64,000 nt of DNA from Eledone cirrhosa. Lineage: Eukaryota. Positions 1-64,000 of the stretch are shown here, in pieces. Location of the stretch: the NCBI GenBank assembly GCA_964016885.1, contig OZ024740.1:390848001-390912000 (forward strand), given 5' to 3'. The first letter of the stretch is position 1. Every line of letters starts with the position of its first letter. Under the pieces are notes generated by a model, which worked only from the letters and a program-made list of their open reading frames with translations, did not search any database and was not told the DNA's origin. Made by a program: the position numbers and the translations under genes.

Positions 1-386
1 CTTAACACCGTATGGCATAAATTCAGGCTGTTCAGTTTGTTTACAAACGAACAAAGCGACGTTAGCGCCGCTAAACTGATACGTGCATATATGTATGTGT
101 ACCTGTATGCATATGTATGTATATATGTATATATATATATATATATGTGCATGCTACTGTACGTCTGTATACATATATGTATGTACGTATACATGCATAC
201 TTACATTTAAGTAAGTGCCATACTAAGAGTGAGAAATGAAATTTCGTTTTCATTTTGTTTCAATTTATCGTTTTCGGTATGCCTGACCGATTTAACTCAC
301 TCAATATGCAAATTAGGCTGCTCAGCCGTTAATTTTCATAAGGAAAGTATATACTTTCGAACGTTCAACTATCTGGCAGATGGGTA

Positions 387-431
387 AACGGTGCTGATGA
401 TAGCTAACAAGCTTGAAACTAGTACATCGTT
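387..431 (+). ncRNA. Minimal type I hammerhead ribozyme (unit 1)
   Basis: aacggtg-CTGATGA-t-agct(aaca)agct-t-GAAA-ctag-TA-catcgtt. Stem I is 7 bp (one G.U), stem II 4 bp, stem III minimal and palindromic. GUA cleavage triplet ends at 424. U.U replaces G10.1-C11.1. Confidence 0.75.
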
Positions 432-854
432 CCTGTGTCAGTGTTGAACAAAAAGGTGACGTGGTTGCCTTAACACCGTATGGCATAAATTCAGGCTGTT
501 CAGTTTGTTTACAAACGAACAAAGCGACGTTAGCGCCGCTAAACTGATACGTGCATATATGTATGTGTACCTGTATGCATATGTATGTATATATGTATAT
601 ATATATATATATATGTGCATGCTACTGTACGTCTGTATACATATATGTATGTACGTATACATGCATACTTACATTTAAGTAAGTGCCATACTAAGAGTGA
701 GAAATGAAATTTCGTTTTCATTTTGTTTCAATTTATCGTTTTCGGTATGCCTGACCGATTTAACTCACTCAATATGCAAATTAGGCTGCTCAGCCGTTAA
801 TTTTCATAAGGAAAGTATATACTTTCGAACGTTCAACTATCTGGCAGATGGGTA

Positions 855-899
855 AACGGTGCTGATGATAGCTAACAAGCTTGAAACTAGTACATCGTT
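855..899 (+). ncRNA. Minimal type I hammerhead ribozyme (unit 2)
   Basis: Identical to 387-431 shifted by 468; predicted cleavage after 892. Confidence 0.75.
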
Positions 900-1046
900 C
901 CTGTGTCAGTGTTGAACAAAAAGGTGACGTGGTTGCCTTAACACCGTATGGCATAAATTCAGGCTGTTCAGTTTGTTTACAAACGAACAAAGCGACGTTA
1001 GCGCCGCTAAACTGATACGTGCATATATGTATGTGTACCTGTATGC

Positions 1047-1657
1047 TGATGTCAGGTCACCAGTTGGTGCTACTGGTAACATGTATCCCAGTACAACCTG
1101 TCTCATGGTCGGGTCGTTGGCGACTAAACTGGCAACCCCACCAAGGTTTCTTGGTGAGGAGGGTGACTTTGGACATCCTGCAGGACTAAAAACAAAACCT
1201 GTCAAAGGGCAAAGGAGCTCTTAAGAGTCAATGGCCATCCAAAATCACCGGGAGAGATGACCCCTTAGCCTTTGTCAAGGCAGAATTCTAGGAGAAGGAA
1301 AACTCTGATATAACACCTGCAACCTTGATGGTATCCAATGATGTTGAATTGTTCTTCTTTTTGGTAAATATCATCTTGGTTAAGAGAGTGGGACTGGCTT
1401 TGTGCAGTGCCTTTGCTCACTATAAAAGCTTCACGGCACAGGCATTGCTTTATATCTGGAGATCTCTCTGCACTTGTCCTCACATGGTACCATGGGCCCA
1501 GCACTATGTGTCAATAATTGTCACAAGTGTAGTGTTTGTACCAGAGTTTTCAAGTCGCTGGCTGGACTAAAAAGTCACACTCATGCAGCGCTTCGGTAGG
1601 GGTTCTCCTACATGGATATAAAGTAGTGGCCATACTCGAAAACGAGTTGGCAGCCAC
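1047..1657 (+). mobile_element. Short RTE-clade-derived element (5'UTR-like part joined to an ORF C-terminal zinc finger and 3'UTR), inserted in the TA-rich part of the third repeat unit
   Basis: The repeat unit is interrupted at 1046 and resumes at ~1658. 1522-1599 reads HKCSVCTRVFKSLAGLKSHTHAALR*, like the terminal C2H2-type finger of RTE/BovB ORFs. ctaggagaaggaaaactctga resembles RTE 5'UTR sequence (from memory). Confidence 0.55.
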
Positions 1658-1774
1658 CATATATATATATATATGTGCATGCTACTGTACGTCTGTATAC
1701 ATATATGTATGTACGTATACATGCATACTTATATGCATATAGATATATGTAAATTGAAAAGTAAATTGACAATA

Positions 1775-2420
1775 TCTTCTTCTTCATCCACTTATTTCTG
1801 AGAGGGTCGTGGGCGCAGAGTCCTTCTCAAACACTCCTTCCAGCGAGTCTGTCAGAAGCAAACATCTCTAACTGATGCAGCTGGATCCCAAAGCGTGACC
1901 AGTCAAGCTCATGGATGTTATCCAACTATCTTGCTCAGGGTCTACCTCTGGGTCTCTTGCCGGTTGGTTTTGCCTGTAAAATGTGTCAAGCGATTCTTTA
2001 CTGAGACTTTCTAACCACATGCTCATAATATCGGAGTTGTGATCTCTCAATTCGGAAAAGTAGCGGCTCTACCAGGAGTGACTCTCTGGTCTCTAAGCTA
2101 GCTATACACTTTATCGAGTAACGTTACTCCAAAGACCCTTCGGAGGAATCCCATTTCTGCCACTTTTATTTGCAATTGTATTCTTTTGGTCATTACTCAA
2201 GATTCATGATCGTCGATAAGAGTTGGCAGGAATACCAGGAAGACAGCGAGTTTGGCTTTTACGCTTACCCCCTTCATCTGATTGCTGAATGCTTAGACTG
2301 GCGCATTACTGCATCAATTCAGCCTCCTGCATTCCATCACTCATTAACACGGCTCCAAGATACTTGAACTTCTCTAACTGCTTCAGTAGAACTCCATTCA
2401 CATGTATATAAATTTGAGGG
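1775..2420 (-). mobile_element. RTE-clade (Expander/Rex3-like) LINE 3' fragment, degenerate
   Basis: Minus strand NGVLLKQLEKFKYLGAVLMSDG..., homologous to 7755-8345 and 10180-11240. Short (GAA)n tail at ~1775. Confidence 0.8.
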
Positions 2421-2599
2421 ACTTTTGTCCACTCGTCCCTTACGCAATGTGTATGTGTGTTTGTGTGAATGTATGTGTGTGTAAAAGGAAGGAAAGCGAT
2501 ACACACATATATATATATGTCTAACTTAAAAACACACACACGTGTGAACTTAAGAACGCCGACAAAATCACGCGCGCGCACATACACACACTGTACTAT

Positions 2600-3200
2600 T
2601 ACCACTTAAGAGCTTTGGCCCGGGCAAACATCCCCTCAATTTTGAAACCATCTGGGTTGGCCTGAATTGATGGAAAAAGACTTGAAGGTCTTACTCTGTG
2701 CTCCTGGTCAAGAGGCAGGTGCCTTACCTGGGACGTCACAGTTAGTGACTCTTTTGCTTCTTCCCACATTCTGGATGCAGAGGTTAGAGCGAGAGCTACA
2801 GCACCCGCAGCTGAACGGAACAAAATCCTAAAATACCGTGATCTGTCAGCTAACTGCATTATCCAGCCTGTGGCGTTCGAACGTTTAGGGGAGTCAGGCT
2901 ACTGACAGCGAGATTCTTATCTTCACTGGCGGCTCGCCAAACAGAGGTAACTGGTAATGCTTGTGGGGGCACTTGGTTGTTCCAGCACCTCAGCCTCGCC
3001 CATCACCCCAGGTAACGCTGCGAGCGTGCTGGCCTCCCTCAAAAATTATTAGAGAGGTTTTCCAGTGCTCCTCGCTATATTGCTATCTTTTGATCTGGTA
3101 GCGGCTCTTTTGACCACTCTTTCGCCTGCATTTTGTTCTATGTGGTCTAAGATGTGTGTATTACGTGCTTGTGTATTTTTTTCTTTCTTTTTTCCCTTTC
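2600..3200 (+). mobile_element. CRE-clade non-LTR retrotransposon 3' fragment (restriction-like endonuclease domain)
   Basis: Plus-strand remnants DGKRLEGLTLCSWSRGRCLTWDVTVSD...AAERNKILKYRDL...QPVAFE...WLFQHLSLA...GNAASVL, matching the typical CRE RLE C-terminus. Confidence 0.7.
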
Positions 3201-3225
3201 CCTTTCCTTTGCATATATTATATTG

Positions 3226-3745
3226 AATTGGCAGTATCGGTAGAGGGTTGGCCGCCATGCTTTCTAGCATAGTTACGTCCCTTTGCGGTCTGAGTTTAAT
3301 TCCCGTCGAGGTTAACTTTGCCTTTCATCCTTACGGGGTCGATAAAATAAAGTACCAGTAATGCACTGGGATAATTGCTGGCCTTGTGCCAAAAGTAGAA
3401 ACAATCATTAAAAAGGGTAGTGGATTGGTAGTATCGGTAGAGGCTCGGATGCCATGCTTTGCAGCATAGAGTTACGGCTCCTTACGATCTGAGTTTAAAT
3501 TCCATCGAAGTTAACTTTGTCTTTCATCCTTACGGGGTCGATAAAATAAAGTACCAGTAATACACAGGGATAATTGCTGACTTTGTGCCAAAAGTAGAAA
3601 CAATTATATTTGTTAGTGTTTTCGTTCTGTAACCATTATATTAAATGAGGTTAACTTTGCCTTTCATCTTTACGGGGTCGATAAAATAAAGTACCAGTAA
3701 TGTACTGGGTAATTGCTGGCATTGTGCCTAAAGTAGAAACAATTA
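3226..3745 (+). mobile_element. Cluster of tRNA-derived SINEs (two full, one 3' partial)
   Basis: A-box-like tggcagtatcggtagag, B-box-like gagttcaaatccc, core gaggttaactttgcctttcatccttacggggtcgataaaataaagtaccag, 3' end ggccttgtgccaaaagtagaaacaattatt. Confidence 0.9.
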
Positions 3746-4272
3746 TATTAAATGAGTTTTTTAAAAAAAGAGTTAATAAATAAATAAAGAGTTAATGAAT
3801 AAATAAAACGTTATACCTCTTTTACCCTCCCATTTCCAATTCACAGAACGCTGCTATCATGTATGTGTTTGTGTAAATGTATATGTGTGAATGTATGTAT
3901 GTTTGTGGGAAAGCATGTGCGAGTGTATGTGTATTTATCTGAATGTGTGTCCGTGAGCGTCTATTTTTATAAGTTTGTGTGTGCGCGATTATAGTTATAT
4001 ACTCATTATAGTTATATACTCATACATATAGATGTATGTATGTGCACACTCATATAAGTTAGCGTGTAGAAAATCATAATCTCTCTATCGCTCTCATCAC
4101 GCACTCTCTCTTTCTATATATATGGTAGTTGAAGTGGTGGTGGTGGTGGCGACGATATACCGGAAGTGTAGAAATGTGAACGAAACTTTGAAAAGAAGTC
4201 AATTTTAAATTATTAATGTTTACGAAATTTAGTTACGAAATTTAATACATAAATGATGTAATATTCATTCAT

Positions 4273-4456
4273 TATTGGCAGTATCGTTAGAGGATCGGAC
4301 TCCATGCTTTGACACATAGAGTTACGGCCCTTGCCATTCTGAGTTCAAATCCCGCCGAGGTTAACTTTGCCTTTTATCCTTACGGGGTCGATAAAATAAA
4401 GTACCAGTAATGTACTGGGTAATTGCTGGCCTTGTGCCAAAAGTAGAAACAATTAT
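4273..4456 (+). mobile_element. SINE with ATTATT target-site duplication
   Basis: Filled site ttcattc-attatt-[SINE]-attatt-tattcaaag versus empty paralogous site tcattc-attatt-tattcaaag at ~9765-9785. Confidence 0.9.
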
Positions 4457-4721
4457 TTATTCAAAGTAATCCAACTTATTTTACTAACTAGATTAAAAGA
4501 AATAAACCGTTCGCAGTCCCGCGGTCCTTACTTCATTGTAGTTTAGATAGAGTACGTTTTTAAGGAAATTTGGCTGCCATATCTATTAAATGGAATGACC
4601 GTGTTGATTTGTTCTAAATACATATTGCGTTTACTTAATGTTTACTATCTATTTCCATGTATTTGTGTTTAACCTTTATTAGCAGCATTAATGTTATTCC
4701 TCATTCTTTAATTATTTTCAG

Positions 4722-4802
4722 CTAAACTACACTGGTGCAAGTATGAATCCTGCAAGATCATTAGGACCAGCAATTATAATGCAAAAATGGGAAGATCACT
4801 GG
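4722..4802 (+). CDS. AQP4-like: Aquaporin (classical, AQP4-like) penultimate coding exon with second NPA motif
   Basis: ttttcAG|CTA...TGG|GTaag; 81 nt, phase 0/0; [27 protein letters not shown] (human AQP4 equivalent [27 protein letters not shown]). NPARS rather than NPARD argues against an aquaglyceroporin. Upstream exons are outside the window. Confidence 0.95.
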
Positions 4803-5164
4803 GTAAGATTTTCTTTCACTTCTATTTTCTTCAAATAAAAAAAAAAAAAAAACATGTAGGGGAATGCAGAGACAATTAAATTAATTGAAATACCTGACTG
4901 ATACTTTATGTTATCGATCGCAGAATGATGAAAGACAAATCAACCTCACTGAGTTTTGAGCTCAGAAAGTAAAAAGATTAAGAAAGAATCCATTTGTCAC
5001 ATTCGCCTGTACACATATATACATTCATACAGGCATACAGATATCTCTATGCATCTATAATTTTTAGATTTAAAAAATCTTACAAAACAAATACATAACC
5101 GATATATAAATACTTAAACGATATATATATATATAAAATGTAATCTGAGTTTTTCGAATATTAA

Positions 5165-5355
5165 TAATTGTTTCTACTTTTGGCACAAGGCCAGCAATTA
5201 CCAGTACATTACTGGTACTTTATTTTATCGACCCCGGTAGGGATGAAAGGCAAAGTTAACCTCGGCGGGATTTGAACTCAGTCCACAAAGGGACGTAACT
5301 CTGTGCTGGAAAGCATGGTGTCCGACTCTCTACCGATACTGCCAATCCACCGCCC
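5165..5355 (-). mobile_element. SINE, reverse orientation
   Basis: Reverse complement of the SINE consensus with aataat flanks. Confidence 0.9.
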
Positions 5356-5801
5356 TCGAATATTAATAATAACATTCGATTCGTTTGCAATTTTGCAAAC
5401 AAGCCTCAATTTTATAGCCATGTCAGTAGAATGAACATTTCATTCTTGCTCTTATGTTGGCATATATATCGGTTTTGTATTTGCTTTGCAAGATTTTTTA
5501 TCTGAAAGAGATATTATTATAATTGGGAGGGTCATACTGCCAATAAAAAGACACACCTGTTGGATTTCACTTCAATTTGTTATAATAATTTCCCAGTCGG
5601 TTAGGGTAATAGCCGGCGGTTGTTTAGTTGTTGATTGTCAAAGCTCATTCGTCCCAAATATTATGGGTCTCCCTTCTTCGGGGCAAACACTGATGCTTTA
5701 TAAGAAAAAATAATTATAAGAAACAACGATTTAAGTGTGAGAAAACAACAAACTTGCGGGAACTTACAATAATACGTCTGTACAAACTAATAACAATGAT
5801 T

Positions 5802-5952
5802 TAGAAGAAGAAGAAGAAGAAGAAGAAGAAGAAGAAGAAGAAGAAGAAGAAGAAGAAGAAGAAGAAGAAGAAGAAGAAGAAGAAGAAGAAGAAGAAGAAG
5901 AAGAAGAACAACAACAACAACAACAACAACAACAGCAGCAGTAGTAGCAGCA
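5802..5952. repeat. Compound (GAA)n-(CAA)n-(CAG)n microsatellite
   Basis: Directly visible. Confidence 0.95.
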
Positions 5953-6239
5953 GATGCAATTGCGACAACAAGAACATTTATTCTAAAAAATATATATAAA
6001 TGGTTATGTATGGATTCAGATAATGAAGCTAGAGTTATTCTGGAAACCTAAGAAGATTACCAGCTTAAGAAATAGAATTGTTTGGCTTCGTATAATGGGT
6101 AACATTGTATCCATACATATGTAATTTGATACATAATCATCCATCAATAAACGCAGATGCACATACAGAAGGACAATCACAAAAATGAATACAATTACTC
6201 ATACACACACACATTTATATATATATAGTTACACCCCCT

Positions 6240-6295
<56 letters not shown>

Positions 6296-6436
6296 GAACG
6301 AGTAGGACCCCGACGGCTGAGCTCAAGCCGTTTCGACGGCTAATTCTGGACTACTCTATTACCCACTCTACTACCCTAAGTATTGAGTACTTTGGTGCGT
6401 TATGGTCCACCTGGTTCCTTACCACATTTCCTTCGT

Positions 6437-7094
<658 letters not shown>

Positions 7095-7188
7095 AATAGT
7101 AATAATAATAAATGTGAAGACTAAAATCCAAAGAGGGCTCGATAAGGATAATATATATCAAATATATAAGAACCCTAAAGCAAATATT

Positions 7189-7420
7189 TATTAAAATAAC
7201 AGATTAAAGTTAAGGGTGAAAGCAGCGATTCTTTGCTTAAACTTTAATCTGTTATTTTAATATCAGACCGATCTTCAGCTCGGTCTGAGTGTGGTTGTAC
7301 AGAAAAGGAAACACGGCCGTCGATCTCAGTGACAAGAAGGGATACGGTTGTTTTTCTTTTTCCGTACAACCACACTCAGAGCGAGCTGAAGATCCGCAAG
7401 GTGAAACATTTGTTCCCGGT
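7189..7420 (+). other. Two adjacent hairpins plus a hammerhead-like core
   Basis: Perfect 23-bp inverted repeat 7189-7211/7240-7262. 31-bp inverted repeat with one mismatch at 7270-7300/7364-7394. CTGAAGA-t-cc(gcaa)gg-t-GAAA-c(attt)g-TT at 7386-7414. Confidence 0.55.
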
Positions 7421-7679
7421 ATGGTGAACTAATTGTTGTGATACCACTTCTACCAAACTCGTCCCATGGACTAGGTGCTCTACTAGTACGGATATAACCC
7501 TCCAGTGTTCTACTATTATATATCTATATGTGTGTGTGCGTGTGTGTGTGTGGTGTGTGTGTGTGTGAGAGTAATTGTATTCATAATTTTATTCATGATT
7601 ATGTGTCAAATTGCATATGTATGGATAAAATGGTGCCCATTATATGAAGCCAAACAATTCTATTCATATTTATATTTAG

Positions 7680-7745
<66 letters not shown>

Positions 7746-7754
7746 ACTCCCTCC

Positions 7755-9506
7755 TGTCAAAGGCAAACATCTCTAACTGATCCAGCTGGATCCCAAAGCG
7801 TGACCAGCCAAGCTCATGGATGTTATCCAACTATCTTGTTCAGGGTCTACCTCTGGGTCTCCTGTCAGTTGGTTTTGCCAGTAAAATCTGTCCAACGATT
7901 CTTTCCTAAGACATTCTAACCAATTGCCCATAGTATCGGAGCTGTGATCTCTCAATTCGAAGAAATAGCGGCTCTACCAGGAGTGACTTTCTGATCTCCA
8001 AGCTATGCACTTTATCGAGTAAAGTTACTCCAAAGACCCTTCGGAAGAGCCCCATTTCTGCTTGTATATGCAATTGTATTCTTTCGCTCATTATCCAAGA
8101 TTCATGACCCTCAGTAAGTGTTGGCATGAATACCAGGAAGACAGGGAGTTTGGCTTTAACGCCTACCTCCCTTCTTCTGATAACTGAATGCAGAAGCTGG
8201 CGCATTACTGCATCAGCTTTTGCAATTCTTGCACTTAATTCAACCTCCTGCTTTCCATCACTCATGAACACGGCCCCGAGAAACTTGAAATTCTCTAACT
8301 GCTTCAATAGAACTCCATTCACATGTATATAAATTTGAGGGTTTCGGCCCATCCGTCCATCACATACTGTGTGTGTGTTTGTGTGAATGTATGTGTGTGT
8401 AAAATGAAGGAAGGGGATACACACATATATATGTCTCTAACTTAAAAAACGGTGACACACACACGCGCAGATCCCTAATTTAAGAAAGCCGACAAACTCA
8501 CACGTACGCACATACACACACTGTCCTATTATCACTTAAGAGCTTTGGCCCGGGCAAACATCAGTTCAATTTTAGAACTTATCTAGGACATGGCAGTTAA
8601 TGATTTTTTTGCTTCTTCCCACATCCTGAATGCAGCGGTAAGGGCGAGAACTAGAGCATCCGCAACTGAACGGAACAAAATCCTAAAATACATTTTCCAG
8701 CCTGTGGCGTTCGAGATGTTTGGAGGAGTCGGGCTACAGACAGCGAGGTTCTTATTTTCATTGGTGGCTCGCCTAACCGAGGTAATTGGTGGTACTCGTG
8801 AGGACGCTTAGTTGTTCCAGCACCTCAGCCTCGCCATCACCCAAGGTAACGCTGCGAGTGTGCTTACTTGCCTCGAAAATTATTAGAGAGGTTTCCCAGT
8901 GCTCCTCGCTATATTGTTGTTATCTTTAGCTCTGGTGGCGACTCGTTTGTCCACCCCTTTCGCCTGCCTTTTGTTGTATGTGGTCCTAGATGTGTGTATT
9001 ACCCGCTTATGTGTTTTTTTATTCTTTCTTTTTTCCTTTCCTTTTCCTTTTTATATATAATATTTGTTTGTGTTTTCGTTCTTTAAGCATTATATTATTA
9101 TATGTTTTTACACAACTGTGAATAAACCTGTAACAACAAATAAGTTTTAAAAAAGAACTAAATTGTTAAAAATAAATAAATTAAAAGTTATACTTCATTT
9201 TACCCTCCCATTTCCAAATTTATCGGACGCTGCTATCATGCTGTATGTGTATGCGCGTGTGAAAGTGTGTGTATTTGTGTGAATGTATGTCCGTGAGTGT
9301 GTATTTCTGTAAGTGTCTGTGTTTGCGCGATTATAGTTATATACTCATACATATAAATGTATGTATATATGCACATACACACACGCACACACATTCACGT
9401 CAGCGTGTTGAAAAAATGCTAATCTTTTCATCTCTCTCTCTCTCTCTCTCCTCCTCCTCCTCTCTCTCTCTCTCAGCTTTTCGCTGCAGTGTTTTCTATA
9501 CCTTTC

Positions 9507-9566
<60 letters not shown>

Positions 9567-9865
9567 CACATAGTCACTCTATCTGTAGCTCTCTCTTTCT
9601 TTCTCGCTCGGTCTATATATATGGTAGTTGAAGTGGTAGTGGTGGCGATATACCGGAAGTGTTAAAATTGGAAACTTTTAAAAGAAGTGAATCTTGAAAT
9701 ACGCAATAAAATTATTCATGATTAATCAAGAGTTACGGAGTTTAGTACATAAAGTATTTAATATCATTCATTATTTATTCAAAGTAATCCAACTGATTTT
9801 ACTAACGGGATAAAAAAATGTAAAGAGGAAACAGTCCTGCACTCCTCCCTTTAATATAGTTAGAT
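7755..9865 (+). repeat. Diverged duplicate of 1849-4550 (RTE fragment, CRE fragment and flanks) lacking the SINE insertions
   Basis: Colinear anchors: 7755~1849, 8530~2600, 8880~3047, 9188~3811, 9618~4119, 9771~4452. Confidence 0.85.
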
Positions 9866-10179
9866 ATAATATCTGCAGTATTAATATCGTTATCTCAAGC
9901 TTAACCATTTTATCATTTTTTTTTTTTTTACTAGATTTGTTTGTACTAGGTATTCTACTAGTTTTTCTTTTTAGTATGTGTTTTTTTGTGATCGAATTTA
10001 GGAGATCAGCCAAATATTCTCTCCACCTCGCGATGATTCACCTCTCTGAAGAGAAGAGAACCACACACGCGTTCCTGATAGCTGGTGTGGAGAAGGGTAT
10101 CTTATGACGAAGTCGGCGGATGGTCTGCCAGAACACTTTATTTGCTTATTTGCTAACCGGAAGTCGGATTGCAACTTAC

Positions 10180-11300
10180 CCTCAAAGTTCCCGGATGCTC
10201 GAGAAATCATGGGAGTATTGCCAAGAGTTATATTCTTGTGTCATAGACCTCGAAAAGGCATAGGACCACGTTCCTCGGAGTCTGCTGTAGAGGGTTCTGC
10301 AGGAGTATGGAATCGATGATCAGTTTCTTGCTGCCCTGGTGTTTCTATATGAATGCCCGAGTATTTGTATATAAATGGTGCTAAATCGAAACCATTTAAT
10401 GTAGGAATCGAACTCAACCAAGGTTGCGTACTGTCACCTCTTCTGGACATTATGTAAAACCACTGGAATTTGCAGACGGCATGGTGTTACTTAACTCGAC
10501 AAAAGGGGATCACCGAATTGCACTTAATAGGTTTGATGCCGAGTGATGCATGGCTGGAATGAAAATCGGTGCAGCAAAAACTGAAACATTTATCGTCTCA
10601 AGAAACCCTGTGCAGTGCACTCTATATGAGAGTGAAGTTCCGTTGAAACAAGTGGAGAAGTTCAAGTTTCTCGAGCCGTGTTCACGAGTGATGGAAGGCT
10701 GAATTAAGTGCAATAATTGTGGGAGCTGGTGAAGTAATGTGCCAGCTTTAGCATCGGCCATCAGATGAAGGGAGTTAGGTGTAAAAGCCAAGCTCACTAC
10801 CTTCAATTTGGTATTCGTGCCAACCTTATGCCAATTCTTGGATAATGATCGAAAGAATACGACCGAAAGAATACGATCACAAATACAACCGGCCGAAATG
10901 TGATTCCTCCGAAAGGTCTTTGGAGTAACGTTACTCGATAAAGTGTGTAGCTCAGAGATCAAAGAATCACTCCAGGTAGAGCCGCTACATCCCCGAATTG
11001 AGAGACCACAGCTCCGATACTATGGGCATGTGGAAAGAATCGATGGACAGATTTTACGAGCAAAACCAGCCGGCAAGAGACACCAGGAGTAGACCCCAAG
11101 CAAGATGGTTGGATAACATCCATGAGCTTGGATTGTCTCGCTTGGAGATCCAGCTGGATCAGTCAGTTCAAGACGGCTGTTTCTGACAGGACCCGGTGGA
11201 GGAAAGTTACAGAGATCTGGCCCCTACGACCCTCCCAAGAAGAAGAAGAAGAAGAAGAAGAAGAAGAAGGGGAGGAGGAAGAGATGAAGAAGAAGAAGAT
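10180..11300 (+). mobile_element. RTE-clade (Expander/Rex3-like) LINE, 5'-truncated and degenerate, with (GAA)n tail
   Basis: Remnants LEKSWEY...IDLEKA, QGCVLSPLL, LKQVEKFKFL, FLRKVFGVTLLDKV; tail gaagaagaa from ~11238. Confidence 0.85.
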
Positions 11301-11402
11301 ATGTTTTTTTTTACTGCTTCTTTATTCTTTTTTCACTAGGTTTTTTACCACACTTTTTACTACCTTTATTATGTCTATTATTGTTATTATTATCATTTTA
11401 CC

Positions 11403-11740
11403 TGGATTGGCAGTAGAGGGTCGGACGCCATGCTTTGACGTATAGAGTTACGGCCCTTGCCATTCTGAGTTCAAATCCCGCCGAGGTTAACTTTGCCTTT
11501 CATCCTTACGAGGTCTATAAAATAAAGTACCAGTAATGCACTGGGTAATTGCTGGCATTGTGCCAAAAGTAGAAACAATTATTATCATTACAATTAAGTT
11601 CAAATCCCGCCGAGATTAACTTTGCCTTTCATCCCTACGAAGTCGATAAAATAAAGTACCAGTCACGCACTGGGTCGATTTAATCGACTTTCCCCTCCCC
11701 CAAAATTGCTGGCCTTGTGCCTATATAAGAAACCATTATT
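11403..11740 (+). mobile_element. Two tandem SINEs (second 5'-truncated, longer 3' variant)
   Basis: SINE core twice. The second ends ggccttgtgcctatataagaaaccattattat. Confidence 0.9.
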
Positions 11741-12462
11741 ATCTTGCTATTATCAGCATCAAAGATGGTATTATTTAATGGTTTCTCGATTGTTTATACA
11801 CGCACTTACTGTGTGGCATGAACACGGTAGAACATAACTGATGTCTCAGTGGTAATAATAAAAGTATCACAGGACCCGCTAGACCCAGAATAGATATAGC
11901 TGTAGCAATAAATTTGGAGTGCCCTAGGACAAGTGAGGGATGGGGAGAGCGGGAGAGACAAAAGCAGTAACAGTGGAAGTTATATATTTCACAGAAACGT
12001 TCTTAGGAATGTGATGATGTAACCTTATTGTTATACATAAACTGGATGACTATAGATGAATGCGTACGCACACTTGTGTTGATGTTGTTTTATAGTCTCC
12101 GATTTTATTGAAAGGACAAGAAATTGAAATCATTCTGTCATCACTTGAAATATTTAGTACAACCCCAGGAGTTAAAAAAAACCCTCCATTGAAAGAAATT
12201 GGTACACAAAAGAATAGAATTGTTTATCATTTTTAAGAAAACTGTTTTAGCGCCATAAACAGGAGAGGCGAGTCATATAGTCTCTTGACTTTCGCGAACA
12301 TGATTGTGTTAACCAACAACATATCGACCCACCCACAGAATTGTATTAACATCTGATGACGTCACGCTAGTGCAGGTTGCTGTTGTAACGATTGCACAAC
12401 TGCTTCATGTCGGTGTCACAAATATACGTATAATAATAAATATGATTATTTAACTTCTATAA

Positions 12463-12465
<3 letters not shown>

Positions 12466-12547
<82 letters not shown>

Positions 12548-12556
12548 CGTGTGTGT
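12466..12556. repeat. (TG)n microsatellite
   Basis: Directly visible. Confidence 0.95.
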
Positions 12557-13225
12557 TTAAACAAGCAAGAGGTAAATGACTACAGTTGGTGTATGTGTAT
12601 TAATATATTGACTGAATTTTCAATCTATAAGTATGCATCAATGTAACTATATCAGTTGTGAAGAAAGAAAAATATATGTAGAAATGTTATGGAGATTATT
12701 ATCCAGATACCTATTTCTTTAGGATTTTGTCTGACATCTCCAAGCAACTGCATAAAATCTTCAAAGAAAGGTAATCTTCTCGCAATATATATTTATCATT
12801 CTTATTGGTATTTGATATATTTTTTCGAAATCGGAATATCTAGTGCAAGCAAGGTAGAGGATATCTAGTTTTCTTTTTTTAATGCATTTATTGTTTCTCA
12901 GATTTGTGGTTTACGATTTGGTATCTTCATTTCTTTTTTAATATTTATTTCCCAAAATGCATTACGGTTTCTTCCAATAGATCGGCTCTTAAACGAAGCA
13001 AAAGCAACATCATACAAATCAAAATGTGTTACCTTTGTTAAATTTATAAATTTAGGAATTTATAAATTTAATTTATAATAAATTGAAGTGAAAGCAACTG
13101 GTGCGTGTGTTTCTTATTGGCAACATGACCCTCCCAAAGCATAACAATATCGGTTTCAACACACGTTTTCAGATAAAGAATCTTGCTAAACAAATTCAGA
13201 AACGAAATATATATATATATATATA

Positions 13226-14434
13226 CGGGATCTTCTGAAACTAACACCACATTCGACGTTAGTATGGGCGCCAGCGATTCTGCGGAGGTTACTGATCTTG
13301 TCGGCCTTTTCCTTCTTTTCTCTATCAAGGACGAATTCCACAACGTGGGCGGTGGTTTGTACCGTGATGATGGTCTTTTGACCATGACTAAGTGCAGCCC
13401 ACGTGCTTGCGACGCGTACAGAAAAGAACTCACAGCCTTCTTTAAAGGTTTCAACCTCTCTATACAGGTTGAGGCCAACCTCTCGGTCGTTAATTACCTC
13501 GACGCTACCCTCAATTTATCGAATGGCTTGTATTACCCGTATAGAAAGCCGAATGATACGCTTAATTACTTATGTAAGCATTCTAACCAGCATAACCAAG
13601 AACCTGGTAAGAAACGTTTCTTTGAGGCTTTTCCGTCTATCTACTAACGAACATATTTTCAACGACCATTCGACATATTACAATGAAGCTCTTGCTCGGA
13701 GTGGATTTGTCGATAAAGTAGCATATACAGAGTACGAGAATAGACCTAGAAGAAATAGATCCCGACGCATTATATGGTATAACCCACCATATAATATAGA
13801 GGTGGCCACACCATTAGCTAAGCTCTTTCTATCCCTTATTACGAAGCATTTTTCCCATACACATAAATATAGTAAAATTTTTAATAGAAATACTATTAAA
13901 ATTTCTTACTCTACGACTCCTAACCTTGCACAGAACATCACAGCTTCAAATTTAGCTAAACTACCTAGCCGTAGGAACACGTGCAACCCTGTAGTTAGTA
14001 CTAACTGTAATTGTAGGAATCGGGTTGATTGCCCCCTATCCGGGAAATGCCTCTCTAGTAACATTGTCTACAAATGTAAGGTTGAAACACCCACGTCCCG
14101 TAGGGCCTACATAGGGTTAACCGCCAATAGATTCAAGCAGCGTCTTTACATGCATACCCATTCTTTTCGTTACCCTCTAAGAAGGAATATGACGTCACTT
14201 TCAGCTTATATCTGGATTCTAAAAGACAACCACACCCAATATAAGTTACACTGGGAGATCCTAGCTAGGGCTAGATCGTTTAACGGAAATAAAAGACCAT
14301 GTGACCTCTGCGCCGCTGAGGCCCTGGAAATACTCTACGACACAGACCACATCTTAAACAAAAAATCTGAGGCAATTTCGGCTTGTAAACATAAATTGCA
14401 CAAAACTTTCCTGTACTACAGCCCCACATTATAA
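13226..14434 (+). mobile_element. Penelope-like retroelement (Neptune-type), 5'-truncated RT plus GIY-YIG endonuclease, one frameshift near 13590
   Basis: FDVSMGASDSAE, GGLYRDDGL and VNYLDATLNL (RT); IIWYNPPY; Cys-rich linker CNCRNRVDCPLSGKC; NIVYKC...AYIGLT...FKQRLYMH (GIY-YIG); CDLCAAEALEI. Begins immediately after a (TA)n tract. Confidence 0.9.
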
Positions 14435-15010
14435 CCTAACGGATAGTACGATCTATATGCGGATATTTTACGTCTGGATGTGGTAGCTAAGTATATGTTA
14501 TGTTTATACCATTACTTATTTGCATAGGTAAGTATATATTACCTGTATGTTTTGTGAAGGTACTTATACTTTCTCGTACGTATATTTGATTGTATATGTT
14601 ATGGCGTATATTTTATATATTCTGGTACATATACTTTTGGTTATGTGTATACGTGAGTTTTGCGTCTGTGTGAGTATGCGGGTTCGTACGTATGTAGGGT
14701 GTGTGTATGTGTGTACTTAATGTTTTGGTTAACGTACGTCTCCAAACATATGTGTATTTACATGTAGGTATGTGTGTGCGCTTGTTATATACATATTTAT
14801 TTATTTATATACGTTTATTTAATTATTTGTATACACGCACTCACACACACACATATTTATATACCTATGGCGAGTGTTTTCGCGTATGCTTGTGTATGTA
14901 CGTATATGGATGCGTGTATGTATTTATTTAATTTCAATTACCTCTGTATTTTATTTACTTTATTCTTAACTCTGAAGCCGAGAATCATTCGGTTTCCTAG
15001 TTAGAATTTT

Positions 15011-15280
15011 GTCTACGACTTCAGTTATACCATTTACGTGGTTTTGTCTTTGCGTGCAATTGTTCTCCACGCTCCACATATGACGTATTATCTTCGTTTT
15101 TTCCGTTCATTGCCAGAGAACGTCTCTATGAACAACCTAAGAGAATATTAGTCTTCGACTTCTTTTATACCATAAACGTGGTTTTGTCTTTGCGTGTAAT
15201 TGTTTTTCACCGCTCCAAATAATGACGTATTATATTCGTTTTTTCCCGTTCTTTGCCAGGGAACGTTTCCACGAACCAAA
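15011..15280 (+). repeat. Diverged ~140-bp tandem duplication downstream of the Penelope ORF
   Basis: gtctacgacttc...gtggttttgtctttgcgtg...gacgtattat...gaacgt recurs at 15011 and 15151. Confidence 0.8.
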
Positions 15281-15914
15281 GTATCGTCTTCCTGTCTTCC
15301 TCAGGTTGCAACGTTTTTTTAAATATCCACTTCTGCGTTTACAGATTGACTTTGTTAGTTTCATAAATACGAGTCTTTACATCTTCAGACTTCTATTTAA
15401 TCATATCTCCTCATTCACTAATGATTTCATTTCTATAGGCTCCAATTTCACTAATTTACGAATTAATTTATCTTTTGTATTAATCCACTCAGCTTATCCC
15501 TCTGGTGGATGAAAAATCAGTTTTATTTTTGCAATTTCTATCTTCCTAGATACTTTCGTCTAACTCTTTGAATCTCCGTAATGATGATCCCATATTTCAT
15601 TTCCTTAACTGCTTCATTCTTTTAGGCAAGCAATTTACTAGTTAACTTACTAATTTACTATTATCTATTACTTATAGAATCGTTAATTTATTTATCAACT
15701 AAGGGTATTCTTCTAACAACTAATGAGTAAGATTACATTTTACCTATTAATCTATTTATTCATTAATTTATGCATTTTCTCATTAATATATATCTGGGTA
15801 CTTCTAATATTAAGTAAAATGATCAAACAGTCTAACAGTTTTTTCCTTCGCTCACACCACAACACACCCTGGCTGGTCAACTTACAGAGCAAGTTCCTTT
15901 TCCTTATTCATAAT

Positions 15915-16130
15915 TGTTTCTAATTTAGGTACAAGACTAACAATTTTAGTGGAGGAGAAAGTTGATTAAATCTATCCCAGTGCGTTACTGGTATTTTGTT
16001 TTATCAACCCCGTAAGAATGAAAGGCAAAGCTAACCTCGGTGGGATTTGAACTCAGAATGTAAAGGGCCGTAGCTATATGCTGCAAAGCATGACGTCCAA
16101 CGCCCTTCCATTATTGCCAATCCACCGCCC
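15915..16130 (-). mobile_element. SINE, reverse orientation
   Basis: Reverse complement of the SINE core. Confidence 0.85.
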
Positions 16131-17199
16131 TCCCCTTATTTATAATCTTTATGTATATACTATATGTGTTTACACACCTTAAGTTCTCCCATCATCGTTT
16201 TTTTTGTGTTATTGGCATTAACCATTTTAGTGGAGTGTTGCCTGTTTTCCGTAAGCGAGCCTGATAGAGTGTAGACATATTTCTGTTATTCCCATACAGC
16301 AAATGATATCGTTTTCATCCCACACGTTGTGACCAGTGAACATTCTTCCGTAATGGTGCTGTGTCCGTAAATTCAAATTTCGTCAGTTTCTCTTTTTTAA
16401 CAAAAGAGAGAAGCGAGTGATTTACTTGGTTTTGTCATCCTTTCCCTTCATTTTTTTTGTTTTTTTCATAGATATATTTATTAAAACCAAATTTATTTTA
16501 ATGAATATTTAATAAAATTACATTCATTTTATCCATATATGTGGATGAATTCGCTTCTACGTTATTTTCATGTTCTAGCATAGTAGAAATTAAATCTTCT
16601 TAATTTTAATAGCTTTGAAAATATGTTATCTTGTAGTAAGTTGCTACAACGCATATTTAATTATTAGATAGTTTAACAAATTCTCTATATAAACCCATAG
16701 AAAAGGAAAAAATAGTGTACAGAGTCGCCTGTGAGAATTGAACTCACATCTGCAGTATGATAGACGGTTGTGTTACAAATGCAGTAATAGTAACGCAGTC
16801 GTTCCATATACGGCATGTGTGAGTTACATTTCGACAGGCGACTTTGTACCCTTTTTTTGTATCTATGGGTATATATGCACAACTTGTTTGACAATTTCTT
16901 TGTCAAACCTGTGTTGTAGAAGTTAACAAAATTCAAACTCGCTCGACGCCGCATAAACCGACAGTTTCTTAATTCTAATAAATATTAAAATATAAGTAAT
17001 TTTATTAAACAAAAAAAAAAAAGAAATGACGACAAAAATAAGTTTATCATTCGATTCTCTTCCTTCCTAAACAAAAGAAAAGACCATAACTTTCTACTCA
17101 GTCAACTGCAGTTCTATTCATTTATGTACGCACATAAACATCCCCAGCTTTCAGCTAGTGTGTGTTGCCTATAATCTACTCATCTGAAAATACAGTCAA

Positions 17200-17271
<72 letters not shown>

Positions 17272-18027
17272 TTTCTTTCCAGCTCTCTCTTTCCTTCTTC
17301 CGCCCCCTTCTACCAATCTATCTCTATTTAGCCAATCTATCAACTATCTCCATTTAGTGCTCCCTTGCACCTGAATTTATCACATTCTCTGACTAGCATT
17401 AAGTAAATGCAGATAACCAATTTCTTCTCTTTCATTATAATCTTCATTTATATATTACTTTAAGGCTAACTTAAAATAGGTGATATTCTCCTGTTCAGTC
17501 ATCTCTAAGCCTTTATTCACATAATTTCAGAAACCTTCTGATAAACAGAGTTCATAGGAGTTACAGAATGCAGACTTTCCTGCTGCCCTCGTAAGAATTC
17601 TTCCAGAATAGCAGTAGCTTCTTGTTTAACCATGGGAATGGTCGATGCCTCCGCTTTTTCCCAACCATCTTGGAGCTCTGTGTGTATATTACGTGATCGA
17701 TTTTTCACGTATTAAATATAGCAATTGTAACACGTGTCTTTTTGTACTAAAGAGAGAGAGGAAGGTAAACTTTCTATATAGATAATAAACACAACCACAA
17801 GGATATGGTCCGAACATGGAAGAGCCGAACTCCCACTGTCAACGCCTCCATCTCTCTCGCCCGCCCCATCTCTCTGTATGGTGAGCAAATTGGATGGGGT
17901 CCCACGTGCTGGCCTCCCCACGTGCTGGCCTCCCCACAGCCCCGGCGGACAGTATGGAGAATTTCATTATATATATAATTTCACTCATCCATGATGTTGT
18001 CCTCGTTTATTATATATTAAATGTAGG

Positions 18028-18237
18028 ACGCTAGATTGGCAGAATCAGTTGAACGTCGGACAATATGCTTAGCGGTGTAGAGTTATGGCCATTTACGTTC
18101 TGAGTTGAAATTCCGCCGAGGTTAGCTTTGCCTTTCATCCTTACGGGGTCGATAAAATAAAGTACCAGTAATGTACTGGAGTCGATTTAATCGACTTTCC
18201 CCTCCTCCACAATCGTTTGTCTTGTGTCTAAACCATT
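18028..18237 (+). mobile_element. SINE
   Basis: SINE head, core and long 3' variant. Confidence 0.85.
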
Positions 18238-18575
18238 ATATACTAAATGTACTTTTTAACCAGACAATTTATGAATAAATTATTTTCCAGATTAATCTAT
18301 GTAGTAAGTAATACATCAACGAAGCGAGGTCATCATCACCTTCACCTGTCTTCATATCTTATTCCTTCTCTGTTGATACATTCTTTTACACACTGTAATA
18401 ACTGAAGAATTTATCCACTTATTAATTTATTTCATTGATTATCTTTCGATCTCCTGCTAGTGGCGAAAAAGCTAATTTACGTATTATTTTTTAATTAAGG
18501 ATCATGTCAGTAATAAATTTATTGATTCTCGTGGTATTTATGTATTTAGTTTAAATACATCCTCTCATTTAGATA

Positions 18576-18576
<1 letters not shown>

Positions 18577-18670
<94 letters not shown>
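18577..18670. repeat. (CT)n microsatellite
   Basis: Directly visible. Confidence 0.95.
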
Positions 18671-18674
<4 letters not shown>

Positions 18675-18872
18675 ATATATATAGTTTTGCGAAGTTTTTT
18701 ATATGAAATCGTGTGTCGAAACAAATATTGTTATACTTGGGGAGGGTCATATTTGTGTAATAACATTGCCAGAATTAATAACAGAACACACTCACTGTTT
18801 GGTTGGTTTTCGCTTCTGTGTCTTTTATATCGATTAATTTAATTTATTGACAACAACACGATGGTAACATAG

Positions 18873-18903
<31 letters not shown>

Positions 18904-19293
18904 ATAAGGGTTGACGGACCCAGCATATTTATCAATGCCAATACCGGTTGTATCTCAGCGTACTCAATGGGCAAAGTAAGATACATTACCAGAGTATACA
19001 CATAGTTATTTGCCTCAACACAACACACGTAAAACGGGTGCCTATAAGGTTCCCGGACTCGAGTTTCTGCCGCACTAATGCAGCAGTATATATATATAGG
19101 CCTCCTTATATATAGGCCTGGAAAGGGATGGGCTCCGCCTGGCTTAAAATGCCCAAGAAACCCTGCATGTCACTACGGCACCCCTACGACTCCATCAGGA
19201 AATACAGGACTATACTATATATGTGTGTGTGTGTATAACAATGAAGTATAAGTAAGTAGGTTAGAGATTACCTCATTTATTTTTTACATAGTC

Positions 19294-19352
19294 GCTGTTA
19301 TACGTATTTCGACGGTAACTGTTATATAACAGTTACGATATCATCAGATAGC
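19294..19352 (-). ncRNA. Degenerate minimal hammerhead ribozyme
   Basis: Minus strand gctat-CTGATGA-tatcgtaactgtta(ta)taacagttaccgtc-GAAA-tacgta-TA-acagc. Long palindromic stem II and palindromic stem III, with mismatches at the stem II base. Confidence 0.55.
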
Positions 19353-21290
19353 TATTACGTGAACAGAGTTCGGCTAGTTCACTTGGGGATCCAGTCGGAT
19401 CAATTGAATACTCGCTGGACCCACTGGAAGGCGAGGATTCTGCTCCCATGACCCTTCCAGGAATAAGAAGACGAAGAAAAAATTATTGATAATATTTTTC
19501 TGTCTGTCTTTCTCTTTTTTAATTTTGTATTTTGTTTCACATTTTATAAAATTTCATTTTACTTTTTGTTTATCTGATTTTCATATTTTATTCGTTTTTA
19601 TTAATTATATTTGTGTTTATAATTCATTTTTTTATTTTTTTTTTTACTATTCTCTTCTCTTTTCTCTTCTCCATTATCATTTCTTCTCTCACTATTTTTT
19701 AAATGTTCTTTTGTTTTGGAACAGTCGTAACATCAATATCTAATAATTTAATATCATTGTTACTGCCAGCTACTTCTTAGTTTATTACATTTTTATATTT
19801 ATGTTAGGTATTTTCCTATTATTTTTCAATTATGTCAGAATATTCTATTCTGGAAGTGACTAATATTCTCTTTTTCATCTTTATGATTTTACTACGTTCT
19901 TGATTCGTTCAAATTATTATCTATCAAAGCAATCAGGTAGTGTAATATTTGTAGGTGAGGTCAAGTATGCATAGAACCGCCTCTTTCAAAATTACCGACA
20001 GCTTAAAATCTATCTTACATTTCTTTCAAAAAATTGCATAACATAAAAAATGACAAACAATAAAATAAGATAAATAAAATAAAGATATTAGGGTGAAGTG
20101 TACAATGGTTTTGTGTTTAAGTTACAAAGTATGTTAAATATTTATTTCATGTAGTCACGAACGTGTTGAAAATTCTTTACATTCAAACATAAATCGCGTT
20201 GTAACGTGACAATATACTACAACGTTATAAGTCTCTACTTGTTTCTATTAGCAGTGAACTATAAATCGCCTTCTACAAGAAGGTAGGCATATAGTAGAAT
20301 CACTGCCACTGCCATCATGTAATTGCGTTATTATACTATTGTTTTATATATACAAATACACATACCACTCGGGTAATAAGAGTAGGAATCCACACCGATT
20401 CTTGTTGAGATAAATTATGTATTTATTTCTTATCACAAGCAGCTGCCAGTCGATACCTCTAATCAAACACATATATAGGCAGGTCGTTCTTACTCGAAGA
20501 AATAGCCACCAAATCTCCAACAACATGAAACATCATTGTTTAAAGAAATCAGGGACATATTTAAAGTATTTTTTAAAAAACTGCGGTGACCTCGGTTGCA
20601 GCACTTCCGTTTTCAGTGATCTGGTTCCGTGTTTGATTGTATTGTGTGGCCCCTTAGGCAAGCATTTTTCGATATATCCATGCATTTTGCAAAGCATTAT
20701 CAGTGGAAGTTAATAAACTTAAACGTTGTACAAGCCAGCTTCGATATATATGAATCAGTTGCATAAGACGAACGGACAGGTGCATTTTTACTTCGTCAGC
20801 CTCCTTGCTGTCATCCAATTTCGCGCATTAATGTAATAACAGCTTGCGCAAGAGATTGGAGAATTGCTCTCTAGATTCATGTGAGACGATAACTAAACAA
20901 ATAATGGGCAGGAAAACTTACAGGTGTCTTTCGACGAAAACCGAGAAAACACATCAATAATTAGGTTCGCTCATAAATAAACAACAGACTTAGCTTATAA
21001 AATGTTCACACTAGAAATATGAAAAAATTTGAAAATTTAGACTTTCATCAGAAGAATATGGTCAAATCACGGAGATTAAGAAAAGAGGTCTGCTACCTTC
21101 CAAAGTTGCATAATAAAAGATAGGATAAAGTATACAGGAAGAATACGAGAGAACTACAGTGAGAGAAACAATGAGAACGTGGAAGAGAGGGCAGCAAAGA
21201 GAGAGAAAAGGAAAGAGAGAAAGGGAAATAGGGACAGAGAAAATGAAATAAAGGAGGGAGTGGGTTATGTGAATAAAAACACCCAATATA

Positions 21291-21563
21291 TTGGGTTGGC
21301 CAAAAAAAGCTTTTAAGCAAAAATAAGACAATTTTTAAGCACAAAGCTATTTATTCAATAATAATATAATTACCGTTTCATTCTAGTATCTTCTGCCATC
21401 TTGTGCACAGATTAATTATTCCCTGATGAATTTCCTGTCTTTAGTGGCAGTGAAAAGTAGCTAATGAGTGAGCATACTTATGGGACAAACAGAAGTTAGT
21501 CACTTATTAGAGTGCATGAAGTTTAGTGTCAACAAAATCCGAACGGACTTTTTGCCAAACCAA
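21291..21563 (-). mobile_element. Internally deleted mariner element
   Basis: TA + ttgggttggccaaaaa ... tttttgccaaaccaa imperfect TIRs. Minus-strand GIINLCTRWQKILE*NGNYII matches a mariner transposase C-terminus. Confidence 0.65.
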
Positions 21564-21627
21564 ATTTCAACTAAATCTAATGCTTCATAAAGTAACAATA
21601 TATATATATATATATATATAAATAAGT

Positions 21628-21671
<44 letters not shown>

Positions 21672-21734
21672 TATATATATATATATGTTGTTATATTTGG
21701 AGAGGGACATATTGTTATAATATTGCCAGAAATA

Positions 21735-21990
21735 ATAATTGTTTCTACTTTTGGCACAAGGCCAGCATATTACTGGTACTTTATTTTATCGACCCCGTAA
21801 GGATGAAAGGCAAAGTTAACCTCGGCGGGATTTGAACTCAGAATGGCAAGGGCCGTAACTCTATGCGTCAAAGCATGGCGTCCGACCCTCTACCGATACT
21901 GCCAGTCCACCGCCAGAAATAATAATGATTTCTAGTATAGGCACAAGGCGAGTAATTTGGGGAGGGGAAAGTCGATTAAATCGACCCCTG
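21735..21990 (-). mobile_element. SINE plus 3' SINE fragment, reverse orientation, ~130 bp upstream of the last aquaporin exon
   Basis: Reverse complement of the SINE consensus. Confidence 0.85.
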
Positions 21991-22117
21991 TACGTACTGC
22001 CAATCCTCATTTCTCTCCTCCTGATACTTACTCAGCATCATCTCTGAAATAAAATAAAATAAAATCCAATTCCCTATTAACTATTTCTAATCTTTTCTCT
22101 TTTTCTTTTCTTTACAG

Positions 22118-22327
22118 GTATATTGGGTTGGTCCGATGTTGGGAGGTATCATAGGGGGTTTCACTTATGAATACACCCACGACTCATCCAATCAAATCCA
22201 GCATTTTCGAAGGTCATTTCGCCGGAAGCAAACAAACTTACGACGCAGCCGTAGTGTGAACTCCAGCAACAATTCAATGTCTACTGAACTTACCTTCTCG
22301 CCCACAGCTGAACAGCCACGCATTTGA
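22118..22327 (+). CDS. AQP4-like: Aquaporin (AQP4-like) terminal coding exon: TM6 and cytoplasmic tail
   Basis: Long polypyrimidine tract + tttacAG|GTA. VYWVGPMLGGIIGGFTYEYTHDSSNQIQHFRRSFRRKQTNLRRSRSVNSSNNSMSTELTFSPTAEQPRI*. Joins in frame to ...EDHW, giving the canonical HW-VYWVGP. Confidence 0.95.
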   Translation, partial: VYWVGPMLGGIIGGFTYEYTHDSSNQIQHFRRSFRRKQTNLRRSRSVNSSNNSMSTELTFSPTAEQPRI

Positions 22328-22399
22328 CTAGATGCACCTGAAGAAGAGTGTGAAAGTCCTGAAGAAGATGCCAGTCAACATGAAATGGACCGATTTTAG
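22325..22399 (+). other. Candidate stop-codon readthrough extension (UGA-CUAG), X-LDAPEEECESPEEDASQHEMDRF*
   Basis: TGA CTAG at 22325-22331, then 23 sense codons, then TAG (22397-22399) TGA (22400-22402). Confidence 0.6.
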
Positions 22400-22507
22400 T
22401 GAACACTTACAGATTACTGACGAAGCAAGAATTGTATCGCTTGCGTATACATGTTGTATAAAAATTCACACCCACCCACATATATAAGCATATATATATA
22501 TATATAT

Positions 22508-22666
22508 CCGGGTTCAATCGGGGGTAACCACAGTAAGTAAGGTACTCAATACAAAGCAGAGTATAAATATTTAATGTAGAAAGGCTTCTACAGGACTAGA
22601 ACTGTTTCATTCCGGAGAAGTCATCAGGAAGTTCTAGTCCTGTAGAAGCCTTTCTACATTAAATAT
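22508..22666 (-). mobile_element. Short fold-back element between (TA)n tracts with a hammerhead-like core in its loop
   Basis: Perfect 37-bp inverted repeat 22567-22603/22630-22666. The minus-strand loop reads CTGATGA-c-ttc(tccg)gaa-t-GAAAC. Confidence 0.6.
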
Positions 22667-24244
22667 ATATATATATATATATGTGTGTGCGAATATATAT
22701 GTATACATAAGTATACACGCACATAGATACGCACACACACACACATATATATATATGTGTGTGTGTATGTGTGTGTGTGTATGTGTGTGTGTATGTGTGC
22801 ATGTGTGTGTGTATGTGTGCGTGTGTGTGTGTGTGTAGATAATAAAGGAAACAAAACAAACACGGGAATGCAAAAATACACAATTATATTAAGTTTATGT
22901 TTGGAGGAAATTGGGGGGGGGGCAACGTTTCGGACAGAAGTCCTTCATCAGGAAAGTTAGGAAAGGAAGTTAGGAAACGTGCGTGTGTATGTGTGTGAAA
23001 GTTAGGAAACGTGTGTGTGTGTTTGTGTTCAGATATTGAGATGGCTAAGATAAAACGAAAAAAACACTTAACGTCATACACTCCCAATAGATACACTCAT
23101 ATATACACACTCATATTTATTAGCCATGCCTGAGAAAAATATATATGGATATATTGTATGTATTTCTTTTAATATCCATTTATCTCAATATATATAATAA
23201 GTATATACTTTCTAGTTCCTCTTTACTGCAGAGGTGGCTATATATCTTAATTTATTATCGCTCTAAATATGAATTTATTTTTATATTTATGAGCTCTCTC
23301 CGTCGTTATGCATATATAATGTGTGGATGTACATAAATATTTACAATATTCATGAAATTGCTATAATCGTTTCCATACATACAGCATTGCTTCGTCTATT
23401 GAGGTGGGTAAAATGTCTATTTCCTGTATGTAATGGCAGATAATCCAGGATTGAGAATATAACACATTTCCTAACTTACAACAACAAAAAACAAAACAAC
23501 AAAAAACAATGCAATGTTATATAAACCTTTTTTCCGAATTGTTTCTAAACCAATTACACGTAATTTATTACAAATGGTGTTTATATAATTTCTGTGTATA
23601 CCTGATCAGTAAACCAAATTTGCGACACGGCCTAAAGGCACGAATAATATCTTTGGGTTTGGGCGTATGTAACGTACATTCCATTCTATCTCCTCCTTTC
23701 TTTCTCTCTATCTATCTATCTACATATCTATCTATCTTTCTTTCTTTCTTTTTCTCACCTATTTTTCTTTCTGTCTCCGAAATATAGGAGATAGTTGTCT
23801 TCTTAAAAAAAGAAGCAAATATGATATTCATTTGTATAGATTTATAAATGCATGGTGGATTTGATGTATATAACCCCGGCAACTTGTGTAGAAAAAAAGT
23901 CAATACTATTAAATATTCCAGTATTCAATAAACATCGAATCATATTGATCATAAGGTTATTAATCGTAACCTTTGTGAGGGTGAAACAGTATCGATCCCA
24001 TAATCATGATCCCATACCATATTTAACAAATTTCATGAAGCCTGCGTAATTTCAAACTAATAATGATTTGATGGACTGACGATTCTTTATGTTTTATAAA
24101 CAATGATTTGAAATATTGTAAGATTGCACTTTTTCTGTTGTCGTTATCATAAGTCAAACATCAACGCCAACCTTTCCTATCACTTCAATATCTGATCCTG
24201 TGTGTATAATCTCATATTTAACTTAATTGTTTTATTTTGAGTAA

Positions 24245-24900
24245 TAATAGTTTCTTATATAGGGACAAGGCCAGCAATTTTGGCGGAGGGTAAAGTCGAT
24301 TAAATCGAGCCCAGTGCGTGACTGGTACTTTATTTTATCGACCCCGTAAGGATGGAAGGCAAAGATAACCTTGGCGGGATTTGAACTCAGATCGTAAAGG
24401 GCCGTAACTCTATGCAGCAAAGCATGGTGTCTGACTCTCTACCGATTCTGCCGCCCTTTGTTTTGAGTAATAGTAACTATATCAACGCTGGTGAAAATAT
24501 CTTAGAGGATGGCACATTAATAGGCGTTCGCTAATTATTATTATTATGGTGGATTGGCAGTATCGGTAGAGGGTTGGACGCCATGCTTTGCTGCATAGAG
24601 TTACGGTCCTTGCCATTCTGAGTTCAAATACCGCCGAGGTTAACTTTGCCGTTCATCTTTACGGGGTCGATAAAATAAAGTACCAGTCACGCACTGGGGC
24701 CGATTTAATCGACTTTCCCCTCCCTCAAAATTCATGGCCTTGTGCCTATATAAGAACGGTGGATTGGCAGTATCGGTAGAGGGTCGGACGCCATGCTTTG
24801 ATGCATAGAGTTACGGCCCTTGTCATTCTGAGTTCAAATCCCGTCGAGGTTAACTTTGCCTTTCATCCTTACGGGGTCGATAAAATAAAGTACCAGTAAT
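24245..24900. mobile_element. SINE cluster (one minus copy 24245-24455, two plus copies 24547-24900)
   Basis: SINE consensus, ATT-rich flanks. Confidence 0.9.
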
Positions 24901-24919
24901 AAAGTACCGTAAGGATGAA

Positions 24920-27517
24920 AGAAAATGATGACAACAAAAAGCATCAATAATACTAATATGAATACTGTCTCCTCCACTACCAACACCAACACCATCACTG
25001 CAACAACAAATATAACAGAAGGAAACAACAAAAATAACACAGACAACAACGACAGCACCTGGCAACAACATAAACAACAATAACAACAACAACAGTAACA
25101 ATAAGAATAACAACAACAACAAAAGCGCAGATCTATGTGTGACCCCTCCAAACATAACACATACGAATCCGACAAAAAAAGGTGTTTCCTTCGCAAGAGC
25201 AAGCGGAAATGAATTAAGAGAAGCCAAAGAAATGTTTAAAAGGAGGGGTCACAATGTCAATCTCACACCTCAACACGACCTGCTGGAAAACGCGTTATGT
25301 TGTACGGTAACATGCCGTATAACTGGCGTGGAGTCACACCGGGTGGAGCGAGCCACAGAGACCCAGATCCAAAAGGCTTGCGGTTGCGTATGGGAACGCA
25401 AAACCCATATCGCCCGAGGAAGATGATTTGGGACTAGAAGAAGCGAGACCACACTCCCCAACAAATGAGCGAAGAAATCACTCTGCAGCCAACGTATAGT
25501 GGCCAAAGACTTGTACAAATAAGAGTAAGCCAGGTGCCGCCTACAATAGCTATCCCCTGGTTAGTGGCAGTGGTCCTTGGGGATGATGGGGAGAGCACAC
25601 AAACCCTCGAGGTGAAGAAAATGAAAATTAAAAACTGGTCAGGGTCTGGGATGGAACTTCTGCCCTCAGCAACAACCAAATAAACAAAAACCCTTTCCTA
25701 CCTACACCAAACTCCACACTGGCGCCATAAGTGGCCACAATATCACCAACGTAAACAATAGTAGAAGGTGCATCACCACCATCCACCACGCCAGAATAAA
25801 CACTCCTTGTAACAATACCAGAAAACATGCCCCACCCCTACACTCGAACATGCAGTGTAGCCGTGAGGGGAAGTGACAAATTATGAAAAAAGTGGACAAT
25901 TTGCCCACAAAACAATCAAATCCAAAAAAATACATCACACACATAAAACACACAAACACCAACACTAAGACAAATCTCCATAGTACCACCCAAACGACCA
26001 TCACTACCACCACCAACAGTAACACCACCAAGCTCACATCTATACCCAGCAACAACAACACAAAAGACAACGCCCAAATAGATCACACCACCAACAACAA
26101 ATACCGCAAAAACACATCAACTCCTCACACTACACAGCAATAAACATCAACAATAAACAATCTCCTCCACTACATACAATACAACACCAGCTTATCAGAA
26201 ACTATAAACACCAAAAAGAATTGCACCACCCACAAACATGAAAATTATTCCAATAGACCAAAGTACGTAAACAAAATTAAAAAAGAAATTCCCCAACGCA
26301 ATTGGGGACTTCCGTAGGCTAATATTAAGAACAATATATACGGACATTATTGTAAAAGAACCCACAACTGGCCAGAAGGACAAAGGTAAGTGGTCTTACC
26401 CACCTTTTCCCGCTCTTCATTCAACATGGCCTTACTCAAATTAGGTAAGTGGCCTGGGGTTGTCATGGAAGCAGGGTTACCTACTCAACTACCTCAGGTC
26501 ACTGAACATAGATGTGATAGCCATCAGCGAGACGAGAGTTTCCAAGGCACAAGCCTTAGCCTCCATTTTCGGCGGCTACAAGATGTATGCATCGCCAACC
26601 GTCCGGTATTGGATGCAGAGTCGCTGTGTTGTTTCGGAAACGCTTGGATCTCACGATACAGACCATCTTCCTTGACCCAGAAGGTAAGTAGGTAGTTGTG
26701 CTGGACGTGACCAGCAGCGAAGGCTATGCTTTCAGGCTAGTGGCTGTCTATGCCCGCCAGTAACAGGACGGCCTAATTTCTTCAGACGCCTTGAGACCTT
26801 TCCCGCTCTTTAGTGTTAGTTGGCAACTGGAACGGTATCTTAAATGCACGTTGGGATTGTGTGAGGCTAGCACATACAGGGGAGGATGTAAAAGTCTCGC
26901 AAATCTGCTCACACATTTCCAATTGTCTGACAGAAATCGATGGATTTCCCAAATATGCCAATATGGACATGGACAAATCGCTTCGGGTAATGCAGATCGT
27001 AAATAAATAGGGTATTTTGTAGGGAAGTATATATGGCTAACATAAGTTATCCACATTTCAAAATGGTCGACTACACAGACCACAAATTTGTAATCTATAC
27101 AGTCGACTTCGATAAGCTTCATAGACAGGGTCCAATTACTGGAAGCTGAACGCGTCCTTTCCGGTAAGCAAAACATACAGAGACAAGTTTAGTAAATTAG
27201 TTAAGCGTGCGTTGATGAAGGCAATCGTCAACAACAAATGGAGGTTTGCCCTGTAAAAGGGTGATTAGATTAGAATCAATAAGATTTACTAAAGGAGTAT
27301 TTTTAATGGGCTTTGTCAATGTGAGAACCTCCCTATTGGAGAATTTATTTTGTTTGAATTTTTTTTACATGTTTTCTTTGTTTTGTTATATGACTTTTTA
27401 CAGGCCAAAACCCACACTGTACCGTCCTGTACCGTCCTTAAAGTTGTATTCATGTGAGCCCTGCGTGGCTAATAAAGAAATCATTATTATTATTACTACT
27501 ATTATTATTATTATTAT
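24920..27517 (+). mobile_element. Tx1-clade LINE copy A, degenerate with large internal deletion
   Basis: ORF1 remnant RVERATETQIQKA; endonuclease remnant IDVIAISETR...YTDHKFV. Jumps to 3'UTR at ~27300 and ends aataaagaaatc(att)n. Confidence 0.85.
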
Positions 27518-30500
27518 TTCATTTATCTTGCTTTATGTTCATACGAGTTAACACCAAGTCACAACCACTGACCTCAAGAGACAACAAGGTCCGCCATGTT
27601 CAAGAAAAAACACATACACACATGCATGTATCTTTAGGTGTTTAGACTTGTGATGTACTTATATTGACAGAATCTTCCTTGGTATATGAGCAGTTCCTAT
27701 TAGTACTATTTTTTGTATTTCTTCTACACATGGGTTTCCTGGGATTTGGGGTAAGTAATCATTAGACCCCTTAGGTATCATTCCCAGAGCGCCTACAACC
27801 ACTGGTATTGTTTTAGTTCTCAACTTCCACATTTTTCCAATCTCTATCTCCAGGTCTTTATACTTGCTCAATTTTTCAAATGTTTTTTATAGATACATTC
27901 TTGTCTATTGGAACGGACATATCAATTAACAGGCATACCCTCTTTTTAAAGTACTTCAGTATTATATCAGGTCTATTTGCATCTAATTTTCGGTCTGTTT
28001 GGATGCTAAAGTTCCACAAAATTGAGATGTGACCTTTTTCAAGCGCGGGAAGTGGTTGATGCTCCCACCAATTCTCTTGATGGGACAAGTCAAAATGTTT
28101 ACACATTACCCAATGTATGTATTGTAAAAACTCTGTCGTGCCTGTTTGGGTATTCGGTTGGAGCTCTAGAGCTGCACATTGAAATTATATGATCAATGGT
28201 TGTTTTTTACATACACGGCACAATGGGTTGCATCCATTTTTTATGATGTTAGCTTGATAATTTTTTGTTGGCAGACACTGATCTTGTGCTGATATAATTA
28301 GTCCTTCAGTCTCCCATTTCAGTCTAGAGGATGCCAACCACTGATGGGTTAAAGTTTTGTCAACATCAGGATTGTTAGCTCTTTCTGGTTATTTTCCATA
28401 CAGAGGCTTTTCTTGCCATTTCTTAGCCAGTCTTTGTAGCAATTCTTTCTTTGCAGTTACTTTTACCTGCTTTGCTATTTCTGTGTTTTCCATTTCAGCA
28501 GTAAAGGGAACTTCTGAAATTTGTAGTCCATTACTGTATCTTTGTGCATCTTTTGTAATGGAGTATGATCTGTTGATGCTTTCGTGTTTCAAAACGAGTT
28601 TGATCATCCAATCATGTGATTCCCTTAGATATGTAGATAATCCAATTGTTGCAGTTTTCAAAGAAATATCTAACTGGATTAATCCACGCCCTCCTTCTAT
28701 CAAGCCTACGGATCTCTGTGCTTGACCAGTTGATGACATTGAAACTGTAAGTTACTACTGGTATGGCAAGTGTGTTTATAGTATCGATCCTATTCCTTGC
28801 ATTCAACTCCGTTCTTAAGATTGCTCTTACTCTGCGGTAACATTCCTTTCTTATCCTTTCCCTCATTGTCGAGTGTTTGATTCGATTCCGTCTCCTTCAC
28901 AAACACCTAGATATTTGTAAGTTTCCTTTTGATCAAGTTCTCATATCACATTCCCCCAATCAAGATTAATGTCTGAACTTCTCAGCAGGTTTCCTCTGGT
29001 GAACGTAGCTTTGGCGCATTTATCTAGTCCAAACTCCATTTTAATGTCATCACTGAACTGCTTCACAGTGGATAATAGCCCTTGCAATTGCTCATCATTT
29101 TTTGCGAATAGTTTCAGGTCATCCATGTAGAACAAGTGATTAATGGTTTTGTCATAGACTTTATATCCATGTTTTGTTTCATTGAGCATTTTACTTAATG
29201 TATAAGTGCGATGCAGAATAAACGCTATGATAAAGAGTCACCCTGAAAAATTCCACAATTAATATTAACTTCTCCAGCTTCCAGTGATTTTTTTCCCTAT
29301 TCAAAATGAGTGTTATTTTCCATGTCTTCATACTGAATGACAGGAACCTCCTGACAAATGGAGATATTTTGAAAATCTCTAAACACTTTTCAATCCAACT
29401 GTGTGGCAAACTATGAATTGCTTTTTTGTAATTTATCCAAGCAATTGATAGATTGTTGTGTCTATTATGACATCTTCCAGTATCATTTTGTTAAACAAAA
29501 GCTGATCCTTACAGCCATATGAGCCTCGTATACACCCTTTCTGCTCATTGGGAAATAGATCATTTGTTATCAGGTGATCATATGTATATTCAGTTAGGAT
29601 TGATGTTAAGATTTTATACATTGTGGTCAAGCAAGTTATCGATCTGTAATTGTTGGGGCTTATTTGTCTCATCATTCTTCGGAAGTAAGAATGTAATGCC
29701 GTTAACTAGCCATGACGGTATCTTTTCTGGCTCCTTAACCATTTGATTGTAAAGTTGGGCTAACAGCTCATGAGACTCTGAGAAGGCATTTATCCAAAAA
29801 TTTGTTATTTTGTCTTTCCCTGGAGATTTCCATTTGCTGGATTTTCTAAGAGCTAAACGCAGATGCTCAACTGTTATATTTTCCCGTGTTTGTTCCTCAA
29901 GGTGAACTGTATCTTTCATTTGTCTGTCTATCCATGGAGCATGTATATTATGAACTTTTTATTCGGCCCAGATCTTTTTCCAGAATTCTTGAACTTCCTC
30001 CTTGGGTAGTATTGATTTAGCAGTTATTGTTGACTTGCCAATTTTTCTGTAGAAGTTTTTTTGGCTGTTTTTTAACATATTATTGTCCTTATAGAATCTA
30101 GAGCGTTTTCCAAAGCGCCTTATACGAGCAGCTTTGGTCGATACTCTTTGCTTGATTGTTTCTGTCATCATGTCTATGTCGCTTGTTGATTTTATATTGT
30201 ATTTTCTTTTCAATTTTCTAAGTTTAGTTTGTTTAACATGTTCACCTACTTTGTAGTTTGCTAAAATTTCTATGTTAGATCGGAGAAGGTTTATTTGGCG
30301 ATTGATGTTCTCTTGACAAGTAAGTTTTTGTGGGCATTCCTTTGTTTCTTCATTTTCACTCTACATAAGTGAGTAGTGACTTTAGCCGATGCATAGTGGT
30401 GATGATTTACATCAGTAATGTTTAGCTTATTTGTGGTGATAATGTCTTTGAGAGCTATGCGAGTCTTGTGTATTATCCTCTGGTTTTGTTTGGAGTTATG

Positions 30501-31320
30501 GATCTTAGAGAGGGTGTCCCGTTCCTCCATGTCAGATTCTTTCATTTTCATCCATTCGATCATAATTTCATTCTTCAAGTTGGCGAGTTCATCCACATCC
30601 ATTTCTTTATCATTGATGATCTCCTCATTGATTTCAATTTCCTTTCGATGACTTTACGCTAATTGCTTGATCTGATCAATTTCTATGTCAGTTAGTAATT
30701 TCTTCTTAACAATGTTTCTTCATATATTATCTAGTTTGTTACTGTCAATATAATCTCTGTTTTCAGGATGTTTCTTTTTCCAGTTGATATATGTCTGTTC
30801 TGTATTCGATTTATTTGTTGGGCAGTACATGGCAGTGTAGAAAGCCTCAAGGACTTCTTTATTGTCTTCCCTTGACCATTTTTCTCTCTTTTTCTTTGGA
30901 TTTCTTGGTGGTGAGCATGGAGTGCCATCGGTTGGAGTATTCCAGTTGTGGGGGGTCTCCAGCTCCGAATTGATGGGAAGGTTTGAACCATTAGCTGATT
31001 TTTCGACCCCAGTCCGCTTCCTCTCTGAGGGACGCTGCCAGTGTTGACCCGGGTGACGACTGATCCGGTATGAGTTTTTATCATTTGACATCGGATTTAT
31101 TTTGTTGTGGTGGTGGTGGTGGTGGTGGTAGTGAAATTGCCGTTTTGGGGCTGTCGTATTTAGTGTACGCAGAAGGGTTCTCTTCCATTTATAACCATTT
31201 TCTTTTTTTAATATAAAATTTCTAATACAAAATTAGATATTTGAGCCATATGCCAGGGTATTATGGGATCTCATTTCCTGAGAGCGAAGGCTGATGCCTT
31301 ATGTCCCATTTGCAATAAGA
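27518..31320 (-). mobile_element. Dong/R4-clade non-LTR retrotransposon copy 1, near full-length, frameshifted
   Basis: N-terminal KKKREKWSREDN; RT SPGKDKITNFW, YRSITCLTTMYKILT, EQKGC...CKDQLL, HLFYMDDLKLFA; RLE RPDII...LIDMSVP...KYKDL...IPVVVGALG. ATT repeats at both ends. Confidence 0.9.
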
Positions 31321-31439
31321 ATTATTATATCACAATTGTTTTAGATATGTAAAAAAACAAAAACTTACGGGGGAGAATCCATAACAACCTAGCCACCACG
31401 TGCGTATTCTTCATTGTTATATTATTATTATTATTATTA

Positions 31440-33234
31440 CAGTTGCATTTATCTTGCTTTATGTTCATACGAGTTATCACCAAGTCACAACCAGTGACCT
31501 CAAGAGACAACAAGGTCCGCCATGTTCAAGAAAGAACATACATACACACACATGCATCTTTAGGTGTTTAGACTTGTGATGTACTTATATTGACAGAATC
31601 TTCCTTAGTATATGGGCAGTTCCCATTAGTACTATCTTTTGTATTTCTCCTATACGCGGGTTTCCTGGGATTTGCGATAAGTAATCATTAGACCCCTTAG
31701 GTATCATTCCTAGAGCGCCTACAACCACTGGTATTGTTTTAGTTCTCAATTTCCACATTTTTCAAATTTCTATCTCCAGGTCCTTATACTTGCTCAATTT
31801 TTCAAATGTTTTATAGATACATTCTTGTCTATTGGAACGTACATATCAATTAGCAGGCATACCCTCTTTTTAAAGTCCTTCAGTATTATATCAGGTCTAT
31901 TTGCATCTATTTTTTGGTCTGTTTGGATGCTAAAGTTCCACAAGATTGAGATGTTTTCTTTTTCAAGTATGGGAGCTGGTTGATGCTCCCACCAATTCTT
32001 TTGATGGGGCAGGTCATAATGTTTACACATTATCCAATGTATGTATTGTGCAGCTCTGTCATGCCTGTTTATGTATTCGGTTGGAGCTATAGGACTGCAC
32101 ATTGAAATTATATGATCAATGGTCTCTGGTTGTTTATTACATACACGGCATAATGGGTTGCATCCATTTTTTTATTATGTGGCTTGGTAATTTTTTGTTG
32201 GCAGACACTGATCTTGTGCTGATATAATTAGTCCTTCAGTCTCCCATTTCAGTCCAGAGGATGCCAACCACTGATGGGTTAAAGTTTTGTCAACATCAGG
32301 ATTGTTAGCTCTTTCATACAGAGGCTTTTCTTGCCATTTCTTAGCCAGTTTCTGTAGCAGTTCTTTCTTTGCAGTTACTTTCACCTGCTTTGATATTTCT
32401 GTGTTTTCCATTTCAGCAGCAAATGGGACTTCTGAAATTTGTAGTCCATTACTGTATCTTTGTGCATCTTTTGTAATGGAGTATGATCTGTTGATGCTTT
32501 CGTGTTTCAAAACGAGTTTGATCATCCAATCATGTGATTCCCTTAGATATGTAGATAATCCAATTGTTGCAGTTTTCAACGCAATATCTAACTGGATTAA
32601 CCCACCTCCTCCTTCTTTCCTAGGGAGATGTATTCTATCTGTATCTGCCTTAGGGTGGTGCATTCTGTGCATGGTTAAGAATTTTCTAATTTTTGTATCG
32701 AGCCTACGGATCTCTGTGCTCTGACCAGTTGATGACATTGTAACTGTAGGTTACTACTGGTATGGCAAGCGTGTTTATGGCATCGATCCTATTCCTTGCA
32801 TTCAACTCCGTTCTTAAGATTGCTCTTACTCTGCGGTAACATTCCTTTCTTATCCTTTCCCTCATTGTCGAGTGCTTGATTTCGTCTCCTTCACAAACAC
32901 CTAGATATTTGTAAGTTTCCTTTTGATCAAGTTCTCTTATCACATTCCCCCGATCAAGATTAATGTCTGAACTTTTCAGCAGCTTTCCTCTGGTGAACGT
33001 TGCTTTGGCGCATTTATCTAGTCCAAACTCCATTTTAATGTCATCATTGAACTGCTCTACAGTGGATAATAGCCCTTGCAATTGTTCATCATTTTTTGCA
33101 AATAGTTTCAGGTCATCCATGTAGAACAAGTGATTAATGGTTTTGTCATAGACTTTATATCCATGTTTTGTTTCATTGAGCATTTTACTTAATGGAATAA
33201 GTTCGACGCAGAATAAAGGCGGTGATAAAGAGTC
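31440..33234 (-). mobile_element. Dong/R4-clade copy 2, 5'-truncated within RT
   Basis: Closely similar to 27518-29240. CCHC (CRVC...DHIISMC) and RLE present. Breaks at DSLSPPLFC; (ATT)n at 31419-31439. Confidence 0.9.
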
Positions 33235-33235
33235 G

Positions 33236-34206
33236 TCAGTATCGGTGGAACATCCACCTCGGCGTTCTATAGAGGACTAGTGGAGGGGAAGAGCGACGAC
33301 ATTCTCGGAGATTTCCTGGGCCTCGAAGAAGATCAGCTGTTTGCTCTCTTCCGGAGAACTTTCAGCCCGAGGCCTATGGATAACTTCCAAAAATCCCTGG
33401 CCTGGCAGTGCTACGGGGGAGCGCTGCCGGTTCGAGATAAGCTCTACAGGCACGGAAGTGCCGTCAGCCGAGCCTGTCCGAGATGCGTGCAGAGCGACGA
33501 AACCGTTGTGCACGCACTCGTTCAGTGCCCGAGCATTGCTGACTTGTGGAGCTATGTCGAACAGTTGCTGTCGCGTGTGGGACTGATCCGGTTGTCGACT
33601 GAGTCCATTGTGCAGATGGTCTCGCCGTCTTCCTTCGAGGAGGAAGGGCAGGCGGTTTTCATCTGCCTGGTGGCCATGGCGAAAGAGATTGTGTGGTGGA
33701 CAAGGTTAAAAGGGTTAAAGACAGACACTTTCCTCTTCGGCGAATCCCTAATTAACTTTTTCAAGTTTCACTTGAAGAAGAAAATCAGGGTGGAGAGGCA
33801 AGTGCTGCCTTCTAGCAAGTTTGTTGAAAGGTGGGTGAATGTAGCGAGAATGGTCTGAGTGAACGGGACCACTCTGAATATACGTCTGTAGTTTGAGAGA
33901 TGGAAAAATTGAGAGAGGGCGCTTGCCCTGGTGGTCAGGGTGGCCGTGGTCTTTTGTGTGGTTTTCGCCACGAGTAACCCTCGGAGGTTTCCCCCCTATT
34001 GGAGAATTTTTCATTGTTTCAATTTTCATTTTTATTGTTTATATATATATATGTTTCTATGTCCTTTTTTTCTTTTCTTATATAAATAATAAAAATATTT
34101 ACACGCACAAAACCCACATCGTACCGTCCTGTACCGTCCTGTGCCGTCTGTAATGTTTTTCTTGATGTCAGCCCTTGTGGCCAATAAAGAAATCATTATT
34201 ATTATT
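33236..34206 (+). mobile_element. Tx1-clade LINE copy B, 5'-truncated
   Basis: ORF 33280-33858 with CPRCVQSDETVVHALVQC; 3'UTR ends gcccttgtggccaataaagaaatc(att)n. Confidence 0.9.
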
Positions 34207-34207
34207 G

Positions 34208-34407
34208 AATTGGCAGTATCGGTAGAGGGTTGGACGTCATAGTTTGATGCATAGAGTTACGGCCCTTGCCATTCTGAGTTCAAATCCCGCCTAGGTTAAC
34301 TTTGCCTTTCATCCTTACGGGGTCGATAAAATAAAGTACCAGTAATGCACTGGGATAATTGCTGGCCTTGTGCCAAAAGTAGGAACAATTATTATTATTA
34401 TTATTAT
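34208..34407 (+). mobile_element. SINE in the ATT tail of Tx1 copy B, with its own (ATT)n tail
   Basis: SINE consensus flanked by attatt repeats. Confidence 0.9.
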
Positions 34408-34625
34408 TGAATGCTATGGTTGACGGAGGCACGGCTCTGTAAGGTATTGTAAATTTTGAACGCTATAACAATTGTAAATTGTTTAAAACTTTAACGAACT
34501 TGTAGACAAAAACACCCTCCTCCTCGTGAGAGGGGCCTTTCTGTCCGTTATTTGGCCCTTCGGGGTTAAATAACTGCTTATTGGGCTTTTGTGCCCAATA
34601 TTTATTTTAAACAAAAAAAAACAAC

Positions 34626-36702
34626 ATGGCTACGAAAAAGAATTTTCATAGGTCACTCCCACTCATTCCGTCTTCTTCTTCCTCAATCATCACTACAGCA
34701 GAGAGAAGATTGTCTCTCTCCCTCCCTTCTCTTTCGCAAGCAACGACAGAAAAGAAAAGTCTCGTGCAAAGCGTGCAAGATTTCTCCACGACGACGACGA
34801 CAACGACGAAACAGGTGTGCGGGAAATACGAAAACCCATTTCATTCGTCTGACGTCAGGAATAATAGCAGTAGCAGCCGTAATAACAACAGCAACAGTGA
34901 CAATGAAAACAACAGTAGCAGCCGCAACAGCATCACCAGCAGCATAAACAACAACAGCATTAGCAGCAGCAACACCAACAACAACCACAGCAACAGCGGC
35001 GGAGGCAGTAGTCGTAGTACCTGCAGCAACAACAAAAGTAACAGCAGCTCTGACGACAACAACAACAACAACAGCAGCAAAGAAAAACCAATCTCGTTTG
35101 CAGGTATTGCGAAGAACCTGGAAACAATCCTCATAACAAATGAGGAATTAGAGGAAGCGAAGAAGATGGTGACAAAGACTGGACACCGAGCAATCTGCAA
35201 GGCAGCGGAAAAATTTTTCGAAACCCAACAGCACTGTACGGTCAAGTACCGTACAGTGAGTACAAAATCCCGTAGGGTTGAAAGAGCCACAGAGGCTCAA
35301 ATACAAAAAGCCTTGGGGTCTGTGTGGCAGCGGAAAACGCACATCACCCGAGGCAAAAAATATGCCACCGTAGACGTACTTTTTGCCACACCCCAGGAGG
35401 CAAAGGCTCAATCCGTAGTGACCCTAAGGAGCGAGGAAATGGTGTTGGTGCCCTCCTACTGCGGGCAAAAAATTGTGAGGGTCAAACTGACCCACGTCCC
35501 CCCCGGGATGGCCCCTTCTTGGCTGGCCGCGTCTGTCCTCGTCGGAATCGAGGACAAAACAACTGTACTGCAAGTACAGAAAAAAGTAAGAGAAGATTGG
35601 GTCGGCACCTCCATTGAGATGCTAATCCAAATCAACCAGGAGTGCATCGAAGCTATCCCGGATGTGATAGACTTCGATAACGGCACTCAACTGCCCATAA
35701 GTGTTGAGGGCAAACGCCCGAAATGCTTTCGCTGTGGATCGAAGACTCACCTCAGGGCCTTCTGCAACGAGAAGACCCTGAGAAAGGAGAAAACCCCCCT
35801 CCTTCCGAAACCGGCTCCACGGCTGCCAGCAACAGGACAAGCGGCAACCAGGAACGATAGGTCCGTGGCACCCATACCCACGCCACGGAAATCAAAAACA
35901 GCAGCAGCAGTGGAAATATTAACAACAACAACAGCAATATCAAATGCAGCTGCAACAGAGACTCCAGTGCAAACATCACCAACAACAACAAGTGAAAGAG
36001 TGGAGCTGGTACCCCTCCCCGACCTCACAGAATCAGACATGGAGTGTGAGGTGGGAGAGGGATGGCAAAAGGTCGTAAGAAGGCACAAACGCAGAAGCAG
36101 CGCATCGTCGCCTTTGAAAAGGGAGGAAAGAAATGAGAAACGGGTAAAGTCTACTGCAAAGAGACTCACAGCAGCAACACCACCAACACCATCACCACCC
36201 ACACTAGCACCACCATCACCACCGGCGAAAACCCCACCGCCAACAACACCTTCAACACCACCACCACAAGCACCAACATCGCAAACACAACAACAAAACA
36301 CACACACCCAGCAACAACGACAAGAAAATAGCAGAACCACACCCCACCCCCAGAAAAACAAATGCACGGCAATAAATACACACAACAAGAAACTAATGAC
36401 TTACATAATTGAACACAGACATTTCACAACACGACTACATAAGACCAGCACCAATCAAAACGCCAACTAACATAAGACTGCTAAAAATAGCACAAAAACA
36501 ATACACAAACATTAAAACGAAATTCCCCAACGCAGTTGGTGATTTCAGGGACCTAGGAGGAACTATCAATCGAAGAGTATATTCAGACATACTCATAGAA
36601 GAGCCGACGACCAGCCGAAGGGACGATTCAACGGTCCCTTCACCAGACGATCAAGTGAAAAGGGATGTAAAAACCATCCCTCCTCTACGAAAAGTACGGT
36701 AA
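34626..36702 (+). pseudogene. Tx1 ORF1 (gag-like), N/S/T-rich N-terminus, CCHC knuckle, probable frameshift near 36400
   Basis: 614-aa ORF with CFRCGSKTHLRAFC. The conserved C-terminal KFPNAVGDFR (also in copies A and E) is in the overlapping frame 36409-36702. Confidence 0.8.
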
Positions 36703-36737
36703 GTGGTCTTTCCCATCTTTTCCACTCTATTTTAAAC

Positions 36738-39700
36738 ATGACCTCACTCAGAATAGGCAGCATAAATGCGCGTGGCTTGGGGTCGTCATGGAAGCAGGGT
36801 CACCTGCTCAACGACCTCAGGTCACTAAACATAGATGTAGCGGCCATCAGCGAGACCAGAATCTCCGAAGCACGGGCCTTCGCACCGATCTTCGGCGGCT
36901 ACGATGTGTACGCATCTCCCAGCCGTCCGGGATCGGGGGAGGAGTTGCTGTGCTTTTTCGGAGAGGCTTGGATCATGCCATACGGGCCATCTTCCTGGAC
37001 CCAGAAGGTAAGTTGGTGGTGCTGGACGAGACCAGCAGAGACCGGCAAGCTTTCAGGCTAGTGGCCGTCTATGCCCCGACAGGAGCAGGGCGGCCTGATT
37101 TCTTCCGGCGTCTGGAGACCTTTCTTGGAACATCCCGCTCTTTAGTGTTAGTGGGCGACTGGAACGGGATCTTAGATGCACGCTGGGGTTGTGTGGGATT
37201 AGTGGATAGGGGAGGAGGGTGAAAGAGTCTCACCAACGTGCTCAGGCGTTTTGAACTGTCTGACAGGTACCGATTGGATTTCCCGAATGTGCCAATGTGG
37301 ACTTGGACAAACGCATAGGGTCATCCAGATCATATCTAGATAGAGTATTTTGTAGGGAAATAGATAGGTCTAGCATAGGCTGTCCACAATTCAAGATAGT
37401 CAGCTACACGGACCACAAATTCGTGATCTGTGTGCTTGACTTAGATAGGCTTCATAGACGAGGACCCGGCTACTGGAAGCTAAACGCGTCCTTACCAGCG
37501 CGCAAGGCCTACAGAGACCGGATTAGCGAACTAGTTAAGCGGGCGTTGACGGGGGCCATCGTCAACAACAAGTGGTGATTTGCTCTGAAAAGAGCGATCA
37601 GAATAGACTCCATTAGGTTTAGTAAGGCTTTAGCAATAGAGAAAAATAGAGCAGAGGGAGAACAAGTTAGAAAATTAGACGAGGCGCTTAGCAAAGGCAT
37701 CGTGACCGACGTACTTGCAGCGAAATTGCCCCTTGACCAATTCTTCAATGCAAAGCACGAAGGCTGCGTTGTCAGAGCTAGGGTGCGTGCTCTCAGACAC
37801 GAGGGAACGAAAGCCGTTCAATGGGACCGAGTGGCGGAGGCGCGTCGTGGCAACAAAGCCACGATCCGGTCTTTGGTGGACCACGACGGGCTCATGCTAC
37901 TCGATCCCGGGCAAATGTGTGAAGCTTTTCAGCGACACTTCGCTCAGCTGTTCGGGGGCAGCGGCGGGCCGGATCGAGGGGTGGAATTTAGTGTCTACCT
38001 CGACGGACTGCCGCGGCTCTCGGCCACTGAGGCGGAGGGTTGCGAAAAGGCGATAACAGCCGCTGAAGTACGGGAGGCAATGACTGGCTGCACAAGGGGT
38101 AAATCGCCTGGTTTGGATGGTCTGCCCTCTGAACTTTATGTACAGATGCCAGACTTGTTCGGAGGCCTCTTGGTGGACGTCTACTGCAACTGGCAACAGA
38201 ACGGGAGGATTCCCAGCTCTGTGAGCCGAGGAGCGGTGGCGCTGCTGAGAAAGGATCCGAACAAGGGGGATAACATAGATCATTTCAGGCCCATAACTCT
38301 GCTAAACACAGAGTTCAAGATTTTGGCTAAGGTGTTAGCAAAGAGGTTGGCGCTTGTCGTTGGTGGTCTGGTGGGAGAGGCGCAGACGTGCGCCATTCTC
38401 GACAGATCCATCCACGACAACCTCCACCTCATGCGATACATCGTAGAGAGGGTAGCTAGGGAACCTGGCACGGGTGGGCCCTTGATCAATTTAGATTAGT
38501 CGAAAGCTTTCGATAGGGTCGACCATCGTTACCTAGCGGCAGTCCTGAGGGCGGCTGGCTTTGGGCCCGTCTTCAGAGGCTGGATCGCTGCCATGCACAG
38601 CGACATCTGCTCTGTGGTGAGAGTGAACGGTCACCTTTCGGAACCGTTCAACATCATGCGCTCGGTCCGCCAAGGATGTTCCCTCTCGTCCCTCTTGTAC
38701 GTATTGACTCTCGAGCCATTACTGCACAAACTGGAGACGTTGATGGGGGTCCCGCGCGAACTAGGATGCGGAAGATCCGTGTCAGCATATGCGGACGATG
38801 CCACCGTAGTAGTGTCGAACGCCAAACACATCGAGGCGTTCGGCACTACACTAAGAGAATACGAAGCGGTGACAGGAGCAATGATCAACCAGGAAAAGTC
38901 AGTGGGCCTGTAGCTCGGCACCTGGAGAGGCAGGTCCATGCCGTCGAACAGCGTCGTCGGGCGCTGGACGGACCGGTTAAATTGCTAGGGGTCTGGTTCG
39001 GTCCGGATCTCCACCAGACGGACAAAAACTGGGACGAGGTGACGAGCAGGGTGGCTTCTCTCACCCAGAAATGGGCGGAGAGGAAGCTATCCCTGAAAGG
39101 TCGAGCGGAGGTGGCTAACGCGTACACCGCGTCCGTCATCTGCTACCGCCTGACCGTCGTACCTTGTCCTAAGCCCCGCCTGACTGCGCTGGAGCGTTTG
39201 CTCTTTCGCTTTTTGTGGAAGGGACGCGCTCCGATGGTCAGGCGGTCCATCTGTTGTCAACACCCGCTACGTGGAGTGCTGTGCATGCCGTGGCTGATGA
39301 TGCGCAGACACGCGCTCAGGCTACGACATCTCCACCTCTTCCTCGACGGTGATCAGGTATGGTCGCCGTTTGCTAGACGCGTTTTTCCCCAGCTCGTTTC
39401 CTTGACGGAGCTGCAGCCCTGGGTCAAGCGAAGACCGAGAGGGAGCGCTTGGAGACTGGAATGTCTTCAGCCGCTCACAGCCCTCGACCAATCGGGCAAT
39501 GTGATCGGTGGAAACTCCATCTTGGCGTTCTATAGGGGATTAGTGGAGGGGAAGAGCGACGACGTACTTGGAGAAACTCTAGGCGTCGACGAAAATCAAC
39601 TAGCCAATCTCTTCGGAAGGACTTTCGGGCCGGGGCCTATGGACAATTTCCAGAAATCCCTGGCCTGGCAGTGCTACCGAGGAGCTTTGCCAGTTCGGGA

Positions 39701-40154
39701 TAAACTCTACAGGCATGGAGGTGCCGTCAGCCGGGCATGTCCGAGATGCGCGCAGGGCGACGAAACCGTCCTGCACGCACTCGTCCAGTGTCCGAGCATT
39801 GCTGACTTGTGGGTTTATGTCGAACACCTGCTGTCGCGTGTAGGACGAATCCAGCTATCAGCTGAATCCATCGTGAGGAATGCCCCGCCCTCTTCCTTTA
39901 GCCGGGAAGGGCAGGCAGTTTTTATCTGCCTGGTGGCCATGGCGAAAGAGATAGTATGGTTGACACGTGTGAAAGGGCTGAAGACGAGCACTTACCTCTT
40001 CGGTGATGCCCTGATTGACTTTTTCAAATTTCATTTGAAAAGGAAAATCAGGGTAGAGAAAGAAGTGCTCTCTTCCCAGCATTTCGTTGAAAGATGGGTG
40101 AGAGAAGCAAGAATGGCCCGAGTGAATGGGCCTACTCTGAGTATGTGTCTGTAA
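36738..40154 (+). pseudogene. Tx1 ORF2: AP endonuclease, reverse transcriptase, C-terminal CCHC; several stops and frameshifts
   Basis: SINARGL, ISETR, VGDWN, SYLDRVF, YTDHK, GPGYWKLN; KSPGLDGLP, FRPITLLNTEFKILAK, VRQGCSLS, SAYADD; CPRCAQGDETVLHALVQC. Confidence 0.9.
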
Positions 40155-40335
40155 ATTAAAGGTGGAAAACTGGGAGAGGGCACTTGCCCTGGTCGTCAGA
40201 GTCGCTGTGGCCTTTTAATGGGCTTTCTCCACAAATGTCCCTCCGAAGTCTCCCCCCTATTGGGGAATTTTTCATTGTTATTTTTTTTTTTTGTTACATC
40301 CTCTGTTTTTGTCTTTTTTGCACGCAGAAATACCC

Positions 40336-43300
40336 ATTTGTATCGTCCTGTACAATAGACATAACTACATCAATGAAAACAATGACACACACAACAACAA
40401 CAATAACAACAGCAATAACAAAGCAATAACAGCAACAATAACAGCATCAACAACAACTACAACGAGCCAGCCACAAACCAGCCAAAAATGCCAGCACTAG
40501 CGGTAAGATATCTTTCGCCTGTGCTACGAAATCCTCCTTCCAAAAAGTTATTTACTCTGAAGAAGTACAAGCTAGAGGGATGGTGAAAATAGTCGGCAAT
40601 ATTGTCCGACTCAACACCCCTGTTGACACGATCCAAAATACGGTCCATCGTACAGTGACGTACCGTTTTATTGGTTTCAAATCAAAGAAGATGAAGAGAG
40701 CCAGAAAGCTTTAGGTTCCGTAGGGATCCTAAAAACCTACATACACAGGAGTAGGCGTTTGGGAACGGAGAATGTGAGATTTGCGACAGATGAGGAAGTA
40801 ACATCTTACTCCCTAAAACCCTTACAAATGTGTTTTGGAACCTTAATGCTATGGACAGAAACTGGTAAGGATCTGTATCCAGCCTGAAATAACCACTCCT
40901 TAGTTAATTGCTGCAGTCACAAGCCGTGCAGGATCTGGAAACAGAGTCGCTATGTTGTTCCGGAAAGGCCTGGATCGGACCATCCTCCTGCACCCGAAAG
41001 GTAAGTCTGTTGTGTTGGTCATGACCAGCAGCGAAGGCTAAGCTTTCAGGCTAGTCGCCATCTATTCTCCGACAGGGGCATGACGAACTGATTTCTTCAA
41101 GCGCCTGGAGAACTTTCTAGGAACATCCCGCTCTTTGGTGTTAGTGGGTGACTGGAACAGTATCTTAGATGCATACTGAGACTTTGTGGGACTAACAGAT
41201 AGGAGAAGAGGGTGTAAAAGACTCGCAGATTTGCTCAGACACTTCCAATTGTTTGACAGGTGGACATGGACTAACCACATCGGGTCATCCAGATTGTATC
41301 TAAATAGGGTAACGAAGTAAAGGATAGCATAGGTTGTCCACAATTTGAAGTATTTGACTACACAGACCCTAAATTTGTGATTTGTGTGTTAGATCTAGAT
41401 AGGTTCCATAGACAAAGACCCGGTTACTAGAAGCTGAACACCTCATTCCCTACGCGCAAAGCCTACAGAAACCCGATTAATGAATTAGTTAAGTGGGCAT
41501 TGATGGGGGCAATACTCAACAACAAATGGTGTTTTGTCGGGAAAAGAGTGATTAGAGTAGAATGGATAATGTTTTATAAAGCTGTAGCAAAAATTAAAAA
41601 AAAACTAGAGTAGAGGGAGAGCTAGTTAAAAAAAAACTAGAAGAGGCAATTAGCAAAGGCATCGCAACTGACGTTCTTGCGGTGAGATTGGCCCTGGACC
41701 AATTTTTCAATGCTAAACACGAAGGCTGCATTGTCATAACTAAGGCACGTAACCTTAGACACGAGAGACGAAAGCCGTTCTATGGGCTCGTATAGTGGAA
41801 GCGTGACGTGGTAACAAAGCCACAATCCGATCTTAGGCACACCACGACGGGCACATATTCATCGATACCAAACAGATGTGTTCGGCTTTTCAGCAGCACT
41901 TCGCTGAGATGTTCGGGAGCGGCGGCGAGCCCGCTCTCGGTGACGTAGGTGGAGTGTCGCGAAAAGTCAATAGCCGCTGAAATATGGGAGAAAATGACAT
42001 ACGAAAGGTGAATCGCCTGGCTTGGATGGTCTGCCCTACGAGCTTTATGTTTGTACTCCAGACTTTTTCGGTGACCTCTTGCCAGACGTTTACTACATCT
42101 GGCAGCAGAACGGGCAAGTTTCCAGTTCTGTGAGTCGAGGAACAGTGGCACTGCTGAGAAAGGACCCGAACAAAGGGGATTATATTGATAATTTTAGGCC
42201 CATAACTCTACCAAATGCAGAGTTCAAAGTTTTGGCCGAGGTGTTAATGACGAGGCTGTTTGTCAGTGGTCTCGTAAGGGAACCATCAACGACAACCTCT
42301 ACTTTATGCGATACATCATAGTGAGGGTGGCTAAAAAACCTGGAAGGGGTGGGGCACTGATTAACTTAAATCAATCAAAAGTATTCGATAGAGTCGACCA
42401 TCAGTACCTGGCGGTTCTCCTCAAAGCAGCCGCTTTGGTTCCGTTTTCAGAAGATGGATGCTCTGTGGTTAGAGTGAACGGTCACCTCTTGGAACCGTTT
42501 AATATCATGCACTCGGTCCACCAAGGTTGTCCCCGTTCATCCCTGTTGTATGTATTGACTCTCGAGTAACTGCTGCACAAATAGAAGTTGTAGTGCAACT
42601 CGCGCGAACTAGGACATAAGAAATCCGTTCCAGTATATACCAATGACGTCACCCTAGTAGTGTTGAGCGTCAAATACATTGAGTTGATCGACACTGCTTT
42701 GAGTGAATAGGAAGTGGTTGACAGAGGCGAAAATTAACCAGGAAAGGTCGATGGGGCTGCAGCTAGGCACCTGGAGAGGCAAGCCCATGCCTTCCAACAG
42801 TGCCGTCGAGCGCCGGACAGAGGGACTGGTCAAATTTCTCAAGGTCTGGTTTGGTCAAAACTTTCAAATGGACAAAACTGGTACGAGGTAACGAACTGAT
42901 TGGCCACCCTCACCCTGAAATAGGATGAGAGGATGCTGTCCCTGAAAGGTTGGGCAGAGGTGGCAAACGCGTACATCGCGCCCGTCATCTACTACCGCCT
43001 GACCATCGTTCCTTGTCCTAAGCCCCGTCTGACTGCACGGGAGCGTTTGCTTTTTCGCTTCTTGTGAAAGGGACGCGTTCCGATTGCCAGGGGCTGTGTA
43101 GAGGATTGGGAATGCCGTGGCTGATGATATGCATACACGCGCTGAAGAGATGAGGTCGCCGTTCACTAGACACATATTTCCCCAGCTCGTCACTTTGATG
43201 GGGCTGCAATCCTTGGTCAAGCGAATACCGAGAGGGAGTACTTGAAAACTGGAATGTCTTCAAACACTCATATCCCACTACCAATCGGGCAGAACGATCG

Positions 43301-44252
43301 GTGGAAACTCCACCTTGGCGTTTTAGAGTTGGTTAGTTGCGGATAAAAACGACGACTTTCTTGTGGAAACTTTGGGCATCGACGAAAACTCATTAGCCAC
43401 TCTTTTCGGGGGAACTTTCTGTCCAAGGCCCATGGATAGCTTCCAGAAATCCCTGGCAGTGCTACGGGGGGGGGGGGGGAATACCAGTTCGGGATGAACT
43501 CTACAGGCATAAAAATGCCACCAGTCAGGCCTGTCTGAGATGTGCGCAGGGCGACTAAACCGTTTATCACGCATTCGTCCAGTGTCCGAACATTGCTGAC
43601 TTGTGAGTTTATGTCGAACACTTGCTGTCGCATGTAGGACGAATCTGGCTATCAACTGAGTCCATTGTGAAAATCGCCACGCCGCCTTCCTTTTGCCAGG
43701 AAGGACAGGCTGTGTTTTTCTACCTGGAGGCCGTGACTAAAGAGGTTGTGTTGATGATCCGTCAGAAAGGGTTGAAGGCAAATCCTTTCCGTTTCGACGA
43801 AATCCTGATTAACTTTTTCAGATTTAACTTGAAGAGAAAAATCAGGGCAGGGAGGGAAGTGCTGCCTTCCAGCCAGTTTGTTGTAAGGTGGGTGAGAGAC
43901 ACGGGCGTGACCCGAGTGAATAGGCTCACTCTATGTGTGAGCCTGTAGATTGGAGGAACAACTGGGACAGAACACTTTCCCTAGAGATCAGGGCACCTGT
44001 AGTTTTATGTGGGATTCCAGAAGCCCCCGAACGTCTCCTCTCTATTGAGGAATTCCCTTTGTTAAAACATTTATTGTTACCTTTCTTTTTAATATTGTTA
44101 AACCTGTTTACCTGCAAAACCCACACACTGACACACACACACACATGTCCTCTATGTTTTTGTTCTGTGTCGTCCTAATGTTTTCTTAATATTAACTCTT
44201 TCTGGCGAATAAAGAAATCATTTTTATCACTATCATTATTATTATTATTATT
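40336..44252 (+). mobile_element. Tx1-clade LINE copy D, heavily degenerate
   Basis: ORF1 and ORF2 remnants (DGLPYEL, NFRPITL, HQGCP) and 3' end aataaagaaatc...(att)n. Confidence 0.85.
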
Positions 44253-47200
44253 GGTCTGTTCGGACGTCTTTTATGCTCGATCCCGGTAAGTCGCTTTATT
44301 TACCTGTTAAAATTATTTGTTAAATTTTTCTTGTTGTGTAAGGGATACAAGCCCTTGGACTTTGCCTTGTGAAGGGGAAAGTATAATATTTGGACCTTTT
44401 GGCCCAAATATTTGAACATTTTACTTTTAAAAATAAATAAAAAACATGGCTGAGCCACGCCCCCCACCCCAGCAATATGTCTGCTGTCGTGTGACAACGG
44501 TGTAAAAGTTGAGAGGAGGGTTACAGAAATTGATACAACATACACCACCACAAACAACGTGAACAAAGACAACAACACTGAGAACACTAATTTTTAAAAA
44601 ATTACCACACCAACTACAACAATAACAGCGACAACCAAAATACAGACAACAGAAAAAAATGACAACAAATGCAACAACGATATTAACACCAATAACAAGA
44701 AAATAAACAACGACAACACCAACAGCAACAATACAAATTGCACCGAAAACAACAACAACGGTGGCACCAAAAACACAACAAACTACAACAGTAATAACAG
44801 CAACAACACCAACAACACCTTTTGTAGCAGTAGCAACAGCACCAACAACAAGACCAGTAGCAGCAGTAGCAGCAGCAATAATGGTGCCGCTGAAAAAGGG
44901 GCCACTTCTTTTGCAGGTGTGGCCCGAAATATAGAGACAGTGCTAGTCACCTAGGAGGAGATGGCAGTCGCAAGAACCATGGTGACTAGAAACGACAACA
45001 GAGTTTGCCTGAAACCTCCACCCGATTTCTTCAAAGACCAGCAACTGCGCATGGTGACTTACTGCACCGTAAGCAAATGTCACATCGGGGGGAGAGAGCC
45101 ACGGAGGCTCAAATTCAAAAGGCCTTGGGGTGCGTCTGGACGCGCAAAACCCATATCACCCGAGGCAAAAGGTACGCCACAGTATACGTACTTTTCGCCA
45201 CCTCCAAAAGCGAAGGCAAATAAAGAGGGGTAAAGGCTGCAAGGAGACTTTCAGAAACAACACCACCATCACCACCACAAGCATCACCACCAACAACAAC
45301 CACACCAACACCACCAAATCACCAACATCGCAAATACAACAAAGCACACACACACCCAACAGCGACAACAAGAAAACAGCAACAAAACCACCCTCCCCCA
45401 AAAAAGTACACAGCCATAAACATGGCAAATAAAGAACTCTTACAACATATAAAGCAGCACACAGACATCACAGAAAAAATTACTACACCGCACCAACACC
45501 AAGAACTCTCCTGAAAAATATAAAGATCATTGAAATTAAAATAGAACATTACAAACTTTTAAAAGAAAAATTCCCCAACGCAGTTGGAGATTTCAGAAGG
45601 TCGGTTACCAAGAAGATATACACCGACATCCTCTTGGAAACACCCATGACCAGCCAAAGGGAGGGTTCTACTGTCCCTTCCCCACACGATCAAGGTAAGT
45701 GATCCTTTCTCACTTACCCCGTTCCTCATCCAACATGGCCGTACTTAGAATAGGCAATATAAATATACATAGCCTGGGGTCATCTTGGAAGCAGGGTCAC
45801 CTGCTGAACGACCTCAGGTCACTAATCATAGATGTGGTGGCCATCAGCGAGACCAGAATCTCCGAAGCACGAGCCTTCGCACCGATTTTCGGCGGCTATG
45901 ATGTATACGCATCTCCCAGCCGTCCAGGATCGGGGGGAGGAGTTGCTGTGGTTTTTCGGAGAGGCTTAGATCTCGCCATACGGGCCATCTTCCTGGACCC
46001 AGAAGGTAAGTCGGTGGTGCTGGACATGACCGGCAGCAAAGGCAATGTTTTCAGGCTAGTAGCCGTCTACACCTCAACAGGGACAGGACGGCCAGATTTC
46101 TTCAGACGTCTAGAGACCTTTCTTGGAACGTCCCGCTCTTTAGTGTTAGTGGGCGACTGGAAAGATATCTTAGATGCACGCTGGAATTATGTGGGACTAG
46201 TGGACAGAGTAGGAGGGTGTAAAAGCCTCAACAACCTGCTCAGACATTTTGAACTGTCTGACAGGTATAGACAGGATTACCCGAATGTGTCAATGTGGAC
46301 ATGGGCAAACCGCATCGGGTCATCCAGATCGTATTTAGATAGGGTATTCTGTAGGGAAACAGATAAGGCTAGTGTAGGTTGTCCACAATTTAAAGTAGTC
46401 GACTACACGGACCACAAATTTGTGATCTGTGAAGTTGACTTAGATAGACTCCATAGGCAAGGGTCCGGCTACTGGAAGCTGAACGCGTCGCTCCCGGCGC
46501 ACAAAGCTTACAGAAACCGAATTAGCGAATTAGTTAAGCGTGCGTTGACGGGTGCGATCGTCAACAACAGGTGGTGGTGTACCCTGAAAAAGATTATTAG
46601 AGTAGAATCGATAAGGTTTAACAAAGGAGTAGTGATAGAGGAAAATAGAGTAGAGGGAGAGTTAGTTAGAAAGCTAGAAGAGGCGTTTAGGACAGGCATC
46701 GCAACCGACGTGCTTGCGGCGAGATTGGCACTCGCCCAATTCTTCAACGCAAAGCATGAAGGATGCGTTGTCAGAGCTAGAGCGCGTGCTCTGAGACACG
46801 AGGGGACGAAAGCCGTTCAATGGGCCCGGGTGATGGAGGCGCGACGTGGCAACAAGTCCACAATTCGGTCTTTGCCTGATCAAAACGGGCGCATGTTGCT
46901 CAAACCCGAGCACTTTGCTTAATTGTTCGGGAGCGGATCGGAGTATGGACCTCGGTGCATACCTCGACGGACTGCCTCGGCTCTCGACGACCACAGCGCA
47001 GTGCTGCGAAAATCCTATAACAGCAGGTGAAATACGGGAAGCGATGTCTGACTGCATGAGGAGTAAATCGCCAGGTTTGTATGGTCTACCCTACGAGCTT
47101 TATGCGTATATGCCAGACTTGTTCGGAGACCTCTTGGCAGATGACTACTGCAACTGGCAGCAGAACGGGGGCATTCCCAGTTTTGTGAGTCGGGAGCGCT

Positions 47201-49378
47201 GGCGCTCCTGAGAAAAGACCCGAACGTTATAGACAACTTCAGGCCCATAACTCTTCTAAACGCAGCGTTTAAGATTTTGGCCAAGGTGTTAGCAAAGAGA
47301 TTGGCGCTTGTTGTTGGTAATCTGGTGGGAGAGGTGCAGACATGCGCCATTCCGGACAGATCCATCCACGACAACCTCCATCTCATGCTATACATCATAG
47401 AGAGGGTGGTTAAAGAACCTGGCACGGGTGGGGCCCTGATCAATGTGGATCAATCTAAAGCATTTGATAGGGTCGACCATCGGAACCTGGCTGCGTTCGT
47501 CGAGGAGGCCGGCTTCGGGTCCGTTTTTAGGGGATGGATCGCTGCATGCACAGCGACATCTGCTCGATTGTGAGGGTGAATGGTCACCTGTCGCAGCCTT
47601 TCAGCATCAAGCGCTTGGTACGCCAGGGTTGCCCCCTCTCGTCCCTCTTGTACGTACTGGCCCTCGAGCTGTTACTGCACAAATTGAAGACGATGAGGGG
47701 GGGTCCCACGCGAACTGGGATGCGGGAATCCGTGTCAGCTTACGCCGACGACGTCACCGTGGTGGTGTCGAGCACCAAACACGTCCAGATGCTCGGCACC
47801 GCTCTCAAGGAATACGAAGCGGTGACAGAAGCAAAGATAAACCAGGAAAAGTCGGTGAGCTTGCAACTCGGCACCTGGAGAGGCAAGTCCATGCCGTCCG
47901 GGGTCTGGTTCGGTCTGGACCTCCAGATGGAGAAAAACTGGAGCGAGGTGACGAGCAGGGTGGCTTCTCTCACCTAGAAATGGGCCGAGAGGAGGTTGTC
48001 TCTGAAAGGTCGGGCGGAGGTGGCGAATGCGTACATCGCGTCCGTCATCTGCTACCACCTAACCGTCGTACCTTGACCCCACCAAACTCTGACCAAAATG
48101 GAGCGCCTTCTCTTCCGCTTTTTGTGGAAGGGACGTGCTCCCATGGTCAGACGATCAATTTGTTGTCAACACCCGTTGTGTGGAGTACTAGGCATGCCGT
48201 GACTGATGATGCGCAAACATGCGCTGAGGCTGCGACATCTCTGGTGTTTCCTTGATGGTAAACAGGTGTGGTCGCCGTTTGCCAGACGCGCTTTTCCCCA
48301 GCTCGTCTCATTGACGGAGCTTCAGTCCTGGATCAGGAAAAGACCAAGGGATAGCGCTTGGAAGCTGGAATGTCTCCAAGCGCTCACTGCCCTCTACCAG
48401 CTGGGCACTAGTATCGGTGGAACATCCACCTCGGTGTTCTATAAAGGGCTAGTGGAGGGAAAGAGCGACGACGTTCTCGGGGAGAACCTGGGCATTGAAG
48501 ATCAGCTGTCCGCTCTCTTCAAGAGAACTTTCAGACCGGGGCCTATGGACAACTTCCAGAAATCCCTGGCCTGGCAGTGCTACCGGGGAGCGTTGCCGGT
48601 TCGGGATAAGCTCTACAGGCACGGAGGTGCTGTCAGCCGAGCCTGTCCGAGATGCGCGCAGGGTGACGAAACCGTCCTGCACGCACTCGTTCAGTGCCCG
48701 AGGATTGCTGACTTGTGGAGCTATGTCGAACAGTTGCTGTCGCGTGTAGGATCCGGTTATCGACTGAGTCCATTGTGCAGATAGCCCCGCCATTCTCCTT
48801 TAAAGAGGAAGGAGAGCAGGCAGTTTTCATCTGCCTGGTGGCCATGGCGAAAGAGATTGTGTGGTGGACAAGGTTGAAAGGGTTGAAGACGGACACTTTC
48901 CTCTCCGGCCAATCCCTGATAAACTTTTTCAAGTTTCACTTGAAGAGGAAAATCAGGGTGGAGAGGCAAGTGCTATCTTCTAGTAAGTTTGTTGAAAGGT
49001 GGGTGAAAGTGGCGAGTCTGGTCCGAGTGAACGGGTTCGCTCTAAGTGTGCGCCTGTAGACTGAGGAATGGGAAAACTGAGAGAGGGCGCTTGCCTTGGT
49101 GATCAGGGTGGTCGTGGTCTTTTGTGTGGTTTTCGCCATGAGTGACCCTCGGAGGTTTTTTCCCCTTTTTGGGGAATTTTTGTTTCAATCTTTTTTATTT
49201 CTATCCCGATTCTATCTTATTATAACCTGTTTACACGACCAAAACCCACTTTGTATCGTCCTGTACCGTTTTGTGCCGTCTGTAATGTTTTTATTCATGT
49301 TAGCCCTTGTGGCCAATAAAGAAACCATTATTATTATTATTATCATTATTATTGTTGTTGTTGTTGTTATTATTATTG
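44253..49378 (+). mobile_element. Tx1-clade LINE copy E (ORF1 internally deleted; ORF2 45734-49059 frameshifted)
   Basis: 407-aa endonuclease ORF 45699-46922; VRQGCPLS, SAYADD, CPRCAQGDETVLHALVQC; ends gcccttgtggccaataaagaaacc(att)n. Confidence 0.9.
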
Positions 49379-50775
49379 AATATTTATGGATATTTACCAA
49401 GAACAACTGAAGAAAAATATTTCTCTTTGGATGATTTTTCTAACAGGAAATTTCATAGAACTTGTATGCAATACTGGGAGAAATATGAAAATGTCATCGT
49501 TTCACATGATTTAATTGTTTTGTTTTTGATTGCATTCAACGAATACTCGACCGAAAAACTCCCTCTCAAAAAGAAGGGAAATTTTGATATCTATATGGAG
49601 AACAAACAATTCTAATGTTTTATATTAAAACGAAAATGATAGTCTAACAGTTAAAACGTCTATTTAAATGAAACCTTTAACAGCATCAATAGCAACAACA
49701 ACAACATTGTCAACAACAATCATACAAGCTGCTAAGCAAAGAATCAATCCCACTGAATTAGCACCGTAGAGTCTAGTACTTCTTTCGCTGCCGCTCTTAG
49801 CACCAAGGATGTACTAAACGTTAATGAACTAACAGAATAAATAACTACTACGTGCAAGTGATATGCAGCCAAGAAATGTGCCTTAGTTCTTAACCCCAGA
49901 CCTAGCAAAAAAGATGGTCAAATACCGCCACATGTCTAAAATCACATGGGGTGGAATAAAAATAGCAGGTCGTTGAGCTGATCGATGTGTGGGGTGATAT
50001 CTTTTACTTCATTCAGGGTAGGAATTATACGTCGGGTTTTCAAAATTGAGGGATAAAGCAGGCCCGAACTAATGCATCATTCACCTGCCAATAGGATTGT
50101 GTCATAATACTTGAGACTACACGTCTCAGATTGAAGATGAACGGCGTTGCTGATGACTTTCCTATTTGGGTCGACGTCTCCCTTGTAACATAATGTAGGA
50201 AAGTGGTGGGTCCTGAATTCAGTAGAAACGCCATCAGTTCAAGAAAAGTATGCTTGAACATGCAAGATCTAATTGTCCTCAAATACAAACCAAGCATTTC
50301 AGAGTTGTTCCCATTTGTGGAGGCGAAAATAAATATAATAAGATTTGTAATGTGTACTTTCTTTCCGTAAGCACGAGTATAATATAGATAGTATCATTAA
50401 CACGTGACGGAATCTTTTGTTCTTAAAGTATCTGCGGGAGCGTGATTTGAAATACATTAGAAATCTACAAATCTTCAGTCTCAGTCAGAATATATTCACT
50501 GATCAAAACCATTAACACAACCTCAGCTTGCAGCAATGAGGAGGAGTTGGTGAATGAACAGTACAAAAAGGCCCACGAAACAAAATGTTTACCACAAGGT
50601 AAATATCCGAACAGAACCCTCAAATTGACTTGAATTTAACAGACGTGGCAAAGACAATTGGGGATCATTGAAATTTTGTACGATAAAGTCACTGGGCCAA
50701 TTGAAGTAACGAAATAAAAGGAAAAAAACGTTGAAAAGATGCTGAAATGTTTGTGAAAATGCCACAAAAAGACTA

Positions 50776-52751
50776 CACTGGTCAACAGCCAAAATGGTTC
50801 TTACATGTGAATATGTGCATCTTACTAATTTCATAGTATTAAATTCAGTTTTGATATTCATTTTTTGCTATCGGACCAGAATGCCTTAATATGAGATCGA
50901 AAATATGTTCCTCGTATTGCATTATTTATCCATTGTGTAACATATGATGACTTAGATATAAACATATTAACTTATTAATAAAAATATATAAACATATTTT
51001 TATTTATTTTTTAACATTTAGTATATTAACAAACTATTTCTGAACAACATTCTGAACATAACAAACTATTTCAAAACATTTCTAAAAAGATTTCTGGATT
51101 TTGCTTTTACGCTTGTTTTGCTGGCTCTCCTCACGTTGCAGTGTCCAGCAGTAGTCACCCATCATGTTGGGATTGAACCGACCCTGATACCAACTCTCCA
51201 TTATGGCAATGTCCTGGTGAAACCTCTCTCCATGTTCATCACTGATGTCTCCTAGATTACTTGGGAAGAAATCCAGATGAGAATGGAAGAAATGAAGCTT
51301 CAACGACATTCGTGAACCCAGAGCGCGATAATTTTGTATCATGGTTTCAACAATTTCTTTATAGTTGTCTGCACGGTGGTTTCCAAGAAAGTTCTGTGTC
51401 ACATCTACAAATGATTTCCATGCATTAGTCTCCAAAGGGTTTAGTGTTTTCGTAAACTCACTATCATTAACCAGCATACGAATCTGAGGACCATTCAAAA
51501 CCCCTGCTTTTAACTTTGCTTCAGATACCACTCCACCTAATTTCTTACACAAGTACTGAAACCCATTACCTGTATGATCCATGCTTTTAATAGAGTTTTT
51601 GGCCAAGCCTAATTTGAGATGTCATGGAGGGAGGAATGCTTTTTCTGGATCCACGAAAGGTTTGTACAAGCAGTTGAATCTACGGGTGCATCCTTTGGTC
51701 TTGTTGGCCAATCCTTCTTCATGTAGTGCTCCGCATCTGCTCTACTATTCCACAAACATAGAAAACACATATGCTTTGTGTAACCAGTCTGAAGACCTAG
51801 AAGTAGACTAATTAAGTTGCTTATGACGATGACGAGTGGTTGTAATGCGGACGCCAGGTTCCAGCAGGTTTCGTTGCTTCAGTTTTGATCCCAGGAGCTC
51901 TGCCTTTTCTTTAGACAAATGTAGGTCTTTAATGAGATCGTGAAGAGCTTCCTGGTTAAATGGTATGGGTTCACTTGTCTTATGTTCGTCTTGATAGTCA
52001 TCATTAATAGGGGTGCTACTGGAATCAGAATCAGAGATTAGCTCGTGTTCAGCAGGTGGAACTGGAACAGGTAATTCGTCACTGTGAGGTGCTGGTCGGA
52101 TTGCTGACGAGATATTGGGGTATTGAAGTGTAGTTCGTGTCTTCACAGTTATTCCTTGGATGTTTATATGGCAGAAGTAACAATCGTTATTGTGGTCTTT
52201 TGGTTCTCGCCACACCATTGGTACGGCAAATGGCAAACCAGAGCTTCGTTTCCCATTCTTCCATTCACTTAGGTGACTAACACGTGACCTACACGCTATA
52301 TGAGGCGCCCATTTATTGTCCTGGTCTCCTAATGGACATTTGAAGTAGCATTTGTAGTTTACTCGAACTGCTTTTGTGATTGGTTTCTTTATGCTTTCTG
52401 GGGTAAAGAGTCCACAAATATAGCAAAATCGGTCCGGGTCATTTACACATTTCCGGCGTTCCATCTCTCCCACTAGTCAAAGTTGTTGTGAATTATCCAA
52501 GAATAGCTGAGGATAGTTACAATTCTGTGATCTGAAACAAAAGCAGTAAATATAAATTAGTTAACAACTAAATATAGTGGATACAATTGGATGAAGTAAT
52601 ATGAGCCACATAGCTATGGGTCATAAACATGGATATGCTGGTTCTCGAAAACTTAACCGTTGTCATATTCAAATTCTGCACACTTGATTACCCTAGAATC
52701 ATACTAAATTATACCAGAACCATGAAATGAATATTTTTTTGTTGACCAGTG
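50776..52751 (-). mobile_element. Chapaev3-like DNA transposon, internally deleted
   Basis: 12-bp perfect TIRs cactggtcaaca/tgttgaccagtg; 3-bp TSD CTA (50773-50775, 52752-52754). Transposase pieces CVNDPDRFCYICG...GDQDNKWAPHIAC...PMVWREPKDHNNDCYFC and HLKLG...GPQIR...MSLKLHFFHSHLDFFP...SDEHGERFHQDI...DYCW. Confidence 0.85.
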
Positions 52752-53061
52752 CTATCAACACCTACAGGGCGTGGAGTTCACCATGTCCTATCCAACGCCG
52801 ATAGTCCTTACACATACATTTGAGTGAACCATGTTCTGGATCCTACAAAATATAAACTGTGTGGAAAAATACATTATTTTACTATTTTCAAGCCGGGGGG
52901 GGGGGGGGGGGGGGGGGGCCTTTGAAAAAACTGGACGACTGCACACAGAAAGTTCAGGTGAATACCAAGTTTTGTTTTCGACGAATCATGCATTTTGTGT
53001 TATTTTTCTACACTTATACACAATACGGTTGCGCACAACACACACCGAGGCCAAAATAACA

Positions 53062-54255
53062 ATAATTGTTTCTATTTTTGGTACTTTATTTTATCGACCC
53101 CGTAAGGATGAAAGGCAAAGTTAACCTCGGCGAGATTTGAACTCAGAATGGCAAGGGCCGTAACTCTATGCTGAAAAGCATGGTGCCCGAACCTCTACCG
53201 ATAGTGCCAATCCGCCGCCAAAATAACAATAATGTCAAATCTGCAGGATTTACACAAAATCTAACAAAAATATTTTACAACAAAATACGCGCACATTAAA
53301 AATAGAATAATGGTTTCTGATTTAGGCACAAGGCCAACAATTTTAGGTGAGGGGAAAGTCGATTAAATCGACCTCAGTGCATTACTGGTGCTTTATTTTA
53401 TCGACTCCGTAAAGATGAAAGGCAAAGATAACCTTCGCGGGATTTGAACTCAGAACGTAAAGTTTCGTAACTCTATGCTGAAAAGCATGGTGTCCGACGC
53501 TCTACCGATTCTGCCAATCCACCGCCCAACTCAAATTGCACATTCGGCAACAACACTCATATTTATCCCCAAAGAAATATTTCTGGGATATCAGCTGCAA
53601 AAATGAAATTTTAGCCCTGTCTGTTGTTAACAGACACCACTAGATATGGACCGTCAAACTGAAAGAAAATTCACTCAGAATAACTATGCATCCGAATCAT
53701 GCGTGACCTTTGGCCGAAAACATTACTGGAGATGTCGTAGCCTTTATGCATATCTGCGCATCATCAACTATGGCATGCCCAGTCCTAATAATTTGAAAAT
53801 AAATTTTGACAGCTTTCAAACAAATTTTTCAATGGTCTTGATGCCATTGTTATAGTCTATACTGGCCAACCCAGAGTAGAAAGGAGTGGTTGATAGTTCA
53901 ACGAGTAAAAATGTATCTGGTACCCCGATTTTTCACCTGCTATTCTCCTCGTCAAACACCACCTCAACAACAACAATGACAGAAACAACGAAACAACCCA
54001 CCACCACCACTGAAATAATTGTTTCTACTTTAGGCACAAGGCCAGCAATTACCAGTGCATTACTGGTACTTTATTTTATCGACCCCGTAAGGATGAAAGG
54101 CAAAGTCAACCTCGGCGGGATTTGAACTCAGATGGTAAAGGGACGTAACTATGCTGGAAAGCATGGCGTCCGACCCTCTACCGATACTGCCAATCCTGAA
54201 ATAATTGTTTCTACTTTTGGCACAAGGCCAGCAATTACCCAGTGTATTACTGGTA
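53062..54255 (-). mobile_element. Reverse-orientation SINE copies (53062-53218, 53308-53527, 54015-54195, 54200-54255 partial)
   Basis: Reverse complement of the SINE consensus, each with aataat flanks. Confidence 0.85.
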
Positions 54256-56245
54256 CCTGAAATAATAACAACAAAATAGGCAGTTTGCCATTGGCTTGCT
54301 ACAGAAATGATTGCTAGCAAAAGAAAACATACAACAAAAAAAATTCAACTGACAAAATCATAGAAAGCTTGTGTAACAAATCAATAGAAAAAAAATATGG
54401 GGGTGAACAACAACATCTATAGCCAAAATATCATCAACACCACAACCTATACTGTTATGAACTACGCCAACTGGGAGCTATAGCTCAATCAAGATCGATA
54501 GTGCGAACAAGAACACCTTTTCCCCCAAACACACCCACACTGTAAATACTGCTTAGGCCCAATATCAGTCCACGATCAAATACAACCCACAAATAGGAAA
54601 CAAATAAAAGTTGTGGGAGAAGACAGAGTGTGCAAGGGCTACTAGTGTGGATGTCCTCGAATCCGAGGTCTGCAATTCCCATTTATTGCCAACACCACAA
54701 CCTAACAATGTCACCAACAACCCCTAAAAGAACAACGTACTCGAGAAACCAGAACGGTTGCAGCAGTAACAGCAGTAACGGCCGTTAAGCATCAACATAA
54801 TAACAGCAGCGATAAGAATTAGAGCAACAATAGAAACAAACTCCAGAAACAGCAAGACAAGCGGTAATCATAGAAACTCCAGAAACAGCAATAACAAAAA
54901 AAAAAACAAGACACCACCTCTTTCCCCCAAAAGCATATCTCGTTCTTGTCCTCTCGAACAAAACATGAACATACACAAATTATCTCAAGTATTTTGAAAC
55001 CAGCTTCAATTAATCATCTTTTCAAACTACAAGTCTTCCGAGGAAGTGTCACATTTAAAAGTTCTTGACCTTTCTCGGATGAAGTGATAAAAATTCAATT
55101 ATCGGTCAAAGATAAAATCCAACTAAAGTTGACCTTCTTAGAATATATAAAATGTCCACGTGTTTATCGAAAATATTATATTTCATCTGCCTGTCACCCA
55201 CCTTGTGGATTGTCTCTGTCATCTGAGGGTTTTTGCCCATCGCTGGCTTTGACAGCATTTAGCCATTTTAACGGCTGTTCTTGTGATGAGTTTTTTTTCT
55301 CATTTGTATATGTATTACGATACAGCTTTTGATACCATGTATACAATATCAAATTTTCATGAAGCACAGACACGTAGACAAAATTATATATGTAGTTATA
55401 AATATATTTATAAAGTGGTAGATGTCGGGGTATAAGTAGATCACAACATCATAGGAATATATTAATATCTGTATACTTGCAAAACATCAGCTTAATGTTA
55501 AGTTGGAATATTTGAATGTTGGTTGTATTTGGTACTCAGAAATGTTATTTTGTTTGACCTTCTGCAGCCTATGATAGAATTGTAGAGAGGGGGTAAGGTT
55601 AACATGGGTATTGGGGATGAGTGAGAGTTTTACTCAATCAATACATTTAAAGAAATAGAATTGTTACTATAGTTGACGTAACAGCGACAATTAATAACTC
55701 TAAACGAGAGAGAGAGACATGGTGGTGCGCTTTGATGAACTATTTGTCGTGCAGTACTTTGCTAATCTGGTGAGTAGTCGTAAAACAGTTTGGTTGGAGC
55801 TATAATCTGTAAAGACACTGGAAAAATTATATTACGAAATTTAAGTACATCCTTGTACATTCTGAGTTCATGTTTTACCATGATTGACCATGTAGCGCAT
55901 GTAGTCACGCTTTGTAGTTGGGACAGAAATTTCTAGCTACTAACCAAAGTTAAAACCATACCTCATATCAAAGAGGAATTCCGAATAAAATCACCGAATA
56001 AAATCATTTGCTTTTTTGTATCACCTTCTCCATATAGAATCTATTTGCTTGTATCGACGTGATCTTCACTAATATTCCTAGGTAATACCTTTTCATTGCA
56101 ACAATAGGAGCTATTTTATATAATTAAATATGTATATAAATGAAGTAATGTGAACATTTATATAAATGAATAATTATAATTTAGCACTCAATGCAGCATG
56201 TGGTAATGGGATGTGGTGAGATGTAACTTACAAAGGAAGTTATAT

Positions 56246-56720
56246 TTCTTCTTCTTCTTCACCCACTTATTCCTGAGAAGGTCGTGGGGGCAGAGTACTT
56301 AAACATTCCTTCCAGCAGGTACTGTCAGAAATAACCGCATCCAGCTATCCGGCTGGATCCCCAAGCATGACCAGCCAAGCTCATGGATGTTATCCAACCA
56401 TCATACTCGAGGTCTACCTCTGGGTCTCCTGTCGGTTGGTTTTGCCCGTAAAATCTGTCCAGCCATTCTTTCCTGAGACATTCTAACCACGTGCCCATAG
56501 TATCGGAGCTGTGATGTCGCAATTCGGAGAAGTAGCAGTTCTATCTGGAGTGACTCTTTGATCTTGCAGTTACGCAGTCTATCGAGTAACGTTACTCCAA
56601 AGACCCTTCGGAGGAATCCCGGCCGCTTCTATTCGTGATCGTATTCTTTCTGTCATTACTCAATAATTTATGACTATAGGTAAGGGTTTGCACGAATACC
56701 GAATTCAAGATAGCGAGTTA
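56246..56720 (-). mobile_element. RTE-clade LINE 3' fragment with (GAA)n tail
   Basis: Homologous to 1775-2250; ttcttcttcttc at 56246. Confidence 0.8.
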
Positions 56721-57719
56721 TATTCCATTTATCCCAATTATAACTCCATGGATCAGATGAGTGGTTCTTATAATCCCTTTACATATTGTTTATTAAGGAA
56801 GATAATGGATGATTGAATTATATCTTCTTTCATCTTTTTCTACAATTGCTTACACACCTTGCTTCATTTAAATTAAAGAATACTCCAAAAAGTATCTATT
56901 GAAACTATAGCAATAATGTCTATATATTTGTTAGAATTTTATATTCCCGATAATCAGTTTTGGTTGCCTTTATAATGAGAAATTAATCTGTCAAACATTA
57001 ATCTAAACTAATCTTCCTAATTGATCTACCAATTACTCTTATCAATTTGTTAAAATAATTATCTATTAATTTAGTATAAAGCAATTAGTGCAATTGCTTT
57101 CCAGCAATATTTACTGACTCATAATTGAGGTTAAATATCCGTGTGTATTTCTGTATGTATGATTATTTTTTGCATTACACTAATATCTCACGATTCATCA
57201 TTCTTTTTCTTCTCCACACTTGCCTTTTTTCACACTCTTTCCTTCTGTTCCTATACCTTGCTTCCCCTATTATTGCTCCATGTTTACTCTCTCATCCCAC
57301 TCCTCTCTCTCTTCTATTCTTAGTTTGTTCATTTCCCTTTGTTCATCTCAAACTCAGTAGAAAATAAAACTGAAGCCGCTATATGGAACCTGTTCCTTCA
57401 CACTGATAAAATGATACACCATAAACGAATGCCAAGCTGCCTGTCAGTTATCATTTCATTTTCTTCCATAATCATGACTAATTTTCTTCTGAAAACGCAT
57501 TCAGAATGTGAAGTCAGAGAGATAAACTTGTCATTTTCAAAATCTGCTCTGATTACTCCCTAGTGGATAAGGCATAATATGCCTCTTTTTGAATTTCCGG
57601 AGCTTTGGAAGATGATTTTCAGCGGGATGAGTATGACCCGTTTAATGGTTATTAGGAGGATTACTAGGAACCCACCTAAGCCAACAGCAGAATGTAAGCT
57701 CATGTCTGTAGTTGATGTA

Positions 57720-58358
57720 CAGGGTGGTCCGAAAGTCTTGTCACCCCCTACCAAAAAGTAAAAAAAAAAACAGTTTATGTTTCCATCGCAGTATCGTCCT
57801 CTTCGGAGGAGCTGGTTTGCCGAATCTTGCAGTGAAGTCATGTCGCACATCCTCCATGCTCTTGCCAGAATGCACACGATGACTTGTAAGCAGGCTCTCT
57901 ACCAAACTGTAGGAGCTCTGAAATAGAAAATGATATTATTATTATATATTATAATTAATGATATTATATATTATATTATTAAAACAACAAATAATTGTTT
58001 CTACTTTTGGCACAAGGCCATCAATTACCCAATACATTACTGGTACTTTATTTTATCGACCCCGTAAGGATGAAAGGCAAAGTTAACCTCGGCGGGATTT
58101 GAATTCAGACCGCAAAGGGACGTAACTATGCTGGAAAGCATGGCGTCCGACCTTCTACCAATACTGCCAATCCACCGCCCTACAAATAATTGTTTCTACT
58201 TTAGGCACAAGGCCAGCAATTACCCAGTGCATTACTGGTACTTTATTTTATCGACCCCGTAAGGATGAAAGGCAAAGTCAACCTCGGCGGGATTTGAACT
58301 CAGAATGAAAGTTAAAACAGCATGTAACAAGGGGTGACAAGACTTTCGGACCACCTTG
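57720..58358 (-). mobile_element. Tc1/mariner-superfamily deleted element carrying two nested SINEs
   Basis: TA + cagggtggtccgaaagtcttgtcacccc ... ggggtgacaagactttcggaccaccttg + TA (28-bp TIR, one mismatch). Minus-strand HTH remnant MEDVRHDFTARFGKPAPPKRTILRWKHKLF. SINEs at 57990-58305. Confidence 0.8.
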
Positions 58359-58459
58359 TACTTGAAGGTTGTCATTTCTCTGTGTATATGAATGTTATAT
58401 GAATGAACTCACCCAGCTTATTAATTTTTATGTCTTTCGACCTGTGAACATTGTCATCC

Positions 58460-61400
58460 GTGGCAAGTCTCTCCCTTTACTGTTTACGGGGGACTGAAAT
58501 GGTGTCTTAGACGCATGCTGTGTAGGAATAGCTGATAAAAGCAGGGGGTGCAAAAGCCTCAAGTACCTGATCAGCCAGTTCCAACTGTCTGACAAGTACT
58601 GACGAGATTTCCCTAATGCGCCAGTGTGAAACTGGACCAACCATTAGGGTCATTTAGATCGTATATAGATAGGTTCTTTATTAGGTCAGCAGATAAGGAT
58701 AGGATAGGTTGTCCACATTTTCAAACGGTCGCCTATTCAGATCACAAGTTTGTGATCTGATGGGTGATCTAGATAGGACACACAGGTTAAAACTTGGTTA
58801 CTGGAAGCTTAACATGTTGTTCACGACACGTAAAGCTTACAGGGACAGGGTCATCAATTTAGTTAAGCAAAAGTTGACAACAACAGATGGGGGGGGGGGG
58901 CTCTCAAAAGAGAAATTAGAGCAATGTCGATAGATTTTAGCAAAGAAGTAGCTTTAGAAAAAAGATAGAAAGGGGGGAAAGCTGATAGCTAAATTAGACG
59001 AGCCTATTAGTAGTGACATTGTAAACTGGCGTACTAGCGGTGAGAATGGCATTAGATTATTTCCTCAATGCGAAACACGAAGATTACATTGTCAGGGTTA
59101 AAGCGCGTGCTCTAAGAAACGAGGGAATCAAAGCTGTTCGATGGGCCCGCGTGGCAGAGGCGCAGTGTGGTAACAAATCCACAATTCGGTCTTTGACGAA
59201 CCGAGACGAACGTGAGCTGAACGATTCCAAGCAGATGTATGAGGCCTTTCGCCAGCACTTTGCTCGGCTCTTCGGGGGGAGCGGGTGATTCGGAGATGGT
59301 GGCGGATTTCAGTCCCTGCCTCGACTGCCTACCGCGTCTCTTGCCAACTGATGCTGAGCGCTGCAAAAGGCCGATAACTTCAGCCGAGATTCTGGATGCT
59401 CTAATTGGCTGCACGAGGTGCAAGTCACCCGGTTTGGATGGTCTACCTTATGATCTTTACGAAGACATACCAGACTTGTTCTACAATCTCCTTGAGGCGC
59501 TCTACAGCAACTGGCAGCAAAACGGGAGTATTCCTAGTTCTGTGAGGTGGGGTGTAGTGATGCTGATAAGTAAAGGCGTAAACAAGAGGGATACATTAGA
59601 CAACTTCAGGCCCATAACTCTGCTAAATACAGAGTTTAACATTTTGGCCAAGATGTTAGCAAATAGGTTGGAACTTGTAGAGGAGGTGCAAATTTGCGCA
59701 ATCCCGACCAGGTCCATACACGACAACCTCCACCTCATGCGATACATCATAGATAGAATAGGGTGTAAACCTGGCTTCGGTGAAGCTCTGATCAATTTAG
59801 ATCAATCGAAAGCTTTCGATACGGTCGACCATCGACACCTGGAGGCTGTCCTCAAGGTAGCTGTCTTCAGTCCCGTCTTCAAAGGCTGAATAGCTGTAAT
59901 GCACAACGGCACCTTCTCGGTCCTCAAAGTTAATGGCCATCTTTCGGAACCGTTTCAGACCTGCCGATCGGTCCCTCAAGGATGCCTCTCTCTCTTCCCT
60001 TCTGTACACATTGACTCTCGAGTCTTTACTACAGAAGCTGGAGCTGTTGCAAAGCATCCTGCTCGAACCGGGGCGTGGTAAGGCTGTGTCAGCATATGCG
60101 GACGACGTCACCGTGATGGTATCGAGGTGGTCGGCACCTGCTTGGAGGAATATGAAAGGTTGGCGGGAGCAAAACTAAAAGTCGGTGGGCTTGCAGCTCG
60201 GCACCTGGAGAGGCAAGTTCATGCCCTCCAACAGCGTTGTCGGGCGTTGCACGGACGGACCAGTAAAGTTGGTCGGGATGTTTCGAACCAAATCTCCAGG
60301 AGGATAAGAATCAGGACGAGGTGACGATCAGGGTAGACACTCTCACAGAGAAATGGGCCGAGGGGAAGCTAACCCTGAAAGGTGAGGCGGAGGTGGTGAA
60401 CGCGTACATCGCGTCCGTCACCAATTACCGCCTCACCGTTGTGTCTTGTCCCCGTACGCGCCTCGCCAAATTGGAACGGCTACTATTTAACTTTTTGTGG
60501 AAGGGACAGGTTCCGTTGATGAGACGGTTCATCAGCTGCCTGCACCCTCTATGCGCTGCAGCATCTCCAGATATTCTGCCTAAACGGTGAACAGGTGTGA
60601 TTGCCATTTGTGAGACAGGCCTTTCCGCAGCTCGTCTCTTTGACTGAACTAGAGTCCTAGGTCAAGAAGAGACCGAGACTGGGTGACTGACATCTGAAAT
60701 ATTGCCAGGCACTCGCTGCCCTCTACCAGGCGGGCAATAGGTCAGTGGGACTTCCACTCTCGAGTTCTATAGATGATTAGAGATGGGCAAATGCGATGAC
60801 GCGCTCGGAGAGTCTCTGGGCGTATACGAAGTTGAACTGACCAGTCAGTTCGTTCATGAGGACTTTCGAGTCAGGGACTATGGACAATTTCCAGAAATTC
60901 CTTGCTTGGTAGTGCTACCGGGGGGCACTGCCGGTTCGAGATAAACTCTACAGGCATGGAGGTGCTGTCAGACGGAGCTGCCCGAGATGCACGCAGGGCG
61001 ACGAAAGTGTTCTGCACGCTATCGTCCAGTGTCCGTGTATTACTGACTTGTGGATTTATGTCCAACAGCTATTGTCGTGTAGAACGGATCCGGCTACCGA
61101 CCGAGTCCATAGTGAAGGACAGGCAGTTTTGGTCAGGAAGGCCAGGCAGTTTGGGACAGGAAGGACAGGCAGTTTTCCTCAGTCTGGTGGCGGTAGCGAA
61201 AAAGATTGCGTGATGGACTAGGTTGAAAGGACTGAAGACAGACACTTTTCTCTTCAGCCAATCCCTCATCAAGTTTCACTTCGAAAGGAAGGTGAAGGTG
61301 GAGAGAGAAGTGCTGCTCCCCAATACATTAACTAAAACGTGGGTGAATGTGGCTAGAATGGCCCGTATGAATGGGCCTACTCTGAGCATGCGCCTGTAGG

Positions 61401-61672
61401 CTGGTTAATTTGAGGAGGAGAGGGGTGCCCTTCCCGGGTCCCCTCGAAGCGTCGGGTGGTTCATGATTGATGGGGTCTCTGAGTCACCCCTGGGAGGTTC
61501 TCACCACTGTCAGGGAATTTTATTGTACTTTGTATTGTTGTTTTTGTTAATTTATTTTCTACTCGATTCTATTTTAACTCCTTACTTTCCCTGTCTTTTT
61601 GTATTGTCCCCTATATGTAGGCCCTAGTGGTCAATAGAGAAATTACTATTATTATTCATTATTATTATTATG
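58460..61672 (+). mobile_element. Tx1-clade LINE copy F, 5'-truncated, more diverged subfamily
   Basis: GYWKLN, KSPGLDGLP, NFRPITLLNTEF, SAYADD and CCHC remnants; ATT-rich tail at 61642-61672. Confidence 0.85.
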
Positions 61673-61682
61673 ATTGTGGATA

Positions 61683-62600
61683 GGGCGGTGGATTGGCAGT
61701 ATCGGTAGAGGTTCGGACGCCATGCTTTGCAGCATAGAGTTACGGCCCTTTATGATCTGAGTTCAAATTCCGCCGAGGTTAACTTTGCCTTTCATCCTTA
61801 CGCGGTCGATAAAATAAAGTACCAGTCACGCACTGGGGTCGATTTAATCGACTTTCCCCTACCCCAAAATTGCAGGCCTTGTGCCTATATAGGAAACCAT
61901 TATTATGATTTGGCAGTATCGGTAGAGCGTCGGACGCCATGCTTTGCAGCAAAGAGTTACGGCCCTTTATGATCTGAGTTCAAATCCCGCTGAGGTTAAC
62001 TTTGCCTTTCATCCTTACAGGGTCGATAAAATAAAGTACCAGTAATGTACTGAGGTAGATTTAATCGACTTTCCCCTCCCCCCAAATTGTGTCTAAAGTA
62101 GAAACAATTATTATGACTGTGGATTGGTAGAGCATCGGACATGGTTTTGTAGCAAGAGTTATAACCCTTTATGTTCTGAGTGCAAATCCCACCAAGGTTA
62201 GCTACGCCTTTCATCCTGGGGGGGGGGGGGGGGTCGATAAAATGGAGTACCTATAACGCACTGGGGTAGATTTAATCGATTTTTGCCCTTTCTTTCAAAT
62301 TGCGAGCTCTGTGCCTCTATCAGGAAACCATTATTAACGGCGGTGGATTGGTAGTATCGGTAGAGGGTCAGACGCCATGCTTTACAACAAAGAGTTATGG
62401 CCCGTTTCGGTCTAAGTCCATATCCCGCCGAGGTTAACTTTGACTTTCATCCTTACGGGGTCGATAAAATAAAGTACCAGTAATTCACTGAGATAATTGC
62501 TGGCCTTGTGCCAAAAGTAGACAATTATTATTGTTGGGTTGGCAATATCGTTAGAGTGTCGCATAAGCTTTGCGGCATAGTTACCGCCCTTGTGCCTAAA
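61683..62600 (+). mobile_element. Head-to-tail array of four to five SINEs after the Tx1 tail
   Basis: SINE heads at ~61683, 61910, 62118, 62338 and 62537, each preceded by attatt. Confidence 0.9.
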
Positions 62601-63749
62601 TTATAAACTGTAACCCCAACTACTGCTACTAATTCTACTACTTCTTCCAAGAATATTTCATCTTGCATTGGATTTTAAATTTCGTAAAACTAATTTTTCA
62701 CAATTGTTTTAACACCAAATTAATTCAATATAAAAATAAACTAAGTATGGTTTTTAACGAAATTTTTCGTTGCACTTTATTCATTATATTGAACCGCGTG
62801 ATGATAAAATAAAGGTTCAGAAAATTTACAAGAACCCATGAATTTCATTATATGACGCATTCAATTCTAAAGGATATTTCAAGTATATGTCAAATATTCA
62901 TCATTCCAATATATGTGTTTATTGATGACGAATATATGTTAATGGATTTCAAAACAAAATCCGATGCTGAAAATAATTTATTTTGAACTGAATTTACGCA
63001 CTTACTATTGAACTATCAACTAGGATTTAAAGTTGTCAGATAGTTTGTGTTTGTATTCAAGATCTAATTTAATATATGCTTGTCACACACTGCATTGGTT
63101 TCTATTTCAGTTTAAAGAAAACACTTTAGGGGTTTGATACTCAAATACATCTATATTCATGAATAGTATTGTAAAAGTTTCACTCATAATTTTTCTGGGT
63201 TCACATATTTTTTGCAAGTTTTCAGTAATTTCTGGAGTATAGATTTCGTCTATAATTTTGTTTGAAAATATTTCAGCAATCTATTGAATTTTAATGTACG
63301 CTTAAGAGTCGTGGTGTTAGCCTTGGCGGTGATACTGCCAGTGTTGTTTTTCAATGAAAGTGTTAAAATATAAGTTTCAACGCAGAGACAACAGAGAGAA
63401 GTTCCATGTGCACAGGTCTCCGATACCCAAGTGGCTAAAGCACCCAAAATGCGGAGTGTTGTAAAAACATTTCGGTAAACACGAGTATTATTTCAAAATG
63501 TATGTGAAATATTTATTTGAGGTGAACAGATATTTTTAATCAAGTAAGTGTATAATTTATTCCAGATTTACATGGATGGAATTTCCTACTGATTAGATTA
63601 GCGCAATCGATAGGCAAGCAGGCAATTGTTTCTGCTTAATGTAATTTTTAGTATTGTATCAAAATCTTAAAGTTGTCTTATTTAAAGATGTATTGTATTC
63701 TTAAAGCTTCATTAGATTAGATTAAACAAAAAATTTAAGAAAAGGATAT

Positions 63750-63970
63750 TAGATCGTCTCCGCCTCCAGCCATTGTCAAATACCGGGGATTGACAGACCG
63801 CTTCCTTTTCACGCTGATTGCAGTTGAAACTTCATCTAACCTAGGTCCCCGAAAGGCTATGTTCCTTCGCAAAATCGGAAAAACAGGAGCCCGCCCCGTG
63901 AGGCGGAGAGGCTGTTGCAGTGAGTTTTATTGACCATTCTTCCGTGGCAATGCTTTCGCCATTTTGTACA
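63750..63970 (+). mobile_element. Possible CRE-clade RLE remnant
   Basis: Degenerate reading KYRGLTDRFLFTLIAVETSSNLGP...FLRKIG...GNAFAIL, similar to 2820-3040. Confidence 0.45.
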
Positions 63971-64000
63971 CGGGACGTAGTTGAAAGAAACCACTTAGAC

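Follow-up and report, generated by a model that had tools for sequence, protein, structure and literature searches.

A cephalopod aquaporin of the Blip clade very probably carries the comparative signature of programmed stop codon readthrough. The gene ends in the window, the whole 64,000-nucleotide stretch of the Eledone cirrhosa genome analysed here, and we propose that readthrough of its TGA-CTAG stop likely yields a minor isoform of 318 residues. The TGA lies at 22325-22327 on the + strand and the CTAG at 22328-22331. Behind the stop, 23 codons remain open at 22328-22396 (LDAPEEECESPEEDASQHEMDRF), and a tandem TAG TGA at 22397-22402 closes this second frame. An earlier note on this DNA had pointed out the arrangement; it is exact in the sequence and unchanged through CTAG in a spliced transcript contig. 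The seven bases of the stop and its context (22325-22331, + strand) are predicted to be leaky, and they are rare: 141,877 bases of DNA from the same genome, counted on both strands with the window site included, contain 4777 TGA triplets, of which 8 are followed by CTAG.

The extension (+ strand) has a net charge of -9; of 1552 peptides of 20-28 residues that lie between two stops in DNA of the same genome, a single one is as acidic. The composition given in the earlier note was right on every count: 12 of 23 codons have G at the first position, 10 of 23 residues are Asp or Glu, and 30 of 69 bases are G or C. The last of these had been offered as a sign of coding, for which it is weak, since 43% GC lies within the 32-57% spread of the window's own 2-kb bins. 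A stem-loop stimulator 3' of the window stop gave no signal (z -1.07, +1.08 and +1.20).

Is this TGA the true end of the annotated frame? The coding frame comprises 198 + 27 + 69 = 294 residues over three exons, and the first stop is indeed its true end. Exon 1 (198 codons) was located by a MIP-family search of the 3.0-Gb genome around the window at G000:C1:390703012-390703605, outside the window and ~149 kb upstream of exon 2. Exon 2, which has 27 codons and encodes the second NPA loop, lies at 4722-4802 (+ strand) and is also present in the spliced contig. At the end of the last intron (4803-22117, + strand; GT...CAG, phase 0), the X4 contig departs from the window at 22117, and its loose part corresponds to exon 2. 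The coding part of the last exon (22118-22324, + strand, 69 codons) encodes helix 6 and the basic cytoplasmic tail to EQPRI. The O. bimaculoides and O. sinensis proteins, named 'aquaporin-4(-like)', are identical at 284 and 285 of the 294 residues and the Argonauta protein at 265, and these three full-length named octopod proteins all end in EQPRI like the window gene.

Transcript evidence comes from run X4, among 4 runs of one organism in one study. A single 1016-base contig, recognised as spliced by alignment, joins all three exons and continues beyond the stop, with TGA-CTAG unedited. Over 384 bases, its sole true difference from the window is an A>G at 22384, a synonymous change from GAA to GAG. 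This one site, which may be either an allele or an A-to-I edit, lies 57 bases behind the stop in the Glu codon of HEMDRF. The contig passes 22500, and the probable 3' UTR runs from 22403 to 22846 (+ strand), with its first AATAAA at 22841. A 42-base, 98% complementary inverted repeat lies within it at 22562-22671. As a dedicated element of the 3' UTR this hairpin was ruled out because it is a common, high-copy MITE-like repeat (1489 candidates, 40 scored).

The first intron is ~149 kb long (G000:C1:390703605-390852722), and its size is probably behind an O. vulgaris and one O. bimaculoides record (P0013, P0015) that end after exon 1. Partial exon-1 duplicates are present in O. sinensis and O. 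vulgaris (P0068, P0201, P0202). LINE-like retroelement pieces, with long frames and matches to reverse transcriptase and endonuclease, occupy window positions 33229-48255 and 59221-59889. Pfam has no match for two window frames, one inside the last intron at 13388-14434 (+ strand, 348 codons), which resembles the end of a Penelope-type retroelement, and one at 51808-52476 (- strand, 222 codons), which resembles a transposase piece.

The evidence that carries the proposal comes from relatives. A protein search with the last exon read through its TGA gave P0019 (Logan) as top match, with P0026 (ENA, 191-kb contig) as its cluster mate. These are two related protein records, cephalopod-type by likeness, and the comparison with them is at the amino-acid level only. 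Over 63 columns of the window's last exon they match at 60, which makes them more like Octopus in this exon than Argonauta is. Both have W exactly where the three named octopod proteins stop; P0019 reads EQPRI-W-LEQRTSPRNDSPDADDNHHEMERF-W-W and P0026 reads EQPRI-W-LEQRTSPQDEPLDVEDAQHEMERF-W. In each, 24 residues follow the first W, beginning with Leu and an acidic residue and ending in HEMERF, and W stands again at the place of the second stop (WW in P0019 and W in P0026, opposite the tandem TAG TGA). The window extension scores 39 and 34 against those of P0019 and P0026, values reached by none of 1552 null peptides and by 0 and 4 of 20,000 shuffles, respectively.

This likeness is confined to the second frame. 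P0019 and P0026 are identical at 15 of 24 residues in the extension and at 0 of 12 after the second W, and the window shares 1 of 12 and 2 of 56 residues with them beyond the second stop. The sole indel among the three extensions is one whole codon, and their middle has diverged while the ends are kept, including HEM[D/E]RF (22379-22396 on the + strand of the window, where the A>G of X4 falls). All three are acidic, with 7, 8 and 10 Asp or Glu residues; among 1552 null peptides, 9 are at least as acidic as 7 in 24. We simulated neutral evolution of the full pattern, chosen after the data had been seen: 22-24 open codons, a middle that has diverged and at least 5 unchanged residues among the last 6. 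None of the 10 settings, at 8000 runs each, produced it in more than 0.14% of runs, whereas 4-47% of neutral runs still had an open frame of 22-24 codons when nothing else was required. The earlier suggestion of a coding-like extension, 24 residues when the decoded stop is counted with the 23 codons, is thus borne out by conservation in P0019 and P0026.

Jungreis et al. describe, in the part of PMC5100048 consulted, the marks of readthrough as a kept frame, C after the stop, a kept second stop and a coding signal that is lost beyond it. The abundant readthrough of Drosophila and Anopheles treated there resembles the present case in its kept frame and second stop and in the loss of coding signal beyond. 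It differs in that the abundance arose after the split from the centipede, whereas we describe one mollusc gene with a vertebrate-type motif. Across orthologues the picture is mixed: frame and second stop are kept in P0019 and P0026 at the protein level, but TGA-CTAG is present at none of seven non-cephalopod loci.

What does W stand for in these records? We infer that it is TGA read under the gene caller's code, because six outside sequences have W at the family end and the true stop is known for two of them. The six, among the 177 proteins listed, are P0019, P0026, P0005, P0033, P0038 and P0040; TGA stands at this place in the DNA of P0033-type loci, and the W of P0038 coincides with the end of named abalone proteins. 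As far as protein records go, W-L-E in P0019 and P0026 fits TGA-CTAG, but Leu followed by a codon starting with G is encoded as CTAG in only 8 of 76 background cases, so that conservation of the motif as nucleotides is at most possible. Protein records cannot separate TGA from TGG, and a real TGG would make the long protein constitutive in these relatives and the octopod extension a relic or weakly used, in keeping with the drift of the window extension in its first 16 codons. However, family-end W recurs in P0005, P0033, P0038 and P0040, with the P0033-type and P0038-type ends known to be stops, and non-cephalopod members end at the same position, so that one stop would have to be lost and then regained. 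We consider a genuine TGG very unlikely.

Readthrough by the ribosome is also to be weighed against changes to the message itself. If the AG of CTAG (22330-22331) served as a splice acceptor, alternative splicing would remove the stop in frame. Five phase-1 GT sites in the last exon could join to it in frame, with introns of 78-201 bases, and an acceptor here would also account for the kept Leu + G. Yet the donors are poor matches, only 11 of the 21 bases before the AG are pyrimidines compared with 17 of 21 and 20 of 21 at the two real acceptors, and the X4 contig has no such joint (though contigs drop rare forms). We regard such splicing as very improbable.

Cephalopods edit RNA heavily, and in a fraction of transcripts A-to-I editing could replace UGA by UGG (Trp). 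The spliced contig does differ from the window by an A>G, its only difference, at 57 bases past the stop, and the 42-base hairpin at 22562-22671 lies further along the message; heavy cephalopod editing is also mentioned in the part of PMC5868278 consulted. Against this, the contig has A at 22327 (one contig, which rare forms may escape), the hairpin is a high-copy repeat without pairing to the stop, and editing has no need of CTAG. We judge editing of the stop to be extremely unlikely. Selenocysteine would suit a UGA with a short frame behind it, but no SECIS family is among 36 Rfam matches with E up to 5 over 22100-28000, orthologues end in TAA or TAG, and none of the proteins compared has Cys at the place of the stop. 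The chance that this UGA encodes selenocysteine is next to negligible. We thus retain readthrough of the TGA as the preferred reading.

How far does the motif extend outside cephalopods? A metagenome scan gave seven loci from 52 pattern matches under four record prefixes. Read as DNA, their stop contexts are TAG GTCC, TAA CATA (twice), TAG CATG, TGA ATAG, TGA CGAC and TGA CGCC, with the frameshifted L031 scored at its family-type end and L032 scored after an extra intron. That intron lies within the last exon at ~1167-1406 and is missing in L028 and the window. Four of the seven loci end like named bivalve proteins (EDLRL), and the second frames of these four are short or unrelated. Three bivalve-type copies under one record prefix (L027, L030 and L031) fit a local expansion like the many Dreissena copies. 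Among prokaryote genome contigs, 46 matches came down to one locus, L033, a bacterial false match excluded from all counts, and 30 pattern matches in viral contigs included no relatives.

Other family members have frames of their own behind the stop. P0038, near-identical to Haliotis P0103, continues after the annotated end DDPEV with W-L-G and 19 acidic-leaning residues. This W-L-G is compatible with TGA-CTAG in abalone, though weak when taken alone (chance 76/4776). After the family-end W, P0005 reads W-R and P0040 reads W-A. The P0005 frame (RCKRQCERILGYEYK...) agrees with the L028 extension at 4 of 15 positions in register (R1, R4, Y12 and E13) and may be its diverged homologue.

The two TGA-C loci, L028:1105-1152 and L032:1484-1531, have with protein P0033 a common, different extension, RLQRLLLD[K/S]KWYEDY, in frames of 15, 27 and ~22 codons (L028, L032 and P0033, respectively). 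Behind the TGA, 41 of 45 bases are identical between L028 and L032, with 2 synonymous codons and 1 replacement codon. In the coding region, by contrast, 51 codons specify the same amino acid in both, and 36 of these differ (Fisher p 0.0004), so that synonymous sites there are close to saturated; of the 60 bases that follow the block, only 14 agree. Of the three variable codons, two fall within or next to the loop of a predicted hairpin of 8 pairs, and the stem-loop z behind the stop is -0.57 in L028 and -2.20 in L032. In this spiralian-type lineage, the 45-base block directly behind the UGA-C stop is constrained at the nucleotide level. Most simply it would be a second readthrough signal, and an untranslated element also fits.

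This lineage bears on the cephalopod block as well. An untranslated RNA element, such as a microRNA or protein site near the start of the 3' UTR, would make the frame and the motif by-products, and another lineage's 45 bases conserved beyond coding need show the kind of constraint expected of one. The packing of cephalopod conservation into the last 6-7 codons agrees with this as well: of 9 identities, 5 fall within the final 6 positions (hypergeometric p 0.018). However, an element of this kind does not account for three sequences that are all open and acidic, an indel of exactly one codon, an in-block change between Asp and Glu or a likeness that ends at the second stop. We regard the RNA element as distinctly unlikely and a translated extension as the better reading of the cephalopod block.

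To which aquaporins does the gene belong? The earlier note called it AQP4-like and its extension a candidate equivalent of AQP4ex. It is AQP4-related and has the same motif, but it falls outside the vertebrate AQP4 clade and groups with protostome Blip. In a 28-row tree without vertebrate AQP0/1/2/5, used in place of a 65-row first tree that was distorted by one-exon fragments, the octopod proteins fall in one clade of 15 (support 93/93) with nemertean, priapulid, bivalve, gastropod, centipede, scorpion and horseshoe-crab members. The Blip clade adjoins this genome's Bib-like gene (81/56), vertebrate AQP4 is separate (100/100), and a deeper branch common to Blip, Bib, AQP4 and two other rows has support 93/94. 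The window gene is a cephalopod Blip, of a protostome Bib-like clade, and at best a co-orthologue of AQP4. Since it groups with arthropod Blip and apart from AQP4, 'AQP4ex equivalent' is a working likeness, and we do not claim orthology to AQP4.

Blip was named as an AQP4-related, Bib-like clade in PMC12135271, which in the parts consulted describes it in arthropods only and has no account of readthrough. 'Octopus' and 'Priapulus' have no match in 12 of the 13 files of its supplement. The horseshoe-crab member P0028 matches the start of Tachypleus Blip1 in the alignment of that supplement at ~90%, by a translation made by eye. Named arthropod Blip proteins and the octopod gene fall together, separate from Bib, and have the tail motif RRSFRR in common. 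The MIP fold is supported by PF00230 matches in the genome search and by two NPA motifs in the octopod proteins; Pfam finds no match in P0018, P0019 and P0033. The best solved-structure match of the channel is AQP4 (E 1.8e-79, compared with 2.8e-62 for AQP2). A separate Bib-like gene extends over ~840 kb of contig C4 in the same genome (L007, L011 and L013).

The octopod channel may also differ in what it conducts. The selectivity-filter His of AQP4 is Gln here (L002:1453-2046, exon 1, helix 5) and in all three named octopod proteins; the residue is His in cephalopod-type P0065 and P0179 and Asn in Lineus. Loss of the filter His gives glycerol permeability in Eglp and EglpL, according to the part of PMC12135271 consulted, so an altered selectivity of the octopod channel is possible by analogy.

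How would the second frame be used? Aquaporins form tetramers, and a low rate of readthrough could therefore reach many channels. We propose that the CUAG context weakens release-factor recognition, that a few percent of ribosomes therefore accept a near-cognate tRNA at the UGA and that the tandem TAG TGA terminates the extension at 318 residues. At 5% readthrough, ~19% of tetramers would contain an extended subunit. Rates of this order are on record: in the parts of PMC4132726 and PMC5868278 consulted, AQP4 readthrough is ~7% in HEK cells with no need of RNA structure, and UGA-CUAG gave 1.3-6.7% in all 17 further human contexts in the same cells. Of the 23 human UGA-CUAG genes in the same sources, most show no coding signature, and the presence of the motif is hence no proof of function by itself. 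OPRL1, OPRK1, MAPK10, MDH1, LDHB and VDR, as described there, resemble the octopod gene in the motif, a short conserved second frame and independence of RNA structure; unlike it, they are all vertebrate, and the peroxisomal signal is missing from the octopod end D/E-R-F.

The effect of the extension on the protein can be read from its residues. As the earlier note had it, an acidic block is added to a basic tail: the net charge of the tail would change from +6 to -3, and the end QPRI would give way to HEM[D/E]RF on a variable acidic linker, with [D/E]-R-F in each of the three cephalopod-type sequences. Constancy of the end beside a linker that is free to vary points to a docking or sorting signal, which would place or anchor the tagged tetramers as AQP4ex does. 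The class III PDZ ligand consensus is an end of the form D/E-x-hydrophobic. The ends of all three cephalopod-type sequences fit this pattern, and a PDZ partner for the candidate [D/E]-R-F end is plausible.

The closest parallel is AQP4ex itself, for which a role in glial, perivascular anchoring is described in the part of PMC7762321 consulted. The two have the same seven-base stop context, extensions of similar length (28-29 codons in AQP4ex and 23-24 here), a Leu-acidic start and an end that is the best conserved part (PMC4132726, PMC5868278 and PMC9138620, as far as consulted). They differ in clade, the octopod gene being a protostome Blip outside vertebrate AQP4; in the tail before the stop, LSSV (SSV-type) in AQP4 and EQPRI in octopods; and in the filter residue, His in AQP4 and Gln in octopods. 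Human AQP4 continues after its stop as TGA CTA GAA GAT CGC, L-E-D-R (Table S1 row of PMC5868278). The human AQP4ex epitope DRTESRQDSLELSS corresponds to codons 3-16 and contains the phosphorylated Ser335. The sources consulted, seen in part, trace AQP4ex only to jawed vertebrates, and its serines are partly conserved even among these.

Could the two extensions share one origin? Aligned ungapped from the stop with human codons 3-16, P0019 scores 22, with R4, T5, R8, D10 and S11 in common, including the RxxS of Ser335; none of 5177 null 14-mers of UTR type scores as high, and 2 of 4208 of tail type do (shuffle p 0.0008). P0026 scores 18 (1 of 5177 and 10 of 4208 null 14-mers, p 0.0055). The window extension scores 1 (shuffle p 0.33), and four further extensions also show no match, which leaves 2 of 7 that do. 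Nine long TGA-type frames have Arg at codon 4 in six cases (background 457/7317) and Asp or Glu at codon 13 in eight (background 410/7317), both as in human, and neither residue occurs in the two long frames that follow TAG or TAA; the AQP4ex likeness and both positions were noticed before testing, and the sequences amount to about five related groups.

These likenesses might indicate that AQP4/Blip readthrough predates the protostome-deuterostome split, with AQP4ex and the cephalopod extension derived from one bilaterian isoform. We think this rather unlikely, because the testing was post hoc, the related groups are few and the serines are only partly conserved. The history that it entails is just as doubtful: readthrough kept in vertebrates, cephalopods, the TGA-C spiralian-type lineage with the 45-base block and perhaps abalone, and lost in bivalves. 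The absence of the motif from all seven non-cephalopod loci tells against simple deep conservation. Of the two histories that the earlier note had left side by side, deep conservation in its simple form has thus lost ground, and parallel gain is likelier than one ancient origin. Most likely, readthrough would be a gain in cephalopods, or a retention within Blip, in parallel to vertebrate AQP4ex.

We found no published readthrough of an invertebrate aquaporin in the literature searched. An annelid aquaporin supplement has no matches for six motifs in the part consulted (PMC8700629), the main text of a Drosophila preprint lacks aquaporin, bib, Drip and Prip (PMC13278127), and 'Octopus', 'mollus' and 'aquaporin' are absent from the main text of PMC5100048. 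The mechanism is known already; what appears to be new is where it occurs, in gene and in lineage, and the parallel with AQP4ex.

Why does a second frame in one octopod channel matter? No functional readthrough product of the mammalian brain has been studied as thoroughly as AQP4ex. Cephalopod brains have a glial barrier. An extension behind UGA-CUAG in cephalopods would mean either that the same recoding evolved twice in one gene family or that it dates from the protostome-deuterostome level and is more than 550 million years old. A single origin, if true, would make cephalopods an outside test of what the extension does. Either way, the extension would open a first way into the function of Blip, which was named as a clade only recently, and annotated cephalopod proteins may miss a selected C-terminal isoform.
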